In this document: positions 1 through 64,000 of the stretch, in pieces
Layout of the letters: each line of letters starts with the position of its first letter
How positions within the stretch are numbered: the stretch's first letter is position 1
NCBI GenBank assembly: GCA_000004985.1
Contig: GG738903.1
Direction: 5' to 3' (one strand)
Source of the DNA: Naegleria gruberi
Lineage: Eukaryota
DNA length: 64,000 bases
The notes under the pieces: model-generated
The model's input: the letters and a program-made list of their open reading frames with translations, nothing else
Databases searched by the model: none
What the model was told of the DNA's origin: nothing
Position numbers and translations under genes: made by a program

Positions 1-902
1 GTTTGTTCTTGGAGTGATGATGGTTTCGGTGGTGATTTTGCCTAGGGAGCTGGATTGTCTTGTGATGATTGGTGGAATTTTACCAGTCTCATTGTTTAGT
101 CCAGTTTCGTGTGGTGTTTCGGATGACATTTTACACAATCAAAAGGGAAATGTATATACAATACGTGTACAAAATGCAAGTTACAGATTGGACGAAACAA
201 TCACAAAGGTATATTGTTTAGTTTTTTTTCTTGATTTTTTATTAGAAAGGGAGATGCACAAAATGAAATGTGATTACAACTGTTGATGGTTGACTTCAGT
301 GGACTGAAATGGGTGAAGTCATCTGTCAGCCATAAACTGTGTCGGTAATTCATTTTCAGACATATTCGAATAGAATGGAATTTACAAAACTTTGATATTA
401 GTAAAGAATGTCCCATTCTAATTAACTTGTCTTTTTTCACTTTTATTTAGTCAATTGGTGCAAGATGTTTTCATCACACACCTTAATGTTTTGTAAGATT
501 TGTACTAATTTATAAAAATGATTGATTTGGAAATTTAATAAAATTTAAATGGAGTTACAAATGCGCTGAAAATGCATAGACAATATTATTCGATTCTCGC
601 ACTGTGAAAATGCACAATATTAGAAACTTCCATTCTTCTAATTTCATTGCACTTGATATTTGTCAAAGATTTACCTTCCCAATAACAATTTGCATGGATA
701 AATTGTGTTCAAGAATTGAGACAAGTTTTTGATAATTGTTTTTTGGAATTGACATTCCAAATAGATCTATAACTTGAAGTTTGGCGTGTAATGGACCGCT
801 ACTCACATAGATTTCATATCATCCACACTAACACGAACTTTCCCATTCTATCTCATTGCCTTTCAATATGTCATTCGGCTAAATGAATCAAAAGACAAAA
901 AA

Positions 903-2963
903 ATGGCTAAATGTCACATTTGTTTATTCACACTAATGTTAGTGCTTTTAATTTCATGTTCTACAGAGGCTGGAATTTCGTCTGGACTTTTGTCAAAGGT
1001 GAAGGATGGTGATTGTGTGGTTGGGGTGAGAACGTTTCTGATAATGTTTGTGTGGAAACATAAATTTTCAAACGAAACTTTGACGAAATTGATTACTGCT
1101 AAAGATAACGATTCCAGAAGAAAGTATTTGGTCGAATCGTTGCAGGAGAGAGGTTTAACTATTGGTACCATACGCGATTATACACCTTTTCTTTCGAGTT
1201 ATTTCAAATATTCTAATCTTTCACTTTCTCATGGCCTTTCGAATAGCATACTATCATCTAGCTATTTTTCTATTTACCCACAAGTTGACATGTGTCAAAG
1301 AAGAGATTATTTTACGAGATATGATGCCATTTTGTTAGATCCCTATAACTTTGCTTATTACGTCAGGTTTTACAGAGATGTTGGGATGACATCTGGCATC
1401 TACATGAACAGTGATGACTTTGTGGCTGTACCACTCATTCCCTTCGAAGTCTACACTCAAACTACAAGAAATCAAGTTTCCTCCTTATTTGATTTGAATG
1501 TTGCAAGCTGTGATGCAAAACCTGACATTTCTGATGCGCAGTTTTTGAGAAGGTTGACAGGTTATGCTAATTTCTCACAACAAGATGTTGAAATAATTGG
1601 TAATGTTACTGGGAAATCACAAGTTTATGGAAATTGGACACTTGTGAATAACTTTCTAAATATGGAAATGGCAGAACTTACCATAAATGAAACATGGCAA
1701 CAATTACTACCTTCCACATGCTATATGTGTTCAACTGATGGTTGTTATGGTGAAAATTTCTGGCCGGTTCTTGATCTTTTCATCATTCCACAGTTACTAA
1801 TTATAGTAATTTACTTTTTATTACTTTTTGGGTTGAAAATTTACAAAAAACCTTCAATGAAACGAAGAATTGGAATTCCCTATACCCCAATTCATATCCT
1901 GGCTATCGTGATTACCTTTACTGGGCTCTCTAGAACTTGTGTTGGCTTTTGGTATAGTGCATGTTTGTTTAGTTTCTTTTGGTGGATATTGATCTATGTC
2001 AGTACAATTATTCGATTCTACTATTTGCGTAATTTGTATGCTCTCATAGTGATGTTTCCAAATAGAGAAAAGATGTTGAAAATGTTAGCTTCTCAGAAAG
2101 TTGGAATACTCATGACAGTTATGTTGACTTTTGTCATTTCACAAATATTGAATCTAGTCAGTGTTTACTTTTTTGTGAATGAAGATAAGGTTGGGGCTGA
2201 TTTTTATAGACCCATTATTGGTATCATTCTTTTATTATCATTGTGGGTCTTTGGTGGTTGTTGCTTTTTATTAGATTTGTTTCTCCAGAGAAAAACTATT
2301 CGAAAGGGTGGCATTCGAAAGTTTTTCTTCTTTGATGATCCATTCTACTTGAGAATAGACTTGATTTCTTCCATATTACCTGTCATTATTGCAATAATTA
2401 CTGGAATTGAGGTTTCCTCAAATGAAGGTATTGAAGCTCTTTCAATTTTCACAGGAATTTTCAATACCTTACTTTGTTTTAGTTTAGTTCAGATTAGTGG
2501 AGGAAATGTGCTAATGATTGAGATTTACAAAATGGTAAAAAGACGAAAGGAATCTTCACAATTGACCTGGGATCAAGAATTAACAAATTCAGATTTACTC
2601 CAAATTTTAAAGGAATATTCCGAAAAGGAGTTTAGTTCAGAGAATTACGAATTTTATATCAAGTTGAAATCACTTCAGAATAGAAAATTTATCAAGTTGA
2701 AGGAATTGCAAGAAATAGAAGCTGAATTTATTCGAAACTATTCAAAATACGAAGTGAATATTCCATCTTCATGCAAAAAGACTTTTTATGAACTTTTAAA
2801 CAAATGCCAAGAAGAATCCCAATTAGAATTTCAATTAATTTGGGATTGTGTTGCTCCAGAATTATTACTCAACCTTCAAGATACCTTCAATCGATTACAA
2901 GATACCTCAATATATGCCAAATGGCTTTCAGTTCAATCTTTGAAAGAAAACAATAATGTTTAG
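903..2963 (+). CDS. Seven-transmembrane receptor fused to a C-terminal RGS domain (7TM-RGS), with signal peptide and a Cys-rich N-glycosylated ectodomain
   Basis: Intact 686-aa ORF. N-terminal signal peptide (MAKCHICLFTLMLVLLISCSTEA). About seven hydrophobic helices between residues ~290-520. C-terminal ~120 aa (…FSSENYEFYIKLKSLQ…EIEAEFIRNYSKYEVNIPS…FQLIWDCVAPELLLNLQDTF) matches the RGS-domain core pattern (FSEENLEFW…EVNLD). Domain call rests on motif recognition only. Confidence 0.7.
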   Translation: MAKCHICLFTLMLVLLISCSTEAGISSGLLSKVKDGDCVVGVRTFLIMFVWKHKFSNETLTKLITAKDNDSRRKYLVESLQERGLTIGTIRDYTPFLSSYFKYSNLSLSHGLSNSILSSSYFSIYPQVDMCQRRDYFTRYDAILLDPYNFAYYVRFYRDVGMTSGIYMNSDDFVAVPLIPFEVYTQTTRNQVSSLFDLNVASCDAKPDISDAQFLRRLTGYANFSQQDVEIIGNVTGKSQVYGNWTLVNNFLNMEMAELTINETWQQLLPSTCYMCSTDGCYGENFWPVLDLFIIPQLLIIVIYFLLLFGLKIYKKPSMKRRIGIPYTPIHILAIVITFTGLSRTCVGFWYSACLFSFFWWILIYVSTIIRFYYLRNLYALIVMFPNREKMLKMLASQKVGILMTVMLTFVISQILNLVSVYFFVNEDKVGADFYRPIIGIILLLSLWVFGGCCFLLDLFLQRKTIRKGGIRKFFFFDDPFYLRIDLISSILPVIIAIITGIEVSSNEGIEALSIFTGIFNTLLCFSLVQISGGNVLMIEIYKMVKRRKESSQLTWDQELTNSDLLQILKEYSEKEFSSENYEFYIKLKSLQNRKFIKLKELQEIEAEFIRNYSKYEVNIPSSCKKTFYELLNKCQEESQLEFQLIWDCVAPELLLNLQDTFNRLQDTSIYAKWLSVQSLKENNNV

Positions 2964-3200
2964 AACATTCCAACTCTATTAATGGGTTATTGGCATAATA
3001 AATATGATAATATTTCAATGAACCAAATATCAGAAAGCATGGGAAACTGATGAATAGGTTACTTGTTTGCCCTTTTTGTAAAGTAATGAAATATGGTGAT
3101 TTCAAAGATGGTCTCCTTTCATCTTTATTCAAAGATGTGAATGTCTAAAGCATTCTTTTGAACTCTTTTGTTGCATGGCCATTCTTGTTTCAAAGTTGGT

Positions 3201-4484
3201 TTAACTCCTTAATGCCAATGTATAATAGTATGGTACCAAGAAATTGTACAATACAAATAATGGATCTGTGGTTGGTATCTTTTTCAAAACTCTCATCGAG
3301 TACCAAAATCTCTTTTCATCAGTTCCAATTTGATGTCTCTCCACAATGGCTAACTTCTCTCCTGGATAAATGTTACCATGCTTTGGACTCTTGTAGACAT
3401 ATTGGATGTACTTGTGTGCATCAGAGTTGGTTGTTCTGGCCGCATAGATGTATCTGTCAATAACGAGTGCCAACACACTAGTTTCATTGGCAGAAAAGAT
3501 TGCAAAATCAGAATTACTAGGGTCACTCGATGTTGAAATTGCAGTGTCCAATTGTTTGATAGATCCCAACTCTGCATCTCCACATCCAAATATTGTGAAT
3601 TTTTCAGATTTTTCAAAAGCTAAATAAGGTGTTTGACTTCCAACTTCCATGACATAATCTAATTGAAATTAAATAGTATTTAACCAGAAATAATATTATT
3701 ATTAAATAATTAATAATACTACATATTACATACGGTGCTTTGTTGATCCATGAACATTATACAATCTGTATTTGAATAATTCAGGACTATTCAATTCACA
3801 ATACTGATCGTATTTAGGATAGGAATCACAAATTCCATTCTTTGCAAATGAAAAATAATTCAAATAGGTAACAGAGCTTGTTTCAACTCTTGTGTAGGTG
3901 TAATCTCCAGGATTACCAACAACCAGTGAAGAATTCCAAACCACATCATTATTAGCCTCATTCATATAATTTTCAATAGCACTATCCGTAAATGGTTGAC
4001 AATTATAATTTGTTGGTTTAGGAACGACGGCTTTTGTCAGAATGACTTCTGTTACTATAAAGTAGAGAGAAAAACCAATTAAAAGTGCTGCAATAATCAA
4101 TCCAAGACTAATATAAACTGCTCTATTCATATACTTGTTCCAATCAATGGTCGGTTTTTGTGGTTGTTCAAATTCTTCCAAGTCTTTTGCGTTGGCAACA
4201 TCCTTAATATTATTATGGGTGTTTATCCTTGTTGGTACCTCCTCCAATTCCTCTTCCGATGAATTTCTATCCAGTGAAGATAATGGTGCCGACGACTGAT
4301 GAATAGTAGGTTCCTCATCATCATGTTGTCCATACTTGGATACTTTTTTTAATGCTGATTTTTTAGGTGAATGTAGAGTAACAACATTTCCGTGATTGTA
4401 TGAATGACCCACCGAGTAATGATGATGATGGTCGTGATTGGGCGAGTTTGCTGGTGAGTGATTGAATGATTCTTCGTTATTCAT
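3201..4484 (-). CDS. Type II single-pass membrane protein, possibly two exons
   Basis: ORF 3726..4484 starts at a true ATG. It encodes a His/Ser-rich cytoplasmic N-terminus, one TM helix (AVYISLGLIIAALLIGFSLYFIV) and an N-glycosylated ectodomain. Its stop codon lies inside a GTATGT donor. A 75-nt AT-rich interval (3659..3733, ends TTAG) leads in phase into ORF 3201..3650 (149 aa, complex composition). The exon 2 join is an inference. Confidence 0.45.
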
Positions 4485-4731
4485 TTTTTTTTGATTTTTT
4501 TTAATTAATATTAATTTTTCGGGTGATGATTTTCAATTTGGGTAACGGATCTTTATTTGGAAAACATATTATTATTATTATTGTAATACAGTATTAAATA
4601 GTATTAAGATGATTTACCATTGCAATGGAATACCATCGAATTGAATAAAGATTCCGCGTATGCATAAATTTTTTTCTCAAATTTGTAAAGTTAAGGGAAA
4701 TAAATGTTTGTTTTTATTGAACATTGTGGTA

Positions 4732-5298
4732 TTACTTTCCAAATTTCATCTTAATGTTGGTAATTGAAATTTCTTGTTCAGATTCTTCATCATAGTCAAA
4801 ATATTCCATATTTTCCAAGTTGACTTCAAATTTGTTTCCATCACTGAAAGCAACCAATCCTTCACTTCCTTCTGGTTCCCATTTGACAATATCAACACCA
4901 CGACACTGTACACAACCAACTGTCAATTCACCCTAGCACATACAGAACTACTTACATCAAATTGAACGAGTGGGAAGAATTTTTCACTTTGAGTAATTTC
5001 CTTAAATGATCCACTAATCACATCAATGGTGGCATGTCTCTTGCAGACAGAGCATGAAAAGTTAACATTGGTAGCACTAGTTCCTGCCTTAACATTCTTA
5101 TCTTCCTTTTCATTTTCACAAATAAAGATGTGCTTGGCGTGTTCAGTTTGGCTGTAAGATCGTTTGTTAATATTAAATTCATTGCTTCCGATAAATGTCT
5201 ACTCACCAATTTGGACACTTGACTTTAACTCTCCAGGTAAAAGCAGCTGGATCTTCAATGGTGACCTTCTCCAATCCTTGGAGTGTCATGGCTACCAT
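4732..5298 (-). CDS. CXXC-motif zinc-binding protein (UPF0587/DUF866, C1orf123/CZIB-like), three exons: 5298..5207, 5151..4956, 4932..4732
   Basis: Stitched ~163-aa product MVAMTLQGLEKVTIEDPAAFTWRVKVKCPNC…CSVCKRHATIDV…VGCVQCRGVD…DYDEESEQEISITNIKMKFGK has two CxxC pairs and the C-terminal DYDE…V.H.F.K signature of the DUF866 family. Intron 1 is 5152..5206 (GTGAGT…TTACAG, 55 nt). Intron 2 is either a 23-nt GTAAGT…CTAG micro-intron (4933..4955) or uses an alternative upstream donor. Confidence 0.6.
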
Positions 5299-5958
5299 TC
5301 ATCATTTATATTAATTATTATTAATTTTGTTAGCATTTAATCATGATGTTATTAATATATATAATATTTCATCAATATGTTCATCATCATCGTGTTTGAT
5401 AATAACACCAATTTCATTATTCCGAACCAATCATCAAATCATCATCATATGTAATTAATTATAATAATTATTATTAATCCAACAAGAGTTGAAATACAAA
5501 AGGAAGAAAATTCATAATGATGAAAATGATAAAATCAGGTATTAATTGTGTTAGATTCCGATTGAAAAATTCCGAATAAAAGAAACGAACCAACTTCGAG
5601 GGTTTGTTTTGGCATTTTTTTTGTGTTTTTTTTAGGTGCAAATTTGGAATTTGGAATGTAAAATGATTAAAAAGGAAATTTTGTTTTTTTTTGAGAATTG
5701 TTGAGGGAATTGAAAATTTGATTTCTATTTATGTAATATTTTAATGAATTAAAAGAAAAATTAATGAAATTATTAGGAATATTGAAGGTTTGGAAAGAAA
5801 AATTGAATTGAAGAGTTTGATTTGGTTGTTCTAGATGAGAAAATTCCAAAAGGAGCTGGTGTTCCAAATGTTCTCACTTTAATTCCATAATTGACAAAAT
5901 TGCAAAATTTCCAAATTAATTTTCATTTTTTATAATTTTAATAAAAAATTAAAAATAA

Positions 5959-6807
5959 TTAAAAATAAAATAATTTTTCAAACCTACCAATACAGGAAGG
6001 ACAATTAGTAACCTTCCACGACTGCAAAGCTTCCGAATCACTAATCACCACATGAACCTTATTATTCTTAATCAATTCAAATTGTTCATCAAAAGATGTA
6101 AAAATTTTCTTGGCAAGTGGCAGCGTTTGATTCGCCAATGTTTCATAATAAGTTCCAAAATATGCTGCAACGATAATATCAGGCGAATTCAACTGTGAAA
6201 TATCTTTCAAATTTGCAAAAGTTGCATTATTTTCCTTATTTAGTAACGTTCGTAAAAATCCATTTGCAGTAGATCCATATCCACAATCAGAAAACTGAAC
6301 CTTGGACCTTCTCTCTGTAGTATATGTCGAATCAGCAACTGAAACATCACATTCCTCAGTTTCCACTGCCTTCTTCATCGATTCAAAGAATCCATCAGTG
6401 GCATTTACATATACGAAACGAGTTGCTAGGGAAGTTCCATATTTTGAGTTGATTGCACTCACTAATTCCAATCCAACCCTTTTGTAAATATCTGCCCACA
6501 TTGTGTCAGAAGTTACACCATCATAGCAGAGCTTTAATTCTTTAACTGAGCTTGGAATGGGAAATTTGGTTGGCCAACTGGGATTACTGGTGCACGCAGG
6601 AACACTGAATGCAACAGTATTGGCAATATAATTAATAAACGATTTGGAGGAAGACACTTGTTTCATGGCTGCATTAATCATTTGGTTGAATTCGATGGAA
6701 ACTAGCTGGTTAGGGATTGTAGATGTTTGACAGTGAATTGCCTTCCAATAAAACATTAGAAAGAGGATAATGGGAAGAGCTCTCATTGATAACGACATTT
6801 TTTTCAA
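5959..6807 (-). CDS. Secreted solute-binding protein, periplasmic-binding-protein type II / ionotropic-glutamate-receptor ligand-binding-domain-like (SBP_bac_3-like)
   Basis: 282 aa with signal peptide. The segment …VADSTYTTERRSKVQFSDCGYGSTANGFL… resembles the T-I-T-x-E-R…D-F-S hinge motif of family-3 solute-binding proteins and the iGluR S1 lobe. Both lobes are contiguous with no TM segments. A GTAGGT inside the last codons could be a donor, but nothing convincing lies downstream. Confidence 0.5.
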   Translation of the reverse strand: MKKMSLSMRALPIILFLMFYWKAIHCQTSTIPNQLVSIEFNQMINAAMKQVSSSKSFINYIANTVAFSVPACTSNPSWPTKFPIPSSVKELKLCYDGVTSDTMWADIYKRVGLELVSAINSKYGTSLATRFVYVNATDGFFESMKKAVETEECDVSVADSTYTTERRSKVQFSDCGYGSTANGFLRTLLNKENNATFANLKDISQLNSPDIIVAAYFGTYYETLANQTLPLAKKIFTSFDEQFELIKNNKVHVVISDSEALQSWKVTNCPSCIGRFEKLFYF

Positions 6808-6933
6808 TTTAGAGATAAGGAATCGATAGATTTTGTTGGATTATTATCTTTGACCGAAACTGATGCTCATTGGCAACACCGAGATTGATTGGGAAAAAAA
6901 CCATCAATAGCTTTCTAATTTATTGTAGAAAAT

Positions 6934-9900
6934 TTACAAGAAAATAAACATTGCTGCCACAAATACGACCAACAAATGAGATAGATATTGTCTACTTGGG
7001 TTTGAATGATTCAATCTTAATGATTGGCTAATGATTGGTGAGGTTTTGGATGGTTGGATTGGAGGTTTCTGTTGGGCTGCGCTAAAAACTTGAATAATAT
7101 CGAATGCATTGTGAATTGAAGTACCACTCTCATCCAGATTAAGCTCTCTGTTTGAAGAGGTGCTTTTCATGATCGATTCTGTATGAATAAAACAAGTGTT
7201 GACCTGTACACTTTCTGATGAACCTATTGGAAACATGTTTGATTGGATGGTAAATTTGAAACCTAATTGGAAATTAATTAATGGAAACTTGATCAATTCA
7301 GTTCCATATTGTGAAGAAACGACTTGGTTATCAATTAAGTGAAGCCAATTTGACATGGTTGTAGAATTATATCTTTGACAACCGTAGGAATTCTGAGATG
7401 GATCATAGGTTGGCATTGAAACTCCTGATTTTGTGCAACAGAGATAGGCATTCTTAATAGATAACGAGATTGATGAAGGAAGAGATGAGGATTTTCCATT
7501 AGAATCTACAATATTAACCAAAACGTGTGGAGAATCTGAAATTGTGAATAAATTTTTAGGTTGACCAAAGTTGTTGGAATATAGATTAACTTGAGTTGAG
7601 TATTTGAGTTCGGTTGGAGGAGGGTTGATTGGCATAGTGTAAGATAAAGAAATACTTAACAAAACTTGAACAATTTTCTCACCGGTTCTAACTTGAATTG
7701 AAAAGGTAAAAATTCCAGAAATGTACGAAACTTTCTGCTTTGAGCTAATAATGAGATTATAACTATTTGGTTGATATTCACTCAAGATAATATCAAAATC
7801 AATATTTTGATAAGGTTGGGAGCCCAAATAACTCACAGAGACCACAGTCACATTATTAGTAAATAATTTGCCTGATAGGGAGAACAATCCATCCTGAATA
7901 GTAATAATTTCTTTTCTGTAATTTACATTAACATTGTCTCCAAAAGTCATGTTTCCATTCACGTCCATACCAATCATTTGGTGAGAGGATAAAACAAGCT
8001 TAACTTGATGATTCACTCCATAATTCACAATTTCACAATAATCTCCATTTTGAGAATCGAATTTGTTGGTGATTAGTCCAATATTAATTGGAACGTTTAG
8101 GGTGAGAACAGTTCCTGAGGAATCTAGCTGTTTAACAATACGAGAATCATTCATCAAAGTGGAGATGCTGGTTGTGAGTGAGTATTGGGCTTGACATTCG
8201 AATAATTGTTCTGGTTGGAAGGATGGTTGATTCTTGGAACAGGAATCAATGCTGGAATGAGAAATTACAGTTTGGTTTGTGGTAGAGAGAAGGCTCTTTG
8301 GTATTTTGATAGAGTAGGTCAATTGGTAGCCTCCACCTGAACTAGAAACGCTCACTATTGGGGTCTCTGATAATTGAGAGCATGGATTTTCTTGAGTATC
8401 TTGAATATCACATCTAATACCAAAACTTCCTAATGGACATGTTTCACATGAAGTTGCATTAGTGCAAGTGTTACATGTAATTAAGCATGTCTCAGTACAG
8501 TTTCGTCCAAAATATCCGAATTGACAAACTAAACAAGTAGAATTGGAAATATCGCAACTAATGCATCTTTCAGGACATTCAACGGATGGTATTCCATTAT
8601 TATCATCCCCTGAATCAACTTGCAAACTATTCAATACAGGAATATCGTATGCAGTTGTAAATAAAGAACTAGCCGATTCGAATGTAAGTTTAAACTTTGA
8701 AGGAAGGATAGCACCTTGGATTGGAACCAATTCGAATGTCAATTGGCTATCAGTACACAAAGTGTTGATTCCACTGAAATAATTTCTCAAAACAATCACG
8801 TTATTGTTTTGATCGAAAGCTTTCAGATAGAGGAAGGCTTCTTGATCACTTTGTTGTAATGATTTTTGAAGGGATTCTCTCCAATAATGGTCCATTCCAT
8901 TGATTTTCACATTTATAATGGTAGTATTGATATTGGAAAGTCTTTCAAGGTTTGTTAGACCTTTGTCGAAACTTAGAGAAATGTCAGTATTTGGCAAATT
9001 CTCAACAGAAAATGAAATAGATTGAGAAGTAATTAAATGAGTATAACCAAACAGGAAATTACCATAATTCGTCTTAAATGAAATTGGCAATCTTTCAATA
9101 ACATTGCTCGATCCAATATAATCTGGAACTCTCGAACTAGCTGTCATGATTGATGAAGGATCTGAAAAAGAAGGTGGAATATTTTTAGTACTTGAGCTGA
9201 GATAAACTTTTCCAATTGGATAGGAGGCGAATTGTTGTTTGAGAACAATTCCAGATTTTCCAGAATTCTTTTCACGTGTCAAAATTTCAGAAAGGTCTTT
9301 GTAACCATAACCAAATGTGCTTGGATTCATAGAGATGGAAATTGGTTCATTATATTTGGGAACATGAACTAGGGAAAGTTCTAATTGGAATGTCTTGGTA
9401 GTTGTTGCAAGATTCTTGAGACGAATTTGGACGAAACGATCGAATACTACACAATTTCCCTTGATATTCGAAATTGAGTCAGTATCCAATACGAACATGT
9501 TATTATCTACTGTCTTGGTAAGAGTATTGTAGACATATCCATCACTTGTTACAATTCGAATGTCAAGCTCAAAATTATTGACAATCAAATTGCCAGTTGT
9601 AGAATCAATAACTCTCAAGTAAACTTTAGAATTGGTATTCAGAGCAACACTGTCATAGAAAGTTCTACAATCGAATGCAAAATAAGTTTGTTCTTGACTT
9701 GCTAAATTTTTGGCACTTGATGGAATTCCATTTACAAGTTTGTAATTTGGAAATACTGAAATAGTGACAGGTTTAGTAGTTGCAATACCAACTTCTGTTC
9801 CGTACTGATTATCCTTCAACATTGGGATATAGCTTCCTGTTTGAGTCAGAGTATAGGTCAATCCAACACCAGGTTTAGGTTTAGCATAGAAAGCTCTGTA

Positions 9901-12387
9901 AATTTCATAGTCAGTGTAAAGCTTGACGTTCAATTCATTGTTAACTGGACGAACGAATAGATAAGGATAGACAACGTCCTTATCACCGAACTTTAAACCA
10001 ATCAATCGATTCAAATTATCTTGAACAACTGAAGCGTCAGAAGGAGAAAATTCGAAATAAGGATCGAATCTAATAGAATTCAACTCTAATGGAAAGTCTG
10101 GGTCATTAGGAATGAGCTGAATTACTACGTAATGATCTGCAGATTCATAATTGTTTTGCATGGTAATTGGATAAAAGTAATTTCCAAGAATAGACCAATA
10201 AGGATACGTTTCTTCATACTTTCGTCCATCAGTTTGTACGAATCTTCCGTTCTGGAGCCATGCCTCATAGACATAGGCATCAAAACAGCCATATGAATCC
10301 ATTACTACACCAAATTTTGGAATCTTTCTATTGACTTTTTGGATAAATGTTACCATTGTAGAAGTGTCTCGAATAGCTTGTCTTGGATAACTTAAGGTTT
10401 CTGAACTTTCGATTGGTTGATAAGCAAAAACCTGTTCAAACTGGATAGTGAGGGAGTTGATAGGATTGATAATAAAATCTGTGTTGTTGAGGAATGCAGA
10501 ATAAACATATTTCGAATTGGAACTGTCGTAAAATTCTGAAAAACCTGTCAATGGAGTTTGGAGTTGGGGTACAATGCTGGATTTTGTTGAAAATGAAATG
10601 AATGAGAAAGTATTGAGAATATTTCTCAAATGTTTAAAGATTGTCCTTTTTGAAATCAAAACTGAATTCTTTGGAGTGCTACTAAACTCGATAGTATTTG
10701 TTGTAGAGCCAGTAATGACAGTTTCGTTAATGTAATTAACTGGAATAGGATTGTTGGCCGAAACTGTGGAATTACTAGCAGTTGCTGAGAAGAATGTTGT
10801 TTGGAGAGAGTAGGTACCACTAATACTTGGAATATGAGTGTAAGTAATTACTTCAAAAGACTTGGAAAAAGTGTCCTTAACGTCAATTGAAAGTCCAAGT
10901 TTGTAAAAAGCATCAAACTTTACAAAAAGAGAAGCCGATGATCTGGAGACTGTGCCTTCAGTATGAATTTGACCTTTGATTGTTGGAATGATGGCAACTT
11001 CAGCAGAAGGCAACCATGAAGTTAATTCGAATTTGAATTTAGGATAAACTGCGAGCTCAGCAGTGGCATTACCTTCCATGAAAATTCCAGGAGATTTGGA
11101 GCTCCAAACAAGACCATCACCTTCATTGATATCAGAAAAACCAGTACCTGACTCATACTTGTAACCAACATATTTAGAATAAGAGACCAAAAAGTTTCGT
11201 CTATATTCAATCTTTCCAGAGGCCTCAATATTCAGCTTATACTCGAGAGAAGGTGTAATATCAAGTGAAAAGAGATAAAACAAGGAAATCTTAATAGGCG
11301 CAGGTAACTTGTACAAGGTTCCCTCTTTTGTTTTCGAATAGCTTGCTTGGTAACTGAACAATAATGTTGCATTAGCTAGAGTTTGACCGCCTACGAGAAT
11401 TTTAGCAGAGCTAACTTTCCACCAACCCAATTCAATTTCTGCCTTGATTTCTAAATTAACAGTTGCAAAGCAATCAAGACAATCAATGGTGAAGGAAGTT
11501 GTTCCATTAACATATTTGTATAATCCAATAGAAGGATTTTTGACTTTTTGCTCAGCAATGTCATAATTGAAACCAGTATTGAATAGACGATAGGTTGTAG
11601 AGTATCTCTTGTTGGTTGGTTCACTAATTTGCAAAGTATTCGAATCTACCATGTTTCTAACAAGTGGAACTGAATAATAATCAACTTTCAAGTCATAGAA
11701 CAAATCTTTTGGCATAATTTTCTTAACATGAAACTTGACTCTCACCATGTTATCCTCACCATATCTAATTTCTCTAGCCAAAACCAAAAAAGCTTGGATA
11801 TTTTCATTACCATATTTGGTGTCTGTGTCTTGACCATAGCATTGCCATTGTTTACCAATAACAAGTCTAGAACCAGGAATTAATCTCTTTGAAGTGGAAT
11901 GACCATTAGCAAAATCAATGTCTAGTTGATTGTCAGAACATTTGACATCCCAGACGTTTACGTCATGGTCAAGCATGGACACACCAGAAATTACTTTTCC
12001 ATACAATGAGTAGATGTGATGAGAGCCATGGATGATAGCTTGTCCGCTTTGTGACACTGTCATGTAGTCTTCTTCCTTTAGAATTTCATGTGGGTTTCTT
12101 CTTCTTTTTAAAGATTCTTCTGAATGTTTATATTCGAAAAGTGAAAATCCATACGAATCTGTTTGTGAAGCATGTACGAATTCGTTGTTGTTCTTGAAAG
12201 GATGAATAGTTGGTGAAGTAAATCCAATATCCAATGCCTTTCCAATGAAAATACTTTCGTCTAGCAAATTTCTGGACCGAATCTTCTTGCCAAACATTCT
12301 TTGGGTGGGAAATGAAGGTTGTTGAGCACTAAATACCACGCAACCACTCAACAACAATAAAACTAATAACCATGTGCTAACTTTCAT
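6934..12387 (-). CDS. Giant (1817 aa) secreted cell-surface glycoprotein with an EGF/laminin-EGF-like Cys-rich module and a C-terminal hydrophobic anchor (GPI-signal-like, no cytoplasmic tail)
   Basis: Uninterrupted 5.45-kb ORF starting at a true ATG. N-terminal signal peptide (MKVSTWLLVLLLLSGCVVFSA). Dozens of NxS/T sequons. Cys-rich block CPERCISCDISNSTCLVCQFGYFGRNCTETCLITCNTCTNATSCETCPLGSFGIRCD. Ends …SRQYLSHLLVVFVAAMFIFL followed by the stop. Confidence 0.65.
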   Translation of the reverse strand: MKVSTWLLVLLLLSGCVVFSAQQPSFPTQRMFGKKIRSRNLLDESIFIGKALDIGFTSPTIHPFKNNNEFVHASQTDSYGFSLFEYKHSEESLKRRRNPHEILKEEDYMTVSQSGQAIIHGSHHIYSLYGKVISGVSMLDHDVNVWDVKCSDNQLDIDFANGHSTSKRLIPGSRLVIGKQWQCYGQDTDTKYGNENIQAFLVLAREIRYGEDNMVRVKFHVKKIMPKDLFYDLKVDYYSVPLVRNMVDSNTLQISEPTNKRYSTTYRLFNTGFNYDIAEQKVKNPSIGLYKYVNGTTSFTIDCLDCFATVNLEIKAEIELGWWKVSSAKILVGGQTLANATLLFSYQASYSKTKEGTLYKLPAPIKISLFYLFSLDITPSLEYKLNIEASGKIEYRRNFLVSYSKYVGYKYESGTGFSDINEGDGLVWSSKSPGIFMEGNATAELAVYPKFKFELTSWLPSAEVAIIPTIKGQIHTEGTVSRSSASLFVKFDAFYKLGLSIDVKDTFSKSFEVITYTHIPSISGTYSLQTTFFSATASNSTVSANNPIPVNYINETVITGSTTNTIEFSSTPKNSVLISKRTIFKHLRNILNTFSFISFSTKSSIVPQLQTPLTGFSEFYDSSNSKYVYSAFLNNTDFIINPINSLTIQFEQVFAYQPIESSETLSYPRQAIRDTSTMVTFIQKVNRKIPKFGVVMDSYGCFDAYVYEAWLQNGRFVQTDGRKYEETYPYWSILGNYFYPITMQNNYESADHYVVIQLIPNDPDFPLELNSIRFDPYFEFSPSDASVVQDNLNRLIGLKFGDKDVVYPYLFVRPVNNELNVKLYTDYEIYRAFYAKPKPGVGLTYTLTQTGSYIPMLKDNQYGTEVGIATTKPVTISVFPNYKLVNGIPSSAKNLASQEQTYFAFDCRTFYDSVALNTNSKVYLRVIDSTTGNLIVNNFELDIRIVTSDGYVYNTLTKTVDNNMFVLDTDSISNIKGNCVVFDRFVQIRLKNLATTTKTFQLELSLVHVPKYNEPISISMNPSTFGYGYKDLSEILTREKNSGKSGIVLKQQFASYPIGKVYLSSSTKNIPPSFSDPSSIMTASSRVPDYIGSSNVIERLPISFKTNYGNFLFGYTHLITSQSISFSVENLPNTDISLSFDKGLTNLERLSNINTTIINVKINGMDHYWRESLQKSLQQSDQEAFLYLKAFDQNNNVIVLRNYFSGINTLCTDSQLTFELVPIQGAILPSKFKLTFESASSLFTTAYDIPVLNSLQVDSGDDNNGIPSVECPERCISCDISNSTCLVCQFGYFGRNCTETCLITCNTCTNATSCETCPLGSFGIRCDIQDTQENPCSQLSETPIVSVSSSGGGYQLTYSIKIPKSLLSTTNQTVISHSSIDSCSKNQPSFQPEQLFECQAQYSLTTSISTLMNDSRIVKQLDSSGTVLTLNVPINIGLITNKFDSQNGDYCEIVNYGVNHQVKLVLSSHQMIGMDVNGNMTFGDNVNVNYRKEIITIQDGLFSLSGKLFTNNVTVVSVSYLGSQPYQNIDFDIILSEYQPNSYNLIISSKQKVSYISGIFTFSIQVRTGEKIVQVLLSISLSYTMPINPPPTELKYSTQVNLYSNNFGQPKNLFTISDSPHVLVNIVDSNGKSSSLPSSISLSIKNAYLCCTKSGVSMPTYDPSQNSYGCQRYNSTTMSNWLHLIDNQVVSSQYGTELIKFPLINFQLGFKFTIQSNMFPIGSSESVQVNTCFIHTESIMKSTSSNRELNLDESGTSIHNAFDIIQVFSAAQQKPPIQPSKTSPIISQSLRLNHSNPSRQYLSHLLVVFVAAMFIFL

Positions 12388-12585
12388 TTTTTTGTCTCGA
12401 TAATTGCGTTTGAAAGCTAGACGAATTGTTCGAAACTGGTCGTTGAGAATACGAAACTTCTATATAAGGAAGAACCGAAAAAAATAATGGAATCTGCGTG
12501 CCAAAGCAAGGATGGGAATTCATTCTACAAACTACAACATGACACCTTTTTCATCTTAATATTTTACAATATTTCTTCAAGGATG

Positions 12586-14319
12586 TTATTGATTAAAAAA
12601 CTGTTTCGAAAGAATTTTGACATCTTTTTCTGCAAAATCCAAGTCTGTGAATATTTCCAATCTTTCCTGAGGAGTGAATTTGACTAAATGGTTGCATAAT
12701 TGTTTCACAAAAGCCAATTTGGAAGATTTTTTGAAAATTGGAAAGCAAGCTTTACAAAAAGCAACAATTTCTTCATCTGAAACAGTTAGAGAAATAATTC
12801 GTTCCTCAAGCATATTGATGGTATTTTCAGGAAATCCCAAACGATGTCCGTATGAGAACAATTCCAGTAAATTATTTTCATCCAGTTTTTCAAACTTTCC
12901 AGTGTAAATAAAATTGCACAACTCTTGAATAACTGAAAAGTTGCATCCTTGAATTTCAAGTGTTGGAATTTCATCATGGAGAGCGGATTCTTTCATTCTT
13001 TCTGTTTCATCGAAATTAGAGTTGAGTAAAATATTGAAAAACATGGATCGTTCCGATAAGAAGTCTTTGTGACATAGTATTGATTCTGTAGATTCAACAA
13101 AGAAAACCTCTTCTAGATAATTCTCAATTTTGATTTGGACATTACACAAACTTCGTTGCAATTTCTCAAACTTGGACCTACTTTCAAAGGAGCTGTGGAA
13201 AATACAACCTTTCAAGTCCTTCTTGAATAGTTCATCTGATTCCTTCATTGCAATGTTAATATCCTTTCTATGATCCCTGAATATATCTACAAAATTATAC
13301 ATTCCCAAGCTTTCCATCCAATCACAATAGTCTTGCTTTTGAGTGAATCTTTCCAAACTTTCTAATTTTGTGCATTTCTTTGGATTTTCCGTTCTCACGA
13401 TACAACCCGTGTAAATCCATACCAGTAGATTATCGAATTGAATTTTGGTCAATGGAACTGGTCCCAAATCAATATGTCGCAACTCTTCTCTTTTAAAAAA
13501 ATCTCTAATTTCAGAATCATCATCTGGTATTAAATTCTTCATTGCATCAAATTCGTCTGTTGGTCTTTTAAAATTTTTCTTTTGATTTACAACCAAGATT
13601 TGTTCCTTAATTTGCTCAATTTTTCTATCATAATCCTTTATCTTCAATGCTTTCTTGTTAATAGAATTGAAATATTTCTCAATCTCCAGTTTTGTTTTCA
13701 AATTAACTATGGCCAATTCATCACTTGTTAAGGTGTAGCTTGTTTTTTGTGGAATAGGTCTCTCCTTATTTACCAGAGCAAAATAGAGTAGCATTGGCCA
13801 TCTCTTCAAAATAATCCACCAATGACAGTAGTAAATTGTATCCTCCTCATTCTTTCCGAATCTAATTCTAATAGTCAAATCACTCTCTTCTGGTTTAGTT
13901 CCATAAATAACCCTCCTTGCCATTTTCATCATGAATAGATCGAGTGGCTTGAACTGATCTTGTTCATACGTTTGTTCACCAATATCTTCACAATCCCCAT
14001 TTTTCATTTTGAACATCTTTAGTCCTTCATATGAATTATAAACTCTCAACAATTCTCTAACTCGTAATGACAAGGCATTCATATAACACCTTGCATTTTT
14101 ATCATCACGAGCTCCCAATTCCGATAAATATTTGACCAAATTCAAATGTCCACATAAACAAGCATAATAAAGTGGTGTATTTCCATACCGATCGGGTTTA
14201 TGCAAGTCTGATATTTTAATTGTGGCTCGGACCCTATTCAAATCTCCAACTTTGCAAAATGAATAAATATCGCTCTTTGGAGAGAGTGGAGAGGTTAGCC
14301 CTACTCGTTGTTGATACAT
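12586..14319 (-). CDS. Ankyrin-repeat plus tandem BTB/POZ domain protein (ABTB1/BPOZ-like)
   Basis: Ankyrin motif GNTPLYYACLCGHLNLVKYLSELGA. Two BTB-like blocks (DLTIRIRFGKNEEDTIYYCHWWIILKRWPMLLYFA… and ESILCHKDFLSERSMFFNILLN…IPTLEIQGCNFSVIQELCNFIYTG). The track start at 14343 is a GTG codon; the first ATG (MYQQRVGL) is at 14319. Confidence 0.6.
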   Translation of the reverse strand: MYQQRVGLTSPLSPKSDIYSFCKVGDLNRVRATIKISDLHKPDRYGNTPLYYACLCGHLNLVKYLSELGARDDKNARCYMNALSLRVRELLRVYNSYEGLKMFKMKNGDCEDIGEQTYEQDQFKPLDLFMMKMARRVIYGTKPEESDLTIRIRFGKNEEDTIYYCHWWIILKRWPMLLYFALVNKERPIPQKTSYTLTSDELAIVNLKTKLEIEKYFNSINKKALKIKDYDRKIEQIKEQILVVNQKKNFKRPTDEFDAMKNLIPDDDSEIRDFFKREELRHIDLGPVPLTKIQFDNLLVWIYTGCIVRTENPKKCTKLESLERFTQKQDYCDWMESLGMYNFVDIFRDHRKDINIAMKESDELFKKDLKGCIFHSSFESRSKFEKLQRSLCNVQIKIENYLEEVFFVESTESILCHKDFLSERSMFFNILLNSNFDETERMKESALHDEIPTLEIQGCNFSVIQELCNFIYTGKFEKLDENNLLELFSYGHRLGFPENTINMLEERIISLTVSDEEIVAFCKACFPIFKKSSKLAFVKQLCNHLVKFTPQERLEIFTDLDFAEKDVKILSKQFFNQ

Positions 14320-14364
14320 TTTTTTCTGATGAACTTGTTGCACACGAGGTTCTGATTTGTAAAG

Positions 14365-15048
14365 TTACACTCTCCTGACCAAACATACAATTTCTGAATT
14401 GTTTGCAATCTGTAAATCCTCTAAAGTTGACTTGCTTTCAAGTACCTTTCTATTTTCAAATATTTGATTATTAATTCTCAATCCAATCATTTCTTTAATT
14501 ACTCCACTCTTCAATGCAAGCCATTCCACTACTTCACCCAGTAAAACACAACTTTTAAAACCTCCTTCAAAGCTCATTCCATTCATAAACTTGAATTTCA
14601 ATATTACATCACCCTGATTAGTTTTGCTAGTCAATTCCTCAACCCTTTTACTGTCCTCCTCCAAGTCTTTAATTTCATCTTCCAAATCTTCCATTTCCGA
14701 ATCTTCGTCCATTTCAAATTTTCCCTCTTCATACAAATTTGTTGGATTATGATCATCTTCCTTCTCAACCCGATGAATAATTTGTCCCTTTGACAAAATA
14801 TCATCAATATCAATATTCAACTTCTCGGCAATCTTCATAGTACATTGCAATATGTGTAATGATAGTTCCTTCTCTTGTTCTGTCGTCAATACCATCTGAA
14901 CACCTAAAGGAAAAGCAAAATTAGGAGTGTTAGAACCAGCACTATGACCACACCAAGGGCATTTGCCAGTACTAATATTAATACCAGTATATGTGGATGA
15001 ACAATTTTGCAATGCTCCGATCAAGTAATTAAACTCAGTTCTGTCCAT
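14365..15048 (-). CDS. UBX-domain-containing protein with an acidic central region
   Basis: C-terminal ~80 aa (VILKFKFMNGMSFEGGFKSCVLLGEVVEWL…LRINNQIFENRKVLESKSTLEDLQIANNSEIVCLVRRV) has a ubiquitin-like/UBX fold pattern. Acidic Glu/Asp tract upstream. First ATG (MDRTEFNYLIG) at 15048; track start 15189 is not ATG. Confidence 0.4.
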   Translation of the reverse strand: MDRTEFNYLIGALQNCSSTYTGINISTGKCPWCGHSAGSNTPNFAFPLGVQMVLTTEQEKELSLHILQCTMKIAEKLNIDIDDILSKGQIIHRVEKEDDHNPTNLYEEGKFEMDEDSEMEDLEDEIKDLEEDSKRVEELTSKTNQGDVILKFKFMNGMSFEGGFKSCVLLGEVVEWLALKSGVIKEMIGLRINNQIFENRKVLESKSTLEDLQIANNSEIVCLVRRV

Positions 15049-15386
15049 GTTATTGTGTGCGAATTTTTTTTTATATGAAAAATTTCCAGTTATTAGAGGT
15101 GGGAAAAAGTTGTTTACAAAACTGTAAATATTGAAGTAAATTCTTTGAAAACATTTGGACCAAGTCACAACAGCATATCGGCCAATCAATATTGCTAATT
15201 GCCCAAGTTTTTCTTCCTTGACCTATCCAAGCAAATATTCCAATTGCATGATATAGATTGGTCAATTTGAATTATTACAGATCTCTGAAAACCTTTTCAT
15301 TGAAAAATAAGTTCCAAAAAGGAATCAATAATTGTAAGTTTATAGTTTTTTCGAAATTAAATAAAATTCTGTGAAAATTAGTGAAA

Positions 15387-16028
15387 TTACTCCTCATCAA
15401 TTAATTGTTCTCTTCCATCTTGATCCATTCCAGATTCATTGAGATGATCAATATCATCTGCACCCATATTTTCCTCAGTTAACATATCCAACCAACGAAT
15501 ATTTGCCAAGCAACCAATCACTGCAATCACCCAATAAACTTCACACAAACAAACAACCAGAAATGAAATTATAACCAGTGCACTTTCTCCAGTCATGTAC
15601 CATAAGAATATGCACACAAAGATGGCACCCAAACCAAGAACTGCTTGGAAAACAGCTCCGAAAAGGGAACACATGGCCATCCATCTTGGTGGTTGCTGTT
15701 TAAAGTTTAGAACAATCCAGATAATGGAGGTGATTACACAGCCAAAGACAATGATGGGTGAAGCAATTAGAACGTATCGAAAGACGACAAATTTATCACT
15801 GGTCGGGTTGGACGAAACTTGTGTAAAATAATAAATGTCAATGATTACTGAAAAGATAAAGACGAAGAGAGTTGTTAATAACTGTAGGATTGCCATGCCT
15901 TTGTAGGCGAACTTTTTCTCACCCAGACTTCTGGCAAGGTTGGAGAAGTATGACATTTTTTTTGTTAGAAGTTGGACGAATTTCCCAAATTGGACTTCAA
16001 CTTGTATCAATGCAGTGTCGGAACTCAT
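15387..16028 (-). CDS. Small four-TM (tetraspan) membrane protein with an acidic C-terminal tail
   Basis: Four hydrophobic helices (LLTTLFVFIFSVIIDIYYF, LIASPIIVFGCVITSIIWIVL, MCSLFGAVFQAVLGLGAIFVCIFLWY, LVIISFLVVCLCEVYWVIAVIGCL). First ATG at 16028. No family recognised. Confidence 0.4.
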   Translation of the reverse strand: MSSDTALIQVEVQFGKFVQLLTKKMSYFSNLARSLGEKKFAYKGMAILQLLTTLFVFIFSVIIDIYYFTQVSSNPTSDKFVVFRYVLIASPIIVFGCVITSIIWIVLNFKQQPPRWMAMCSLFGAVFQAVLGLGAIFVCIFLWYMTGESALVIISFLVVCLCEVYWVIAVIGCLANIRWLDMLTEENMGADDIDHLNESGMDQDGREQLIDEE

Positions 16029-16548
16029 TTTTTGATGCAATTTGGTTTGCCAAAGTGGCGGCTGCTAACGGCCGAAGTAAAAATGTCACATTGGGTGACC
16101 TAATAAAAAAATTATTTATTCAAAAACTATAAGTATTCACATTGCGATATTTTGAAATTAGGTAGTAAAACACCCATTGATGGATTTTATGAAAAATCAT
16201 TTGTTGAAAGATTTATTTCGGGATTTTATAAAATAAATATTTAATATTAAAAATAAATCAAAATAGGACGTGATGATTTACTCACTTATTTCAGTGTTTG
16301 GTTCAGCACGGTTTCAATTTTATAAAAATTCACATGTTTTTAATTATTAATATAATTGATTTCCCGAGCCAAACGCCGAAATAAATGACTTGTAATTGTT
16401 GCAAAGTGGTATGTCAGAAAGTAGGTCGATAATTTTTTTCATTTTTTCAAGTGTTTTTTTTTTAGATCAGTGACAGTTCAATAATTCCACTAGTTAAGAG
16501 AAAACAAATGCCAATAAAACAAAGGAAGCATTCAAAGCAATGTTCTGT

Positions 16549-16598
16549 NNNNNNNNNNNNNNNNNNNNNNNNNNNNNNNNNNNNNNNNNNNNNNNNNN
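16549..16598. other. Assembly gap (run of 50 N)
   Basis: Fifty consecutive n characters in the sequence. Confidence 0.99.
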
Positions 16599-16691
16599 CA
16601 TTACAAAGACTACAAAATTGCAGGCCCGCCTCTGTATTGCAAAGTAGAGATAGTATTACAATCATTGTTACAAAGATTTGTTTAATAGTAT

Positions 16692-17687
16692 TTACAAATC
16701 TGTTGATCCATTATTTACAAGTGTTTGAGTTTCTGGAAGTTTGATATTTTCACTCACAAACTCTCCGAAATATTTCAAAAAGTCATTCTTACAAGAAATT
16801 TCCTCAGGTGTCACTTGTTGAGAAGAACAATCCATAGATTGAAGCATTGAAACTGACTGCACAGTATCTCCATTTCTTTCCATACATCCTTTGAATTGAG
16901 TTGAGCATGATTGTGTCAGTGCTTTAAAGTAAAATTGATTGACTTGAATTTTACACAATTCTAAAAAGTTTGGATAATTGAAAGATTGATGACTGGAAAT
17001 ATTATTCTGAATGCATTCAATTAATTCCTTCTTTTCCTTAGGATAATGTTCATCTACTATCGAATCAATTCTATTCTTATTATAGTTGGACATTAGCTTT
17101 TTCTTCAAATTGGAGAGAATTGAAATTGAATCATTTGATGAAGAGAGATTTTTCACAACATCTGGGAATACTCTAGAGAAGCTTCCCTTTTCCATCCAAT
17201 CATTACTAATCAGCTTATCATACTCGTTATATTTTTGCTTATATTCGGCACTATTATTGTGACACTCATTAATTTCATTGAAGATTTTCGACCTAGTATT
17301 TTCATTTCTAATAAATTCATCGTTCAATTGCCAATTAGATTTGTTCATACTAGTACGTTGTTGGAATGAATATTCATCATCATTTACATATTTCTTACGA
17401 TGATATAAATCTTGATTTGTTGCTTTTTCTGTAAAATGTTTCCTACTATTTTCATTAACACATGGCAAACCCTCTTGTCCATATAACATTCTCATTGCAC
17501 AAGTTTCCACTAATAGGGATTGTTGTGATGCAGTTAGAGGACGTTGACGATAATTTCTAACCATGAGTCTTTCAGCATCTGTGATAACATTCTTACAAAT
17601 GGTGGCAACATGGAAAAGTTCAAAAACTTGATTCTGTTGTTCTTCAATAGAAAGTGGACTATCGGATGATGAGGTGTTTGAAGACAT
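16692..17687 (-). CDS. Hypothetical protein, 331 aa, Ser/Asn-rich
   Basis: Intact ORF starting at a true ATG (MSSNTSSSDSPL). No domain recognised. Its 3' end is 94 bp from the N gap. Confidence 0.45.
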   Translation of the reverse strand: MSSNTSSSDSPLSIEEQQNQVFELFHVATICKNVITDAERLMVRNYRQRPLTASQQSLLVETCAMRMLYGQEGLPCVNENSRKHFTEKATNQDLYHRKKYVNDDEYSFQQRTSMNKSNWQLNDEFIRNENTRSKIFNEINECHNNSAEYKQKYNEYDKLISNDWMEKGSFSRVFPDVVKNLSSSNDSISILSNLKKKLMSNYNKNRIDSIVDEHYPKEKKELIECIQNNISSHQSFNYPNFLELCKIQVNQFYFKALTQSCSTQFKGCMERNGDTVQSVSMLQSMDCSSQQVTPEEISCKNDFLKYFGEFVSENIKLPETQTLVNNGSTDL

Positions 17688-18275
17688 GATGTTGCTATTT
17701 GTTTTTGATTGAATTAATGTTGTGAGAATCCTCTTTGTTAAATCTTTTTAATAATATCCAATTTTGAGAATCCTTTCCTTCTTCAATATTTCAAAATAAA
17801 TTAAAACCAAGGTGTGGAATGCACTCGTTGAAAGCTTTGCTTTTTTTTGACTTTGAAAATCAACAGAGTAGTGGTGGCCAATTATTCTCCTCAACAAATA
17901 CCGACAATAATCGCAATTTAGCCAACTAATATTTTCTAATTCACCTTCATCATAAAATAAGATTTTTAAGTGGCGACTTGCGCTATTTTTTTAAAGTTCA
18001 TTTCTAGTGCAAAACCTACAGTTAGAAAAGGCGGGAAAATAGAAGGGCAGATTTGAATTAAAAAAATGGCCCAACAGTGATAAGAGTCGGCGGCTGCAGT
18101 GGCTTAAACCAACAAGAGAAGAGGACAAGAATTGAATGTCTTTTGTTATTGTTATGAGTGCAAGAATATCTTGTTAATTTTTTTAAAGTGAAATATGGAA
18201 AATTACTGGATTGAGAAGAGGAAGCTTTTGGAATTTAATTAATTTGTCATCATCACAAAGTAAATTAAAAAGAAA

Positions 18276-19333
18276 ATGAATAATAATACTAGTACTTCAA
18301 GTGTGGATGAAGGAGTTAATGGGTGTAAATTTCTATTTATTGGAAAGACTAGAATTAATTTCTTCACCCCTCCCATCATTTCTGAGAATGCTCGATTCCA
18401 GCTGAGTTATAAAGACTCACTCAAAAAGACAAGCTATGAGATTGTTGTTGACTACTTTTTGGAGTGGTTGGGAATTGTACTGATAGGCATATTGGCAGCA
18501 ATCTTGTTCAATGTTGATTTTCCTTACACTCTCTACTTTAGATTGGATGATCCTTCAATTCAATATCCCAATACTGGAACACAAACCATCAGCTTTAACC
18601 TCATTGTTACACTATTCATCTTTGTGGTGCCAGCTGTTGTTATTATTCTATTTCAGCTGATTTTTGTGAGAAATCTTCACGACTTTCATCATGTTGCTCT
18701 AGGAACCTTGCAATCCCTTGCTTTTAACATGCTGTTCATGATGTTCTTTTGGTTTTTCTATCCGGCTCACAGGCCAAACTTTCTGGAGACTTGTAATCCC
18801 ATACCAGAGAAGATTGTACAAGTGGCCCTGAAAAGAGCACAACCCTATAATAATATTATTTACTTTCTTCCCCAAGAGATTTGTTCCGATCCAAGTAGGT
18901 TCACCAAGATGCAAGTGAACAATACACCTGGATTCCCAAGTGGTCATGCATCCAACTTGTTTTCTGTTTGGATGTTTGTAATCTTGTATTTATTTGCAAA
19001 ACTCAAGGCAGTAAGTAGTTGTTTCATTTCATTCCTCTTTAATTTCTTAATCAGCTTTCGTCCTATAGTAGAATTGGAAAAACAATTAGTAGAGCAATAA
19101 GTGCTCCAAGAAGAGGATGGTTCATATTTCCATGTATAGTATTATTAATTATGGGAGCTGCGATTTGGATTGGACTATTTTCAAGAATTTTAGATAATCA
19201 ACACACATGGATACAAGTCATCACTGGATCAATATTTGGTTTTACAATTCCTATTTTCGTTTACTTATTCAAATTTGGAAGTGCCTTTGGACCAGATTCA
19301 CATATTCCTTTGTATTATTATTGGACTAGTTAA
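18276..19333 (+). CDS. Lipid phosphate phosphatase (PAP2 superfamily), two exons: 18276..19010 and 19055..19333
   Basis: Six predicted TM helices. PAP2 motifs: AHRPNFLETCNP (RP.FL..C.P), PSGHASN (PSGH) and SRILDNQHTWIQVITG (SR…H…DV..G-like). A 44-nt intron GTAAGTAG…TTAATCAG (19011..19054) joins …LFAKLKA to LSSYSR… in phase 0. Exon 2 contains the track ORF 19151..19333. Confidence 0.7.
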
Positions 19334-19386
19334 AAATACACAATTTATTATTATTAATTGTCATAATTATAATATTATATTACCTA

Positions 19387-19932
19387 CAGTCACGTCTCGA
19401 ATAATGCGGAGTCAGTCGATTTTTAAAACACTCCAAATTATTTGCATCCATTTTGTAATGAATTGATATGTTTTATGCATAAATCCTAACTTTTGATAAT
19501 CTTGACAGCCATAAAGATGCCCAAGACTTATTGAAAGTGAAAGTGAAGATGCCCTTACCAAAGAATGCATCAGAGCTAATGTAAATGTGACTTGTCATTC
19601 AACATCCAATGTAAGCTAAGAGATTTGCAAGCCGAATGGTATGATGAGCAAGCAGAAATTATCATCAACAATAAGAAGAAGGACATTAAAGTCTCAACAC
19701 AGCAACTAATTAACTGGACATCAATGGCATTAACTTCAGTAGAAGATAGAACAATTGTGAGTGGGTTCAAACAGGATTAGGCCTTGCAAAGGACGGTAGT
19801 GAAGATGATGAAGTGCTTTAGAAGAAGCATGCTGAAGAATAACACTCCGAATTATTTTTGTTGTTGTTGCAATTTTTTTTTGAAAATCGACCTCCGGAAT
19901 AATAAAAAACCGCATTATTCGAGACGTGACTG
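19387..19932. mobile_element. 546-bp non-autonomous DNA transposon (MITE), Tc1/mariner/Stowaway-like, with perfect 23-bp terminal inverted repeats and TA flanks
   Basis: Left end CAGTCACGTCTCGAATAATGCGG (19387..19409) is the exact reverse complement of the right end CCGCATTATTCGAGACGTGACTG (19910..19932). Each end is directly flanked by TA (19385-86 and 19933-34). Subterminal GTCGATTTT motifs are also shared. Only short internal ORFs. It lies between the convergent 3' ends of the PAP2 and SDR genes. Confidence 0.7.
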
Positions 19933-19989
19933 TAATATTATTTTAATATTAGGAAAATCATCAACAAATAATATTTTTCAAAACGGTAT

Positions 19990-20886
19990 TTATTCAACAA
20001 CATCACCACCATTAACATGAATGGTTTGACCAGTTACGTATGAAGAATCCTTACTTGCCAAGTAGACATAAGCTGTGGCGCATTCAAATGGTTGACCAGC
20101 TCGACCCAAAGGAGTAGATTTACCAAATTCCTTCATCTTATCCTCAGGGAATGTACTTGGAATAAGTGGAGTCCAGATTGGACCAGGAGCAACACTATTG
20201 ACAAGAATACCTCTTGAAGCCAAATTACTTGCCAATGATCGAGTGAAGGTAGTGATTGCTCCCTTAGTGGAAGAGTAATCCAATAAGACATCCTTGCCTC
20301 TGTAGGAAGTTACACTGGTAGTATTGATGATTCTACCGGTTTGATCTGGAAGATACTTGAGTGCAGCTCTTGCCATGTAGAAATAGGAAAAGATATTTGT
20401 TTTGAAGGTATTTTCCAGTTGTTCATCACTGATATCTGTCAAATCTTGTTGAACAGTCTGAGTAGCTGCATTATTGACGAGAATGTCGAGTTTGGAGAAT
20501 TCCTTAACTGTCTTTTCAACTGCCTGATTACAAAAATCAGAAGTTCTAACATCTCCTGGAATAAGAAGACATTTTCTTCCTTCCTTTTCAATGAGTTGTT
20601 TTGTTTCTTGAGCATCCTTCTCCTCTTCCTTCAAGTAGACAATTGCCACATTGGCTCCTTCTCTGGCAAAGAGGATTGAAACTGAACGTCCAATTCCTGA
20701 ATCACCTCCAGTAATGAGAGCAACCTTGTCACGTAACTTGTTAGATCCTTTGTAATAGTCTGGATCGTCGTATTGTGGAGCAGTGAGCATGACATGCTCA
20801 AGACCTGGTGGTGATTGTTCTGGTTGCTTTCTGACTTCCTCCTTTGAGAATGAGGTTGGTTTGGATGATATTTGGCCAGTTGACAT
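19990..20886 (-). CDS. Short-chain dehydrogenase/reductase, classical SDR (bacterial YghA / general-stress-protein-39-like)
   Basis: 298 aa. Cofactor-binding motif TGGDSGIG, NNAA motif, catalytic YSSTKGA (YxxxK) and PGPIWTPL. The long N-terminal extension before the Rossmann fold is typical of the YghA/GS39 subgroup. True ATG start. Confidence 0.8.
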   Translation of the reverse strand: MSTGQISSKPTSFSKEEVRKQPEQSPPGLEHVMLTAPQYDDPDYYKGSNKLRDKVALITGGDSGIGRSVSILFAREGANVAIVYLKEEEKDAQETKQLIEKEGRKCLLIPGDVRTSDFCNQAVEKTVKEFSKLDILVNNAATQTVQQDLTDISDEQLENTFKTNIFSYFYMARAALKYLPDQTGRIINTTSVTSYRGKDVLLDYSSTKGAITTFTRSLASNLASRGILVNSVAPGPIWTPLIPSTFPEDKMKEFGKSTPLGRAGQPFECATAYVYLASKDSSYVTGQTIHVNGGDVVE

Positions 20887-21081
20887 TTTTTAAGCTAGTA
20901 TTTTGATGTGGAGGCAAATCCTCAAACATTTTATTCATTTACAATAATGGTTTAGATGGAATATTTCCATGTTTGGTTTTGCTAAATTGAATTTTTCCAT
21001 AAACTCATTAGGTATTTTAGGATGGGCTAATTTATTCAACTTGCTAATAGTACAATCTTTCTACTTGTAAAAAGGATAGGT

Positions 21082-22175
21082 TTATCTTCTGAAAGTATTC
21101 ATTCTATTGATATTATTCATAGTATTTTGTTGATGCATTCTTTGCATGTTCTGGCTATGAATATTTTGATGCATTCTCATATTGTCGTGCATTCTGTTCA
21201 TGTTTTGATGATGCATTCTCATGTTATTCTCGTTGGTTCTGCGATTTTGCTCATTGGTTCTATGGATATTTTCATTCATTCGTCTAATATTTTCTCTATG
21301 TATTTCGTTACTTCTGTTAATTGATTCGTTCGTTCTACGGATGCTATCATGTAATCTTCTATTCTCCTCAGCTCTTCTCATGTTATCAAAAACACTATTG
21401 AAATGCTGATCATCGTTATCATCATCATCATTGGCGTAGTATTGAGCTTCTCCTGAGCCATCCATATAAATAGTTCCTCCATTCGACAAATCAACAGGTT
21501 GACCATTAATGTACATTGTAAATCCAGAATTTCGCTGAGGTGGTACATATTCATTCGATTCAGCACCCTCTTGTTGCTCTTGTTGTTGAGGTGGAACATA
21601 TGATTGAGGTTGCTGTTGTCCATCATTCACATAATATTGAGAATAGCCAGCATTTCCATTCGAGACTTGATAAGGCTGAGCATTGTTAAAGTTAACATAA
21701 TTGCCACCAGCAAACATATTATTTCCAAAACCAAACACTAATCCATTATTATTATTATTTGAGCTAGTTCCATTCTCCTGGGCAACCAATCCAGGAATCA
21801 ACAAAACGTCAAATATCTGTCCCACTCCACACAATCCAAATGTGAACAAGTAAACAATACCCATCGTCCACGAATTCAAATAAAATCGATGAATACCAAA
21901 TAAACCAAAGAAACAAAGTGCCCACAGCACATACGCCTATTTTGGAAATATTTAAAAAAAAACAACATGTAAGATAACGACATGATAGATCACATAATAA
22001 ACCGAACATGCAAATTTCATAATAACATAATTAATAAATATAAATAATATTCGTGATGATGATGAACCAATCGCCACGTAATTTTTTGGTTCATGAAAGT
22101 GGGTAAATGGAGCATCCAAAGTGTTGGCGGGAAAAAAATCAAATTCGCGAAACGTACCATAGTAATGTCTTTCAT
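21082..22175 (-). CDS. TM2-domain protein with a long N/Q-rich prion-like region and a basic His/Arg/Asn repeat tail; probable upstream micro-exon
   Basis: TM2 domain AYVLWALCFFGLFGIHRFYLNSWTMGIVYLFTFGLCGVGQIFDVLLIPGL (two helices around a DRF-like HRFYL). The track start at 21930 is a GTG codon. The frame is open upstream to a stop that sits in an AATAG acceptor (exon starts ~21936). The nearest upstream ATG with a donor (ATGAAAGACATTACTATG|GTACGT, 22158..22175) would give a 221-nt intron. The C-terminal half holds N/Q/G/Y-rich low complexity and imperfect HRxNxNxRR(T/M)NE repeats. Confidence 0.55.
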
Positions 22176-22314
22176 TTTTTTTTGAGGTTGAAAATTAAAA
22201 GCGCTGAGATATTCAATCAGAGTTGAAATTGAAGGTTACAAAGAAGGAGAATGGTTACAAGTCACCTGTGATTTCGGAGTTGGTCATTTTGATTGGAATG
22301 TTAGAAACAGAGTT

Positions 22315-23321
22315 TCAAAACGAAACATCGCCACTGTATCCTTGTGAATAAGGCCCTTCTCCTGCTATTGTTTCAATAATTCCATTCCTTGATACCTTTC
22401 GAATAGCATTATTGCCACTATCGGATATATACATTTCATCGTTGGAAGAAACAAAAACATGCATTGGATAATTGAGTTGGGCATTTGTTGCTGAGCTACC
22501 ATCTCCTTCAAATCCATCATTTCCATTTCCTGCTATTGTTTTAATTATTCCACTTTTAGAACCTTTCTAATTCTAAAATTATTAGAATCTGTAATATAAA
22601 TTTCTCCATTAGAGTTTACAAATGTGCTCATTGGACAATTGAGTTGAGCCTGAGTGGCCAATCCGTCATCTCCACTGAATCCTTCGTTTCCATTTCCAGC
22701 TATCGTTTCAATTATTCCACTTTTCGAAACCTTTCTAATACGATGATTTGCTGAATCCGTAATATATACCTCTTCGTTGAATACAAATACATTCATTGGA
22801 CAGTTGAGCTCGGCATTAATTGCCAAACCACCATCTCCTGAACATCCTAATTTTCCATTTCCTGCTATTGTTACAATATTTCCGTTTTGTAAAACCTTTC
22901 TAACTCGATTATTCAGATAATCCGAAATATAAACTTCTCCATTTTCTGAAACAAACACACTCGTTGGATAATTTAATTTGGCATTAATAGCTGGACCATT
23001 ATCTCCTTCAAATCCACCTTCTCCATTTCCAGCAATCGTTTCAATTATTCCATTATTCGAAACCTTTCTAATTCGATGATTATGATAATCTGCAATATAT
23101 ACTTCCTCCTTTACAACAAACACACCATTTGGATAATTTAATTTAGCATTAATTGCCAATCCACCATCACTCGAAAACCCCAATTCACCATTCCCTGCTA
23201 CTGTCATGATTTTCTGATTATTTAATTTTCTAATTCGATGATTGTTGCAATCAGCGATAAAAATTTCATCATTTGATGAAACAAAAACGCACGTGGGTCC
23301 GAAGAGTTGAATTGGAGGCAT
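22315..23321 (-). pseudogene. NHL-repeat (six-bladed beta-propeller) protein gene interrupted by a single-base frameshift near 22559; pseudogene or sequencing error
   Basis: ORF 22545..23321 holds five or six repeats of the form IETIAGNG..GFSGDGGLAINAKLNYP..VFV..NGEVYI.D..NHRIRKV. The next two repeats continue downstream in the -1 frame to a stop at 22315-22317. At the join the sequence reads AGAAAGGTTCTAAAAGTGG where every other repeat has …AAGGTT TCT AAA AGT GG (IRKVSKSG), so one T is missing. Confidence 0.55.
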
Positions 23322-23439
23322 TTTTTTCTTGTTTTTTACAACGACAATGAACTTTGATTTTCACAACTGTAAAATTCATTTAATCTTTTGGATTCAAGTC
23401 GTATATGGCTCAGGATGGTGAAATTGGTTACATATTTAA

Positions 23440-24459
23440 CGATCGAGGAATAATAAACTAAAACTAAAGGAAAGTCTATACATTAATTTAGTTTTAATTA
23501 TTATTTACAAATTATTAGTTTTTAAATGACTATTTTCCAAGGGCCTTATTTAACAATTCCACAGTGTGTTTCCAAACTGTTTCTCTGATACTATCGCTAT
23601 GACTCTTTGTCACTTTTGCTGGCTCTCCATGTTCATCCAATAAATGGAAACCCTTCCGTGTCGATTCTGAACTTAATCCCTTGTAAATATTGTCGGCACA
23701 TTGTTCTGGAGATCTGGCAAAGTTTTGGAAGAAACGTGTGGTCCATCTCACGACAGCTGGCATTTCACGTCCCCATTGTGTGGCAATGAATCCAGGAGCT
23801 TGATGAATGAATGCAATATTTTGATTGCCTTCCTCTTTGGATAATTGATCCATGGCTAGATCATTGTAAAATCCAGCTGCATCTGCTGCATTCTTCAATG
23901 TAAAATTGTGTTTCAAATCCAAATCATCCAATTTAGTGTAAGGTGAATGAACACCAGCTGATAAAACAGTCAAGACTCTCACATCTGAATTCTTTGATGT
24001 CAATCTCAATAAATCTTGCAATTGTCTCACAAACATAACTCTTCCATAATAATGAAGTGCCAATTTAACATCAATTCCTTCCTTTGTTTCTGTTCTTCCA
24101 TTCATACTTGCAATTCCCTGTGAGAGAACACAATAATCCAATCGATCATGATTTTGTTTATATTCCTCACACACTTTTTCAATATCCTTCATGAGAGAGG
24201 CATCCACTTTGATCATTTCAAACTTTCCTTCTGGATTCAATTTTTTCATTTCTTCAATAATTTCCTTTCCTGCTTCTTCACTTCTTCCCATAATTGAAAC
24301 ATTGAATTTTTGAGAGGCAAATTTAATTGCCAATGCTCTTCCGATACCTGATGTACCTCCAACACACAGTGCTTGTTTAGTAGCCATTTTTGTTTCTGAT
24401 AAATTTGTAGAGATGATTGTTGTTTTGTTTTTTTTTGAAATTATTTGAGAGATTTGCAA
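23440..24459. repeat. Copy A of a ~1.1-kb inverted segmental duplication (SDR gene plus proximal promoter plus ~75 bp of 3' UTR)
   Basis: Reverse complement matches 36088..37110. It is identical over the 5' two-thirds of the CDS and the proximal promoter, ~95% over the 3' UTR, and visibly diverged in the 3' third of the CDS. Confidence 0.8.
23530..24387 (-). CDS. Short-chain dehydrogenase/reductase, inverted paralog A of 36176..37036
   Basis: N-terminal TGxxxGIG-type motif (VGGTSGIGRALAI), NAG/Rossmann core, Tyr/Lys region. The first ~205 codons and ~75 bp of 5' flank are nucleotide-identical to the + strand copy at 36176. The ORF-track extension to 24576 is an open frame upstream of the conserved ATG (MATKQALCVGG) and is not supported by the paralog. 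Confidence 0.75.
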   Translation of the reverse strand: MATKQALCVGGTSGIGRALAIKFASQKFNVSIMGRSEEAGKEIIEEMKKLNPEGKFEMIKVDASLMKDIEKVCEEYKQNHDRLDYCVLSQGIASMNGRTETKEGIDVKLALHYYGRVMFVRQLQDLLRLTSKNSDVRVLTVLSAGVHSPYTKLDDLDLKHNFTLKNAADAAGFYNDLAMDQLSKEEGNQNIAFIHQAPGFIATQWGREMPAVVRWTTRFFQNFARSPEQCADNIYKGLSSESTRKGFHLLDEHGEPAKVTKSHSDSIRETVWKHTVELLNKALGK

Positions 24460-25574
24460 GAAGTTTTTATTCGCTGCGTTCATCCGGGAAGACTTTGAGG
24501 CATAAGTACAAAAAAATTGATAAACACCACTGGTCCCAGCACAATTTGACCCTCCACCATTGTTAATCTGAGTCATCTCTCATCAGGAAATCTTCTCTCT
24601 TCAACCTCTGCGTATTGGATGGTACTTCTCTTGTTTGAATGTATTTTGAAGGTTCCAGTTGATAACCGAAACGATATGTTCTGAGCACTCTTTCCAGCAT
24701 AGAAGCTTTGAAAGTATGCTCAGCACATAATTGACATCATGATAAATTATTGGAAAGTGAGCAATCATGGTTGTTCAACACTGTAGTTCCTTCTTTCGTC
24801 AGCAAAATGAACAGAAAGTTATACCACTCACCATATTTATAAATAATCTATTTTTATTAATTGCTATTTTTATTATTTTTTAATTGAAATTAATTTTTAT
24901 TAACATTAATTTCAATTAAAAAAAAATGCCTAAACCAAATCATCTGATCCTGAACCATGGCAGTTAATGAAGAAAGTAAGTAGTTTATAGTAAATAATTA
25001 ACAATTTGAACAGAATTAATTGAGTTATTCAGTGAAACTCAAAAACAAGCCTAAATCCAATTTAAACTAAAACAATTGATCAACGTAAGTTTTTTTATCA
25101 TTTCAACTTTTATTTAACTAAAAACCTAGTCCGCACAATCAAACCAGCAACAGCAGTCATTAACAAATGTAAGTTTAAACCGATTTATTTATTGATGATT
25201 AACATATTTTTTTGTTAAATATCTGAAATTTTCAACTGTCACAAAGAGAAGGGTATTGAGTTGATTCATTAGTTGTAAGTCACTTTTCTTTTATTGTTAT
25301 TAATTCAAAACTAACAAGAATACATTATTGAAGAGCCCTTAACTGACCCGAAGAGGATGATCTTGAAGAAGGCTGACAGAACTCATGGTGCTTCAAATCA
25401 ACTGTTTCTTCTTGGCCTTTTCGTTAGCACTGAATCAATGATGATTAAGCTTATATTACGGCTGTGATGTGGTGCCATTTTTTTGTTGATTACTTCCAAT
25501 TTATTTAGGTTGACCACAACTATTTTCAATAAACATTTTTCTTCAACTACAAGTCAAATCAAGTCTTCTGAGAA

Positions 25575-25720
25575 CAATGTAAAGTGAGCAATCTGAGCAC
25601 ACATACTAGCACACCCCCCAGAACAGTGCTCAGAAGACTTCTCAGCACACCTCTCAGAACTGTGCCCAGATCAATCCCAGCACAGATTCCTAGCACAGTG
25701 CCTAGAAGTGTGCTGGAGAT
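25575..25720. repeat. Degenerate short tandem repeat, about 12 copies of a (C/T)TCAGCACAG(T/A)G-like unit
   Basis: Direct reading shows tgagcacacatactagcacac…gtgctcagaag…ctcagcacacc…cccagcacag…ctagcacagtgcctag…gtgtgctgg. Related TGAGCAC/GTGCTCAG words recur at 24672, 24712 and 24755. Confidence 0.5.
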
Positions 25721-25769
25721 GATTTACCTGGGAAGCCCCTGGGATGACCACTCGGAATAAATTGCTTTT

Positions 25770-25833
25770 GAAAAAGATAAATTGATGCGCACGCAGCTTG
25801 GATGTGCTGAGGAAAATTAAAACGTACGAGCAG
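25770..25833. repeat. Conserved ~64-bp noncoding block shared with 36005..36068 (inverted orientation); outer edge of the SDR duplication unit
   Basis: Reverse complement is CTGCTCGTACGTTTTAATTTTCCTCAGCACATCCAAGCTGCGTGCGCATCAATTTATCTTTTTC. Copy B is CTGCTCGTACGTTTTAATTTCCCTCAACACTTACAAACTGCGTGCGCACCAATTTTTCTTTTC. Both contain the palindromic words CGTACG and TGCGTGCGCA. Copy A lies 35-100 nt past the stop of the Cys-rich 7TM gene. Copy B lies 108-171 nt upstream of the SDR-B ATG. Confidence 0.6.
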
Positions 25834-25867
25834 AGATTTCATTTCTACTACTGTTTGGCTCATTGTT

Positions 25868-27503
25868 TCAATTTCCAATAACTTCAGAATAGTAATTAGT
25901 GCTAGATTGTTCTGGATGATGATGAAGAAGAAGTGGTGAATGATTGGAGGAAAAATTTTGTTTGGATTTGAAACAACAGGAATAGCAAGATTTCAATTCA
26001 TCCATTTCGAATTCAATGTTGAGTAAACTGGCTGTAACGAGAAGGAGAATTAAGCTTGATAATATGTCGAGGGTTTGTTTCAGAGCACTTTCATTGGAAA
26101 TGCCAAGACTTAGGGCAATAGAAATGCAGAATGCAATGTAAACTAGAGTGATAAATACAAGATATTTGGCAAACTGAAAGATTTCGAATATAATTTAGAA
26201 AAGGTTAATGAAGAAACATACCTGACTTTTCCAAATGCTCACATCTGAAACTTTCTTCAGTGCTCTTCCAATAATTATTCCAAAAATTACGAATACTATT
26301 CAAATTGTAAATAGATTGCGAACCATTTCATAACTTACCTAATAGAGCAAGTGAAAATCCATTCAAAAAGTAAACTTTGGTCAAGACACGTTCCTTTGGC
26401 AAAACAAGAAGCATAGTTATTGGAACTGCAACTCCAAAAAATGACATTAGAAATGGAATTCCATAAATCAACAAGCTGTAAATTAAATTCTTCTTATTGA
26501 AAAAAACCAAAACCTTCCTCATCCAACCTCCCAACCATGAGAAGAGTGCCAACAATAATATAATATTCAAACAATCAATAATAGTTGGTACAATTAAGGC
26601 AATACCGTCTTCTGGATCTAACACAACAGCAAACATGTAAAATATTGCCTCTATCAATAATTTGAGCATTGTGTAAGAAATGGTGAGCATGTGAAAGAAT
26701 GACTTTGTTCTGATTGAATGGACCAGTTTTGGAATAAACACAATAAATAATCCAATAAAAAACTCTCCAACAATAATAGATTCCAACAATGCACGAATGG
26801 CAATGTGAATTATTTTGTCACTATTATAAGGTAAACATTTTGGTTGGTAGTATCCATTTGATAAACAAGTGCAATAGTAGGAAAATTCATTTTTGGACAG
26901 TTCACTTGTTTTAGATTTTGAATTATTGAACAGGAATGGAATTCCATATTCGAATGTTCCACAAAATAGCATTGAAGTTGGAAAATTGGTAATGGCCTGT
27001 TGTACAATCTCATTGTTTGCTTTACATTCCCTTCTCCTCACCAAATCTCTAAACACAACACTGTTATTTCCACAATATTGACATGCATTGATCCATTCCT
27101 CAACTGAACTATCCGAATGTTTCATCAAATTGTGCATGGAATTTTCTGGTAATCCACCACATAATACATCTATACAAGTTCTATTCCACTTGACCTCCAA
27201 ATTCCTAATCTTTTTGCAAATATTTTCATTCGAAACAATATTAATTCGTTCACCATCCCACTTGACCTTCTCCGTATAAAGTACATCTTCACATGAAAAT
27301 CCATCAGGAATCCAACTTTCAATATAAATATCATCAATTGAACCCGACATTTTCGAAGAAACTCCTGAACATTGCTGAAAGAAAGGATTCAGCCACTGCA
27401 AAGAGTAAACATTACCAGAAATAAAAATTAAAATAATTAAAAGACTGATCACACTTCCCAATGATGTAGAAGAGATGTTCTTGTGAGATTCAAATCGATG
27501 CAT
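25868..27503 (-). CDS. Seven-TM receptor with N-terminal signal peptide and Cys-rich extracellular domain (Frizzled/CRD-like architecture), three exons: 27503..26338, 26294..26221, 26172..25868
   Basis: Exon 1 ORF (391 aa) has a signal peptide, ~14 Cys in the ectodomain and four TM helices. It ends inside a GTAAGT donor. A 43-nt intron (26295..26337, …TTGAATAG) gives exon 2, VFVIFGIIIGRALKKVSDVSIWKSQ (TM5 plus basic loop). A 48-nt intron (26173..26220, GTATGT…TCTTTCAG) gives exon 3 with TM6/TM7 (YLVFITLVYIAFCISIAL, ILSSLILLLVTASLL) and a Cys-rich tail to the stop at 25868. All phases are consistent. Confidence 0.6.
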
Positions 27504-27764
27504 TTTTTTCTTTTGTAAATTGGCGGGAAATTTGATCTCTAGAAATTTATTGAAATGTGAAAACTAGTCGAACACAACAAATCAATAAATAGTATGGATG
27601 TAGAAAATTCCAGAATTATCTTGCGCTGTAATATTGTTTACAAGGAGCTTTAAATTAAATCTCCTGCGGAGTAACTCCTCAAACACTTCGTCGTGATTCT
27701 TGTGTTGTTTTTTCTTATCTCTTAAAAAAATGTCAAGATCGATTCTCGGCAATGCCTTTGTGTT

Positions 27765-28478
27765 GTGTTCCTTGTTGGTAATCTTTGCATTTGTTCCATT
27801 ATTAGTGGTGGTAAATTAAAGTATTCGAAACAAAGTATCAAAGAACCTCAACGTCCACTTCTTGCTCCACACTTTACCATGAAATGGAGAATTGTTGCCT
27901 CTACCAATGACAATTCTAGTATTCCACTTGATTGGCATCCTCTTCCACCAAAGAATGTGAAATACATGCTTGGTACTGGAACTACCTATTATGATTGGTC
28001 TCAAAAAGCCATGTTAGAAGTTTATGATGATTATTGTGTTCCAATCTTTGGTCCACTCACAGACAAGATCAATCAATTCAGATGTAATTTCCTTAATGTT
28101 AATTTGACAAGTTATCTCATTAGTTTGGATCCATCTCCATTTCCAAAATGTTGTGTGTTTGGTGAACAAGTTTTCCATCCTCCAGAACCAACCTTTTTGA
28201 ACAACATGTTCTACAATTCAAGTGCTGCACTTTTTGGTAAGCCAGTGGATTGGTGGGTTTTGGATACTGATCAGAATGATCCTGCAGAACCTTTCGGATA
28301 TGGTTTCTATCCAAAAGATCAAGTTAGTGGCTATCAAACACCTGCTGCTTTTTGGTTTAGAACTGTTGATGGATTTTCTATTCAATATTTCAAAGATTTT
28401 GAAGTGAAAAAGCCAGATCCATCTGTTTGGAAATTACCTTCATATTGTGTCAATGCTCCATCGTGTGGATATTTGTAA
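27765..28478 (+). CDS. Hypothetical Cys/Trp/Pro-rich protein, possibly secreted via a short 5' exon
   Basis: 237-aa ORF; track start is a GTG codon. An upstream ATG at 27730 encodes MSRSILGNAFVLCSLL followed by a GTAATC donor. A 44-nt interval ending TTAAAG re-enters this ORF in phase (…YSKQSIKEPQRP…). The in-frame internal ATG (MKWRIV…) is the alternative start. No domain recognised. Confidence 0.35.
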   Translation: MFLVGNLCICSIISGGKLKYSKQSIKEPQRPLLAPHFTMKWRIVASTNDNSSIPLDWHPLPPKNVKYMLGTGTTYYDWSQKAMLEVYDDYCVPIFGPLTDKINQFRCNFLNVNLTSYLISLDPSPFPKCCVFGEQVFHPPEPTFLNNMFYNSSAALFGKPVDWWVLDTDQNDPAEPFGYGFYPKDQVSGYQTPAAFWFRTVDGFSIQYFKDFEVKKPDPSVWKLPSYCVNAPSCGYL

Positions 28479-29002
28479 ATTAAATTGATCAAATTAAAAA
28501 AGTTTTTCTTTATCAACTTTATTCGGAAGCCTTCTTCCTATCCAAGTTGGTGATGAAGAAGGTTTTGTATTTTTTATTTTTTTATTAAAATATTTAACGG
28601 TAATGTTGTGAGGCAACAAACACAATTGTCCATAAATAACATTAAAAACAACTTTGGAATAATAATTCACTATTTAAATCTTTTCAATACCATTCAACCA
28701 TTCTCTAACAACAAATCAAAGGTAACTTCTTTGCTGCTTTAAAATTTGCCGCCAAAACCAAGTACAATTTTCTTTAATACCGCCCACATGTTTATCCAAG
28801 TACATCACCACCAACCGATTAATGTTTTCCCTCGTAACAACACGTTCACCGTAAAGTTTCAGCAAACGCATCATAGGATTGTTATCACTAAAATTCAAAA
28901 AAAAAAATAGACGCACCCGATCCTGCCTTAATCAAGCTAGGAATTTGCAATACGATTTTGTATAATAATCAAACCCTATAATAATCATATACACTAGAGA
29001 AA

Positions 29003-29809
29003 ATGGGAAGTGCTTGTTCTTCGACCTCTAATGTTGCCGAAAAGGAAAAAGTTGAGGATGAACCAAAGACTCACAGAAGTACTAAGAAGGAATCATTCAA
29101 GAAGGAGCCACCAAAGGAACAAAAAGATCATGATGATAACAAATCAACAACCTCATCAAAATCGAGTAAATCAGGAAAACATAAACCAGCTAAGGTAGAG
29201 GAACAGGCAAAAGAAGTGCAAGCTGAAGAGGAAACTACATCGGAGAAAAAACAAGAAGAAACAAGTGAATGTGGATCGAATTCACCTCCAAAAATTGAGG
29301 AAAAGGCAGAAATTGAAGAGGAAGCTGAAGAAATTGAAAACAAGGAAGAAGAAGATAAGGAGGAAAGTGAAGAGGAAGCCGAAGAAGTAGACAATAAGGA
29401 GGAAGAAAATAAGGAAGAAGAGGCAAATGAGGAAGTAGAAGAGGAAGCTGAAGAAGTAGAAAACAAGGAGGAAGAAAATATGGAAGAAAATGAAGAAGAA
29501 TCATCTGAAAAGGTAGAAGAAGATTTGGAAAAGTTACAGGAAGATATTGAAAAGGTTGAGCAGGCTCTCGAAGAAGCTGAAGAACAACTTGATGAGCTTG
29601 AAAAGGAAGAAGAAAACCAAGAAGAAGCCAATGAAGAAGCAGAAGAACAACAGGAAGAAGAGCAGGAAGAGAAGGCAGCTCTCGATGAAGAGGAAGGAGA
29701 TGTAATGCAACCAGAAGATGACAATATTCAAGGTCTTGACAACCAAGAAGATGAACAAGCCGAAGCTGAACCAGAAGCAGAAGTTCAGGGTGGAGGTGAC
29801 GATGAATAA
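29003..29809 (+). CDS. Acidic Glu/Lys-rich protein with an N-terminal dual-acylation motif (MGSACSS: myristoyl-Gly2, palmitoyl-Cys5)
   Basis: 268 aa, more than 40% Glu. Tandem EEEAEEVENKEEEN-like units from GAA/GAG-rich DNA. Starts MGSACSSTSN at a true ATG. Confidence 0.55.
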   Translation: MGSACSSTSNVAEKEKVEDEPKTHRSTKKESFKKEPPKEQKDHDDNKSTTSSKSSKSGKHKPAKVEEQAKEVQAEEETTSEKKQEETSECGSNSPPKIEEKAEIEEEAEEIENKEEEDKEESEEEAEEVDNKEEENKEEEANEEVEEEAEEVENKEEENMEENEEESSEKVEEDLEKLQEDIEKVEQALEEAEEQLDELEKEEENQEEANEEAEEQQEEEQEEKAALDEEEGDVMQPEDDNIQGLDNQEDEQAEAEPEAEVQGGGDDE

Positions 29810-30397
29810 TCAATAGTAAAATTGTACATTAAAAACTTTAAGCAAAACAGATTACTGAATCTCAGATAGCATAGTGATGTAGTCCGTCATGAGTTGGTGA
29901 CACGCCGGTCTCCTCGGTTAATAATTAATGTGTAAATAAAGTTTTCCATCATATGAAACAGTATTAATGAAACCAAAAGTTTCACTTTGCCGAATGTGTT
30001 TTCAAAACAGTAAATCTTGTTAATTAATTTTTGTTCTTTTTTATTGTGGTTAGAATTTTTTATTGTTAAATCAAAAACTGCAGCAAGAAACAACTCCCTA
30101 AAAACTGTTACTAGTTTTAATCCCTTACGGATTTAATTAATTTCAAATAATCAGTTTGAAGCATTAATACTCAATTTTCTTAAGTAAAATACAGAGTATC
30201 TTCTCCTATAGTCAGAAATACAACTTTTGTGGTTGTGGTTCGGTAAATTCATTTATAAACAATGAAATGTTTTCCACAGTTAATATTCTAATTGAATTTT
30301 TTATTTACAATTAGTTCTTAATTTGGTAACCGACTTTACTATTACAATTGTATATTATTTTACATTATTTTAAAAAATTAATTTCACAAAAAAAAAT

Positions 30398-31354
30398 TTA
30401 AAGCTCATCAAAACTTTCCAATTCCTCCGTTTCAGTGTGTTCATCCTCCGTTGTTGATAAATTATCTTCAAATTGAGCAACTTGTTGTTTCAATTGTTGA
30501 ATTTCCAAATCTCTTTCAATAAGATCCTTATAGAGAGATGAGATAATCTTATTGTACTTGTTCATTTGTTCTTGAATGCTTTGTACCTTTCTCTCAGTCT
30601 TTGCCTTTTCCTTCTTTTTCTTCTTCTTTTCTTCCACTGAAAAGAGAGCTTTAAGTTTTCTAGGAGAGGCCATTGGTTCACTCCATGTGTCATTGTCAAA
30701 TTCTGATGAATTTCTATGATTGGAATTTGGAATTGGAATGAATAATTTGGATCTTTCTGTTTGTTGAGGAGTGACGTGAATAGGAGAATGATCATTCGAT
30801 GGACTAACTGGAGACATGGATTCACAGGTTGAAATCTCCTCTGAGGAGGTGGTGATCGTGGGAGGGAAGGAATGCTCTCTAGTGAGAGAGCTAGTGTTTG
30901 GAGAGGGAGTTTTCGATTGATTGGTCGAGTGAACATTTAACAGAGCTCCTGCTGATTTGGTAACAATTGGTTTGGAGAAGACCTCTGGGAAATCATTTGG
31001 ATTTCTCTTTTGAATTCTGTCAATGAGAAACATTTCATAATCGTCCGAATCTTCCACATATTGGTCGAATAGAATTTTCAATTGTTTGATGAGCTCGGCC
31101 TGTAATGGCTCGAAAATTTGCATAAAATCTTCACTCGTTAATCCATATTGTCGTCCACTTTCATTCTGAACTTGAAAAGATTCGTATAATTGTTTCACTT
31201 CATCCTCCTTCAATGATTTAAATCGAAACGTCATTGAATTTCCTCTCTTTCTCTTTACAATCGGTTCCTCAACCTTTAACTGATTCATAAACGATTGTTC
31301 ATCCTTATTAGATGTAGTAGATGCAGATGGTGAAGAATTCTTATTCGGTCTCAT
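30398..31354 (-). CDS. Hypothetical protein with a C-terminal coiled-coil/leucine-zipper-like region
   Basis: 318 aa, true ATG. Ser/Thr/Pro-rich middle, Lys-rich KKKKKKEKAK tract, heptad-like IISSLYKDLIERDLEIQQLKQQVAQFED. No family recognised. Confidence 0.4.
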   Translation of the reverse strand: MRPNKNSSPSASTTSNKDEQSFMNQLKVEEPIVKRKRGNSMTFRFKSLKEDEVKQLYESFQVQNESGRQYGLTSEDFMQIFEPLQAELIKQLKILFDQYVEDSDDYEMFLIDRIQKRNPNDFPEVFSKPIVTKSAGALLNVHSTNQSKTPSPNTSSLTREHSFPPTITTSSEEISTCESMSPVSPSNDHSPIHVTPQQTERSKLFIPIPNSNHRNSSEFDNDTWSEPMASPRKLKALFSVEEKKKKKKEKAKTERKVQSIQEQMNKYNKIISSLYKDLIERDLEIQQLKQQVAQFEDNLSTTEDEHTETEELESFDEL

Positions 31355-31409
31355 TGAAAATCGTTTAAAAAAATGTGAAATACTACTCGTCTTTTCATGA
31401 GAAACTTTC

Positions 31410-32060
31410 TCATTCGAATTCGACTTCTGGAATTGCTGCTGCCGCTGCTGGTGCTTGCTCTTCCACCACAGTTTCCAATTTCACACTCGTAAATATAGCA
31501 TTCCACAATTCTGTCCACTCTTTCATTCGAATAAAATTCTCAAATTTTTCACAAATTTTTCGTTGCATTTCTCTTGATATTCCTAATAAGGAATGTGCAC
31601 TCGAAGACAAAACAGTATCAATATTATCGGAGTGTTTAACATCCACAACACTGACAAGATACTTTCTTATAATTCTGTCATATATTCTAATAAGTGAAAT
31701 TATTTGATTGCTTTCAAATGTCAATTTATATTTGACATTCTCCAATTCTGTCAGACAACTCAATAATCCTCTTCTATTCTTCTTAAACAGAAACTGTTCG
31801 AAAAATTCTCGATTTTCAATATTTGTTCTTTGTTTTACCATTTCGGAATTTTTAATTTCATCGCTGCCACTTGTCGAAATGATATTAATATTTAATCCAG
31901 CATAAATAACCCCAGCAAAAGAAAAGCAATCTTTATGAAATGGTTTTTTCTGACTATAGTGTGGAATTTGAAACGAACTGCCACATGTCAAAGTTGGTGC
32001 TGATGGTGGTGGTTTCAATGTCAAGGTTGGAATCATCACCGGTTGATTATTAGCTTTCAT
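31410..32060 (-). CDS. Hypothetical protein, 216 aa
   Basis: True ATG start, complex composition, poly-Ala tract near the C-terminus. No domain recognised. Confidence 0.35.
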   Translation of the reverse strand: MKANNQPVMIPTLTLKPPPSAPTLTCGSSFQIPHYSQKKPFHKDCFSFAGVIYAGLNINIISTSGSDEIKNSEMVKQRTNIENREFFEQFLFKKNRRGLLSCLTELENVKYKLTFESNQIISLIRIYDRIIRKYLVSVVDVKHSDNIDTVLSSSAHSLLGISREMQRKICEKFENFIRMKEWTELWNAIFTSVKLETVVEEQAPAAAAAIPEVEFE

Positions 32061-32510
32061 GATGATTCAACCTGCAAGTTATGAAATTTTTTTTTGATGA
32101 TGGTTGAAAATTGTCAAATTTCTGCCGTCAACCAAAAAACCGACCGACATGCAAAAGTGCGAACTAACAAATTTGTACAAATTGAGGTTGGTTAGGGTTT
32201 TGAATTGTGTTGACCTTGAAAATTTAAGGGTGTGTGATTTTACTGTTACATCGCAAGGTGTTGGAAAATCTTTTTAATTTTTCAAATTGGAAAGGAGAAA
32301 CTGTTAAAACTAAAGCTGAATAAGTTGAGCGAGTTCTAATCTTGGAATGAGATGCTTTTAACCAATACTTTGTAATCATGATTTTTTCATGCAATTATTT
32401 CTTACAATCAAAAGTTTCATTCCTATAAGGAAGTACTAAGGAAGACCTGAAACTTTTCAATAATAAAACAATTTCCAAAAAGTAAACTAACTGGGTTTAA
32501 AAATAAATAA

Positions 32511-35390
32511 TTATTTAAATATTTGTACACGATGATTGTGATAATCTACTACAACGAGATGACCTTCACTTGTGATTGAAACTCCATTAGGTCCATCGAA
32601 TTGTCCATCTTCAGAACCATAACATCCAAATTGTTTGATAATTACACCCTCTCTCAAGTTCCAAATTTGAATTCTATTGTTTGCATAATCGCAAATGGCT
32701 GCAAAATTGAGACCAATATTTTTCTTCAAACAACAAATACCAGTTGGGTCACATTCAGAATTTTCTTGTTTCTTGACAGAGAATTTTCTAACAAAGGTAC
32801 CATCCAATGTAAAAACTTGGACTCTACAATTGTATCTATCAGTGATTACCAAATTACCATCAATGTCAATATCCAAACTGTTAGGTCCATAGAAATAACC
32901 TCCTTCCATTTCTGGATTAGTACCATTAGTTCCAAAAGATTTGAGGAATGAGCCATACTTGTCAAACATTTGAATTCTGTGATTATGATGGTCACATACA
33001 ATAATTTTACCAGGTATTTGAGACTTGGTCTCTGAAACAATAATACCAGTTGGATAACTGAAATGACCATACTCTGCTCCCTTTGAACCAAACTTTCCAA
33101 CCTCAGTTCCAGACTTATCAAAGGCATACACACAATGATCATCACTAGTAACAAGGATTACACCCTCCTTGGCATCAAAAGTGACACCGTATGGTTTAGG
33201 GACTGAGAACTTTCTCAAAAACTTTCCTTGCTTGTCGAATATTTGAACACGATTGTTCTCATTATCACAAATTATGATATTATCACTCGGATCTATGGCG
33301 ATATCGGTTGGGCTGGAAAATTGACCGTCTTCTGTTCCTTTTCCACCAAAACCTAAAACGAATTTACCCTCAATTTTACATTTGATTTCTTGGGTAGGTA
33401 TTACAGGAGTGTTTGGACTACTGTGAACGGATGGAGAGCTTGTACAGCTTGAGGATGATACATTACTATTAGCATTGGATGAAGGAGCATTCTTTGGACC
33501 AATGGCACCAAGTTTGTCTATTGATTCCATGAGTTCTTTCATCGAATCAAAATTTACACAAACATCCAAAGTATCAGACAAGTAACTTCTATCAATCTTT
33601 CTTAAATTTTCTTGGAATTGTTGAACAAGTACAGGAATGAGTAAACTCTTCTTGGTCTTGGATTGAATAAATTCAGCCAAGTCCATCTTGGAAAGATTTT
33701 CCATAAAACCGTCTGTCAAAAACTTAATTTGAGATAATTGTTGCATTCCACTGTTCAAAATCTTTTCACAAATTTCATCTTCACAACAAATTTTCCACTT
33801 TTCTGTCAATTCCTTTCTCTTTTGAGCCAACCTCTTTTCCAAGATATCAAAATTTTCATTGATCGACTTGACGCCATCTTCATAAGTGTGAGATATTGTT
33901 CCCTTGTCACGAGCTAATTTTTCCATTTTTTCTGAAATGTTTTGTTGCATTTGGAAAATTTGGTTTTTAAGCTCTTGTTTTTCTTTTTGATAAACTTCTT
34001 CAACTAGGTCACAGTCATGTCCCTTGTGCTTTGAAATGGCACAGATAGCACAAATCAATTCATCTCCACAAGTATGACACCAAGTGTTCAACTTTTGGTC
34101 TTTGTGGGTTTCACAACAATCAGTCAATGGTCTTAAATTATGGTGGTTAGTACTGACACTTGTTGGGGAAGTAACAGTTTTGTCCACATTTGATGATACT
34201 GATGATGAATTAGAAACAGTGCCACTAGTATTAGAAACAGTGCTACTAACAGACAAGGAAGCAGACAAAGTAGAAGCAATGGATGAAATTGCCGAACCGA
34301 TCGAATTGGCGAATCCTGATGATGTAGTCGGAGTGGAAGCTACACTTCCAGTTGGTGTTGAAGTGTTGCTACTCATTGATACTGTAGCTACTGATGGTTT
34401 GTTTGTTGTTGTTGCACTTGTATTGGTAACAGGGATAAGACCAACAGGTGTTCCGTTTGAGAATTTTCTTTTTGATTGTGGAGATCCAGGTGTAGCTTGG
34501 ACAGATGAATTATTGGCTGTGGTTGGAGAACCTTGTGGTTGTGGCTCCTTCTTTGGGATGTGAAGTCGAGGAGAGGTGTTAGATGGACTTTGGTGTTGTT
34601 GTTGCTGCTGTTGTTGTTCCATAATTTGGTGCATGGCTGATCCGAGCATAATAGGAGAGGATGAAAGAAGGGCAGCTGCACTAATATTCGAAGTTGAAGT
34701 TCCATGAACTGGAGTCATGGATGATGGAGTACTGGTAGAGTTGATTCCTTGTGATTGAACTGAAGATGGTAGCGTCTTGATATTAATTGGTGTCAAGTTG
34801 AGAATATCACTCTCCTTGCTGGATGGACTCATCATGATATTATTATTATTCATTGTTATTCCTTTTGATGGACTTCCAATAATTGCAACTCCACTATTGA
34901 AATTGTTAATTGGAGTATTATTTGATGATTGTGTTGTTATTGTTGAAGAGGATGATGAAGATGGAGAGTTTCTTGTTGGTGTTGCACTTGAAGGTGATTG
35001 ATATTGTTGAGTGGGAGAACGAACGCTTCCATTGGTTGGAGTGGTTGTTGGAGTTGAGTGATCAATCACTGTTGGTGAATTATTGGTAGGACTCTTCATA
35101 TTATGTGCTGGAGGTGGACTAGATGAAAACAGATGAAGCGCCTGAGGTCTTCTTTCATCCAAAATACATTCTTCACTCTCATCGACTTGTTTTACATTAT
35201 CAATAATAACTTCTTCTAACATTGGAGATTGTGGTTCAATATCTATTGATCTATTGTTGGAGGAGGAGGTAGAAGAACTGTGGGTATGATGTTGAAAATC
35301 ATCAGAATCATCAAAGTGAAACAATTCTTCTTCTACAATAGTTTCCGAATATCCTGTATGTTGTTGAAAATCATCAGCCTGATCAGACAT
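32511..35390 (-). CDS. B-box / coiled-coil / NHL-repeat protein (TRIM-NHL architecture without a RING finger; Brat/NCL-1-like) with a ~400-aa Ser/Thr/Asn/Gln-rich N-terminal region
   Basis: 959 aa. B-box-type zinc finger CETHKDQKLNTWCHTCGDELICAICAISKHKGHDC. ~150-aa coiled coil. Six NHL repeats (…GQFSSPTDIAIDPSDNIIICDNENNRVQIFDKQGKF…). No C3HC4 RING pattern upstream. Homopolymeric Q, N and S runs. Confidence 0.75.
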   Translation of the reverse strand: MSDQADDFQQHTGYSETIVEEELFHFDDSDDFQHHTHSSSTSSSNNRSIDIEPQSPMLEEVIIDNVKQVDESEECILDERRPQALHLFSSSPPPAHNMKSPTNNSPTVIDHSTPTTTPTNGSVRSPTQQYQSPSSATPTRNSPSSSSSSTITTQSSNNTPINNFNSGVAIIGSPSKGITMNNNNIMMSPSSKESDILNLTPINIKTLPSSVQSQGINSTSTPSSMTPVHGTSTSNISAAALLSSSPIMLGSAMHQIMEQQQQQQQHQSPSNTSPRLHIPKKEPQPQGSPTTANNSSVQATPGSPQSKRKFSNGTPVGLIPVTNTSATTTNKPSVATVSMSSNTSTPTGSVASTPTTSSGFANSIGSAISSIASTLSASLSVSSTVSNTSGTVSNSSSVSSNVDKTVTSPTSVSTNHHNLRPLTDCCETHKDQKLNTWCHTCGDELICAICAISKHKGHDCDLVEEVYQKEKQELKNQIFQMQQNISEKMEKLARDKGTISHTYEDGVKSINENFDILEKRLAQKRKELTEKWKICCEDEICEKILNSGMQQLSQIKFLTDGFMENLSKMDLAEFIQSKTKKSLLIPVLVQQFQENLRKIDRSYLSDTLDVCVNFDSMKELMESIDKLGAIGPKNAPSSNANSNVSSSSCTSSPSVHSSPNTPVIPTQEIKCKIEGKFVLGFGGKGTEDGQFSSPTDIAIDPSDNIIICDNENNRVQIFDKQGKFLRKFSVPKPYGVTFDAKEGVILVTSDDHCVYAFDKSGTEVGKFGSKGAEYGHFSYPTGIIVSETKSQIPGKIIVCDHHNHRIQMFDKYGSFLKSFGTNGTNPEMEGGYFYGPNSLDIDIDGNLVITDRYNCRVQVFTLDGTFVRKFSVKKQENSECDPTGICCLKKNIGLNFAAICDYANNRIQIWNLREGVIIKQFGCYGSEDGQFDGPNGVSITSEGHLVVVDYHNHRVQIFK

Positions 35391-36087
35391 TTCTCGAAAG
35401 TTTAATAAATTATATTTGTAAAATTATTGTTGTTGTTGTTGATTCTCTCTTATAAGAGTTTGATAAATAAATAAATATTGAATGATCACGTTTGTTCTTG
35501 ATTATACTATTGTATTATTATTATAATATTCGTTTTTTTTATCTTCGGAGATTTTAAATATGATATTATTATTGTTACTATTATTGTTGTTGTTGTAGTT
35601 GAGCAGCTATAACGGTTGCTGTTATTTGATGATGATAATATTATGTATTCTTCAAGAGTTTCAAAAAGCGAGCAAATTAATGACAACTTTAAAATCTTAC
35701 GAAAAATGGGGAACGTGTAGTGTAGAGATAATTTTTTGAAAATGGATGAGGAACTTCTATGCTTGTTATCTTATTAACAAATGTGAAATGTCAACCAAAT
35801 ATCTTGTAATTATCACTACAATACAATAATTTCCATGTTTGTGCACTAACTTTTGATGCGTTTTCATTCAAATTCATAAAATTTTGCAATGGACAAGTGT
35901 TCGATTCCTTAACTTGCACCAGCTCATTTTCTTTAAGAAAGGCACTAGGTACAGAACCAAGGTCTATTATTTTCTAATGTTTCTTATTGACATCCTAAAA
36001 CAATCCTGCTCGTACGTTTTAATTTCCCTCAACACTTACAAACTGCGTGCGCACCAATTTTTCTTTTCGGTAATTTAAAAACTTTTT

Positions 36088-37110
36088 CAAATCTCTCAAA
36101 TAATTTCAAAAAAAAACAAAACAAACAACATCTCTCTCATAGCTAATCATCTCTACAAATTTATCAAGAAACAAAATGGCTACTAAACAAGCACTGTGTG
36201 TTGGAGGTACATCAGGTATCGGAAGAGCATTGGCAATTAAATTTGCCTCTCAAAAATTCAATGTTTCAATCATGGGAAGAAGTGAAGAAGCAGGAAAGGA
36301 AATTATTGAAGAAATGAAAAAATTGAATCCAGAAGGAAAGTTTGAAATGATTAAAGTGGATGCCTCTCTCATGAAGGATATTGAAAAAGTGTGTGAGGAA
36401 TATAAACAAAATCATGATCGATTGGATTATTGTGTTCTTTCACAGGGAATTGCAAGTATGAATGGAAGAACAGAAACAAAGGAAGGAATTGATGTAAAAT
36501 TGGCACTTCATTATTATGGAAGAGTTATGTTTGTGAGACAATTGCAAGATTTATTGAGATTGACATCAAAAAATTCAGATGTGAGAGTCTTGACAGTTTT
36601 ATCAGCTGGTGTTCATTCACCTTACACCAAATTGGATGATTTGGATTTGAAACATAACTTTACATTGAAGAATGCAGCAGATGCAGCTGGATTTTACAAT
36701 GATCTCGCCATGGATCAATTATCCAAAGAGGAAGGCAATCAAAATATTGCATTCATTCATCAAGCTCCTGGAATTGTGGCTACTCAATGGGGTCGTGATT
36801 TTCCAACTGTTTTGAGATGGGCATGTGAAGTTGTCAAGGTAGTGGCTGCTAAATCTCCTGAGAAATATGCTGAATATACTTATAATGCATTGAGTTCAGA
36901 TTCTACACGAAAGGGCTTCCATTTATTGAATCAATACGGAGAGCCAGCAAGTGTGACAAAGAGTCATACTGATAATATCAGAGAAACAGTTTGGAAACAC
37001 ACTGTAGAATTGTTAAATAAGGCCCTTGGAAAATAATCATTTAAAAACTAATAATTTGTAAATAATAAACTAAAACTAAATTAATTTCCTAATTTCATTT
37101 GGATAGCTCT
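36088..37110. repeat. Copy B of the ~1.1-kb inverted segmental duplication carrying the SDR gene
   Basis: See copy A (23440..24459). Shared proximal promoter …AAATCTCTCAAATAATTTCAAAAAAAAACAAAACAA…ATCATCTCTACAAATTTATCA(A)GAAACAAAATG. Shared 3' UTR TTAAATAAGGCCCTTGGAAAATA(G/A)TCATTTAAAAACTAATAATTTGTAAATAATAA…. Confidence 0.8.
36176..37036 (+). CDS. Short-chain dehydrogenase/reductase, inverted paralog B of 23530..24387
   Basis: 286 aa. Residues 1-205 are identical to copy A (MATKQALCVGGTSGIGRALAIKFASQKF…FIHQAPG). The C-terminal ~80 residues are ~70% identical (IVATQWGRDFPTVLRWACEVVKVV… versus FIATQWGREMPAVVRWTTRFFQNF…). Confidence 0.75.
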   Translation: MATKQALCVGGTSGIGRALAIKFASQKFNVSIMGRSEEAGKEIIEEMKKLNPEGKFEMIKVDASLMKDIEKVCEEYKQNHDRLDYCVLSQGIASMNGRTETKEGIDVKLALHYYGRVMFVRQLQDLLRLTSKNSDVRVLTVLSAGVHSPYTKLDDLDLKHNFTLKNAADAAGFYNDLAMDQLSKEEGNQNIAFIHQAPGIVATQWGRDFPTVLRWACEVVKVVAAKSPEKYAEYTYNALSSDSTRKGFHLLNQYGEPASVTKSHTDNIRETVWKHTVELLNKALGK

Positions 37111-37169
37111 TCAAATTTTTATAGTATTAATGTCACAAAGCAAAACTTATTTATTGAACTTCAGATCAA

Positions 37170-38051
37170 TTAAAGAGAGTAAACTTCGTAATCTAGAGTG
37201 GTAAATTCACGAGTTGATCCAGTCAAGTAATCCTTTCCCAAATTTGAATAAGTGAATGGATTAGTGAAACTTTTCTTGGTACCTCTAGCAATGAAAATAT
37301 CATGTCCACCTCCAAAAGTTGGATGATCAACAGATCTATGATAAACTGAATAATTGACATATGCAGAATGTGGTCCATCTTGAATCAATTTCTTGAATCT
37401 TTCATCTCTCTTTGGTCCAATTAAACTAAATAAGAAAGCTTTGGAATCTGGGAAGAAATCCAACATTGCTGAACTCCAACTCACTGAAGTATAACCTCCA
37501 AAGATAGCTCCTGAGCTTGCCTTAATAATTGTTACAGTTGGTCCTTGATTATCACATTTTGAATGGAAAGATCTGGCTCTGAATCCATCCTTAGATGCAT
37601 TATAAAGTAATTTCATTGGTCTAGTTTTAACATCTTTCAACAATTCATCAATAAATCTCTTAGATTGATTTGCAGTTAAAAAAGTTGATTTTGACAAATC
37701 TCCAATTAATCCCAAATCCACCTTTGATTCCGTTTTCCTCTTACTTGTTCTCTTTTTAAGAATTTTCAGTTTAACGCTCTTTGATTTTGTTGGGTTGCCA
37801 TCCTTATTAGCATTCAAGGTAACCCGAGGAGCATTTCTATTCCTAACAACAACTGCTTGTTTACGCATCACCTTCTTACCATGTTGGTTTTGTTGTTGTT
37901 TTGATCGTTTTATTAATCTTGCTGTTGCCTTAATAGAAGCCTTGGTAGTTCCCTTAGCTTTCTTCCCCTCAACAGCAGAAACAACAACAACACTCAACAC
38001 GACCAACAGCAACAACAATAACAAGAAGAAAACGCCTCTCCTCATCATCAT
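37170..38051 (-). CDS. TLDc-domain protein with signal peptide and a Lys-rich basic region
   Basis: Signal-like MMMRRGVFFLLLLLLLVVLSVVVVSAVEG. C-terminal LLYNASKDGFRARSFHSKCDNQGPTVTIIKASSGAIFGGYTSVSW… is the TLDc pattern (LLYR.S.DGF…FH..CD..GPT.T.I……FGGYT…W). Confidence 0.6.
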   Translation of the reverse strand: MMMRRGVFFLLLLLLLVVLSVVVVSAVEGKKAKGTTKASIKATARLIKRSKQQQNQHGKKVMRKQAVVVRNRNAPRVTLNANKDGNPTKSKSVKLKILKKRTSKRKTESKVDLGLIGDLSKSTFLTANQSKRFIDELLKDVKTRPMKLLYNASKDGFRARSFHSKCDNQGPTVTIIKASSGAIFGGYTSVSWSSAMLDFFPDSKAFLFSLIGPKRDERFKKLIQDGPHSAYVNYSVYHRSVDHPTFGGGHDIFIARGTKKSFTNPFTYSNLGKDYLTGSTREFTTLDYEVYSL

Positions 38052-38308
38052 ATCGTTTTGCTTTAATTTTTTAATGATGAACTGTAAAGGTGAATGGTAG
38101 CGGACAGTAAAGGAAGAATTTTGTCAATGCACTCTATGGCCAGAGTTGAGATAATAGAATTGAGAGAAAAAGAACAAGTATATGAATTTGTTTAAGGAGC
38201 CTGATTCTCATAGTGATTTTAATTTTATGATTAAAAAACATGTTGTGATGATGAACGCGGGAGATTAGTACGATTTCCTCAAAATTAAAGAAAATTGATG
38301 TAAAAAAA

Positions 38309-41300
38309 ATGTCGGCATCAGCAGATTATGATTCAAAGAAGAGAAAAATTTTGGAGGCTTCTGATTCAGTTGATCAAATTGTTTCGGATGAAAATGATAG
38401 ACTCATTGATCAAGTTTCTGATGCGCTTCATCGATTGACTCTACAAAAACGAGCTGATTCAATGGTAATGGCATTGGTCGATGATAAAAGACAAGTTTCA
38501 TCATCATCATCTTCCCGTGATGAAAGGCTTGATTCTCTCCAGCAAATGCAACAAGAAAAAGTTGTTGTGTTGAAAGTTGGTGGTAAGTTCTATCAACTTC
38601 ATCTTTATTCGAATTTAATATATTTTGATCATCCATAGGAAAATTCTTTAACACAACAATGAGAACTTTGGTGGGAGAAAGAGGAAGAAAATTAGAAAAT
38701 TTGGATAATGACGAAGAAATGAAGGAAGGTGAAGAAGAAAAACAAGATGAAGACGAAAACGATGAAAAAGAAGAAACAAAAGATGATGATTGTGAATATG
38801 TCACAGCACAACCGAACTTGTTCAAAGTCATGTTTGATTCTGGAATTGGCATTGAGAGAGATGAAGCAAACAAGTCTGCAATTTCATTCCCTGATAGAAA
38901 TCCAGACTATTTCGAATATGTTTTAGAGCACTTGAGACAGGGAGGAAAAGTTAAATCGCTTGGTGTTGAGAAATTGAATGCCAATCAGTTGGAGAACATT
39001 TTGGAAGAGTCCAATTATTTTGCAACTGAAAAGTTATCAGAGTACATTCTATTCTTACTCGAAAAGTATCACAAGTTACATGGGTCGAATTTGGGCAAGT
39101 TTGCTGAAACAGAAGATCAGAATTCAGAATCTAAATCATTAATAGTACCTCAAAAGGTTGAAATTCCAATTGAACAAGTTAGACAAAGACTCCTTCTAGT
39201 TGAAGATTCCATCAATGAATCAAAGAAGGTGGCCAAAGAATTATCACTCAAATTAGTTAGCAAGTACCAGAACTTCATCTTGGGAAATGATTTAGAGACT
39301 GACCTGTCTGTTAAAATTGATGTTTCTGGTCAAATTTTCACAATTCCTTTTGCCATTTTGCAACAGCATGAAACTTTCCTCATTTCCAAGTACATTTTAG
39401 CACCAAATTTTTGTTTGAATGAGAATGGGTGCATCTTTATTGATAGAAGTCCAAAGTTATTCGCCCTTATTCATTCATATATGATTAGTGGCAAATTTAC
39501 TCATTTCCCAAAAAACCTCTCAAGGGAAAAGAAACATCAATTGAAGCAAGAAGCAGAATTTTATGGTGTCATCTCTATTATTAATGATTATCTTGATCCA
39601 TTACGTTACCCAGTTGAAAAGATTGGCCAAGACAATATTGAATTGAAAGAAAAGGAAGACAAATTGAGAGAAATATATGCAAAGGAAAGAGAATCACCAT
39701 TATTGAACGATCCATATCTATTACTATCACCTCTCTTCCAAAATTTAGAAGAAATTAATGATCAAGAAAAGTACAGAATTGATTTTGGAGAATGTCCTAA
39801 ATTATTAGATTTATCTGACAAAACCAGATATTCCAGACAAGTTTCTAAACCTCAACTTTTAACTAATTTGGGCGCTTTCAAATTGAATTGGCATAGATTC
39901 ACGCAAGGAGCACTCAAAGGTCTGGATTGGAACAATGTAATTGCTGCAGGTGAGTTCAATTAATTCTTCGATTTTAATTTATAATATTTAAATTAGGTGG
40001 TGGTATTCTTGCTTGTTGTTTGAAACCTGACACTTCCGAAAATATCAGTACCGTTGGTCTTAATTTACCACGCAATGGTTCTGAAAGAAAAAAGTCTTCC
40101 AAACCAATGATGGATGATAATGAAGAGAATGATGTTTCAGATTTTGGTTATTGGAAAAGATTGAAAAAAGAATCATCAGCAGAGGAAGGTGAGTCATTAA
40201 CACAAACAAAGCTTGATAAGGATAGATATCTTAGGGGGGACACGACTATATACAGGTTTCTTAGTTACACAACAGACGATAAGAGAACAAATTTGAGAAA
40301 TCTTGAGAAAATATATACACCCATCATTTCTAAAACAACAGCTGTTCCTGTGGTGGATGAAAAGAAAGAAGACGCTTTTTTCATTCCAGAGGCAAATATT
40401 CCAAGCTCATTTAAAAATTCAGATATTGATCTCTTTCTGTATGCTCTAAGTGAAGAACAAGCAGAAGAAAAAATCAATCACATTTATCAAACCATTAAGA
40501 AAAATATGAGATCTAGATTAATTACAAAATATTCTGAAAAAACTAATAGTCAAGATTTCTTAAGCGGAGAAATGGTCAGGGCTTATGAGGATGGTGTTAT
40601 CAGAACTGAAGAATGTACGGTTAATGATGATGTTCTGGTTGTTAGAACTAAATTTGCTGTTACATTCTATTGTTACAAACTCAGACCAATTCAAGTTGTT
40701 TTGAGAATTTACAAATCACCTGCTGAAGTTTTGTTAGGTTTTGACATTGATTGTGCTACTATGGGGTATGATGGATATCAAGTTTGGTCAAGTGAAAGAG
40801 CAAGAAGAGCTTTAATGTATCATACTAATCTTGTTGATGTTGATAGACAATCTACAACTTATGAATATAGATTATACAAGTACAGTAAGAGAGGTTTCTC
40901 TGTTTCAATTCCAGGTTATGATACTGCTAAAGTTCAAAATCAATTGTTGCAATATCCACGAAGATATTCATTTAATTCTACTGAGTATTTATTGCATGGC
41001 TTGGCAAGACTTATTGCTTTCGATAACTCTTGTCGCTCTAGATACCCACAACGTGTTTTAGGCGCGTATGACAGAGATAACCAAGCACAGTCAATTGAGG
41101 AAAATTCAGTACTTGTACTTTCTGGTGAGCTAAATGTCAAGTCAGATTATCTTGATCTGAACATCATCAAATCACACAAATACCCTCCAAGTATTATCTT
41201 TGAAACTTTGGAAAGAGCTCGCAAGGTTGTTGCCAAGATTAATTTAGAAAAAGAAGATACCTTTACGCGCTCACTTGATACGTTTGTTTTAGACAGCAGA

Positions 41301-41981
41301 TTGAAAGAAAATACATCTAACATTATAAGAAAGAGAAATCCAGATTGGAAACCACACTTTATTTATACTTTAAATGATATTGATACCATAATTAATAATG
41401 AAATATTTGATTCCAGACTCTCCAAGAAGATTGAGTTTCTTACAGTTGATCCAGGAACTCAAAAAATTGGTTCTTTCCATCCTAAGGATATTAACTTTTA
41501 TAGAGATGCCTATCAACCAGTTCCATCCACTAATTTACCTGTTTTAGGTGATGAATATTCCACAAATACATACATTTGGTACAAGTCAATGACTTCACCT
41601 CCAGAACAAGTAATTAGCAAAACGGACAAAAGATATCAAAAATTACCTGTTAGAACTGCTCCTTTTTATTCACTTACCAATGAAGTAGTATGGTTCGAAG
41701 TGTTGACACCAGAAGAAAGCAACACAATAGAGACTGAATACAGAAAGTACCTTATTTACAAGAGTCCTGAAAGATTTGCACTTTCAGAATGTGAAATAGT
41801 TGATTTTTCATTGAATAGACTTTTCTGTGTGATACTACTCATCCCTTCCAACCAAATACCTTTAAATTATTATTCCGAAAAGAATTTTCTGATTACAATG
41901 GCTATCATGATGATGAGGGTACCAATAAGGTTGATATTCTGGCTTTCAATGCACACTATTAAATATCAACATTTTATTTAA
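38309..41981 (+). CDS. Protein with two BTB/T1 (KCTD-like) domains and a long uncharacterised C-terminal region, three exons: 38309..38582, 38639..39949, 39997..41981
   Basis: Intron 1 is GTAAGTTC…ATCCATAG (38583..38638, 56 nt). Intron 2 is GTGAGTTC…TTTAAATTAG (39950..39996, 47 nt). Both are in phase and join three track ORFs. The first T1/BTB is VVVLKVGG|GKFFNTTMRTLVGERG…FPDRNPDYFEYVLEHLRQGG. The second is IDVSGQIFTIPFAILQQHETFLISK…IDRSPKLFALIHSYMISG. Acidic linker; ~1190 aa in total. Confidence 0.6.
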
Positions 41982-41994
41982 TCTAATATATTAT

Positions 41995-42519
41995 TTAGAA
42001 AGAATGCATCAACTTTTCAGCTTCAGTATCAGAACTTGGAAGATAACCACAATTTCCTTCAGTCATCAAAACTGGAACATTGCATTCCAAAGTGACATCC
42101 AATTCAGTTCCATTAACCTTATAGGAATAACCTTCAAAATCATTGGCTTCCTTGTTTGGATTGTGAACAATCTTCAAAGTCATCTTGGTTAATCCAAGGA
42201 AAGCTTCCTTACAATCAGGATCCTTCATAAATTCTTCTGGAATGTCAGAACACAATCTGGCAATTCTTCTTGACTTCATCAAGAATTTGACAACACCAGT
42301 GACGGCTGGAGCATCTTCAGTGTCCCATGAACCAAACTTGTACTTGAGATCACCTGGGAGTGAGGTAACACTATCCCAATCCAATAAGAAGACCATTTGA
42401 GGATTGAGCTTTTGCAAATCACTATTCCAACCCTTAACTTCAGCATACAATTCACGAGCTAATTTCTTGAATGGAAGAGAACCAGACTTTGGGAGGAATT
42501 GGGCTTCGTAGTCAGACAT
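41995..42519 (-). CDS. Conserved hypothetical protein, 174 aa
   Basis: Intact ORF with a true ATG (MSDYEAQFLPKSG…) and complex composition. Its 3' end is 13 bp from the stop of the convergent BTB gene. No family recognised. Confidence 0.45.
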   Translation of the reverse strand: MSDYEAQFLPKSGSLPFKKLARELYAEVKGWNSDLQKLNPQMVFLLDWDSVTSLPGDLKYKFGSWDTEDAPAVTGVVKFLMKSRRIARLCSDIPEEFMKDPDCKEAFLGLTKMTLKIVHNPNKEANDFEGYSYKVNGTELDVTLECNVPVLMTEGNCGYLPSSDTEAEKLMHSF

Positions 42520-43144
42520 GTTGATTTGTTGTTTTGTTGTTTTTTGTTTGTTTTTGTTGTGGAAAAATAGTTCTGTGAGAGTTGCGTGCTATTTAAGGCC
42601 TGTAAAATTGTAAGAAATCTTGCGCCTGTACTTTGAACTGTATCGACACAAATCATTTTACGGTAGGGGCGGAATTGGATTGGTCGTTAAAATCAGCCAG
42701 GGAAATCTCTATACTTGTCCTTATTCCTTCCTTAATAGCGAACGATACATCTTGTTATCTCTGGAAATTGGGAAGGAATATGCTTCGAATCGTGAAATTT
42801 ACACTTCATCAACGAGGAATAACACAATTTTATCAGTTGAATCATATTACAGTTGTTGTTGATGTAACATTACGTAAAATCAATAGTAAGGCCTTACTAA
42901 AAGCACAACGTGTTTTAGTGCATGCTTAATTACAAGTTTATTAATAATATTTGGTGGTGATAATATTCAACCTTAATGATAAGGTTAAATATGAAGATAT
43001 GAATTATCATCAACAACAAGAACATGAAATCAAGATTCAAAGAAATTGACTTCCAATTCTTGTTGGATCATTACCAAACAAACTTGTTTGCATAATGAAA
43101 ATGCAATCATGTTAAATTTCTTTAGGTTTATAAATTTTAAAAAA

Positions 43145-43978
43145 ATGACTGAAAATCATCAGGTGGAAATGGATGACTTGTTTTCATCGTCATCATCCGA
43201 TGATGAAGAATACAACAATACTACACTATCATCAACAACAAGAACAAAAAATCAAAAAGAAGAAAAGTCTGAAGATGAAGAAGAATTGGATTACATGGAC
43301 GATCAATTTATCAAATCCCTTGAATCCGTTGATCACGAAAGGCTTCCAAATATTCATCCATCAGAAGCCTTTCCGTCCAAGAAACTCTCCTTCCGAAATG
43401 TTCCTCTCGAATTGATTCAAGCCTACAACACGGCTCGAGAGGAGAAACAATTTAAAAAGGCTCATCATTTGAAGAAACAAATTCGTGATTATAACATCAA
43501 GGAGGAAATGTTGGAAAAGGCAAAATTGTCTCTTTCAAAGAGTTTGATTGTACAGGAGGAGGAAAAGGAAGCTGGAAAACAATCGGTTGGACTCAAATTG
43601 TTGAAAAGAATGGGATTTGAGCAAGGATCTGGATTGGGAAAGAATAATCAGGGAAGTGTTGCTCCAATTAGTATTGATAAACAGTTGGATTACTTGATGG
43701 AGAGTATGGATTCAAAGATGAAGAAACCAATTATTGGACTTGATGAAGTGCAAGTAATGAAGAGAGACGAGATTGAGAAATTTAAAAGTGAAATGGAACA
43801 AAAGCAAGAAAAAAAAGCTCCCCTCACTGAGGAGGAATTTACCAAAATTATGAGGGAAAAACATAAGGAACAAAAGAAGAAACGTAAAATTAGAATGGCT
43901 TTGACTGAGGATGCTGCTGAGGCAGTTGCTAAAAAGGTAAAACAAGATGAAGAATGGGAAGAGTTTGAGGATTTTTAA
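43145..43978 (+). CDS. G-patch domain protein (GPATCH11/CCDC75-like) with acidic N-terminus and Lys/Glu-rich tail
   Basis: G-patch GLKLLKRMGFEQGSGLGKNNQGSVAPI. The first ATG (MTENHQVEMDDLF) is at 43145; the track start 43046 is upstream in the same frame and its start codon was not verified. Confidence 0.6.
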   Translation: MTENHQVEMDDLFSSSSSDDEEYNNTTLSSTTRTKNQKEEKSEDEEELDYMDDQFIKSLESVDHERLPNIHPSEAFPSKKLSFRNVPLELIQAYNTAREEKQFKKAHHLKKQIRDYNIKEEMLEKAKLSLSKSLIVQEEEKEAGKQSVGLKLLKRMGFEQGSGLGKNNQGSVAPISIDKQLDYLMESMDSKMKKPIIGLDEVQVMKRDEIEKFKSEMEQKQEKKAPLTEEEFTKIMREKHKEQKKKRKIRMALTEDAAEAVAKKVKQDEEWEEFEDF

Positions 43979-44087
43979 ATATTGTGCTGAAAACTTCCTT
44001 TCAACTTCCCTTCAAAATTAACTATTTTGAAATAGATGAAAATAATGGAAGAAATATTTGAAAAAGCGCCCAAATTAGAATTGTTTA

Positions 44088-45935
44088 TCAGAGCTTGAAC
44101 AGCTTGGAATTGAGAAAGGCAGTAGCTGACCTTCTTTTTTCATTGAACGATTGTGTTAGGGATTGACGAAGTGAGAGTCTACGATTGGCTCGTTGCCTAT
44201 CAGAAGCAACATCAATATTAGCAACGGAGTCACCTCTTCCAAAGAGAGCTCCACTAGCTTCTGGTGTAACAATCGTTTGTTCTCCATTCTTATCCGTAAA
44301 TATAATATTCGAAAGATTCACACTACTCCTCTTTTGATTCTTGATATAATCTGAAGATCCCTGTAGATCTGTCCCACAAATTACTGAAGTCAATGTCATT
44401 GAAGCTCTCTTATTATTCAGAAAACCAGAAGAGGAAGCTGACAATTTTGCAGATCCTCTCGGAATCACCACATCAATATTTTGTAAATGTTCAAAATTTT
44501 CATAAATTGCATTCAGTGACTTTCGTTTTCTATCTTGTTCTTCCTCCTCAATTTCATCCCAATATTTAGTTGGTGGTTCTTGATTCAAATCATTTTCCTC
44601 ATTCTGTGGTGTTTGTGACTCAAATTTACGAATCTCCTCCCGCAATGAATCAATATCTCCTCCCTTAATATCACTCACACTAGTTCTGCTCTTTCGTTTC
44701 GAATTGTTGTTTTGATTTGGAGGAGGTGGTGGTGAATTATTCTCAGAATCTTGTGTTGGACTTTTTGGTGAAATAAACCATGGCAATGATCGTGTCGATC
44801 TGTGAGTGGCACCTGTCACTGTAGAAGCATCACTGTTGACTTCTGTAGATACTGGAATGGCTGTTGGGAGAGGTGAATTCTTAGGTGTGGAATGAGCTGA
44901 TAAAGCACCACCAGATGGTGAGTTAACATTCGAAACTTGTTTCAATTTGAGTGGTGGAATGTTCCTAGATGATGAATTGTTAATATTTGGTGAATTATTT
45001 ACAAGGGTATCGATCAATAATGGTGAAGAATCATTAGAATCAGGAGGATTCAATTCTTTAGAGCTCTGAACTGCCAAATTGTTTCGTCTAGTTTCCACAA
45101 AATCATCACTTATTAAATGTTTCAAATGTGAAATGGATGCATCGACAGAATCTGATAAACCAATAGACGAATCCTTGACATATCGAGGTGTAATTAAGGG
45201 CTGTGAAAAATCAATCTTTTCCTCTTCCAAATATTTAGGTATCGAAGGTTGAATATTCGAAACTGAACTTGCACTTCTTTTAGTTTCCTTTTCATTATTC
45301 GAATGATTAATAATCGAATTTTTCTTATTCTTATAATTGGTAATTGCTTGAAATGCAGAAGGTGATGCCTTTCTTTCTTTTTTCACATTATTCGAAAGTC
45401 CATCAACATCAATTGCTGGACTAGTCGCCGAAATGACATCCATTGTTATTCCACTAATATATTCATCAAATATTGAAGATCTAGGACCTGTCAGAGATGA
45501 CGAATGACTGTTAATATCCAAAGATGAAGGTTTCTCGAAAATATTCGAATCAATATTCGAATGTTGTAAATGTTGAGGTGGAGTATTTAATAGAAACCAA
45601 AACTTTTCAGTTGCTGGAGAATCCATTTTAGGTGTTGGTGTTCCAATCTTTAAATTTGTGGGTAAACTCTTTCGTTTTGATGAAGAAGAAGAATTATTCG
45701 AATCTGTACGAAAGGTTTCTTTTTGTTGATTAAATTGAAGTTTATCCAGAGAGAGTGATGGTGTGGTTTCTGGGCTCTTATTTCCTTGTTGTTGTTCCGA
45801 AAGTTGTGTTTCGTTTCCGTTAGACGAATCTTCTTTCATTGAATGCCTTTTATTCGAACCATGTTTATTTCCACCTCCTCCAACATTTTCTCCAATAAAA
45901 CTATTTGCTCTCCTATGAGAATGTTTATTTCCCAT
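44088..45935 (-). CDS. Ser/Asn/Pro-rich low-complexity protein with an N-terminal myristoylation motif (MGNKHS)
   Basis: The 619-aa track ORF starts at a GTG codon; the first ATG is at 45935 (MGNKHSHRRANSF). Long S, N and P tracts. No globular domain recognised. Confidence 0.45.
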   Translation of the reverse strand: MGNKHSHRRANSFIGENVGGGGNKHGSNKRHSMKEDSSNGNETQLSEQQQGNKSPETTPSLSLDKLQFNQQKETFRTDSNNSSSSSKRKSLPTNLKIGTPTPKMDSPATEKFWFLLNTPPQHLQHSNIDSNIFEKPSSLDINSHSSSLTGPRSSIFDEYISGITMDVISATSPAIDVDGLSNNVKKERKASPSAFQAITNYKNKKNSIINHSNNEKETKRSASSVSNIQPSIPKYLEEEKIDFSQPLITPRYVKDSSIGLSDSVDASISHLKHLISDDFVETRRNNLAVQSSKELNPPDSNDSSPLLIDTLVNNSPNINNSSSRNIPPLKLKQVSNVNSPSGGALSAHSTPKNSPLPTAIPVSTEVNSDASTVTGATHRSTRSLPWFISPKSPTQDSENNSPPPPPNQNNNSKRKSRTSVSDIKGGDIDSLREEIRKFESQTPQNEENDLNQEPPTKYWDEIEEEEQDRKRKSLNAIYENFEHLQNIDVVIPRGSAKLSASSSGFLNNKRASMTLTSVICGTDLQGSSDYIKNQKRSSVNLSNIIFTDKNGEQTIVTPEASGALFGRGDSVANIDVASDRQRANRRLSLRQSLTQSFNEKRRSATAFLNSKLFKL

Positions 45936-46591
45936 TATTTCTGTCACTTGACAGTTATTGATGTCAAAATGTTAACAAGAATCTTGCTTTCGAATATAAA
46001 AATTAAAAAACACAACGAGAGTGTTATTGTTAATTAGTTTGTTTGTATTTTTTTCTATTTGGTGCACATTTTCGTAAATTGACTTTTGGCATTTTGTTTG
46101 ATGTCTTGACATGCTCGATTATTTTAGGATGTCAACCAAATTTACTTAGTAAAGTGCATGACAAGATGAAGCACTTTTGTAGCTCTCACCCGCTTCAGTT
46201 TTTGTGTATGGTATTTATTTGCTAAGAGAACTAAATGAGGTTTATTTTGGAGGATCAAAGTTTCTGATAGAAGAATCTAAAAGAAGGTTTTCTTGTATGA
46301 TAGTGTGCTCATGTGTAGTATAGTGTAGTAAGAAATAAAGAGTTAGAAGGTTTCTAATAATGTTATAAGAAATTTACATTCTTGAGCATGTTAACAACAT
46401 ATAGATTGATTGCCTTGCTGTGTATTTGCTCCAATTGACCTATTCCTTCATCACTTACTTTATAACTCAAATCCAAACTGGTCAACTGATCTATTCCAGA
46501 AAAAATTATTTTCAATTTTGTTATTGTAAATATTGAGAAATTTCAAGTTTTTCAAGTTGCTGATTAACTGTTGCTTGTTGTAATAATATTT

Positions 46592-47800
46592 TTATAATTG
46601 AGAGATGGCTGATTCTTGAGGTTTTGATAAGGAAAATATGCTAATTTTGTCCCAAAGTGGAATTTCAGTGAAAATTTCTGATTGGTCAACTAGGATTGGT
46701 ATTCCACTAGTGTTTGATTTGGTTTCACTATTCACATATTCTCTAAAGTCTTCCTTTCTAATAATCTGATCTGAATTCAACGCAGATTGAGAAATGTCAT
46801 CTCGTTTCTGAATAATTTCGACACTTGTCACAGATTGTGAGCTAGCGCTGTTAAATTCAATCAATACAAAGTCCAAAGGACCAAATGAAAATGTTACAAT
46901 AATGCAAAATAAGAGGAGGGATATTTTGTGGATGAATAAACAAATAGGATAAAGTGGAATATAGTAAGCGAAAGCAAATCCTCCAAAACTCATTGAAATT
47001 AAGTTGAGAAGAGCCATGTAGAGTTGACCAAATGTTAGTAGGAGCATTTTACGACATGATTTTCTTCTCTGATCGGTTACTGGAAACTTTTGATTGAGAA
47101 TTAGCTTTCTAATTAGTAAAACAACAATTACCATATTTAGTATGGGAAAGAAGATGGTTGCCAAACAAATGATTGAAATGTAAAATCCGAAAATAACCCT
47201 TGAAATGTTGGACATGATGGTAAAACCTTCAGAATCTATCCATTTCCTTTCGGTGTCATAATATTTGAAAAGACTATAGGTTATTACTAATGGTATTACA
47301 ATTACAATAATCAAGTTGACTATTACAATAAGTGTAATACTTGTTATTTTGATAAAATCTCTCAGCCTCTGATTACCCTTATTCATTCTCATCCACTCAT
47401 GTGATTTGTTAAAATACAATCCATACAAAATTTTTGTAACAACACCAAGGCAATTGGTGCACATTACAATTGACAAGAAAAAAAGCGACTGTTCCAATGA
47501 CGCGCTAATTACTATAAGAATTTCTCCAAAATCTACAAGAATTGAAGTACCAGTCACTATCCCCACTATCTGGAACACTTCTTCCAAAGCAAAAACCAAT
47601 AAAACCATTGAATATAGCAATTTCTTATTGTAAACCATTTTTTTGTAATTCATAATGAAAATGACAAACATAAATACAGAGCAACTGGAAAATATGATGA
47701 ATCCGATACCATTCAATGGTATTCCAATGCTTGATGTCACTATATCTTCCATAGGAATCGTTGAATTGCTGCTCAGAGTTGCAAAAACGTCATTTGCCAT
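46592..47800 (-). CDS. Seven-TM receptor, member 1 of a tandem paralog family (novel family, conserved motifs VLYG.YFN.S..WMR, L.FGQ.YMAL.N and C-terminal FSFGPLD)
   Basis: 402 aa, true ATG, seven hydrophobic helices, N-glycosylated N-terminus (MANDVFATLSSNSTIP…). Shares motifs with 49028..50128, 50277..51344 and 53810..55207. Confidence 0.65.
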   Translation of the reverse strand: MANDVFATLSSNSTIPMEDIVTSSIGIPLNGIGFIIFSSCSVFMFVIFIMNYKKMVYNKKLLYSMVLLVFALEEVFQIVGIVTGTSILVDFGEILIVISASLEQSLFFLSIVMCTNCLGVVTKILYGLYFNKSHEWMRMNKGNQRLRDFIKITSITLIVIVNLIIVIVIPLVITYSLFKYYDTERKWIDSEGFTIMSNISRVIFGFYISIICLATIFFPILNMVIVVLLIRKLILNQKFPVTDQRRKSCRKMLLLTFGQLYMALLNLISMSFGGFAFAYYIPLYPICLFIHKISLLLFCIIVTFSFGPLDFVLIEFNSASSQSVTSVEIIQKRDDISQSALNSDQIIRKEDFREYVNSETKSNTSGIPILVDQSEIFTEIPLWDKISIFSLSKPQESAISQL

Positions 47801-48059
47801 TTTTTTTTTGATATGACTTATCTCTGTAAATGCAGATACTCGTTCTGACCTGCCATGCAGACATTTGCTTTCTGGAATGGTGTTGTCATTTCTAATTTAA
47901 TAAAAGAGATACATCACCATTAAAAGAGGTACCATATGTCCTCAAAACAGTGCACATCAAATGGTTGAGTGAAGATTCTCAATAAAGACTTGACAGCCAG
48001 AGGTTTTGAATTCTCAGTTGACCAAAACATTCAATCAAAGAGATATGAAACACGAAAAA

Positions 48060-48866
48060 ATGTCCGATGATGATGATAAGGATGATGATAAGGAGAATCG
48101 GGAGGGATGTAGTTTGTGTGTTAGTAGCAAAAAGAGGAGCAATACAAACACAGAGTCACCACCACCCACTGAATCAATGGAAAGGTTTACTCAAAGGTGA
48201 AACTAACTCTTGGAAGGTGTTTTGTAAAGAATCTGATGAGAATAGTATGGATTTTTTAATTTGTTATCTTGACTTTTTAACTTTGTAACTCCTTAATAGC
48301 AGACATGGTCTAGTGTTATTGGAAGGTCAACAAGTTTCGACTATTTTCGATTCAGCTGAGGTCATACGGCTGATTTGTGATTTATTAGTGCAACTTGCAA
48401 AATTAAAGAACCAGCGAATCATTCACATCGATTTAAAGCCAAATAATATAGTGAAATATGGTGGCCATTATTTTATAACTGATTACGGATTGTCAATTTG
48501 TTATCATTCATTGGATGGAGAGGTTTGCAGGGATGAGACTAATGAAATTATCAAATCAACAGCAGGCTCTCTTTTTTATGAATCACCTGAGAAGGAGGAG
48601 GGTTTATATCTCCGAAAAGTGATATATTCTCATTGGGATGCACTATTGATGAGATAATCAACTATTCCAAAGATAATAATTCTACTAATGGAAATCAATT
48701 TAATAACAATGTAATAGAACTTATTTCGCATATGAAAGACCCATCGATTAAGACTAGATGGTCAATTGAACAATGTGTTACACTCCTGAAATCTCAATAC
48801 AAAACAGAGCTAAAGACAAGTGTTGATCTTTTCTTGCAAAAGGAAAAGTATGTTAAACGATAACAA
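48060..48866 (+). pseudogene. Truncated protein-kinase-like gene (catalytic C-lobe only) with one intron and an internal single-base frameshift
   Basis: Exon 1 48060..48196 (MSDDDDKDDDKENREGCSLCVSS…); GTGAAA donor; 103-nt intron ending CTTAATAG; exon 2 from 48300. Exon 2 encodes …IIHIDLKPNNIV (HRDLKPxN-like), ITDYGLS (DFG-like) and GSLFYESPE (APE-like). The subdomain IX motif KSDIFSLGCTIDEII follows only in the -1 frame (shift near 48600-48620). No GxGxxG or VAIK region exists between the upstream gene and exon 1. Confidence 0.5.
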
Positions 48867-49027
48867 TTGTTCGGACGATTCATTGTTCTATTAAGCACTA
48901 TAGGTTTCAATAAACCAAAAAATATGACTCAATTACTACTATTTAGATGGTGGTTTCAACATGTCTATATCTTGGAATCGTCATTTGTAGGTAGTAAAGT
49001 AATTGTCCCTATATATGGAGAGATAGG

Positions 49028-50128
49028 TTACACTTTATTTGGGTCAATTGTTTCGTTTGTTTCGTCTTTTTCCACCACAATTTCTGAAACTACCTTAGTA
49101 GAAACATTTGCTTTCACATCCCTTTCCTCAATCTCAATCTTATTCATTGATTTCCTTTTTACAATATTTGCCAATTGATGTCCAAATTCAGAAACATTAT
49201 CCAGTGGTCCAAAAGAAAAGTTTACAACAATACAAAAAATGAAAATTGATGATCTGTGAATTAAAATTGAAATTACACTGAGTGGCATGACAGCACTAGC
49301 AACTCCGGCAGTAATGACACCCACTGCATTCATCATAGACATTATAACTTGACCAAAGTTCAGAATTAGCAAGTTTCGGCAGACTTTCCTTTTTTGGTCG
49401 GTTATGACACTTTGATTTTGACCAAGTAGCTTTCTAATCAACAAGACGGTGATTGTAAAGTTGAGAATTGACAAATAAAAGAATGCTGCAGATATTACAC
49501 TTCCAAGAGTTGGATGAAATATTTTTGTAAACTGTTGTATAGTAAGAACTTGACTCAAGCTCAGAATTTTCCTTCCCGGATCAATAAAAGTCAATAATGA
49601 TGAGATAAACGCATAGGGCATGCTCAAAATCAACAGCAAATTGAAAAATGCAACAATTCCAATCGTTGAAATAAGCACCACTTTCTTACCAATCGAATGA
49701 AGTTTCGAATTTCTCATCCAAGTTTGATTTTCATTAAAATACACTGCATAAAGTACTTTCGTTATAACAGCCTGACAATCCAAACATAATGTCAAGCTCA
49801 ATAAATATCCAGCAAACTCAAATCCAAGAAAAGTTCCGGTCAACCCAAGTGGACCAACAAGCAGAGCTGAAGTATACCCAATTAAACCACATAATTGATA
49901 AATCTGCTGATTTAAACAGGTAAATATCAAGAGTAGGTACATTAATCTCTTGTTTTTCACCATTTTCTTCCATTTATAGATTAGTAGAATCGTCATGGAA
50001 AGTAGAAGAAACAAGAAGAATAAAGCTCCGAGAGAATTGAGAGTAATGATGGAAATAAAGGTGCCAAGATAATCTGATTTGGCTGTAGGTGAGGCAGATG
50101 TTGTAGAGTTGGTCAATGTCGAGTTCAT
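49028..50128 (-). CDS. Seven-TM receptor, member 2 of the tandem paralog family
   Basis: 366 aa, true ATG (MNSTLTNSTTSASP…). Motifs VLYAVYFNENQTWMRNSK, LNFGQVIMSMMNAVG and FSFGPLDNVSEFGHQLANIVKRKS. Confidence 0.65.
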   Translation of the reverse strand: MNSTLTNSTTSASPTAKSDYLGTFISIITLNSLGALFFLFLLLSMTILLIYKWKKMVKNKRLMYLLLIFTCLNQQIYQLCGLIGYTSALLVGPLGLTGTFLGFEFAGYLLSLTLCLDCQAVITKVLYAVYFNENQTWMRNSKLHSIGKKVVLISTIGIVAFFNLLLILSMPYAFISSLLTFIDPGRKILSLSQVLTIQQFTKIFHPTLGSVISAAFFYLSILNFTITVLLIRKLLGQNQSVITDQKRKVCRNLLILNFGQVIMSMMNAVGVITAGVASAVMPLSVISILIHRSSIFIFCIVVNFSFGPLDNVSEFGHQLANIVKRKSMNKIEIEERDVKANVSTKVVSEIVVEKDETNETIDPNKV

Positions 50129-50276
50129 TCTTTTTTTTTGATGTCTTGAAATGTCAAACTGTCAAGAGATAATTTAGAGACGAATCTAAAAACAAATTGG
50201 GAGAGACATTGTCATTTTCAGTTTTTCATTAGTTTTCATTCAATTTTCGCGAAATAGATACATATTTGTAGAAATC

Positions 50277-51344
50277 TTAAACTTTATTTTCTGATTCCTT
50301 ATTCGAAAGCTCTGCCTCCTTATCCTTAATATGAACATCAGTCTTAATAGAAAGAGATCTCCTCTTCACAACATTTGCCAACTGCTCACCCAATTCTGAA
50401 ACATCATCCAATGGTCCAAAAGAAAAGTTTACAAAAATACAAAAAAGGAAAATCGAAATTCTATGAGAAGCCAATCCAATCACAAATAAAACAAGAGGAA
50501 TTACAGTAGCCACTCCCATTATTATAATTCCAATGATATTGAGCAGTGCCATTAACACTTGTCCAATGCTTAAAATTATTAACTTTCTGCAACATTTCCT
50601 TTTTTGGTCAGTTATGATACTTTGACAAAGATAGAGTTTTCTGATTAGTGAAATTGAGAGAGAAAGATTAAGCACGCAAAAATATAGGAAGGAAAGTGAA
50701 ATGAGAGCTCCCAAAACTGGATGGAAAATTCCAGTAAATTGGCGAAGTGAGCTACTTTGAGATGGAGTGAGAATATCAACTTTGACAATTATGGAAAATA
50801 TAAAGGCGAAGGGGATGCTTAGTACTAATTGTAAATTAAAGATTGTTACTATGAAATACTTGTAAACTTTACAAAATTTCTAAATATGGAATTTTCTTTT
50901 GAATTTCTCATCCATGTTTGTGATTCATTAAAATATACTCCAAAAAGAACTTTAGTAATAATCGCCTGACAATTCAATAATAATGTCAAGCTCAATAAAT
51001 ATCCAGCAAACTCAAATCCAAGAAAAGTTCCATTCAACTGAGGCGGACCTTTCAAGAATGAAGTTAAATATCCAACCAATCCACAAGTTTGATAAACAAA
51101 CTGATTCAAACATGTAATTATCAACGCTATCGACATGATTCTCTTATTTTTAACCATTCCTTTCCATTGAACTATCAAGAGAATGGTCATGAAAAGAACA
51201 AGAATGAAAAAGAGAAAACTTCCCACAGAATTCAAAGTAATGAGAGATATTACTTGGGCATTGTTAGTGGATGAAACTGTAGAGTTTTCTGTTGTGTTGG
51301 TAATGTTTGATATAATCGTCGAGTTGAATATCATCTTGTTTTTT
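50277..51344 (-). pseudogene. Seven-TM receptor, member 3 of the family, split by a single-base frameshift near 50855
   Basis: N-terminal ORF 50849..51394 (first ATG 51344, MIFNSTIISNITNTT…) ends …NFVKFTSIS*. The +1 frame continues without a gap as …FIVTIFNLQLVLSIPFAFIFSII… into ORF 50277..50714, colinear with paralog 49028..50128 (…LISTIGIVAFFNLLLILSMPYAFISSLL…). There is no room for an intron, so a T-run indel is implied. Confidence 0.55.
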
Positions 51345-51707
51345 TTTATATTTGAGTTTCGTATCTCTTTTGGATTCAATTGACCTATATACAAATATCT
51401 CTAATTGGTTGAATATCAACAACAAGCGTGATCTTTCTTTACATGCAATGATGGAGTTGTTCTGTAATTCTAAATATCTTGTTCGGTCAATTTGTCAACC
51501 TGTCATATTAAATTATCTCTTTAAATCATAAACAATTTAATCTTTTCAAATAGTTTTACATTCGGTATTAAAGTTTTCAATTCTTTCAATTCAACCTTAC
51601 TTTCGGCCACAATCTCAATCGAAGCAAATGTTTTAATTGTCTTGGCCAATTCAATGCCCAACTCTGAAACATTATCCAGAGGTCAATTGGGTGTGATGCC
51701 AATAGAT

Positions 51708-53285
51708 TTACTTGGCTCTTGAATTTCTCAAAGTTGTTAAGAAAATACCAAATGTCTGAAGAAATGATTCTAGTTTGACAGTCAGATTATCTCCATTAAT
51801 AGCTTTCATATCCATGTTTGTCCATAGTGTATATTCATTCCCTTTCCATCTAGAATACTGTTCAAATGATCTCATACTTCGTGTCTTGTAAGTTTTCCAA
51901 ATTTCCAATAGTCCTGAAGTTCCATCTGGAAGAAACAAACTATTTGTCAATCCAAGATCATGATAACCAATAAGAAAATCAGCTTGATGAACTCGTTTCA
52001 CTTGCTCTACAAATGAAAACTTATTGAGATCAATTCGTTCTAAAGTAAAGGTATAACCATACTCTGGATGCTTTTTCAAATTGATTAAAACTTCATCTTC
52101 GTTTGTGATTTTTCCCGAGCTCACAAAAAGTCCTCTAATCATTTCATCTGATGATGAGAAAGAAGGTCTTCTCTTTTCTATTCCTAGAGTGCTTAGAATT
52201 CTATCTGAAAAGGCAGTTACGAGTCTAACTTTGGATTTGCATTGGCTTGGATCAAACTCTGAAAAATCTAACAAATTGGATTTGAGTTGAGTGGCCACTC
52301 CAGCATGTTGAAAGATGGCTCTTTCAAATCGAACTGTTTTTTCCTTGAAATAGGAAGCTTTTCTAGCAGGTCTCTTCAAGGAGAAGGTAGAATTCCACAA
52401 AAAGTCATATGGAGATTCGTAATGTTCATCCAACAATACAATTTGAACATTCTTACTATCCAATTTGAACATTTCAATCATTTGAAAAGTTGCAAAGAAA
52501 TCTGACAAGGCATGAAACAAATTGGCGTGATCATCTTGTTCTCTAGTAACGAAAATAGTCACTCCATCAATGTATTCAACCTTATCCTTCTTTTCCTTAA
52601 AATTTTCTTCCTTAAATGTTTTGAAACTTGAGAAAATTTCCTTTCCAAAGTGTTTTGAAAATTGAGAAAGATCCAAATTCACTGGATTTCTCTTACACTT
52701 GCCAAGAAGAGCTCCTGCCAAGTATGTGTAATAGGTTTTCCTTTTACAATTATAACCAGGTCTGTACTTTAAACATGGCACTCGTTTCAATTTTGAAAAA
52801 TCCATCACCAAATTACTTGATTCACAAACAGTGTGTGGAAATGTATCCGAATCAACATGTTTGTTATTGTTCTTGTAACATGTGAGAGTGGCTTGATTAG
52901 TTTCCATCTCCTTCTTCTTTTCCAAATCAATAAGACCAGAACTTGGAATGACATAATCGTCCTTTTCACACATTTCAATAGCTTGTTGCTTCCATGTTTG
53001 CAAAAGACCACATCCATACTCTCTTTCACACAATTCCTTCTGCTTTTCTTCTTCAGATAGGTTAACACTTGATGGTAGATTGTTCATTGAGATTGGTTTA
53101 GTACATATGAGTGGTGGAATCCTAGAAGGACGAAACTTTTCATCATCTGTTGAAACATCTTTCAAAGATGATGTTTCCTTAGAGTTTGTCGTTTCAATAG
53201 TTACTGAAAATTGCTCTCTCCTAGTTCCCTTCCCAACAGCAGTATTCACCAAACCAATAGTACGAGCATTCTCATGGATATTCAT
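51708..53285 (-). CDS. Glycosyltransferase family 61 (DUF563; EOGT / beta-1,2-xylosyltransferase-like)
   Basis: 525 aa. C-terminal …FVEQVKRVHQADFLIGYHDLGLTNSLFLPDGTSGLLEIW matches the GT61 signature (…A.V..G.HGAGLTN..F…GA.L.EI). Also …IFVTREQDDHANLFHALSDFF…. No N-terminal TM or signal anchor seen, so a 5' exon may be missing. Confidence 0.55.
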   Translation of the reverse strand: MNIHENARTIGLVNTAVGKGTRREQFSVTIETTNSKETSSLKDVSTDDEKFRPSRIPPLICTKPISMNNLPSSVNLSEEEKQKELCEREYGCGLLQTWKQQAIEMCEKDDYVIPSSGLIDLEKKKEMETNQATLTCYKNNNKHVDSDTFPHTVCESSNLVMDFSKLKRVPCLKYRPGYNCKRKTYYTYLAGALLGKCKRNPVNLDLSQFSKHFGKEIFSSFKTFKEENFKEKKDKVEYIDGVTIFVTREQDDHANLFHALSDFFATFQMIEMFKLDSKNVQIVLLDEHYESPYDFLWNSTFSLKRPARKASYFKEKTVRFERAIFQHAGVATQLKSNLLDFSEFDPSQCKSKVRLVTAFSDRILSTLGIEKRRPSFSSSDEMIRGLFVSSGKITNEDEVLINLKKHPEYGYTFTLERIDLNKFSFVEQVKRVHQADFLIGYHDLGLTNSLFLPDGTSGLLEIWKTYKTRSMRSFEQYSRWKGNEYTLWTNMDMKAINGDNLTVKLESFLQTFGIFLTTLRNSRAK

Positions 53286-53809
53286 GGATGGAAGTTCTTC
53301 ATGTTGTTCTTCTTGAAGAGTAGTAGTAGTAAGTAAATCCCCTCTACTCTACTCCATATATTATCCTCCGCACTAGAATCCACGAAAATATAATAAACAC
53401 CAAGCATATAACAAGATAAACCTTAATCAATCGTTTGATCTTGACTAAATTAAACAAACTCTTATTCATGATTGCTGCTAATTACACTAATATAACAAGT
53501 TACTCCTTCTTAATGTACAATGTGTGAGATTTAGCAATGAAATGCTCGCTTAGATGTTGTTGATTTTTTTTTCATTGAGTAAAATAATCAACGCTCTCTC
53601 ACGCTTAATTTGGCAACTGGTTGAATGACCCTAAAAGAATCTTTTTACCGACCCTTAGTTACTTGCTGAGAACATTGTTCGTGGAGCTGAGATTGGCGAG
53701 TATTAAGGCGCAACAACATTCATGTGGAAAGCTGATTGTGAGATTGCCAGTCAATGAGTTTTAAAGAGTGATGGTCCTGTTCTGGGTGTTGTTGATTGTT
53801 GTTGGGTTA

Positions 53810-55207
53810 TTAATCATTGAGAGGAATATCAACAAAGATATCTTCATATTGTATATTATCGATTTTCGTCGTAGTAGTTTGATGATGATCAGTAGCAGTA
53901 CTCATAGTGGTATTACTGTCATTACTTTTCTTACTGTCATTACAATTGGTTGGAGCACGCAACTGATCAGTTGCAATCGCCTCCTGAGGCCCAAAGGAGC
54001 TAGTAATGTTGAAGGGTGAGTAAATGGGCTGCTTGTTTGTTGCTGTATACTTGATCATCATCATGGAAGATATTTCGCTGGCTTTTCTAAATGCCTTTGA
54101 ATCAATATTGAAAGAGTTTGAAGTTTTTTGATTGGTGAGTTGAATTTCACTGGTTTGACATGAGGATTGAGTATTATCCCCATGTGGCTTCTTCTTACCT
54201 TCCAATTTTAATTCATAATGAAAGTAATCCATAGGTCCAAAACTGAAACTCACACAAATGGCAAATAACAGAAACACAAATCTATGAATGACACCAGTCA
54301 ATATGAACAAGTATGGATACCATATACCAATAGCTCCCAAAATAATTGAGATTGAATTAATAATTGCCATGTAGAATTGACCAAATGTTAAGAGTACCAA
54401 CTTTTTACATGCATTTCTGCGAGGGATTGGGACTGGCCTGTTTTGGAGAAGGTATCTTGAGAGTAGAAGAACCAAAGTTAAATTTAACACTCCTGTAATG
54501 ATGGCACATCCAGAGTTTACAAGACCAACAATGGCCACAGAAATAATTGACCAAATGCCAAGAATACTTCCAACTCGTGTATTTCCTCCATCCATATAAT
54601 ATACCATTGAACAGATCAGAGTGAATGGAACGAGAATAATGAATGCAATAGTCCAAATTAATGTCATTCCAATTGTGTAATATTTTGTAAATATTCTAAA
54701 CTTTTCATTGAATGAATAGCTTTCTGCTCCCTTCCTCATCCATGAATGAGATTGATGAAAGTAAATTCCATACAATACTTTTGAAACCATTGCTTGAAAA
54801 TAGGTACACATTACAACAGTTGACACGAGTCCACAATAATAAATAACGAAAAATAATTGACTCAAAAATTCCTGAATATGAGTCAGTGCTCCAACATCGT
54901 GAGCTATTCCAACTCCCTGTGAGAGAATTTGCAAGATGGCTGTAAATATTAAGGAAATGTAAAAGAATCTCTTGAAGGGAATCATTTCCTTCCATCGTTT
55001 GATGAGGAGAGTGGTCATTATAATGGTCAGTATCAGATAACTCAGTATTCCAATTCCATGAGTAGTAACAGAAATGTAGTATCGTTCTATTGCAGAAGTA
55101 AAAGTTGATGATGAAATATTGTATTGATGGAAAACTATTCCTGGATTCAATGAGCCATGCTGATGCTGGTCAACAATAGAAACAGTCATCTCACGATTAT
55201 TATTCAT
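53810..55207 (-). CDS. Seven-TM receptor, member 4 of the family (most divergent, longer C-terminal tail)
   Basis: 465 aa, true ATG. Motifs VLYGIYFHQSHSWMRKG, LTFGQFYMAIINSIS and FSFGPMDYFHYE. Ser/Thr/His-rich tail. Confidence 0.65.
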   Translation of the reverse strand: MNNNREMTVSIVDQHQHGSLNPGIVFHQYNISSSTFTSAIERYYISVTTHGIGILSYLILTIIMTTLLIKRWKEMIPFKRFFYISLIFTAILQILSQGVGIAHDVGALTHIQEFLSQLFFVIYYCGLVSTVVMCTYFQAMVSKVLYGIYFHQSHSWMRKGAESYSFNEKFRIFTKYYTIGMTLIWTIAFIILVPFTLICSMVYYMDGGNTRVGSILGIWSIISVAIVGLVNSGCAIITGVLNLTLVLLLSRYLLQNRPVPIPRRNACKKLVLLTFGQFYMAIINSISIILGAIGIWYPYLFILTGVIHRFVFLLFAICVSFSFGPMDYFHYELKLEGKKKPHGDNTQSSCQTSEIQLTNQKTSNSFNIDSKAFRKASEISSMMMIKYTATNKQPIYSPFNITSSFGPQEAIATDQLRAPTNCNDSKKSNDSNTTMSTATDHHQTTTTKIDNIQYEDIFVDIPLND

Positions 55208-55349
55208 AGATATTTGTCAATGAGGTATTTGTTTTGAATAGTATTATCTCTCCGCTCTCAATGATATGCAACAAATCTTACAAGACAGGCATTGATGTGT
55301 AGTAACTTAATCTTACAATAGAAATTCGAAAGGGTGACCTTACCTTTAT

Positions 55350-57205
55350 TTAATCACTGAAAGAACCTTCTTCATCAGAAATGGTAGCTTCTTGATTTTC
55401 TTCATTTTGAGATGTTGGTGATTGAGCATCTGAGTTATCCTCACGAATGATATCGTTCCATGTATGTTCCTCCTCTTCTTCACTTGAAGAGTCAACACTG
55501 CTCAATTCCATTCCATCATCAACATAATCCTCATCATTACGATCATTCTCCTCTGTCATTTCCTCATCCGAATCCATTCCCATTTCTCGCATTAATATTC
55601 TTCTCTGAATGTCAGCCAAAAATTGATTAGCTGTTTCAATTCTATTTCTCAATGAAGTCAGTTTCTCAACGAGTCCTGACATTTTCTCTTCATCAGTGTA
55701 GGTCATTTCAGAATCATATAAATGATGGGCGAAACTTTCTGAATCATCGAAATATCTACTAATATCATCAAGTGATTTGGAAATATCATATCGAAAAGGT
55801 TCACTTCCAAAATTACATTTTGCTTTCATATTCTTCCAAAATCCAAGTCCAAAACGCATATCTTCTTTGAGAGTATGGAGAATAACTGGAGAGGTTAAAA
55901 AGGTGCCATTCAATGTAAAGAATACAGCCTTGTGATGTGAAGAAAATCCACATCCCAACACATCTCCAACAATAATTTCCTTTCCATCAGTGTTAACTTT
56001 GAATTTCGAGCTTCCTTCCTCAAGGAAAAATCCTGCATCATCAGTGTGAAAACCTGTTGATAAATCATCCCACCCAACTTGTCTATTTCCCAAATATCTG
56101 TTATGCATAATACCAATAGAGTTTCTACCATCCTTTACCTTCTTCTTGGTGGCCATCATCTTCTTCCAGAATGAATTTCCAGAACTAGATGAAGTACTAG
56201 ACAAGGGAGTAATCGGAGTTACTGGTTCAGGTTTCTCCAAGACAAAAGTTTCAACTTCGAAATAATAGATAGGAACTAAATACTCGAGAAGATAATTTGA
56301 TGAAAGTTGTTTTTCTATTGTTGTTGTTGTTGAAGAGGATGATGATACCAATGTTGATATTGATGTTGTTAGTGGAGCAACTTGTATTGGTTCTACCAAT
56401 GTTGTTGTTGATGAAGAAGCTTGAGGTTGAGCATCCACTTCAGTTGAAGAAATCTTCTTCTTTGGTGGCTTGTAAGGTAGATTAGGAATACGTTTGTCTG
56501 TTCTCAAGTTAATATCATAGGAAAAGGCACGAAACGTATCAGAATTTCCCTTACTATAGATTAACAAGTTTGTATCTTTGGAATCCCTAGATATGAGATC
56601 TCTCAAATGAAATTCTCTATCGGTATCCTCGGAAGGAGTGATAAATGTTGTTGGGAAGTAATCGGGAATTATGTACAATAATCTTTTCAAAATATATACA
56701 TCATCAGATAATAGCAATGACAATGATGAATCATCAGTAGGGAATGGTGATGACTTTTCATGAGGTCCATCATCCTCTTCTTCTTCACTGCTCATTATTT
56801 GGCTCTGTTTTTCACTCTTCAATTTACACAAATATTTACAATTATTTACATAGGATGACAGAACGGAAGAATGTAATTTGCTTTCCTTCAGGACAATATC
56901 ATACCAAATTGATGTCTTGTTGCTCATGTTTTTCCATTTGTTACAAACAAGCGGAATGGTCATGATTGCTTCTCTATATTCTACAAAGGGTAAAACGCAA
57001 TGCTCAATTACATCATCCGTAATTAATCCAAAACTTCCATCATATTTGATGAGAGAAGATTCATCATTGTTATTATTATTATTATCATTTTGTTGTTGGA
57101 GAGTGGTTAATGATGCTACTCCGGTCGTGATGTTGTTAATTTGTTGGTCATCATGAAATGATGAAAGCTTAACGGACGGTTTGTCCCATTGTAGCTCATC
57201 TTCCA
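55350..57205 (-). CDS. F-box / SPRY-domain protein (FBXO45/Fsn-like architecture) with a Ser/Thr-rich linker and acidic C-terminus
   Basis: F-box-like DVIEHCVLPFVEYREAIMTIPLVCNKWKNM. SPRY/B30.2 core …WDDLSTGFHTDDAGFFLEEGSSKFKVNTDGKEIIVGDVLGCGFSSHHKAVFFTLNGTFL…FGLGFWKNMKAKCNFGSEPFRYD. First ATG (MEDELQWDKP) at 57205; the track start at 57287 was not checked and may be a non-ATG codon. Confidence 0.6.
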
Positions 57206-57499
57206 TTTTTTTACTTTTTGATTTTTTATTAAAAATTAATTTTATTTTCAATTTAATTTGAGATTTCGTTTTTTGTTTTGTGATCATCCTAAACTTTGCT
57301 AATTATTGAACAATTTCAATAACAAATCCTTTCAAAAAATAGTGAATTATCATAATAGACTTAGCATTGTATACATTAGTAACTTTAGAAAACTGGTCTT
57401 TTCATCAAAATTTACGAAAATCTCTTAAATTGTCCATCAATCCAAAAAATCTCTATTTCCCATCAACAGTCAGCAAAAAATTAAATCCATCAAAAAAAA

Positions 57500-60400
57500 A
57501 TGCTTGGAAAGCTAACGAAGAAGGTAACGCCGGTGAAGTTTGCCTTCAATTTCTCTATCGACTACTTGTTCGTTGAGACTATGGGTAACAATACAGTGAT
57601 TCTTGATGATAATTTGTATTCGGTAGGTTTCGAATATAACAGTTTCTAATTGCTTGACTTGTCCGAATCGAAATTCCTTGTTAACAACTGTTGTTATTAT
57701 TGGATTCATATCTCTTTCCATCATCATCATCACCCATTAAAATATGATTGACATATGACTTTCGAATAGATTCAATGGAAAAGAGGTAGAAAACGAAAGG
57801 GTGAAACAGAATTTGTTCATCCACCACCAGGTTCCAAACACACAACCAAAATTAAAGTCATTTACAATCGTGCCTTTAGATTTGGTGGAACACTTTACAA
57901 AAATGAAAAGAAGAATGAATGGCAAAAGAAAGATTTAGTAATTAGTATTGAAGAAGTTGTTGCTGGAAAGGATATTGAACTTGCCAAACAGTATAATCAA
58001 TATTTGCAACAATTGCAACATGGTATGTTCTCAGATTCATTGTTAAGATTGTTAATATTTTAATGTTCCTTTCAATATTTAAATGTTTACAAAAAAAAAT
58101 TAATGAAAAATTTGTTAATGTGGAAAATAGAAAAGGAAAAGGGTTCTAAAAAGAAGGAAGAACCAAAAAAGCCAAATTTTGAAGTGAAAACACTTGCGAA
58201 GCATTCGTTGGATTTGACTGAATTTGTAAACGAAACTCAAGAAACCACAACCACTCGAGAATTACTTCTCACTCCAGAAAATAAGAAATTCAATTCAGGA
58301 CTCAAAATTCTTGTCAAACTCGTGATGAATTGTAAATGTTTGAAAGATGTTCAGGATGATGAAGATTTTGAAAATGTCAGTACATTTTCTGGAACTTATC
58401 GTGAAGGAGAATTGGACGATGATGAGAAATCTGAAGATGAGGATGATTTGGCAGAAGCTGAAAAGACATTTGAAAGTACCATGATTAAGAATAGTAGTTT
58501 ATATTACAATAGTGTTTATGGAAATAATTCAAATTCAACCACCGCTAGTAGCACAACTCAAGCACCACCAACAAGTGGTGCTACCACCTCAACTGTTCAG
58601 AATGTAGTCTCCCAGAGTAGTACTATCAGTAGCAGTAGCAATTCTTCAGCAAGTCAACATGAGACTCCAAGTAGAGAAATGCAAGAAAAGTTGCACTTCC
58701 TCCAAATTGAAAATGAACAATTGAAACAAAATCTGGAAACTTCACAAGAGGCTGCTCAACAAGCAGAATCAAAATTATTTGAAATTCAACTCAAAATGCA
58801 AATGGTTCAATCAAAGGCCGATAAGGAAATCAAAGCAGTTGAAGATAAGATTAAAGAGATTGAAAAGGAAAATGAAGACCATGAAAAGCAGTTGAATTTC
58901 AAACACCAAGATCAAGTCAAACGTTTGGAAAGTGACATTGAAAAGATCAAGAGTGATTTGAGTAAGAAGAATTTGGATCTCCAAAATGATAAGGAAAAAA
59001 CTGAAAAGAATTTGAAAAATGAAATTGAAAGATTGAATCTTGAACTCAAACAATCTAATGAGAGATTCTCTTCAAACTTGAACTCTTCTCAATCCTCTCA
59101 TCAACAAGAAATTCAACGTTTGCAAGGAGAAATTTCCGAATTGAACAAAAAGAAGGACTCTGAAGTGAAAGAACTCCAAAAGCAACTCTCAGAAGTTACT
59201 GCTCTCAAAAAGTCAATTGAAAACAAAAAGTTGGAATTGGAAAATTCTCTCAGTGACATGACTAAAAAGTTCCTCCAAGTTGAGAAGGAAAATAAGGAAA
59301 AGCAACAAGAGCTTTTCAATGCTTCTCAACAATTACAAAAGGAAATTAAGGAAAGAGAGACAATTACTGACAAACTTCAAAATGAAAACAAGCTTCTCAA
59401 TATTGAAATTCAAGAACTCAAGGTGAAACAATCCGAAAATGAAAAGAAGGGAAGTTTGGCCACTTCTGAAAATTCTAAACTTGTCGAAACTTTAAAGAAT
59501 GAAAGAGAAACTCTCAATAATCAACTCACTAAACTTGAGCAAACTCACAAGCAATTAGAAATGGACAAGTCAAATCTCTCCTTCCAAATCACAACTCTTG
59601 AACAAGCATCTCAAGATAAGGAAAAGCAAATTTCCCAACTCAAGCAAGATTTGGAAAAGATCAAACAAGAATCTTCACAACAAATTCAAACAGCTAACAC
59701 CAAGATTGATCATTTGGAAATCGATCTTAATAACCTAAAGGAAAAGGAATCTAAGTTAGAAAAGTCTGTATCCGAACAGACTTTACAAATCAACCAACTC
59801 AAACAAATTGTCACTGAGAAGGAACAATCGCTCCAAGAAAAGGATCAAGAAATTAGAAAGAATGAAAGTCAAATTTCCAATTTGAATCAAGAAATTGATG
59901 ATCTCAATTCCAAGATTAAATCTCTTGAGGAGAAACTTTCTGAAACTGAAAATTCTCTCAGAAAGGAATCTGAAAAGCTCAAATCGACTTCATCAGAATT
60001 GACAGCAAGTTTGATTTCTATCAAGAATCTTGAATCTGAAGTTGAGGAAAAGGAAGACAAGATTACTGAACTTGAAAACCAAATCAGACAATTAGAATCC
60101 AGTTCATCCAATGTTGGAAAGGAAAGTGCTGAAAAGATTAATGAAAGAAATGAGAGAATTCTCGACTTGCAAAATGAGCTTTCAAAGCTCAAGTCACAAA
60201 AGAAAAAGTCTGACAAAAAGATTGAAGAACTTGAAGAGCAAAGCAAATCCTTGCAAGATGAAAATGTTGAATTAACTGATCTTATTGAAAAATGTTCCAA
60301 GCGTATGGATGATAAGGAAAAACAAGTCAAGAAATTGGAAGAATCTCACAAGAAGGCAATCGAAAGTGTCGAACAAAAATGTGCTCAAGAGAAGGTCCTC

Positions 60401-62356
60401 GTAGAACGTGAGGTTGAAAAGGTCAAGATTGATCTATTGGCAGTTCAATATGCTACTCTAGAGCAATTCATTTTGGATAGAACTGTTTTGAATAGTGTCA
60501 CCAATGACTTCCTTCCTTTGGAAAATCTTTCCAAGATTTACTTTAAGAACATCATGGTAAAGGACTTTTTATCTGATACCTATCCAACACCAGCCAAGAT
60601 TCTCCTCAAGTGCATTCTTCAATGGAATCCAGACGAAGTCAAGAGTGCCACCGTCGATTCAAAGATTATTCTCGGCACTACTTTCTGCACCAATCTCAAT
60701 ATTGCTCTGAAATATCTCGTTGAAAAATTCAAGACCACTAGACACAAGGTCAATATCTATGCAGCTGGTGCAAGCGAATCTGGAGAAATTGAAAACTCTA
60801 CCAGTCTCATTCTCTTCTGGATTCATACCTTGTACAGATTATTGCACGATTTGGAGCTCAAGAAGAAGGATCTCAAATTACCAACTACATTCTCTGAAGT
60901 TATTGCCAAGAGCTTTAAATTGGATGCAGCTCTCTTGTGTGGCGATGAAACTCAAGTTCCTAAATTTGCCACTCCTCCATACTTTGTCAAGTATAATGAA
61001 ATGGAGAAAGTGGATGAGACTTTTACTGTCAAGAGTCTTCAACAATTGGTTGGTAGCATTTCAGAAATTATGGCACAAATGTACACTGAACTATTTAGAC
61101 ACATTGCTGTGAGATTGAGACCTTTCCTCATCAAGGCCATTTTCAATACCAAATTGACCAGTTCTAAATCAACTGATGGTGGTTTGGAAACAAGACAACT
61201 TCATGCCTTCTTAAACAGGGTATTCGATTTATTCAAACAATTACGTATCGAACCAAGAATTACTCAACACTTTTTCGAAAACTTGGCCAAACTCTCTGAT
61301 GCTCTAATTTTCAATCATTTCATTTATAAGGAACAAATTGGAGCTGCCATTGCATTACCTGTCAAGATGGGTCTCGTATTTACTGAAAATTGGTTCAATT
61401 CAAAGAATATTACAGAAACAACCGATCAAGGCACACAATCAATTGCCCTTCATTTGTCTAGAGAGGTCAGTGATGTGTGTATCCTTGCCCAGAGACAAGT
61501 TCTCACTGATGAATCTATGAAAAATATGGTTTGCCCACATCTGAATAAGGCACAATTGACTCACATTTTTGCAAACATTCATGATGAGGAATTCAAAACA
61601 TCACCACCAACCAATGAAGGAAATGTCAGCTCTAGAGTTACTTCACCAAAATCCAATTACACTGCCAGTGATTCTAATCTCTTCCATCAGGATTCTACTT
61701 CCTCTGTTGGTCAATTATTGACACCTAAACGTCCAACTCTTCAATCATCTCTTTCTTCATCAAATGTCAGCACTCCTCCACAAGGATCTCTCTCTGCCAG
61801 AAGAAAATCAGTTCGTGGCTCAATTCCTAATCTTGCCGATCTTGAAGGTAAATCCAATGATCAAATTACAGCCAATCCAGAAATTCAACTCTTCCAATAC
61901 ACAGACAGAGAAAGCTACGGAACTGATCCAACTCTATTCTATGGCTCATTGACTCCACTTGCAGGAATGCTTTCTAGATCTTCATCTCTATCTAAAGGAT
62001 TGGACAAGGATTCACCACGTGTTAAATTGAATAAGGACATTGAAAGTACTCAAATTCAAAAGGAAAATAACTTTTCAATTGTGGATGGAAAATTCCTATT
62101 CTATTTTTCAAGTTTACCAAATGTTGAAGGATCCAAATTGATTATTGAAGAGTGGCTCTTCTCAGTTATTTCAAATTATGGAGGAAAACGTGAGAATGGC
62201 GTTGAAGGTATTGTAAAGGTTACAAAGGAAAGAATCTTTAGTTCAGTTCTTAATGTTTTTGCAAATTCACCTGAACAACCTCCTCAATCCAGTCGTAAAT
62301 CAAAGAAACCAACCTTCTCAATGGAAGACGAACTTGCCTTCCTATTCGATATTTAA
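57500..62356 (+). CDS. Coiled-coil protein (~600-aa heptad region) with a C-terminal DIL (dilute / myosin-V cargo-binding-like) domain; probably three exons: 57500..57622, 57770..58022, 58131..62356
   Basis: The 1417-aa ORF holds a long KEIEKLQ-type coiled coil, then …LHAFLNRVFDLFKQLRIEPRITQHFFENLAKLSDALIFNHFIYKEQIGAAIALPVKMGLVFTENWF… (DIL-like), then a Ser/Thr tail. An upstream exon (57770..58022, 84 codons, no ATG, preceded by an AATAG acceptor with an in-frame stop) ends …QLQH G|GTATGT. A 108-nt intron ends at ATAG (58130) in phase with the big ORF. A candidate first exon starts at ATG 57500 (MLGKLTKKVTPVKFAFNFSIDYLFVETMGNNTVILDDNLYS|GTAGGT). Confidence 0.55.
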
Positions 62357-62431
62357 ATATTTAAATAAAAATTGTAAAAATTTTTGTAAAATATTTAAAA
62401 AAAATTGCAGAAAAAAATGTTTCGACTCGTA

Positions 62432-64000
62432 AATGAAGAAACCAACAATGAAAGCAGCGCCGAAACTCCCACCACTCCCATCGTTCCCATTGTTCGGGAT
62501 GGTCTAGAAGTTGATCAAATCCTACAACTGCCCGATGATGACGAAAATTCAAGTCTCGATTTAAAATTATTTTGTAAATTATTTGCATTAGATTATGGAC
62601 AACAGAATTTACTAGAACATGCAGAAAGCAATGAGAAACAAATTAGAAAAATTGAGGAATTTATATTTGAGTTTACGCGTGTTGAATCGGAGGAGGATGG
62701 ATCGTCGTCGTCATCATCTTCTGAAGAAGAAGAGGATGAAGATTCTGATAATGAAAGGAATGATGATGATCGTGATCATTCGGAAGAGAGAAGAGATCAT
62801 TCTGATGATGAAGATGTCATCACAGAGGAACAAATATCAAACGTAATGCAAGAAATTAAGAATGATATTAAAAAAGAGCAAGATAATCGTACTTTAAATC
62901 ATCATCATCATCATCAGGCATCAGCATCATCATCACAAGAGCCTAGCAGTAGTAATAGTACTAATAGTAATGAAGTAAATATTCAAATGATTGATCGAGA
63001 AGATTCCGAAAAGGATCATAATGATGATGATGACGATGACAATGACGAATGTTCAATTTACAAGACAGAACCAACAAGTACCAAGCTTAACATTCTCACA
63101 CTTTCTTCCTTAAATTATTCACCCTATGAACATCCAGATAGATTCGAGGTTAGAAATATCATGTATTTTAGTAATGTAACAAAATGTAAATTATTCAAGG
63201 AGAAGCAATTTATTGGGATTTCGGAAATTATTGATACCTTCTACAAACAGAAGAAGGTTCAATTGCCAAACTTTATAATTTTCCAAATTCTATTTGCAAT
63301 TGTGGAAAAGTTGTATGAAATGAATGAAGCAGGTTTACTTAAGAGAATTCCAAATATTGAACAAGATGAACACTTGTTTTATTTGAATAGAAATAGACAC
63401 GTCGAGAAATACCATGTCATTGAAAGATTATTTTTGGATAATGTTGAAATTTCACCAAAATTTAAGACTGTATTCCACTTTCAAGATCAAGTTGGATATT
63501 CTCAATTTGTTGATGTAAATATTAATGATAATTTTGAAAAGACAATCAAAAATTTAGACATGTACGAGAGTGATATCATATTTTGTTTGGGAATATTCAT
63601 TTTGGAAATAATGTTCTCCACAACAAGTGCACATAGAATGATTTTCAAAATATTATCACAACCATATAATGAACCACTCGTCTGTGAAATGATGTTACAG
63701 GAGAATCGTAACAATTGGTGCATGATTAGAATTATCCTGTCCATGTTGAGAATTAACGAGCCATACAGACTTGTACCGAAACCATTTTATGAAAATCCAA
63801 CAATTGAGGATGTCAACTTTGTGCCCAGAATTACGTTGGAGAATTTAATTGGTATTGAATTGCCACACGTTTGTACAATTTTAGCAGAAGATAGAAAAAT
63901 TTTCGAATACTTTCTTGCCCCAGTGCTTTCCAAGCTCACAATTCCATATCCTTCCCACATGCTCAATAATCCACTTCATCCCTCCTCATACAAGTACATA
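62432..64000 (+). CDS. Partial CDS (open to the window end): acidic, Ser/Asp/His-rich N-terminal region followed by a complex C-terminal region
   Basis: Hand translation from ATG 62432 (MKKPTMKAAPETPTTPIVPIVRDGLEVDQ…SSSSSSSEEEEDEDSDNERNDDDRDH…NHHHHHQASASSSQ…FKILSQPYNEPLVCEMMLQENRNNWCMIRIILSML…) runs 523 codons with no stop to position 64000. It is absent from the ORF track, presumably because it has no stop in the window. I translated it by hand and recommend checking the frame by software. Confidence 0.45.

Follow-up and report, generated by a model that had tools for sequence, protein, structure and literature searches.

An inverted pair of atypical SDR-family genes in Naegleria gruberi with a diverged lid segment, probably shaped by gene conversion

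Concerted evolution in which a diverged segment escapes conversion is known from the primate red/green opsin genes and from RHD/RHCE, and escape from gene conversion has been modeled by Walsh and by Teshima and Innan. Conversion or inversion between repeat arms is known from the human Y-chromosome palindromes, the plastid inverted repeats, and the factor VIII int22h inversion (NAHR). Here, a pair of SDR-family genes (copies A and B) from Naegleria gruberi is described, for which an old inverted duplicate with subsequent interlocus gene conversion (concerted evolution) is the probable explanation.

The sequence under study was a 64,000-nt stretch of N. gruberi NEG-M, hereafter the window. Copies A and B are intact SDR-family ORFs in inverted, head-to-head orientation, and the window contains no further members of their family. 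The features of the locus are listed below, where L001 is a metagenome contig presented further on.

22545..23321, minus strand: NHL-repeat gene, outer flank of copy A (Pfam NHL E = 1.1e-29)
23482..23529, minus strand: copy A 3' UTR homology to copy B (~49 nt; 1 mismatch and a 1-nt indel in the alignments)
23530..24387, minus strand: SDR copy A CDS, 285 aa, stop codon included (P0003, EFC39023.1)
24388..24469, minus strand: homologous proximal upstream region of copy A (promoter/5' UTR), lacking 19 nt that copy B and L001 have
24470..25757, no strand: A-side insertion of 1.29 kb, splitting the repeat unit, present neither on the B side nor in L001
25758..25833, minus strand: distal upstream element of the A-side arm (I3-L), collinear with L001
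25834..36001, no strand: intervening block with six genes/ORFs between the arms
26328-27503, minus strand: 7TM gene in the block
27765-28478, plus strand: ORF in the block
29003-29809, plus strand: ORF in the block
30398-31354, minus strand: ORF in the block
31410-32060, minus strand: ORF in the block
32511-35390, minus strand: B-box/NHL gene in the block
36002..36067, plus strand: distal upstream element of the B-side arm (I3-R), from the inverted-repeat search and the alignment to L001
36068..36175, plus strand: copy B proximal upstream homology, from alignment
36176..37036, plus strand: SDR copy B CDS, 286 aa, stop codon included (P0001, EFC38962.1)
37037..37085, plus strand: copy B 3' UTR homology, from alignment
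37170..38051, minus strand: TLDc-domain gene flanking copy B (Pfam TLD E = 4.9e-25)

The arms of the inverted repeat are spaced 11.7 kb apart and were aligned as two pairs, 23743-24418/36145-36820 (676 nt, 96%) and 23498-23719/36847-37068 (222 nt, 87%); identity along the arms is a mosaic ranging from 98% down to 64%. The repeat unit of ~1.07 kb comprises ~175 nt upstream, the CDS, and ~49 nt of the 3' UTR. Homology between A and B ends sharply at both of these limits, and the flanks beyond are unrelated. The inverted SDR duplication with mosaic divergence described in the first-pass annotation is real, inverted, and marked by clustered differences, but the degree of identity had been overstated. 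The promoter, reported there as identical over ~75 bp, shows a proximal homology of ~82 nt on A and 108 nt on B with ~88% identity and a 19-nt indel. In addition, there is a distal element of 62-76 nt (62 nt of I3-L are 89% complementary to 36006-36067), which the 1.29-kb insertion displaces from copy A. This insertion is unique in the window, contains no ORF >62 aa, and gave no Rfam match. The 3' UTR homology covers ~49 nt and not ~75. With only 23% identity to the B-box/NHL gene in the block, the outer NHL-repeat gene does not belong to the duplication.

Both proteins matched Pfam adh_short (PF00106) with E = 4.7e-16 for copy A and 4.1e-16 for copy B, and their AF2 models (pLDDT of 93.7 and 94.4, respectively) are confident SDR folds with a two-helix lid. 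Foldseek matched them to SDR structures with a probability of 1.0 and a TM of up to 0.81 (LPOR); the nearest folds are FabG-like 4nbw and light-dependent protochlorophyllide oxidoreductase 6l1g/6l1h/7jk9. The features common to the pair and classical SDRs are the Rossmann fold, the glycine-rich dinucleotide-binding motif TGxxxGxG (G10-x3-G14-x-G16), the PG motif after strand bF, and the two-helix lid. The residues G10, G14, G16, P198, and G199 were invariant in 41 homologues. In the AlphaFold models, bF spans residues 191-196 and bG spans 246-250 in A. The diverged block was modeled in both copies as a loop and two helices between these strands, directly after the PG motif (helices 211-221 and 227-238 in A, 211-224 and 228-239 in B). 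These models support the earlier assignment of the diverged segment to a predicted substrate-binding lid, where the lowest pLDDT values of both models (71-83) are also found. The copy B lid replaces the family-conserved R218, F223, and C230.

The pair differs from classical SDRs in that its family has its own set of invariant residues (K108, H112, R116, D155, A168, Y174, D176, H195, and H263), with Y113, Y114, S143, and H147 near-invariant. The canonical YxxxK was absent from the expected place at the beginning of aF (164-184), where the alignment is of low confidence. Helix aF has the conserved residues N166, A167, A168, A170, A171, Y174, and D176, and the position four residues after Y174 is A178, not Lys. 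H112 aligns with the tetrad Asn, and S143 is conserved. Judged from the alignment and with low confidence, the canonical motif of the classical Asn-Ser-Tyr-Lys tetrad appears to be absent, which does not imply inactivity. The Pfam match stops at residue 144, the PDB profile matches mostly stop at 97-153, and sequence similarity to the Pfam/PDB SDRs ends near residue 135-153. The gene pair belongs to an atypical, uncharacterised SDR-fold family.

The segments of copies A and B that were compared are as follows.

23791..24387, minus strand: copy A codons 1-199, the presumed homogenised (converted) segment (dN 0, dS 0.086)
23656..23790, minus strand: copy A lid, codons 200-244, RWTTRFFQ helix, the presumed old, unconverted segment
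36773..36910, plus strand: copy B lid, codons 200-245, RWACEVVK helix, one extra codon
23587..23655, minus strand: copy A tail patch, codons 245-267 (DEHGEPAKVTKSHSDS)
36911..36979, plus strand: copy B tail patch, codons 246-268 (NQYGEPASVTKSHTDN)

Codons 1-199, previously taken as part of ~205 nucleotide-identical codons, differ at 10/597 nt (1.7%), every change being synonymous, with 0 replacements. In the lid, 48/135 nt differ (dN 0.35, dS 1.26), and the protein identity is 49% (codons 200-244/245); the lid omega of ~0.28 is imprecise because the lid dS is saturated, and episodic selection could go undetected. The tail patch (codons 245-267) has 6 replacements, with dN 0.137, dS 0.28, and omega ~0.5, and the last 18 codons (268-285) are protein-identical with one synonymous change (dS 0.09). 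Protein identity over the last 87 aligned codons is ~66%, compared with the ~70% given earlier for the last ~80 codons, and the C-terminal divergence is not uniform. In total, 69 CDS differences were counted. The C-terminal part holds 29 replacements and one codon indel, so that its divergence is not uniformly synonymous. According to the max-chi-square analysis, codons 200-238 are the best segment, containing 45 of the 69 differences, a value reached in 0/200 permutations. Codons for the same amino acid differ in 12/22 cases in the lid and in 10/199 cases in codons 1-199 (Fisher p = 1.3e-8, synonymous codons). The ~15-fold contrast in dS between these segments argues for interlocus gene conversion on either side of a lid that is old and unconverted, and not for positive selection in situ.

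The phylogenies of the segments were discordant. In the tree of the N-terminal part, A and B were grouped with 100% bootstrap support and joined by the N. gruberi paralog P0004 with 98%. In the NJ tree of the lid, (A,B) appeared in <20% of replicates and (B,P0004) in 54%, the latter being a grouping of moderate support based on ~46 residues. The lid-core identity was 36% for A-B, 53% for B-P0004, 59% for A-P0005, and 56% for A-N. fowleri; the closest lid to B is that of P0004, and the closest to A are those of P0005 and N. fowleri. These affinities also suggest an old unconverted lid. Another A-like protein of NEG-M, P0125, is encoded on a separate 12.2-kb scaffold; its tail patch is of the A type, and E74D is common to P0125 and L001. 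N. fowleri and N. lovaniensis each have a single SDR copy at the respective locus.

A similar pair was found in Willaertia magna (ABK040_001347/001348; P0008/P0009), where it occurs on two contigs that are 99.7% identical. It resembles the A/B pair in family, in head-to-head inverted orientation, and in the kind of mosaic: 0/270 nt differ in the 5' part and 3/156 in the 3' part, with a lid dS of ~1.5. One of its lids is A-like (RWTTRCLQ) and the other B-like (RWASNVVK). The differences are a spacer of 2 kb compared with 11.7 kb in N. gruberi and an extra diverged patch at residues 91-104. No flank synteny was shared between the W. magna pair and the window, and the whole-lid tree gave no support for cross-genus lid clades. 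The W. magna pair is regarded as an independent parallel, its common origin with the A/B pair being unproven.

A recombinant gene was present in L001, a 4.4-kb MEGAHIT-style metagenome contig (k127 in name) from sample ERR1078381. Its source is the wild genome of a very close relative, the flanking CDSs being 97.4-99.4% identical. The contig contains, in this order, the A-side upstream flank with the 7TM gene, an SDR gene, and the B-side TLDc gene. Its left 2.8 kb corresponds to 28499->25758 of the window and its right part to 36002-37661, with L001 positions 3872-4366 matching the TLDc gene at 97.4% nt. The encoded protein (P0002) combines an A lid with a B tail: the lid differs from A at 1/135 nt, and the tail patch differs from B at 1/69 nt. 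A variant with other tract end-points thus exists in a related genome. A distance of 13 nt separates the last lid-specific site (alignment column 862) from the first tail-cluster site (column 875), which places the A-lid/B-tail junction on single molecules. On both sides of the junction, L001 is collinear and of even similarity. L001 resembles B at the 19-nt indel and at 4 SNPs, all within the upstream stretch and the initial 300 nt; one crossover would therefore need added later A-specific changes or short conversion tracts. The dS values of codons 1-199 were 0.086 for A-B, 0.096 for A-L001, and 0.114 for B-L001. One novel junction was seen, and neither the reciprocal inversion junction nor the B-type lid of the L001 strain was found in the contig searches.

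In the preferred reading, copies A and B would stem from an old duplication, in inverted head-to-head orientation, of a complete ~1.07-kb gene unit. Homologous recombination between the inverted copies would repeatedly homogenise codons 1-199 with the region upstream, as well as the last ~20 codons with the 3' UTR. The lid segment (codons 200-244, less clearly to 267) would have escaped conversion for a very long time, and two distinct lid types would have been retained under purifying selection. Two reasons for this escape may be put forward: converted genes losing one lid type may be selected against, and the 36% nucleotide divergence may stop heteroduplex extension. We infer that selection contributes as a cause and that the two lids may differ in substrate preference. 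The first-pass annotation had offered gene conversion of the 5' part, diversifying selection, or both. The former is upheld by the dS contrast, the discordant segment trees, and the natural recombinant L001; the latter is not, since the segment-wise dN/dS values of the lid and tail fit long-term retention of two lids and not a fast change of late date. Crossover resolution of the same recombination would flip the 11.7-kb block and swap the 3' ends of the genes. One crossover at ~codon 245 between the inverted copies, inverting the block, would predict the L001 junction: the 7TM flank, an A-type 5' end and lid, a B-type tail, and the TLDc flank. The chances that the 11.7-kb block has been inverted by crossover between the copies are judged to be even. 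Inversion of the block had been anticipated at first pass, and the L001 junction is the one expected for a flipped block, but it is a single junction on a short metagenome contig and does not prove the event.

An alternative that is unlikely, yet deserves consideration, retains the two-copy conversion history without inversion. The A copy of the L001 strain would have taken the B tail and 3' UTR, and L001 would be chimeric, the assembler having jumped from A to the B-side flank via a shared stretch estimated at ~156 nt (columns 875-1031). The contig is short, of metagenomic origin, and named with k = 127, the tail-to-3' UTR stretch shared after conversion could exceed 127 nt, and neither junction was confirmed by a second contig from the same sample. 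However, this would take a specific conversion together with the loss of two graph branches, the collinearity and even similarity of the contig speak against it, and a real molecule is simpler, with one crossover only.

Rather unlikely is a recent inverted duplication with the import of patches. Here, the ancestor would have had a single 7TM-SDR-TLDc copy, and the NEG-M duplicate would have been made during the inversion, e.g., by staggered breaks, which are known to leave inverted duplications at the breakpoints of inversions; the B lid and the A tail patch would have been gained by ectopic conversion from diverged paralogs. The L001 arrangement is exactly 7TM-SDR-TLDc, with the A lid and B tail in P0002, the three dS values of codons 1-199 are similar, as a near-simultaneous split gives, and the locus is single-copy in N. 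fowleri and N. lovaniensis. Against this, two independent imports from unseen donors are needed, and no plausible donor was found: the closest lid to B among the N. gruberi proteins, P0004, has 53-54% protein identity and is far too diverged for a recent import. P0004, P0005, and P0125 were compared as proteins, and a B-lid donor among them is possible at the nucleotide level. Moreover, W. magna shows that freshly converted head-to-head pairs with old lids arise in this SDR family.

It is very unlikely that the head-to-head two-lid pair predates the Naegleria-Willaertia split and has stayed linked in both genera, with crossovers swapping modules and flipping the block. The lid types common to the Naegleria and Willaertia pairs are RW-TTR..Q and RW-A..VVK. 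If such an origin were true, the lid would be the only part whose history survived gene conversion, and arm crossovers would create new lid/tail/promoter combinations, as in L001.

It is highly improbable that the duplication is recent and that rapid positive (diversifying) selection then altered the lid codons in place. This reading would accommodate the 29 replacements and the codon indel in the lid/tail, with none in the first 199 codons, as well as the changes of R218, F223, and C230 in B, but selection at the protein level cannot raise dS to 1.26 in the lid vs 0.086 in the 5' part, and the lid omega, though imprecise, is low. The probability of an assembly artefact (a collapsed or mis-joined repeat, as the first-pass annotation had allowed, or allelic haplotypes in inverted orientation) is close to negligible: NEG-M is heterozygous and the third A-like protein, P0125, lies on a separate scaffold, but the 69 CDS differences are structured, both ORFs are intact, the A-type sequence is independently confirmed by L001 and P0125, and the sharp ends of homology with unrelated flanks outside the 1.07-kb unit rule out a mis-assembled haplotype.

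The A/B pair provides a clear and measurable instance of concerted evolution in which a functional module is protected; its host is a free-living heterolobosean, and population or structural genomics of this group is very scarce. The locus indicates that, in natural lineages of the N. gruberi group, dispersed inverted copies undergo active homologous recombination, and it offers a specific site for testing inversion polymorphism. The lid is nominated as a candidate specificity determinant of a widely distributed atypical SDR family, in which whole-sequence paralog trees would date duplications far too recently.

As in concerted evolution of the opsin and RHD/RHCE type, copies A and B are near-identical over most of their length and contain a short internal segment with high dS and many replacements, the segment trees are discordant, and recombinants occur in related genomes. 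The differences are that the A/B pair is found in a heterolobosean amoeba, is inverted head-to-head with a distance of 11.7 kb, and has the lid as the escaping segment; the block to conversion may be sequence divergence alone or may include selection. With the palindrome and NAHR systems, the locus shares inverted repeats around a unique spacer, arms probably kept similar by conversion, and an arm crossover that would flip the spacer, with the L001 switch point inside the repeat unit. Unlike in those systems, the arms are ~1.07 kb with one gene each, their identity is a mosaic and not uniformly >99.9%, and the alternative orientation is known from one junction. The A/B pair documents a known process well and does not represent a new kind of system.

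The window, from Naegleria gruberi strain NEG-M, carries two genes of an SDR family, copy A and copy B. Their start codons lie at the inner ends of the genes, facing each other, so that the pair is head-to-head and transcribed outward. The translation of copy B was 100% identical to EFC38962.1/XP_002671706.1, and copy A corresponds to EFC39023.1, both on a 304-kb scaffold. Repeat detection in the window revealed inverted arms 676 nt (96%) and 222 nt (87%) long, spaced by 11.7 kb, and a window search found no copies of this particular family other than A and B. The features are listed below.

23530-24387, minus strand, copy A SDR coding sequence, 285 aa
36176-37036, plus strand, copy B SDR coding sequence, 286 aa
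25772-25833 versus 36006-36067, short upstream inverted arm I3, 62 nt, 89% (repeat detection)
Short upstream inverted arm I4, 59 nt, 88% (repeat detection)

Both sides were aligned with L001, a metagenome contig of a close relative, which placed the repeat unit on the B side from 36002 to about 37085 (about 1.07 kb). The unit comprises the entire gene, extending about 175 nt upstream of it and about 49 nt into the 3' UTR. The first-pass annotation had described about 75 bp of identical promoter and about 75 bp of similar 3' UTR. The promoter homology was confirmed, but it covers about 82 nt (A) versus 108 nt (B) of proximal sequence with a 19-nt indel between them; the 3' UTRs are indeed near-identical, but only over about 49 nt.

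The differences between A and B form a mosaic. Codons 1-199 differ at 10 of 597 nt, all synonymous, and the divergence sets in at the first base of codon 200, right behind an invariant Pro-Gly motif. The predicted substrate-binding lid (codons 200-244) shows 48 differences in 135 nt plus a one-codon indel, and the following tail patch (codons 245-267) contains six replacements. Codons 268-285 have one synonymous change, and the two copies are near-identical again for about 49 nt after the stop codon. In a best-segment scan, 45 of the 69 CDS differences fell within codons 200-238, a value reached in 0 of 200 permutations; the mosaic is thus real and non-random. The earlier claim of a mosaic SDR pair stands in this respect and is statistically significant, although the 5' part is not nucleotide-identical, as had been stated, and the 75-bp figures were wrong.

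The dN and dS values were calculated separately for the 5' and 3' segments, as the first-pass annotation had proposed, using the Nei-Gojobori method.

Divergence between copies A and B by segment
Codons 1-199: dN 0, dS 0.086
Codons 200-244 (lid): dN 0.35, dS 1.26, omega about 0.28
Codons 245-267 (tail patch): dN 0.137, dS 0.28
Codons 268-285: dN 0, dS 0.09

Where both copies encode the same residue, the codons differed in 10 of 199 cases in the 5' part, compared with 12 of 22 such lid codons (Fisher p = 1.3e-8). Since a protein-level sweep cannot lift dS 15-fold, the lid must have coalesced much earlier than the rest of the gene. Diversifying selection on the lid, one of the explanations offered initially, is unsupported, given the low lid omega and the 15-fold higher synonymous divergence itself. 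An old lid between young ends is the pattern left by gene conversion that homogenises both ends of an old duplicate or, alternatively, by the introduction of a foreign lid into a young one.

Segment trees were compared using two additional N. gruberi paralogs encoded on other scaffolds, P0004 and P0005. Residues 1-199 are the same in A and B, each being 82% identical to P0004 and 78% to P0005, and the 5' neighbour-joining tree grouped (A,B) with 100% and ((A,B),P0004) with 98% bootstrap support. In the lid core (residues 207-238), identity was 36% for A-B, 53% for B-P0004, 59% for A-P0005, and 56% for A and the N. fowleri protein; bootstrap recovery in the lid tree was below 20% for (A,B) and 54% for (B,P0004). 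Because the lid grouping departs from (A,B), this conflict with the 5' topology is the one predicted by conversion. The dS contrast and the discordant segment trees together support the earlier proposal that gene conversion homogenised the 5' part. As for a recent import of the lid, the B and P0004 lids share 53-54% protein identity, and the protein search gave no other N. gruberi candidate donor for the B lid. Since the P0004 lid is too diverged and no other candidate was seen, these comparisons, made at the protein level, favour an old pair under concerted evolution over the import.

AlphaFold models of both copies were built from a 41-sequence alignment and reached pLDDT values of 93.7 and 94.4, the lowest confidence (71-83) being at the lid. 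In the models, strand bF (191-196) is followed by the PG motif (198-199), a loop, and two helices (211-221 and 227-238 in A; 211-224 and 228-239 in B); in copy A, strand bG (246-250), a loop (251-264), and a C-terminal helix complete the fold. Foldseek retrieved SDR structures only, with the highest TM scores (0.78-0.81) for light-dependent protochlorophyllide oxidoreductase and the best E-value for the FabG-like 4nbw. Based on the models and these matches, the diverged block is the bF-bG insertion, the position of the substrate-binding loop in classical SDRs, so that the original assignment of the tail to the substrate-binding lid agrees with the models of both copies. Judged solely by topology, the A/B changes may line the substrate pocket. 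Copy B retains most of the family-conserved lid residues (P210, R214, W215, P227, E228, A231, and L238) and has the changes R218 to E, F223 to V, and C230 to Y plus one added residue, position 218 being basic in 33 of 41 homologues; this pattern fits a lid that is altered and not decayed.

The family shares the SDR fold and the glycine motif with classical SDRs, but neither the canonical YxxxK nor the tetrad Asn is present. Among the 41 sequences, K108, H112, R116, D155, A168, Y174, D176, H195, and H263 were invariant, and Y113, Y114, S143, and H147 were near-invariant. The four conserved histidines suggest, from sequence conservation, a different catalytic or metal site. The family is widespread in protists and poorly known, and the search for a characterised member found none. 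An unrelated third SDR-like ORF (19990-20886, minus strand, 298 aa) lies 2.6 kb outside copy A and shows about 31% identity with distant family members over their N-terminal Rossmann part.

The contig L001 (4,366 bp; ENA metagenome ERZ929261, run ERR1078381) encodes P0002, a protein 91% identical to copy B. The organism it comes from is very closely related to NEG-M, with identities of 99.4% in the 7TM CDS, 97.4% in the TLDc CDS, and 95.7-97.8% in intergenic DNA. By BLAST, L001 1-2788 corresponds to window 28499->25758 on the reverse strand and L001 2709-4366 to window 36002-37661; the contig is thus ordered as 7TM side, distal upstream element, SDR gene, and TLDc gene. In NEG-M, the 7TM side lies upstream of copy A and the TLDc gene downstream of copy B. 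Over the 135 nt of the lid, L001 has one difference from A and 47 from B, while from about codon 245 to its end the contig follows B (1 of 69 nt different in the tail patch). Only 13 nt separate the last lid-specific site from the first tail-cluster site (alignment columns 862 and 875), so the combination of A lid and B tail exists on real molecules whatever the assembly. The contig also agrees with B at a few sites upstream of the gene and within its first 300 nt (the 19-nt indel and four SNPs).

A crossover between A and B near codon 245 would invert the block between them, and its right-hand product would read 7TM, upstream element, SDR gene with the 5' end and lid of A and the tail of B, and TLDc, which is exactly the arrangement found in L001. 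The B-like sites would then represent changes specific to copy A of NEG-M, or short conversion tracts; their number is compatible with the strain divergence of 0.6-2.6%. We give an even chance to L001 being the product of such an inverting crossover. It is rather unlikely that L001 keeps an ancestral single-copy arrangement; this would mean that the inverted duplicate of NEG-M arose during an inversion, with the B lid derived from an unseen donor. A comparably low probability is assigned to the L001 strain having the NEG-M arrangement; conversion would then have given its copy A the tail and 3' UTR of B, and the assembler would have crossed over in the stretch that became shared. All three readings involve recombination at the A/B repeat, and only the crossover is the block inversion suggested in the first-pass annotation. 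That inversion is plausible and has one supporting junction in L001, but the reciprocal junction was not found: a search with the 959-aa B-box/NHL protein gave only orthologues (53-57% identical), none of them on a contig of the L001 sample, and a JGI metagenome scan with copy A returned only relatives of at most 47% identity. No B-type lid from the L001 sample came up in these searches either; a query with the C-terminal 100 aa of B for B-lid fragments gave no scored candidates and is uninformative.

Another A-type sequence of NEG-M, P0125 (EFC35852.1), is encoded on a 12.2-kb scaffold; its lid and tail are both of the A type, and it carries E53D, E74D, and A258T. It is most simply explained as the second allele of copy A in a heterozygous NEG-M; Naegleria is treated as diploid, and loss-of-heterozygosity tracts have been reported (PMC9928731). 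The E74D change also occurs in L001, which may point to an allele shared between strains or to a haplotype of different structure that stayed separate from the main scaffold.

On the A side, the repeat unit is split into a distal element (25758-25833) and a proximal one (24388-24469) by 1,288 nt (24470-25757) that are missing on the B side and in L001. This insertion must have displaced part of the upstream region of copy A, which may affect its regulation. A repeat or transposon was rejected as its source (single copy in the window, no convincing terminal repeats), as was a gene or ncRNA carrier (longest ORF at most 62 aa, no Rfam or tRNA matches). It contains several GTAAGT motifs, an AT-rich palindrome at 24872-24927, and CAGCACA-like repeats with 12-nt spacing clustered at 25593-25715. 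An unannotated in-frame extension of 63 codons runs on the minus strand from an ATG at 24576 to the copy A start, partly within the insertion; this stretch (24388-24576) is probably meaningless, but it could be the source of an N-terminally extended copy A isoform.

The neighbouring NHL gene outside A was rejected as part of the duplication, the two NHL genes of the window being only 23% identical. It has six NHL-blade repeats of about 165-168 nt (22355-23274) that reach about 190 nt past the 3' end of the ORF (22545), so the gene model is probably longer or interrupted. Inside the block lies the B-box/NHL (TRIM-like) ORF (32511-35390, 959 aa), orthologues of which occur in N. fowleri, N. lovaniensis, and W. 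magna; since no N. gruberi protein was among the database search matches, the gene may be absent from the NEG-M annotation or differently modelled. The ORF 29003-29809 encodes a highly acidic Glu/Lys-rich protein without a Pfam match and has degenerate 15/39-nt repeats at 29297-29641.

A similar pair was found in Willaertia magna, where P0009 (4804-5946, minus strand) and P0008 (8001-8888, plus strand) are head-to-head and 2 kb apart, on two contigs 99.67% identical. The two genes match fully over 270 nt at the 5' end, over about 45 nt upstream of it, and over 72 nt at residues 105-128, and they have three differences in 156 nt at the 3' end; dS reaches about 1.5 both at residues 91-104 and across the lid (213-243). 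A further inverted repeat of about 335 nt (95%) lies a few kb away (L006 10249-10586/15507-15845). In the first lid helix, RWTTRCLQ of P0008 resembles RWTTRFFQ of A, and RWASNVVK of P0009 resembles RWACEVVK of B and RWAWNVGT of P0004; both lid types could therefore predate the split of Naegleria and Willaertia. Cross-genus lid clades were not adopted: the core helix is suggestive, yet the whole-lid neighbour-joining bootstrap gave no support. No common flanking genes were detected between the window and the SDR loci of N. fowleri, N. lovaniensis, and W. magna, the sole trace of synteny being the loosely co-located B-box/NHL and CCDC39-like genes of N. fowleri; N. fowleri and N. lovaniensis have one SDR copy at their respective loci. 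Common ancestry of the N. gruberi and W. magna pairs is a minority possibility, and the parallel means that the same mode of evolution recurs in this SDR family.

The N. fowleri orthologue (L002, VFQX01000032.1) has a 90-nt phase-1 intron (7362-7451) in the Gly codon of the PG motif (CCA G/gtaagt...gaag/GA), at most 2 nt from the end of N. gruberi A/B identity, and N. lovaniensis shows a break at the same place (L013, about 10605-10690). The intron is absent from N. gruberi, W. magna, and two metagenomic relatives. Being confined to N. fowleri and N. lovaniensis, it was rejected as the cause of the mosaic boundary; the match is probably a coincidence involving a lineage-specific intron (roughly 2-3% chance by position). 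The N. fowleri gene also has a frame shift near codon 255 (L002, about 7630-7660) beside a GGGAAA run, because of which the annotated protein P0010 ends in unrelated residues, and the reading frame of the N. lovaniensis copy is broken in several places. Either sequencing errors or gene decay in the pathogenic clade may account for these disruptions.

The A/B locus offers a testable site of recombination and inversion in a little-studied eukaryote, and it makes the lid a candidate for the element that sets specificity in an uncharacterised SDR family. The mechanism itself is textbook: interlocus gene conversion leads to concerted evolution, a diverged segment escapes it, and crossover between the arms flips the spacer. 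The opsin, RH, and palindrome cases are known examples. What sets the present case apart is the organism itself, arms made up of a single gene, the protection of the SDR lid as a module, and a naturally occurring recombinant in which gene mosaicism is coupled with flank exchange.

Follow-up and report, generated by a model that had tools for sequence, protein, structure and literature searches.

In N. gruberi NEG-M the upstream region of SDR copy A is interrupted by an insert of 1,288 bp (24470..25757, 34.2% G+C) that begins 82 nt upstream of the SDR-A ATG, and of the SDR copies in this strain only copy A carries it. We are moderately inclined to regard this insert as a recent, lineage-specific and most likely non-autonomous cut-and-paste DNA transposon that targets TA. 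This reading draws on a duplicated TA, inverted repeats anchored at the two ends, a subterminal array, the lack of coding capacity and the absence of the insert from a close relative. All positions refer to the 64-kb window, i.e. the whole stretch of DNA that was analysed, which belongs to a scaffold of 304,373 bp and has a G+C content of 33.9%; the genome is A+T-rich and gene-dense. The CDS of SDR copy A lies on the complementary strand (23530..24387) and matches exactly EFC39023, a FabG domain-containing protein, with its ORF intact; the adjoining NHL-repeat ORF is EFC39022. SDR copy B (36176-37036, forward strand) corresponds to EFC38962; the two copies are inverted relative to each other and enclose a segment of 11.8 kb. 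A NEG-M allele of SDR-A (P0003) is 99% identical to SDR-A. It may also be noted that a second NEG-M contig, of 12,219 bp, encodes an SDR-A allele, EFC35852, together with EFC35853.

Insertion site and direction of the event

The original prediction held that an insertion of about 1.3 kb with the limits 24460-25769 splits the upstream region of SDR-A, on comparison with copy B. When the region 24440-25800 was searched against the window using blastn, A 24440-24469 paired with B 36104-36076 and A 25772-25800 with B 36067-36039, which leaves 8 poorly aligned bases in B where A has ~1.3 kb. The exact ends could be placed with a 4,366-bp Naegleria contig of an ENA metagenome assembly (hereafter L001), which was reached via a protein search with SDR-A and encodes a protein (P0007) 98% identical to it. 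No paper was found in the literature on PRJEB11402, the metagenome behind this contig. By blastn, window positions 28499-25758 correspond to L001 1-2788 at 96.7% identity and 24469-23482 to L001 2787-3795 at 94.6% identity. With breakpoints at 24469 and 25758 and an overlap of 2 bp, L001 joins the distal flank of A directly to its proximal flank. The extra ~1.3 kb of A relative to B was thus correctly seen, and the ends shift to 24470-25757, i.e. 1,288 bp.

The target TA is present twice around the insert (24468..24469 and 25758..25759) and once at each of the empty sites, which are 36076..36077 (forward strand) upstream of SDR copy B, as placed by the four-way alignment, and 2787-2788 in L001. 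In the same alignment the junction reads ...GCAATT TA AGAACTTTTTGCAAATC... in L001 (GCAATT-TA-AGAAC), ...GTAATT TA AAAACTTTTTCAAATC... in B, and ...GCAATT TA (TTCCGAG...GCAGCGAA) TA AAAACTTCTTGCAAATC... in A, where the right flank is TA-AAAAC and the insert is given in brackets. Neither B nor L001 has extra bases of the excision type at its empty site. Also, L001 shows the A-specific bases GCAATTTA and TTGCAAATC to either side of the junction; the corresponding bases of B are GTAATTTA and TTCAAATC. L001 therefore represents a genuine unoccupied A-type site and not a copied-in B promoter, and by its sequence we take this site to be orthologous or allelic to that of SDR-A. Farther downstream, L001 is pieced together from segments that resemble A and others that resemble B. 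Since B is empty, the A-type site of L001 is empty and the TA is duplicated, the event is read as an insertion in A and not as a deletion in B. The two unoccupied sites thus support the claim that an insertion of ~1.3 kb splits the SDR-A upstream region. The alternative raised at the time, that copy B could be the deleted form, is given up because the A-type site of L001 is also empty, without a footprint, and the TA is duplicated. On these alignments we place the insertion in the lineage of NEG-M copy A and take it to be younger than both the A/B duplication and the few-percent divergence from the organism of L001.

Structure and contents of the insert

At the left end, the terminal inverted repeat (24470..24485, forward strand, TTCGCTGCGTTCATCC) is identical at 11 of 16 positions to the reverse complement of the right end (25742..25757, read on the complementary strand as TTCCGAGTGGTCATCC). 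Of 1,288-bp segments drawn at random from the window, only 0.09% reach a match this good when anchored exactly at their ends (P about 9e-4). The consensus of the two termini is TTC NNN G Y G K TCATCC; both begin with TTC and have TCATCC at an equal offset. The repeat is weak (69% over 16 nt), and when the 40-nt ends were aligned locally without anchoring, their similarity was not significant. Weak inverted similarity between the ends had been noticed earlier and is real, although the letters aligned at that time belong partly to the flank and to the duplicated TA. On scanning the window with a degenerate terminal-repeat pattern, the right terminus was recovered at 0 mismatches and 7 matches were found in all as against 0.9 expected. 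Five extra matches were rejected as related elements, as they have no TA and no partner and resemble coding sequence rich in TTCATCC.

Between these termini the composition changes several times. The left arm (24470-24830) has 39% G+C and contains an imperfect hairpin (24675..24729) with 20-nt arms that are 85% complementary, carrying GAGCAC/GCTCAGCACA motifs, for which the DNA fold is -14 kcal/mol (z = -4.7). An A+T-rich stretch of 8% G+C (24831-24926) follows, and a palindrome made purely of A and T (24872..24927, 26-nt arms, 92%; fold z = -5.8) lies directly upstream of the first candidate exon. The region 24927-25320, which holds the GTAAGT sites, was correctly described as AT-rich (26.9% G+C against 33.9% for the window), and some 240 bp of unique sequence come after it. 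The right arm (25561-25757, 50% G+C) consists mostly of a subterminal array that reaches nearly to the terminus. This array (25593..25724, forward strand) has a period of 12 and about 11 units of 12 nt of the form CYYAGMACANNN, for example CTCAGCACACCT, CTCAGAACTGTG and CCTAGCACAGTG. While the insert is 2% of the window, 8 of the 28 window copies of AGCACA are inside it, and no second motif cluster like the 12-nt array was found elsewhere in the 64 kb. Copies of the 12-nt repeat motif in the two arms point the same way and are not inverted. As a separate observation, a CTCAGCACA-type motif is common to the 12-nt array and to the conserved upstream block of the host beside the insertion.

GTAAGT occurs on the forward strand at 24976, 25085, 25169 and 25275, with spacings of 109, 84 and 106 that bear out the predicted four sites at ~85-110 nt. 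Over the whole window the hexamer is found 17 times on both strands against 20.4 expected. Four same-strand copies within 350 nt appeared in none of 200 first-order Markov simulations, the maximum being 3 (in 9 of the 200). With the AG downstream of each donor, the sites define candidate intron 1 (24976..25013, GTAAGT...AACAG, 38 nt, 21% G+C), candidate intron 2 (25085..25129, GTAAGT...CCTAG, 45 nt, 20% G+C), candidate intron 3 (25169..25246, GTAAGT...CAAAG, 78 nt, 22% G+C) and candidate intron 4 (25275..25318, GTAAGT...ACTAACAAG, 44 nt, 23% G+C), all on the forward strand. Each GTAAGT had been said to be followed by (C/A)AG after 38-78 nt; the distances are as claimed, but the second acceptor is TAG. 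The candidate exons have 25-41% G+C as against 20-23% in the candidate introns. For comparison, a simple ORF-joining heuristic gave only ~10-15 plausible candidates for spliceosomal introns over the 64 kb (about 1 per 5 kb), mostly of 40-110 nt and starting with GTAAGT, GTATGT or GTGAGT. The candidate introns match real ones (26338, complementary strand, and 38583, forward strand) in length and in their TAG/CAG/AAG ends. However, none of the four donors has a G at -1, which is present in these two clearest real GTAAGT introns. Four candidates within 350 nt greatly exceed the intron density of the genome. A tandem-repeat origin of the four sites was rejected, since Tandem Repeats Finder gave no ~100-nt repeat across them and, once the hexamer was masked, their flanks were no more alike than shuffled sequence; the sole significant flank pair was an artefact of physically overlapping test windows. 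Judged by these features, the candidate introns are most likely remnants of a spliced non-coding transcript or still part of one.

On enumerating all donor and acceptor combinations, the longest ORF was 36 aa and unspliced. The earlier statement on the lack of an ORF across the junctions was thereby confirmed. Pfam gave no match and no transposase remnant in the six frames of the insert even at E = 10, and Pfam found no transposase in the ten neighbouring ORFs. The 31 stop-free stretches of the insert (at least 24 aa, concatenated) matched none of 5.8 billion proteins at E <= 1; this search has low power, since the 729-bp intergenic region of L001 received no gene calls at all. A second copy of the insert was absent from the 64-kb window by blastn, and low-power searches gave no relatives among viral contigs and, with a terminal 20-mer, two matches in JGI metagenomes that are both due to chance (one in a contig of 63% G+C, the other apparently inside a protein-coding ORF). 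No description of the element was found in the literature. Rfam, used at a permissive E-value on 24300-25950, returned chance-level matches only, the best being of the C/D-box type (19 bits, E = 0.9-1.9). Of these the best match in candidate intron 3 was SNORD108 (19 bits, E = 1.9), and this intron contains TGATGA and CTGA only ~25 nt apart, which no snoRNA model fits. A snoRNA host gene was accordingly rejected, as no Rfam family is significant and candidate introns of 38-78 nt are too short for a snoRNA. A tRNA-derived SINE was dismissed as ARAGORN found no tRNA-like head in 24300-25900, and an array of spliced-leader RNA genes as the four donors are preceded by unrelated sequences. An introner-type element does not fit either, because the insert is intergenic and 1.3 kb long against introns of 40-110 nt, and its donors are internal and not terminal. 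Of the three possibilities offered originally (a multi-intron noncoding transcript, a decayed gene or a degraded transposon), the degraded transposon is the best supported, the multi-intron transcript may describe its cargo, and the decayed gene gains no support, as no homologue was found in any frame.

Class assignment and rival explanations

A TA target duplication is a trait of the Tc1/mariner superfamily. A transposase encoded at another genomic locus would have mobilised the insert in trans, and from the TA target this transposase was probably of the Tc1/mariner type. Like the non-autonomous (Stowaway-like) members of this superfamily, the insert has a TA duplication, marginal terminal inverted repeats, an A+T-rich interior and a gene-proximal position, and has no transposase gene. 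It differs from them in its length (1,288 bp against less than ~800 bp) and in the 12-nt subterminal array, which is atypical. A MITE was rejected on the same ground of size (~50-800 bp), and the termini are presumably unlike the usual Tc1/mariner ends. Membership of Tc1/mariner cannot be claimed for an insert that has the TA duplication and only marginal terminal repeats. Other classes fit less well. Helitrons have 5'-TC...CTRR-3' ends and a 3' hairpin and insert between A and T without target duplication; here the ends are TTCGCT...CTCGGAA, and whichever register of the TA is chosen, the insert is not bordered by an A and a T of the host. The target duplications of hAT (8 bp), Mutator (9-11 bp) and piggyBac (TTAA) are likewise excluded, as only 2 bp are duplicated and the junctions carry no TTAA. 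With the gene-fragment-carrying Pack-MULE-type elements of plants the insert shares transposon ends and an interior that looks like part of a host transcription unit, with unspliced introns and without an intact frame, but its duplication is 2 bp as against the Mutator-like 9-11 bp, it has no long terminal repeats and no parent gene was identified. A cluster of a 12-nt motif beside a terminus is common to the insert and En/Spm (CACTA), from which it differs in having no CAC(TA) ends, a TA in place of a 3-bp duplication and an array that is strong at one end only. Among the PHIS elements, PIF duplicates TWA, ISL2EU duplicates AT within A|AT|T and Spy inserts in AAATTT without duplication (PMC4482050). 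[quoted passage not shown] It may be noted that transposons of Naegleria are barely described. Repeats are reported to make up 2.5-5.1% of Naegleria genomes, with DNA transposons below ~1.3%, and CMC-EnSpm and PiggyBac elements have been named in N. lovaniensis (PMC6125883).

The main rival to the transposon reading is a one-off capture, in which repair of a double-strand break inserted a genomic fragment of ~1.3 kb copied from another locus, for example the beginning of a gene that is non-coding or rich in introns along with its A+T-rich promoter, and the TA duplication and the terminal similarity would be coincidental. We consider this unlikely, yet several observations weigh on its side or against the transposon. 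No other copy turned up in the collections searched (the window, called proteins, viral contigs and JGI metagenomes, with low power), the terminal repeat of 69% over 16 nt is weak with no significant local alignment of the ends, and the 12-nt motif is direct and not inverted between the arms. Also, the interior resembles a small transcription unit more than transposon sequence, a 2-bp duplication would by our estimate arise by chance in about one of five random insertions, and 1,288 bp exceeds typical miniature elements. What speaks against a captured fragment is that the 11/16 match sits exactly at both ends together with the TA duplication, and that the 12-nt array lies directly beside one terminus, an arrangement found in many DNA transposons. 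A history in which the 1.3 kb is ancestral and was lost independently or by gene conversion in B and in the L001 lineage appears extremely improbable. Exchange between the copies does occur, as the A/B mosaic of L001 reveals, but B and L001 must then both have lost the same 1,290 bp and left one TA and no footprint. The A-specific bases flanking the L001 junction also mean that a B conversion tract did not cover the site, and a 2-bp repeat should not be able to drive recurrent precise deletion.

If the insert is a transposon, its interior may be regarded as non-coding cargo, in which the A+T-only palindrome is followed by five short exon-like pieces and four short introns of the Naegleria type. 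This cargo would be the relic of a gene once carried or captured, or else a spliced non-coding transcript read away from SDR-A. That it still acts as a functional spliced lncRNA, transcribed on the forward strand from ~24927, losing four introns and ending near an AATAAA at ~25529, is possible though doubtful. The palindrome directly upstream, the four perfect GTAAGT on one strand within 300 nt (a non-random set whose members are not copies of each other), the AG at 38-78 nt after each donor, the lower G+C of the introns and their lengths and ends like those of real window introns are all in its favour. Yet Rfam finds nothing, none of the donors has the G at -1 seen in the two clearest real GTAAGT introns, and any function must be very young or dispensable as the sequence is absent from a close relative. 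Conversely, the cluster could be a by-product of A+T-rich or repetitive sequence with no relation to splicing, which we think quite improbable. The region has 27% G+C, no ORF assembles and the stretches upstream of the first three sites resemble each other weakly. Against this, GTAAGT is not enriched in the window (17 against 20 expected), the 200 simulations lack such a cluster, and neither the masked flanks nor a search for ~100-nt tandem repeats gave a sign of copying.

Consequences for the SDR-A upstream region

The proximal upstream sequence left on SDR-A (24388..24469, complementary strand) is 82 nt long and is without a 19-nt stretch kept in B and L001. A, B and L001 all retain the distal conserved block (25772..25835, complementary strand), which has AAGCTGCGTGCGCA as its core (25786-25799, given as the complement of the forward strand). 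This block now lies ~1.4 kb from the SDR-A ATG. A further Naegleria-like contig (L004) has the core AAGCTGC(A)GGTGCGCA (AAGCTGCAGGTGCGCA) ~110 nt upstream of the ATG of an SDR of 66% identity, and this one distant comparison suggests that the core of the distal block may be a real cis-element. The insert would have pushed the block (AAGCTGCGTGCGCA) away from SDR-A, from a distance of about 110-130 nt upstream to one of ~1.4 kb. Because of this displacement SDR-A is probably expressed differently from SDR-B. The arrangement is comparable to promoter transposons that alter one paralogue, in that here, too, the insert separates a conserved block from the start codon of one member of a near-identical pair of paralogues. 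A much bolder reading, that the insert is a mobile element with a spliced, intron-dense non-coding unit which spreads a regulatory and splicing module and rewires SDR-A or gives it a new start, seems to us very unlikely.

If the transposon reading is true, the exact boundaries and the empty site of this polymorphic insertion open a way to study a DNA transposon family of N. gruberi that was active recently. Similarly, two near-identical paralogues of which one has 1.3 kb between block and gene would amount to a natural experiment on promoter architecture in Naegleria. The insertion is a fairly ordinary event that changes no major question, and its only unusual features are the intron-like cluster and the motif common to the insert and the host promoter. 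If spliced, the cluster would represent an unusual non-coding transcript in an intron-poor lineage. As a minor observation, the insert contains an ATG (24576) that shares the reading frame of SDR-A, with 63 codons free of stops, and could thereby give SDR-A an N-terminal extension of that length.

Arrangement of the SDR locus and divergence of its two copies

L001 (positions 1-4366), a Naegleria metagenome contig ~95-97% identical to the window, was compared with window regions 23482-28499 and 36002-37661. Its single SDR bridges the upstream flank of SDR-A, where a multi-pass membrane protein gene lies (26.0-27.5 kb of the window), and the downstream flank of SDR-B, which carries a TLDc-domain gene (37170-38051 of the window). 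The encoded protein is likewise divided, being A-like up to residue ~250 and B-like in the remainder. A chimeric metagenome assembly could give such a junction, but we consider this unlikely because the switch from A to B sits where the two copies are only 62-88% identical. The arrangement can be read in two ways. Recombination between A and B may have flipped the 11.8 kb that separate the inverted SDR copies in the L001 Naegleria; alternatively, L001 may retain the ancestral state with one SDR copy, in which case NEG-M has an inversion whose ends are duplicated.

Within the window, the two SDR genes share 98% identity over their first ~600 bp (23791-24390 versus 36173-36772), as opposed to only 62-89% in the last third (23500-23790 versus 36773-37066). 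Therefore, the alignment points to either gene conversion limited to the 5′ part or replacement of the 3′ part.

Upstream region of SDR-A

The 12-nt array of the insert, the transposon-like sequence upstream of SDR-A, spans 25593-25724 and has the motif forms CTCAGCACA, CTAGCAC and CCAGAACA. The host flank directly to the right of the insert (25803-25916) holds three further copies of the motif, all in opposite-strand orientation, and one of them falls within the distal block, the conserved upstream block common to A, B and L001. This copy reads CCTCAGCACATCC in A and L001 and CCTCAACACTTAC in B. The sharing of the motif between insert and host flank may be a coincidence, may reflect a target preference, or may mark a factor-binding site common to both, each of these being possible.

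The proximal upstream region of SDR-A also does not have 19 nt (ACAACATCTCTCTCATAGCT) that are kept in B and L001 (24398-24420 versus 36125-36143), and this absence is a second, A-specific promoter lesion. In addition, an ATG at 24576 within the insert (minus strand) begins a reading frame that continues for 63 codons without a stop (24388-24576) and crosses the left terminus of the insert and the leftover upstream sequence to reach the ATG of SDR-A itself, giving together with SDR-A an ORF of 348 aa (23530..24576, minus strand). By our own estimate, the chance of such a frame staying open is ~1%. If transcription begins within the insert, SDR-A could acquire an N-terminal extension; the annotated protein begins at the downstream ATG, not at 24576.

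Neighbouring genes and the L004 contig

NHL-repeat genes lie close to each SDR copy (22545-23321 and 32511-35390), and 2.6 kb past the one adjoining SDR-A there is a third short-chain dehydrogenase ORF (19990-20886, minus strand; adh_short, E = 5e-50). The kilobase 29001-30000 is strongly skewed in composition (GC skew +0.32, AT skew +0.45), and the ORF overlapping it (29003-29809) had no match in Pfam. In L004, a Naegleria-like metagenome contig, the initial ~170 nt are G+C-rich and foreign-looking, and a tRNA-like sequence (GGGCGATTAGCTCAGCGGTAGAGCAC...) is present at 360-440, upstream of the contig's 66%-identical SDR.

What the first reader, a model, noticed from the sequence alone, without database searches (positions are those of the whole stretch)
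32511..35390. RING-less B-box/coiled-coil/NHL protein with a 400-residue S/T/N/Q-rich head
Brat/NCL-1-type architecture (translational repressor family in animals): one B-box, a coiled coil and a six-blade NHL propeller, but no RING. The disordered head has homopolymer Q, N and S runs. A second, simpler NHL propeller gene lies 10 kb away. If the organism is not an animal, a TRIM-NHL-like protein is phylogenetically notable.
Basis: partly seen in the sequence, partly recalled or inferred. Interest (0 to 1): 0.5.

Follow-up and report, generated by a model that had tools for sequence, protein, structure and literature searches.

The report
RING-less TRIM-NHL-like protein in Naegleria
This is a real, already catalogued but unstudied gene of the amoeboflagellate Naegleria gruberi. 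Its B-box, coiled coil and NHL propeller match the animal TRIM-NHL family, which the TRIM survey read here lists only for animals, but it has no RING finger and lacks the basic RNA-binding surface of LIN-41/TRIM71.

Summary
Window 32511-35390 (-) is one uninterrupted 959-aa ORF. It is 100% identical to N. gruberi NAEGRDRAFT_81452 / UniProt D2VW67, "uncharacterized protein AM26".

The layout is:
- a 415-aa S/T/P/N/Q-rich head;
- one B-box2 with all eight zinc ligands;
- a 106-residue helix plus return helices;
- a disordered linker;
- a six-blade NHL propeller.

No RING is present here or in the four orthologues (N. fowleri, N. lovaniensis, Willaertia magna, one metagenome sequence).

The B-box/coiled-coil and the NHL were tested separately, and each points to TRIM-NHL proteins. 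The best solved B-box-CC match is TRIM3. The best propeller matches are Thin, TRIM71 and TRIM2/3.

The NHL tree does not resolve the sister group, so vertical descent and old horizontal transfer both stay open.

The translational-repressor reading is not supported. The propeller's top face is conserved but acidic, aromatic and His-rich, and the LIN-41 basic pocket is absent.

Most likely this is a dimeric, non-catalytic adaptor that binds a protein partner. It is a new non-animal member of a known kind, of moderate interest.

The parts
32511..35390 (-). Complete single-exon CDS (959 aa plus stop) of N. gruberi NAEGRDRAFT_81452 / AM26
   Evidence: ORF list. 100% identity over 959/959 aa to P0388 = XP_002671770.1 / D2VW67.
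34146..35390 (-). N-terminal head, aa 1-415. It is low-complexity and rich in S/T/P/N/Q, presumed disordered (not modelled here). Five short conserved islands: DDFQQ 6-10, DESEE 70-74, LTPIN 199-203, ATPGSP 299-304, ANSIGSAI 361-368.
   Evidence: Composition and homopolymer runs. Only 6% of positions are invariant across 5 orthologues, and the islands were found. Alignment A1.
34005..34121 (-). B-box type 2 zinc finger, aa 424-462. Ligands: C426, H429, C438, C441, C447, C450, H455, H458.
   Evidence: Pfam zf-B_box 23.0 bits, E 9e-5. All eight ligands are invariant in the 4 aligned orthologues. Model pLDDT 93-96. Foldseek gives rmsd 1.0-1.7 A to the MuRF1, TRIM5 and MID1 B-box2 structures. PDB profile hits to TRIM3, MID1/2, TRIM5, TRIM28 and TRIM63.
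33516..34004 (-). Coiled-coil region, aa 463-625. One long helix (aa 463-568) is followed by three shorter return helices (about 571-581, 584-608, 618-624). A conserved Cys cluster sits at C535, C536 and C541.
   Evidence: AF2 secondary structure. Foldseek top hits are the TRIM28, TRIM72 and TRIM5alpha B-box-coiled-coil structures over 215-225 columns. The profile aligns 129 positions into the TRIM3 coiled coil.
33381..33515 (-). Disordered S/N/P-rich linker, aa 626-670
   Evidence: pLDDT below 50 for model residues 221-256. 4% of positions invariant among orthologues.
32514..33380 (-). Six-blade NHL beta-propeller, aa 671-959. The N-terminal strand 677-682 completes blade 6. Blades 2 and 5 are degenerate in sequence.
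   Evidence: Pfam NHL 1.4e-29. PDB phmmer hits: Thin 2.4e-44, TRIM71 5e-43, TRIM3 2e-38, Brat 7e-25. 24 strands, pLDDT above 90 over most of the propeller. Foldseek TM (target-normalised) 0.88-0.90 to Thin, TRIM71 and TRIM2/3.

Best explanation
The locus is the single-exon N. gruberi gene AM26 (NAEGRDRAFT_81452). It encodes a RING-less relative of the animal TRIM-NHL proteins.

Shown:
- a B-box2 zinc finger;
- a TRIM-type long helix with fold-back helices;
- a six-blade NHL propeller, in the canonical order;
- conservation as a single gene in Naegleria and Willaertia.

Inferred mechanism:
- As in solved TRIM coiled coils, the long helix would pair antiparallel with a second copy. That would place a B-box at each end and give each dimer two NHL propellers.
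- With no RING, the protein should not recruit an E2 by itself. It would act as a non-catalytic scaffold or adaptor.
- The propeller's conserved top face is acidic, aromatic and His-rich. It most likely binds a basic protein or peptide partner, not RNA backbone. Among solved structures the propeller is closest to Thin, the fly TRIM32 orthologue.
- The long disordered head carries short conserved acidic-aromatic and S/T-P motifs that could recruit or regulate further partners.

Sub-confidences: identity and architecture about 0.9. Homology of the whole module with TRIM-NHL about 0.7. Scaffold with a protein ligand about 0.4.
For: Identity: 959/959 aa match to XP_002671770.1 / D2VW67.

Conservation:
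- Orthologues in N. fowleri (918 aa), N. lovaniensis (906 aa), W. magna (971 aa) and one metagenome sequence have the same layout and the same N-terminus.
- The N. fowleri gene is also a single exon, on an 840-kb contig.

B-box and coiled coil tested alone, with no NHL in the query:
- An exhaustive hmmsearch found 310 hits. Of the top 149, 40 carry an NHL domain. Among those of at least 550 aa, 37 of 55 do.
- The best solved-structure match is TRIM3, an NHL-class TRIM. It is the only hit whose alignment runs 129 positions into the coiled coil.
- Foldseek top hits are all TRIM B-box-CC structures.

NHL tested alone:
- The closest solved propellers are Thin, TRIM71, TRIM2/3, then Brat and Mei-P26.
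- The heterolobosean domains were held out of both profiles. The four Naegleria-type ones score 87-124 bits higher on a profile built from NHL domains of RING/B-box/filamin proteins than on one built from named prokaryotic NHLs. Willaertia scores +39 and phage NHLs +1 to +45.

Ligand face: top loops are 65% invariant against 43% for bottom loops (Fisher p = 0.011).

No RING.

Probable expression: an N. fowleri protein whose best Swiss-Prot hit is human TRIM3 was detected by mass spectrometry. It was 6.4x and 3.9x more abundant in highly pathogenic trophozoites (PMC4082629).
Against: - The NHL distance tree does not place the heterolobosean clade robustly. Its sister is TRIM-like in 49% of bootstraps and unlabelled in 30%, and it includes a named prokaryote in 13%.
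- Phage and bacterial NHL propellers are as similar in raw identity (33-36%) as animal ones (31-33%).
- The NHL share among B-box-CC hits shows no rank trend, so database make-up could contribute to it.
- Dimerisation, the lack of E3 activity and the kind of ligand are inferred and were not tested.
- An aromatic, His-rich face could still bind RNA bases, as part of the Brat surface does.
- The link between the N. fowleri proteomics entry and this orthologue is unverified.
Confidence: 0.5

Rival explanations
1. Brat/LIN-41-like post-transcriptional repressor. The NHL top face binds mRNA elements and the head recruits repression machinery.
For: The architecture resembles Brat. From memory, Brat also lacks a RING and has a long low-complexity N-terminus. 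The nearest solved propellers include the RNA binders TRIM71, Brat and Mei-P26. The top face is conserved and contains Tyr and His residues that could stack on bases.
Against: The LIN-41 RNA-contacting basic residues (PMC5908797) are not conserved. The top loops have 6 K/R against 14 D/E, net -8, the 4th percentile of 208 NHL domains. TRIM71 orthologues score +2 to +3, and +4 in the inner ring. The same paper notes that RNA-binding surfaces are not conserved even between TRIM-NHL subfamilies, so RNA binding cannot be inferred from the fold.
Confidence: 0.22
2. Independent (convergent) assembly. A generic eukaryotic B-box-coiled-coil was fused in the heterolobosean lineage to an NHL propeller acquired from bacteria or phages, so the likeness to TRIM-NHL is architectural only.
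For: B-box and NHL domains each occur widely. Phage tail-associated NHL propellers reach 33-36% identity over the full domain. The highest-scoring hits outside Naegleria in the first search were multi-propeller proteins, one of them labelled with a prokaryote-type name (YncE). The NHL tree is unresolved. The same window holds an unrelated bacterial/teneurin-type NHL gene.
Against: Both modules, tested separately, prefer TRIM-NHL proteins. TRIM3 is the top solved match for the B-box-CC. Most long B-box-CC hits carry NHL. The NHL scores 87-124 bits better (Willaertia +39) on the TRIM-associated profile. Domain order and spacing match the filamin-less TRIM-NHLs.
Confidence: 0.12
3. Ubiquitin or SUMO ligase after all. 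The B-box itself might carry E3 activity, or the protein might act as the substrate receptor for a separate RING or cullin partner.
For: The B-box has a RING-like cross-brace fold with all eight ligands. From memory, unverified here: some B-boxes (MID1 B-box1, TRIM16) have been reported to support ubiquitination.
Against: No RING or U-box anywhere in five orthologues. No evidence of a partner. B-box E3 activity is the exception.
Confidence: 0.12

Closest known systems
Animal TRIM-NHL proteins without a filamin domain, such as TRIM32 / Drosophila Thin (Abba) and C. elegans NHL-1
   Same: Order is B-box2, long coiled coil with fold-back helices, linker, six-blade NHL. The closest solved propeller is Thin (E 2.4e-44, TM 0.90, 31% identity).
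   Different: No RING. A 415-aa disordered head sits where the RING would be. Found in a heterolobosean, whereas Marin 2012 lists this TRIM subfamily (C) as 'Animals' only.
Drosophila Brat (RING-less TRIM-NHL translational repressor)
   Same: RING-less B-box / coiled coil / NHL with a long low-complexity N-terminus (Brat features from memory). The propeller is recognisably related (E 7e-25, TM 0.80-0.82).
   Different: One B-box here (Brat has two, from memory). Only 24% identity. The acidic top face does not look like an RNA-binding surface. Brat is a more distant match than Thin, TRIM71 or TRIM2/3.
TRIM3/TRIM2 and TRIM71/LIN-41
   Same: TRIM3 is the best solved match for the B-box-CC (E 3.6e-6 over 129 positions). 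TRIM71 and TRIM2/3 are among the best propeller matches.
   Different: These proteins have a RING and a filamin domain. The LIN-41 basic RNA pocket is absent here.
RING-less B-box(x2)-CC-NHL proteins from metagenomes (P0291, P0361, P0377)
   Same: RING-less B-box, short coiled coil and NHL. P0361/P0377 are the most frequent NJ sister of the heterolobosean clade (55 of 200 bootstraps).
   Different: Two B-boxes, no long head, about 500 aa. The source organisms are unknown. They occur as tandem gene arrays or in contigs dense with ORFs that have no Pfam hits.

Membership tests
TRIM / RBCC family | N-terminal RING finger | tested here: not met
   One Cys in aa 1-415. 0-3 Cys upstream of the B-box in four orthologues. 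No RING Pfam hit. The N-terminus is conserved among orthologues, so no upstream exon is missing.
TRIM / RBCC family | B-box zinc finger (type 2, C-H-C-C/D-C-C-H-H) | tested here: met
   All eight ligands present and invariant in the 4 aligned orthologues. Pfam 23.0 bits against a cutoff of 24.1, E 9e-5. Precomputed PF00643 hits in orthologues. Rmsd 1.0-1.7 A to solved B-box2 domains.
TRIM / RBCC family | Coiled coil directly after the B-box, forming an antiparallel dimer | tested here: inconclusive
   The long helix (106 residues) plus return helices is predicted and matches the TRIM28, TRIM72 and TRIM5 B-box-CC structures. Dimerisation could not be modelled or measured.
TRIM-NHL (class VII / Marin subfamily C) | C-terminal six-blade NHL propeller | tested here: met
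   Pfam NHL 1.4e-29. 24 strands, pLDDT above 90 over most of the propeller. TM 0.88-0.90 to Thin, TRIM71 and TRIM2/3.
TRIM-NHL (class VII / Marin subfamily C) | NHL and B-box-CC group phylogenetically with TRIM-NHL members | tested here: inconclusive
   The NJ bootstrap sister is unstable. Profile scoring favours the TRIM-associated NHL by 39-124 bits. The B-box-CC best matches TRIM3 and NHL-bearing proteins. No ML tree was possible.
Brat/NCL-1 type | Two B-boxes and no RING (definition from memory) | tested here: not met
   No RING, which fits, but only one B-box.
LIN-41/TRIM71-type RNA-binding NHL | Basic pocket on the top face (Arg/Lys before the motif Pro and after the motif Asp of blades 1-2, plus Tyr) | tested here: not met
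   Equivalent positions are S693, N710, K732, D751 and Y779. The inner ring has net charge -2, against +4 in TRIM71 orthologues. The mapping is by motif alignment, not by superposition.
Pfam NHL repeat (PF01436) | Score above the gathering threshold | tested here: met
   101 bits against a cutoff of 20.

The most novel reading that the evidence does not exclude
The B-box / coiled-coil / NHL module may predate animals. On this reading AM26 and its Willaertia orthologue are survivors of an ancestral eukaryotic TRIM-NHL-like lineage. The RING was either added later in holozoans or lost in Heterolobosea.

Naegleria would then offer a non-animal system for asking what TRIM-NHL proteins did before development and stem-cell control existed.

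A variant is that the module spread between amoebae and other eukaryotes through giant viruses. A Sylvanvirus protein aligns over 429 columns of the model, and P0291 sits in a dense contig whose ORFs mostly lack Pfam hits.
Probability: 0.3. Interest if true: 0.65.

Novelty: new member of a known kind. Interest (0 to 1): 0.42.

Why it matters
TRIM-NHL proteins (LIN-41/TRIM71, Brat, TRIM2/3, TRIM32) are major regulators of animal development, stem cells and muscle. The one TRIM family survey read here lists the subfamily as animal-only.

A conserved, single-copy relative without a RING in Heterolobosea has two consequences:
- It either pushes the origin of the module far back or documents an old inter-kingdom transfer.
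- It provides a natural non-ligase version for separating scaffold functions from E3 functions.

There is also a possible practical angle. A TRIM3-like protein, probably the N. fowleri orthologue, was among 22 proteins more abundant in highly pathogenic trophozoites of the brain-eating amoeba.

The sequence is already in public databases, so what is new is the interpretation.

Tried and rejected
1. Dictyostelid origin. I guessed this from the composition, and the 99-100% Naegleria matches rejected it.
2. 'The reference annotation missed the B-box.' This is only half true. The 354-aa model NAEGRDRAFT_54709 on a 12-kb scaffold splices out the head, B-box and coiled coil. The main scaffold carries the correct 959-aa model.
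3. Hidden upstream RING exon. Rejected, because the upstream DNA is non-coding and the N-terminus is conserved in orthologues.
4. NJ phylogeny of 208 NHL domains with 200 bootstraps. The heterolobosean clade came out 200/200, but its position is unresolved.
5. Rank enrichment of NHL among B-box-CC hits. There is no rank trend, so I use it only as consistency evidence.
6. Identifying the source organisms of the nearest metagenome relatives. Only one contig (L013) gave an answer, an unplaced AT-rich opisthokont, from its RPS8 gene. The others stay unknown.
7. Searching giant-virus and other viral contigs. P0291 found nothing. The NHL profile found only phage tail-associated propellers.
8. Literature searches for TRIM-NHL plus Naegleria or Capsaspora, locus tags, and AM26 gave nothing relevant. 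The Naegleria genome paper is not held. The supplement of PMC4082629 held no ORF identifiers.
10. Local synteny with N. fowleri. The immediate neighbours' annotated domains differ, so this was uninformative.
Full report
**What is there**

Window 32511-35390 (minus strand) is one uninterrupted ATG-to-stop ORF of 959 aa. The DNA upstream of the ATG is AT-rich, non-coding and full of stops. Base composition across the gene matches the rest of the window, about 34% GC.

The protein is 959/959 identical to N. gruberi NAEGRDRAFT_81452 / XP_002671770.1 / UniProt D2VW67, named 'Uncharacterized protein AM26', on a 304-kb scaffold. The window is therefore reference N. gruberi DNA, from a heterolobosean amoeboflagellate and not an animal.

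A second database entry, NAEGRDRAFT_54709, has 354 aa and sits on a 12-kb scaffold. It is a 99%-identical allele whose gene model joins aa 1-74 directly to the propeller, which removes the head, B-box and coiled coil.

From memory, the 'AM' gene names come from the amoeboid-motility phylogenetic-profile set in the 2010 Naegleria genome paper. That paper is not in the library, so this is unverified.

**Anatomy**

- **Head, aa 1-415.** S 22%, T 12%, P 9%, N 8%, Q 6%, with S6, N4 and Q7 runs and a single Cys. Only 6% of positions are invariant across five orthologues. Five short islands are kept: DDFQQ, DESEE, LTPIN, ATPGSP and ANSIGSAI.
- **B-box, aa 424-462.** The pattern is C-x2-H-x8-C-x2-C-x5-C-x2-C-x4-H-x2-H. 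All eight ligands are invariant in the four aligned orthologues. Pfam zf-B_box scores 23.0 bits against a cutoff of 24.1, and three orthologues carry the precomputed hit. The AF2 model has pLDDT 93-96 here and superposes on the MuRF1, TRIM5 and MID1 B-box2 structures at 1.0-1.7 A.
- **Coiled coil, aa 463-625.** A 106-residue helix is followed by three return helices. Foldseek's top PDB hits are all TRIM B-box-coiled-coil structures: TRIM28/KAP1, TRIM72 and TRIM5alpha.
- **Linker, aa 626-670.** Disordered.
- **Propeller, aa 671-959.** Six blades and 24 strands, with the N-terminal strand closing blade 6 and pLDDT above 90 over most of the domain. Pfam NHL scores 1.4e-29.

**Conservation**

Orthologues with the same layout and the same N-terminal motif exist in four sources:
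- N. fowleri, FDP41_013741, 918 aa
- N. lovaniensis, C9374_013588, 906 aa
- Willaertia magna, KAL9653258.1, 971 aa
- one JGI metagenome sequence, 845 aa

None has a RING. An exhaustive profile search with the B-box-CC alone found only these below 1e-10. Together with the one orthologue per species, this suggests a single-copy gene in each species. The N. fowleri gene is likewise a single exon, on an 840-kb contig.

**Is it really TRIM-NHL-like?**

I tested the two modules separately.

B-box-CC, with no NHL in the query:
- Of the top 149 hits in 1.84 billion representatives, 40 carry an NHL domain. Among those of at least 550 aa, 37 of 55 do, many with a RING. The fraction shows no rank trend, so database make-up may contribute to it.
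- Against the PDB, the best match is TRIM3, E 3.6e-6. It is the only NHL-class TRIM among the matches and the only hit whose alignment runs 129 positions into the coiled coil. MID1/2, TRIM5, TRIM28, TRIM63 and TRIM72 match through the B-box and at most the first part of the helix.

NHL alone:
- The closest solved propellers are Thin, TRIM71 and TRIM2/3 (TM 0.87-0.90, 26-33% identity), then Brat and Mei-P26. PAL and the designed Pizza proteins are far behind.
- I built one profile from 111 NHL domains of proteins that carry a RING, B-box or filamin domain or an animal TRIM name, and one from 17 named prokaryotic NHLs. The heterolobosean domains were held out of both.
- On the first profile the four Naegleria-type domains score 87-124 bits higher and Willaertia 39 bits higher. 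Phage NHLs score 1-45 bits higher.

The limits are real:
- A neighbour-joining tree of 208 domains recovers the heterolobosean clade in 200 of 200 bootstraps but does not fix its sister. The sister is TRIM-like in 49% of replicates, unlabelled in 30%, and contains a named prokaryote in 13%.
- The most frequent sister, at 27%, is a pair of RING-less B-box-NHL metagenome proteins.
- Raw identity to phage tail-associated propellers (33-36%) equals identity to animal propellers.

My reading is that homology of the whole module with TRIM-NHL is likely, at about 0.7. Whether it arrived by vertical descent or by an old transfer that predates the Naegleria-Willaertia split cannot be decided here.

**Function**

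Kumari et al. 2018 (PMC5908797) show that LIN-41 binds RNA through a basic pocket (Arg564, Arg581, Arg611, Lys628, Tyr658). They also show that RNA-binding surfaces are not conserved between TRIM-NHL subfamilies.

By motif alignment, those positions fall just before the motif Pro and just after the motif Asp of each blade. In AM26 the equivalent residues are S693, N710, K732, D751 and Y779.

| Measure | AM26 | Comparison |
|---|---|---|
| K/R vs D/E in top-face loops | 6 vs 14 (net -8) | TRIM71 orthologues net +2 to +3 |
| Rank of that net charge | 4th percentile of 208 NHL domains | set mean 0, sd 4.5 |
| Inner-ring net charge | -2 | TRIM71 orthologues +4 |
| His / aromatic residues in top loops | 7 / 12 | bottom loops 1 / 1 |

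The top loops are nonetheless as conserved as the core strands, and more conserved than the bottom loops: 65% against 43% invariant, p = 0.011. The face is therefore probably functional, but it is not built for binding RNA backbone.

I favour a RING-less, probably dimeric scaffold whose propellers bind a basic protein or peptide partner. The head would supply short linear motifs, including acidic DxF-like and S/T-P sites. That part is inference only.

The one piece of experimental evidence comes from an N. fowleri proteomics study. A protein whose best Swiss-Prot hit was human TRIM3 was 6.4-fold and 3.9-fold more abundant in two highly pathogenic culture states. It was listed alongside villin, myosin II and severin (PMC4082629). 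It is probably this orthologue, but I could not verify that.

**Known or new**

The sequence is in RefSeq and UniProt. The N. fowleri and N. lovaniensis orthologues are auto-labelled 'B box-type domain-containing protein'.

I found no paper that discusses a TRIM-NHL-like protein in Naegleria or in any non-opisthokont. Marin 2012 gives the range of the TRIM-NHL subfamily as 'Animals' and only TRIM37-like genes as pan-eukaryotic.

It is therefore a new, non-animal, RING-less member of a known kind. The find is moderately interesting for TRIM evolution and does not describe a new kind of system.

**Unexplained**

- The conserved Cys cluster CCE[DE]EI[CS] inside the long helix.
- The Ala/Ser/Ile-rich island ANSIGSAI in the head.
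- The source organisms of the nearest metagenome relatives.

Noticed in passing
window 22545-23321 (-) and 21082-21930 (-): This is the 'second NHL gene'. It is a 258-aa ORF with NHL and TEN_NHL hits (1e-29) and only 22% identity to the AM26 propeller, so it is of the teneurin/bacterial NHL type. The next ORF downstream on the same strand starts with a TM2 domain. The two may be exons of one membrane protein.
   Followed up: partly
N. gruberi NAEGRDRAFT_54709 (P0005), not in the window: A 99%-identical allelic copy sits on a 12-kb scaffold. Its 354-aa gene model splices aa 1-74 directly to the propeller and so hides the B-box and coiled coil.
   Followed up: yes
L013 9199-11578 (ENA ERZ778024 NODE_2323); L014: A RING + 2 B-box ORF is followed 85 bp later by a coiled-coil-filamin-NHL ORF. 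This is a canonical TRIM-NHL gene split by a short intron, in a 28% GC eukaryote, and it lies near a PiggyBac-type transposase. The contig's RPS8 is about 60% identical to many opisthokonts (EukProt 'Opistho-2', early fungi, sponges, Capsaspora), so the organism is an unplaced opisthokont.
   Followed up: partly
L015 (ENA ERZ24900291 ctg2861l) and L003: A tandem array of at least five RING-less B-box-NHL genes or fragments lies within 21 kb of an unidentified eukaryote. Two members, P0361 and P0377, are the most frequent NJ sister of the heterolobosean clade (27% of bootstraps).
   Followed up: partly
L001 10001-11542 (JGI 3300045996, 74.9-kb contig): P0291 is a RING-less protein with two B-boxes, a short coiled coil and six nearly identical NHL blades. 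Its contig is densely packed with ORFs on both strands, and almost none has a Pfam hit. It could be a giant virus or a compact protist genome, and I did not resolve which.
   Followed up: partly
L004-L006 (IMG/VR viral contigs): NHL propellers with very regular repeats are 33-36% identical to the AM26 propeller. They sit next to or inside large tail or baseplate-like phage proteins. They show that raw NHL identity cannot separate animal from prokaryotic or phage origin.
   Followed up: yes
BFVD entry A0A3G5AIV5 (Sylvanvirus sp.): A giant-virus protein annotated 'TRAF6-like' aligns with 429 columns of the B-box-CC-NHL model (E 9e-26). That is more than the propeller alone, which suggests a TRIM-NHL-like layout in a giant virus. 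Its sequence was not retrievable here.
   Followed up: no
PMC4082629, Table 4: An N. fowleri protein whose best hit is human TRIM3 was 6.4x and 3.9x more abundant in highly pathogenic trophozoites and was listed among 22 'potential pathogenicity factors'. It is probably FDP41_013741, the orthologue of this gene, but that is unverified.
   Followed up: partly
window 19990-20886 (-), 23530-24576 (-), 36176-37036 (+): Three short-chain dehydrogenase genes lie within 17 kb, on either side of the two NHL genes. The window also holds BTB and BTB-ankyrin genes (38659-39963, 12586-14343) and a TLDc gene (37170-38051). These look like ordinary eukaryotic genes.
   Followed up: no

Follow-up and report, generated by a model that had tools for sequence, protein, structure and literature searches.

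A probable decayed duplicate of a Naegleria kinase-like gene between receptor-like genes of Naegleria gruberi

The stretch of Naegleria gruberi DNA analysed here (64,000 nucleotides, referred to as the window) contains a short kinase-like locus that a preliminary description, made from the letters alone, had presented as a "headless" kinase gene, whose product would be assembled by splicing and carry an acidic leader in place of the ATP-binding N-lobe. Our analysis instead identifies the feature as an apparently unannotated, decayed duplicate of a Naegleria kinase-like gene. Judging from its sequence, the locus is most likely a non-functional pseudogene remnant of a duplicated member of the EFC49779 family, a small and uncharacterised group of kinase-like proteins. 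The same description had also offered a decaying kinase as one possibility, and this agrees with an in-frame TAA codon, a 1-nt frameshift, an absent N-terminal region, changes at two otherwise invariant residues, and an approximately threefold higher rate of evolution.

The window has a GC content of ~34% and contains long ORFs, most of them uninterrupted. Four of these exactly match deposited N. gruberi proteins from one 304,373-bp scaffold (Table 1), and the window is N. gruberi nuclear DNA. The R2 and R3 genes on the far side of the kinase remnant repeat with a period of ~1.2 kb, whereas R1 and R2 are spaced 2,325 nt apart, so that the remnant takes up roughly one extra kilobase. The preliminary description had placed the kinase among receptor genes, and it does lie between the receptor-like paralogs R1 and R2, but the identity of the array proteins as receptors is plausible rather than proven. 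None of them matched any Pfam family, even at E<=10. In an AlphaFold model of R2, itself of low confidence (pLDDT 56), seven long helices are joined by a helix 8; Foldseek matched this model best, although weakly, to class-A GPCRs (E 4e-3, TM 0.35-0.5). The R1, R2, and R4 proteins look like members of a 7TM family specific to the lineage. Collinear with R2 at 53-59% identity, R3 switches frame without a gap, which is a 1-nt indel and not an intron; R3 is either a second pseudogene of the array or the site of a local sequence error. A metagenome contig from ENA (L002; ERR1078381 k127_589664, 5755 bp) derives from a close Naegleria relative and has the same gene order as the window at 51.7-57.3 kb (SPRY-like protein, R4-like receptor, and GT61), with the two GT61 proteins falling into one 90%-identity cluster. 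The contig stops short of the kinase locus and holds no second copy of it. It should be noted that several long ORFs at 38000-44000 are also without an exact entry in the protein collection (Table 1), and that EFC39028, at 44-46 kb, apparently comes directly after EFC39027, at 37-38 kb, among the deposited accessions; this interval is under-annotated, unless the gene models that were deposited are not the same as the plain ORFs.

Table 1. Coordinates of features in the 64-kb window (positions count from the first letter of the window).
Feature	Coordinates	Strand	Remarks
EFC39026	32511-35390	-	exact match to deposited protein
EFC39027	37170-38051	-	exact match to deposited protein
BTB_2-domain ORF	38659-39963		no exact entry in protein collection
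653-aa ORF	40020-41981		no exact entry in protein collection
174-aa ORF	41995-42519		no exact entry in protein collection
G-patch ORF	43046-43978		no exact entry in protein collection
EFC39028	44088-45935	-	exact match to deposited protein
R1, ORF of receptor-like multi-pass membrane protein	46592-47800	-	upstream of kinase remnant, divergent
Earlier "exon 1", MSDDDDKDDDKENREG...	48060-48197	+	ORF outside the family-homologous frame
Segment A, N-lobe remnant	48133-48285	+	family HMM 401-451, E=4.5e-5; NSWKVFCK (48205-48228) and DFLTL
Segment B	48289-48599 (HMM match 48301-48600)	+	family HMM 457-558, E=4e-37; beta5/hinge LVLLEGQQ, helix DLLVQL, HIDLKPNN (HNDxKPxN in the family), TDYG (IDYG/IDFE in the family), SPEK
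Segment C	48600-48863 (HMM match 48600-48857)	+	family HMM 560-648, E=1e-19; GFISPKSDIFSLGC (subdomain IX), C-lobe helices, family C-terminal motif LFLQKEKY, stop TAA
R2, receptor-like paralog	49028-50128	-	downstream, convergent with kinase remnant, 164 nt from its stop
R3, receptor-like paralog	50232-51394	-	frame change ~50852-50855
EFC39031, GT61 glycosyltransferase	51708-53285	-	exact match to deposited protein
R4, receptor-like paralog	53810-55207	-	further array member

The kinase C-lobe motifs reported earlier are indeed encoded on the + strand, with HIDLKPNN at 48424-48447, DYG at 48481-48489, SPE at 48583-48591, and KSDIFSLGC at 48615-48641, while the TAA stop codon of the kinase frame was found at 48861-48863 instead of the previously given gene end of 48866. 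The frameshift-corrected translation passes the membership threshold of the Pfam Pkinase family (PF00069; E=1.1e-13, 51.7 bits for a cut-off of 31.7 bits), with the match limited to positions 92-217 of the 263-position profile, i.e. from the hinge to subdomain IX. The catalytic-loop Asp, Lys, and Asn as well as the DFG-type Asp are kept in the window copy; the Arg of HRD is replaced by Ile here and by Asn throughout the family. A genome search for a full-length parent kinase had been proposed, and the best match is an N. gruberi paralog of 666 aa, EFC49779 (XP_002682523, NAEGRDRAFT_62395; hereafter P0001), annotated as a "predicted protein". When 1.84 billion representatives were scanned exhaustively with HMMER, the in-frame 100 aa encoded by 48304-48603 matched residues 463-558 of P0001 with 62% identity over 96 aa (phmmer, E=2e-28); five proteins scored below 1e-10, and none of the representatives was a near-100% match. 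A word-indexed search with the corrected protein returned no match, but it likewise missed the 62%-identical P0001 and is therefore not counted as evidence. When metagenomes were scanned for an independent copy of the locus, only kinases of 32% identity were recovered. Searching with a profile of the family alignment contributed a single further protein, a distant one.

With P0001 as the tblastn query, the window locus aligns without a break from 48205 to 48600 in frame +1 (P0001 residues 427-559, 59% identity) and from 48600 to 48851 in frame +3 (48% identity, residues 561-650). A family HMM built from three proteins (P0001, P0151, and P0007) likewise matches three collinear pieces, segments A to C, between which lie a stop codon and a frameshift. 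Segment A is in the frame of the ATG at 48067, whereas the earlier "exon 1" that it overlaps is in another frame; it also fills most of the "intron". Confident homology begins at ~48178-48205, and upstream of 48205 pairwise alignment to the relatives was significant in no frame in a shuffling test. The kinase-like domain can thus be read in a single ancestral frame from ~48133-48205 to 48863, corresponding to the last ~250-270 of ~670 codons, and the first ATGs of this frame are at 48067-48075. The homology with EFC49779, C9374_005630, and EFC50839 is collinear over the whole kinase-like domain, and the window copy and the family have in common the signatures NSWKxFCK, LTL(F/Y), DLLVQL, IIHxDLKPxN, DYG, SPEK, SPKSD(I/L)FSLG, and the C-terminal F(L/K)QKEKY. 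Judged by these domain signatures, the window copy belongs to the EFC49779-type family.

The first lesion is a TAA nonsense codon in the ancestral frame at 48286-48288, within the N-lobe. Relatives have a Tyr or Phe at this site, directly following a conserved "LTL" (LTLF in P0001 and P0004, LTLY in P0151 and P0032), and a single substitution from TAY or TTY suffices to produce the TAA. No Met codon occurs in the open frame after it. The second lesion is the 1-nt frameshift that had already been reported, which is borne out at ~48598-48602 in the purine run GAGGAGGG, where the frame moves one base back, to 48600. In family members, SPE and SPKSD are seven residues apart, whereas the window has six codons plus 2 nt here, so the simplest reading is that 1 nt has been deleted at ~48600, past the SPE motif and ahead of subdomain IX. 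Thus, where a functional gene would have an intact frame, the window copy has a nonsense codon as well as a frame change.

The locus had been modelled as a spliced gene, and the nonsense codon was overlooked because it falls within the supposed intron. According to both tblastn and the family HMM, this intron (48197-48299/48302) is homologous coding sequence in the paralogs, as it encodes NSWKVFCK...DFLTL, for which the P0001 counterpart is NSWKAFCK...KFLTL. The acidic 45-aa leader said to replace the N-lobe is in another frame, and no homolog of it was found; the N-lobe code lies inside the "intron". The acidic character of the leader is due to a GAT/AAG trinucleotide repeat at 48066-48095 (GATGATGATGATAAGGATGATGATAAGGAG), which reads as DDDDKDDDKE in one frame and as MMMIRMMIRR in the ancestral kinase frame, and the leader ORF is most likely a chance ORF. 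Splicing could nevertheless be defended by taking the frameshift as a sequencing error and joining the leader (48060-48196) at 48300/48303 to the C-lobe to give an N-lobe-less regulator. A frame-restoring GT...AG pair does exist for this purpose, it would be the sole way to translate the C-lobe given that no Met follows the TAA, and C-lobe-only family ORFs are annotated in N. fowleri (e.g. FDP41_009855). However, 20 of the 45 GT-AG pairs in the leader/"intron" region give an in-frame, stop-free junction by chance, so the existence of one such pair carries no information. Moreover, the "intron" is conserved as coding sequence in the N. lovaniensis relative as well as in the paralogs, and the single mapped family intron lies elsewhere: the N. 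lovaniensis P0151 gene is interrupted only once, by a 53-nt intron that follows codon 7, and its kinase region, with the proposed position, is free of introns. The leader has no homolog and overlaps the repeat, the model proteins have no exact entry in a collection of 15 billion proteins, and the frameshift must still be an error. The spliced product would be 163/164 aa and would end 22 out-of-frame residues past SPE, without the alphaF-alphaI core. We consider this reading very unlikely. An even shorter "intron" (GTAAC...AG, 15 nt, 48285-48299) that removes the TAA was rejected as far too short for a spliceosomal intron, and a search of the literature on the Naegleria kinome, pseudogenes, and intron consensus found nothing usable.

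The idea of a naturally N-lobe-less regulator of the pseudokinase type is not supported, in view of the N-lobe code itself. Of all frames of 47801-48330, only the ancestral one has a VAIK-like motif, namely the VFCK at 48217-48228, which lies inside the proposed intron; no Gly-rich loop of the form GxGxx(G/S/A) was found in the + strand frames of that interval. A canonical GxGxxG loop occurs in no family member either, and in all of them, full-length or not, the Pfam Pkinase match starts only at profile position ~82-94. The apparent absence of a GxGxxG/N-lobe signature is thus shared by the whole Naegleria family and is not peculiar to this locus. The window VFCK aligns with AFCK of P0001, which is part of NSWKAFCKQ (residues 427-435), a stretch predicted to form a beta strand; the Lys of this strand aligns with the lysine of VAIK in beta3. 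In an AlphaFold2 model of P0001 computed from an 8-sequence alignment, this strand is part of a five-strand, N-lobe-like sheet (pLDDT 50-75), and the five strands are followed by a short helix directly before the hinge. The pLDDT of the model is >80 in the C-lobe, 50-75 for residues 390-470, and <50 for most of residues 1-388, while Foldseek aligns the model with complete kinase domains over ~270-300 columns (E~1e-9, target-normalised TM 0.5-0.6). The model and its Foldseek alignments provide moderate evidence that the EFC49779 family has a reduced but real N-lobe and a bilobal kinase fold. The apparent headlessness of the window copy can thus be ascribed to a divergent N-lobe together with a nonsense codon that splits it. 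Upstream exons encoding an N-lobe had been named as the finding that would make this a normal kinase; N-lobe code is in fact present, which comes close, but it is broken, and it belongs to the locus itself instead of to exons further upstream.

The searches that were run recovered the family from Heterolobosea only. Besides P0001, it includes C9374_005630 of N. lovaniensis (P0151; 663 aa, 43% identical to P0001), EFC50839 of N. gruberi (P0007; 684 aa), and ABK040_012962 of Willaertia magna (337 aa). The full-length members P0001, P0151, and P0007 (locus L001, 10001-12045) have a ~390-400-aa N-terminal region without a Pfam match and with low AlphaFold confidence. Family motifs include HND for HRD and DYG/DFE for DFG, and since the catalytic Asp, Lys, and Asn are conserved, the family may be an active atypical kinase. 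We set aside an origin of the family as a mobile-element gene, given that matches to Pkinase_fungal were weak (E 5e-3 and 6e-4) and that so few representatives score below 1e-10. Short members are also found, namely EFC37993 of N. gruberi (115 aa) and, in N. fowleri, FDP41_009855 (173 aa, C-lobe only), FDP41_006018/005955 (231 aa), and FDP41_010563 (159 aa). One N. fowleri locus (L008, 6001-6522) has the C-lobe-only 173-aa ORF, which starts 105 nt past a methyltransferase gene; a second (L007, 4795-5685 and 6001-6696) has a copy that lacks profile positions 213-426 and is divided between two gene models, of 229 aa and 231 aa; and a third (L003, 2054-2305) has an 83-aa family fragment. Like the window copy, the short members of N. 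gruberi and N. fowleri are kinase-domain or C-lobe pieces at unrelated, scattered loci, some of which also have no space for the upstream parts; unlike the window copy, which is interrupted twice, they are open frames that have been called as genes. Evidently, the EFC49779 family leaves partial copies in Naegleria genomes. It is conceivable that Naegleria keeps such small proteins of the family, with only a kinase domain or a C-lobe, as non-catalytic regulators, and that the window locus is one of them; the 173-aa and 231-aa proteins of N. fowleri and the 115-aa protein of N. gruberi could be examples. If so, the window locus would be expressed through the splice of leader to C-lobe or from an intact allele, perhaps co-regulated with the 7TM receptor-like genes. 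We consider this highly improbable.

Unlike EFC49779, C9374_005630, and EFC50839, the window copy is without the ~390-400-aa N-terminal region. Positions 1-400 of the family HMM have no match anywhere in the 64 kb, and only 266 nt separate the start of R1 at 47800 from the first kinase-frame ATG at 48067, which leaves no room for such a region. The full-length gene of N. lovaniensis has unrelated neighbours (VWA, DEAD-box helicase, inositol phosphatase, and PI-PLC), and the window locus therefore does not correspond by synteny to the place of the parent. In the 216 columns shared by the three sequences, identity is 55% for the window copy and P0001, 37% for the window copy and P0151, and 44% for P0001 and P0151, a pattern that points to a duplication in the N. 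gruberi lineage after its split from N. lovaniensis and to a longer branch leading to the window copy. In a Tajima relative-rate test with P0151 as the outgroup, 31 changes were unique to the window copy and 11 to P0001 (chi2=9.5, p=0.002), by which estimate the window copy evolved about three times faster than P0001. Of 20 columns without any variation among the other members, the window copy deviates in two: its catalytic loop has HID for HND, and IDYG has become TDYG (all eight other members have HND and ID). Among 42 class-conserved columns only two deviate, and neither count is worse than in some intact members. An AATAAA occurs at 48909, 46 nt after the stop, and an A6 run at 48917 is the only candidate for a 3' poly(A) remnant. 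No flanking direct repeats were found around the locus; at this divergence, both kinds of retroposition mark would have decayed. Neither the 15-billion-protein collection nor its contig index contains the ORFs of the locus, and in contrast to EFC49779 and its relatives, the locus has no annotated protein. It appears to be unannotated, although its product might possibly have been absorbed into the 50%-identity cluster of P0001.

From these results, we propose that the copy arose by duplication in the EFC49779 lineage after N. gruberi and N. lovaniensis had split, that it would have lost, or never received, the N-terminal domain, and that it would then have drifted under relaxed constraint. The locus would presumably make no kinase-fold protein, because even the sole splice that bypasses the stop truncates the product before the alphaF-alphaI core. 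Several observations run against a pseudogene. Outside the two lesions the sequence is well conserved, including the family motifs, so the inactivation may be recent, or the lesions could be assembly errors or occur in a single haplotype. The frame change of R3 is 2.3 kb away, and the region could be one of locally poor sequence rather than of two dead genes. The gene slot also looks normal, with its 266-nt divergent spacer, ATGs at 48067-48075 in the ancestral frame, and an AATAAA. Taken together with the annotation of short kinase-domain-only members, of 337 aa in Willaertia and of 173-231 aa in N. fowleri, these observations could indicate an intact kinase-domain-only gene of ~265 aa, running from the ATG at 48067 to the stop ending at 48863, whose lesions are assembly errors or belong to one haplotype. 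This would however require that 320 nt contain two errors of independent origin, and one of these would be a base substitution, a kind of consensus error that is unusual, whereas the flanking R1, R2, and GT61 genes are intact and GT61 equals its deposited protein exactly. In addition, relaxed constraint would fit both the faster rate and the loss of the otherwise invariant HND and IDYG residues. We therefore regard an intact gene as unlikely. A transcribed pseudogene that acts at the RNA level or through a truncated peptide, for example on R1 via the shared 266-nt promoter region, is suggested by geometry only, i.e. the head-to-head arrangement with R1 and the retained AATAAA. Rfam finds no match in the window, and the chances of such a role appear very slim.

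Decayed gene duplicates are routine, and a pseudogene remnant at this locus matters little in itself. Annotators should mark it as a pseudogene instead of giving it the gene model of a spliced "headless kinase". Two points of method also follow: hand-chosen GT-AG "introns" may conceal nonsense codons, and an absent GxGxxG or Pfam N-lobe match can reflect a divergent family rather than a truncation. The family may be of some interest as a lead for kinome surveys, with its occurrence, in the searches run here, in Heterolobosea only, its large N-terminal region, reduced N-lobe, HND and DYG motifs, and partial copies.

Compared with the protein kinases of PF00069, the window copy has a recognisable catalytic-loop Asp/Lys/Asn, DFG-type Asp, APE-like motif, and subdomain IX. 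Among sequences with solved structures, AAK1 and BIKE, both NAK-family kinases, come closest, AAK1 being the best PDB match (E=1.2e-8, from the hinge to subdomain IX), a distant resemblance that establishes no subfamily membership. The EFC49779 family as a whole departs from canonical kinases in that it has no GxGxxG loop, has HND instead of HRD, and has an N-lobe invisible to Pfam. Pseudokinases resemble the window copy in combining a kinase fold, here as predicted for the family, with deviations at canonical motifs, but their ORFs are intact and their catalytic residues lost, whereas the window locus presents the opposite arrangement, with most catalytic residues kept, the ORF broken, and an apparently accelerated lineage rate, a combination at odds with a regulator of the pseudokinase type.
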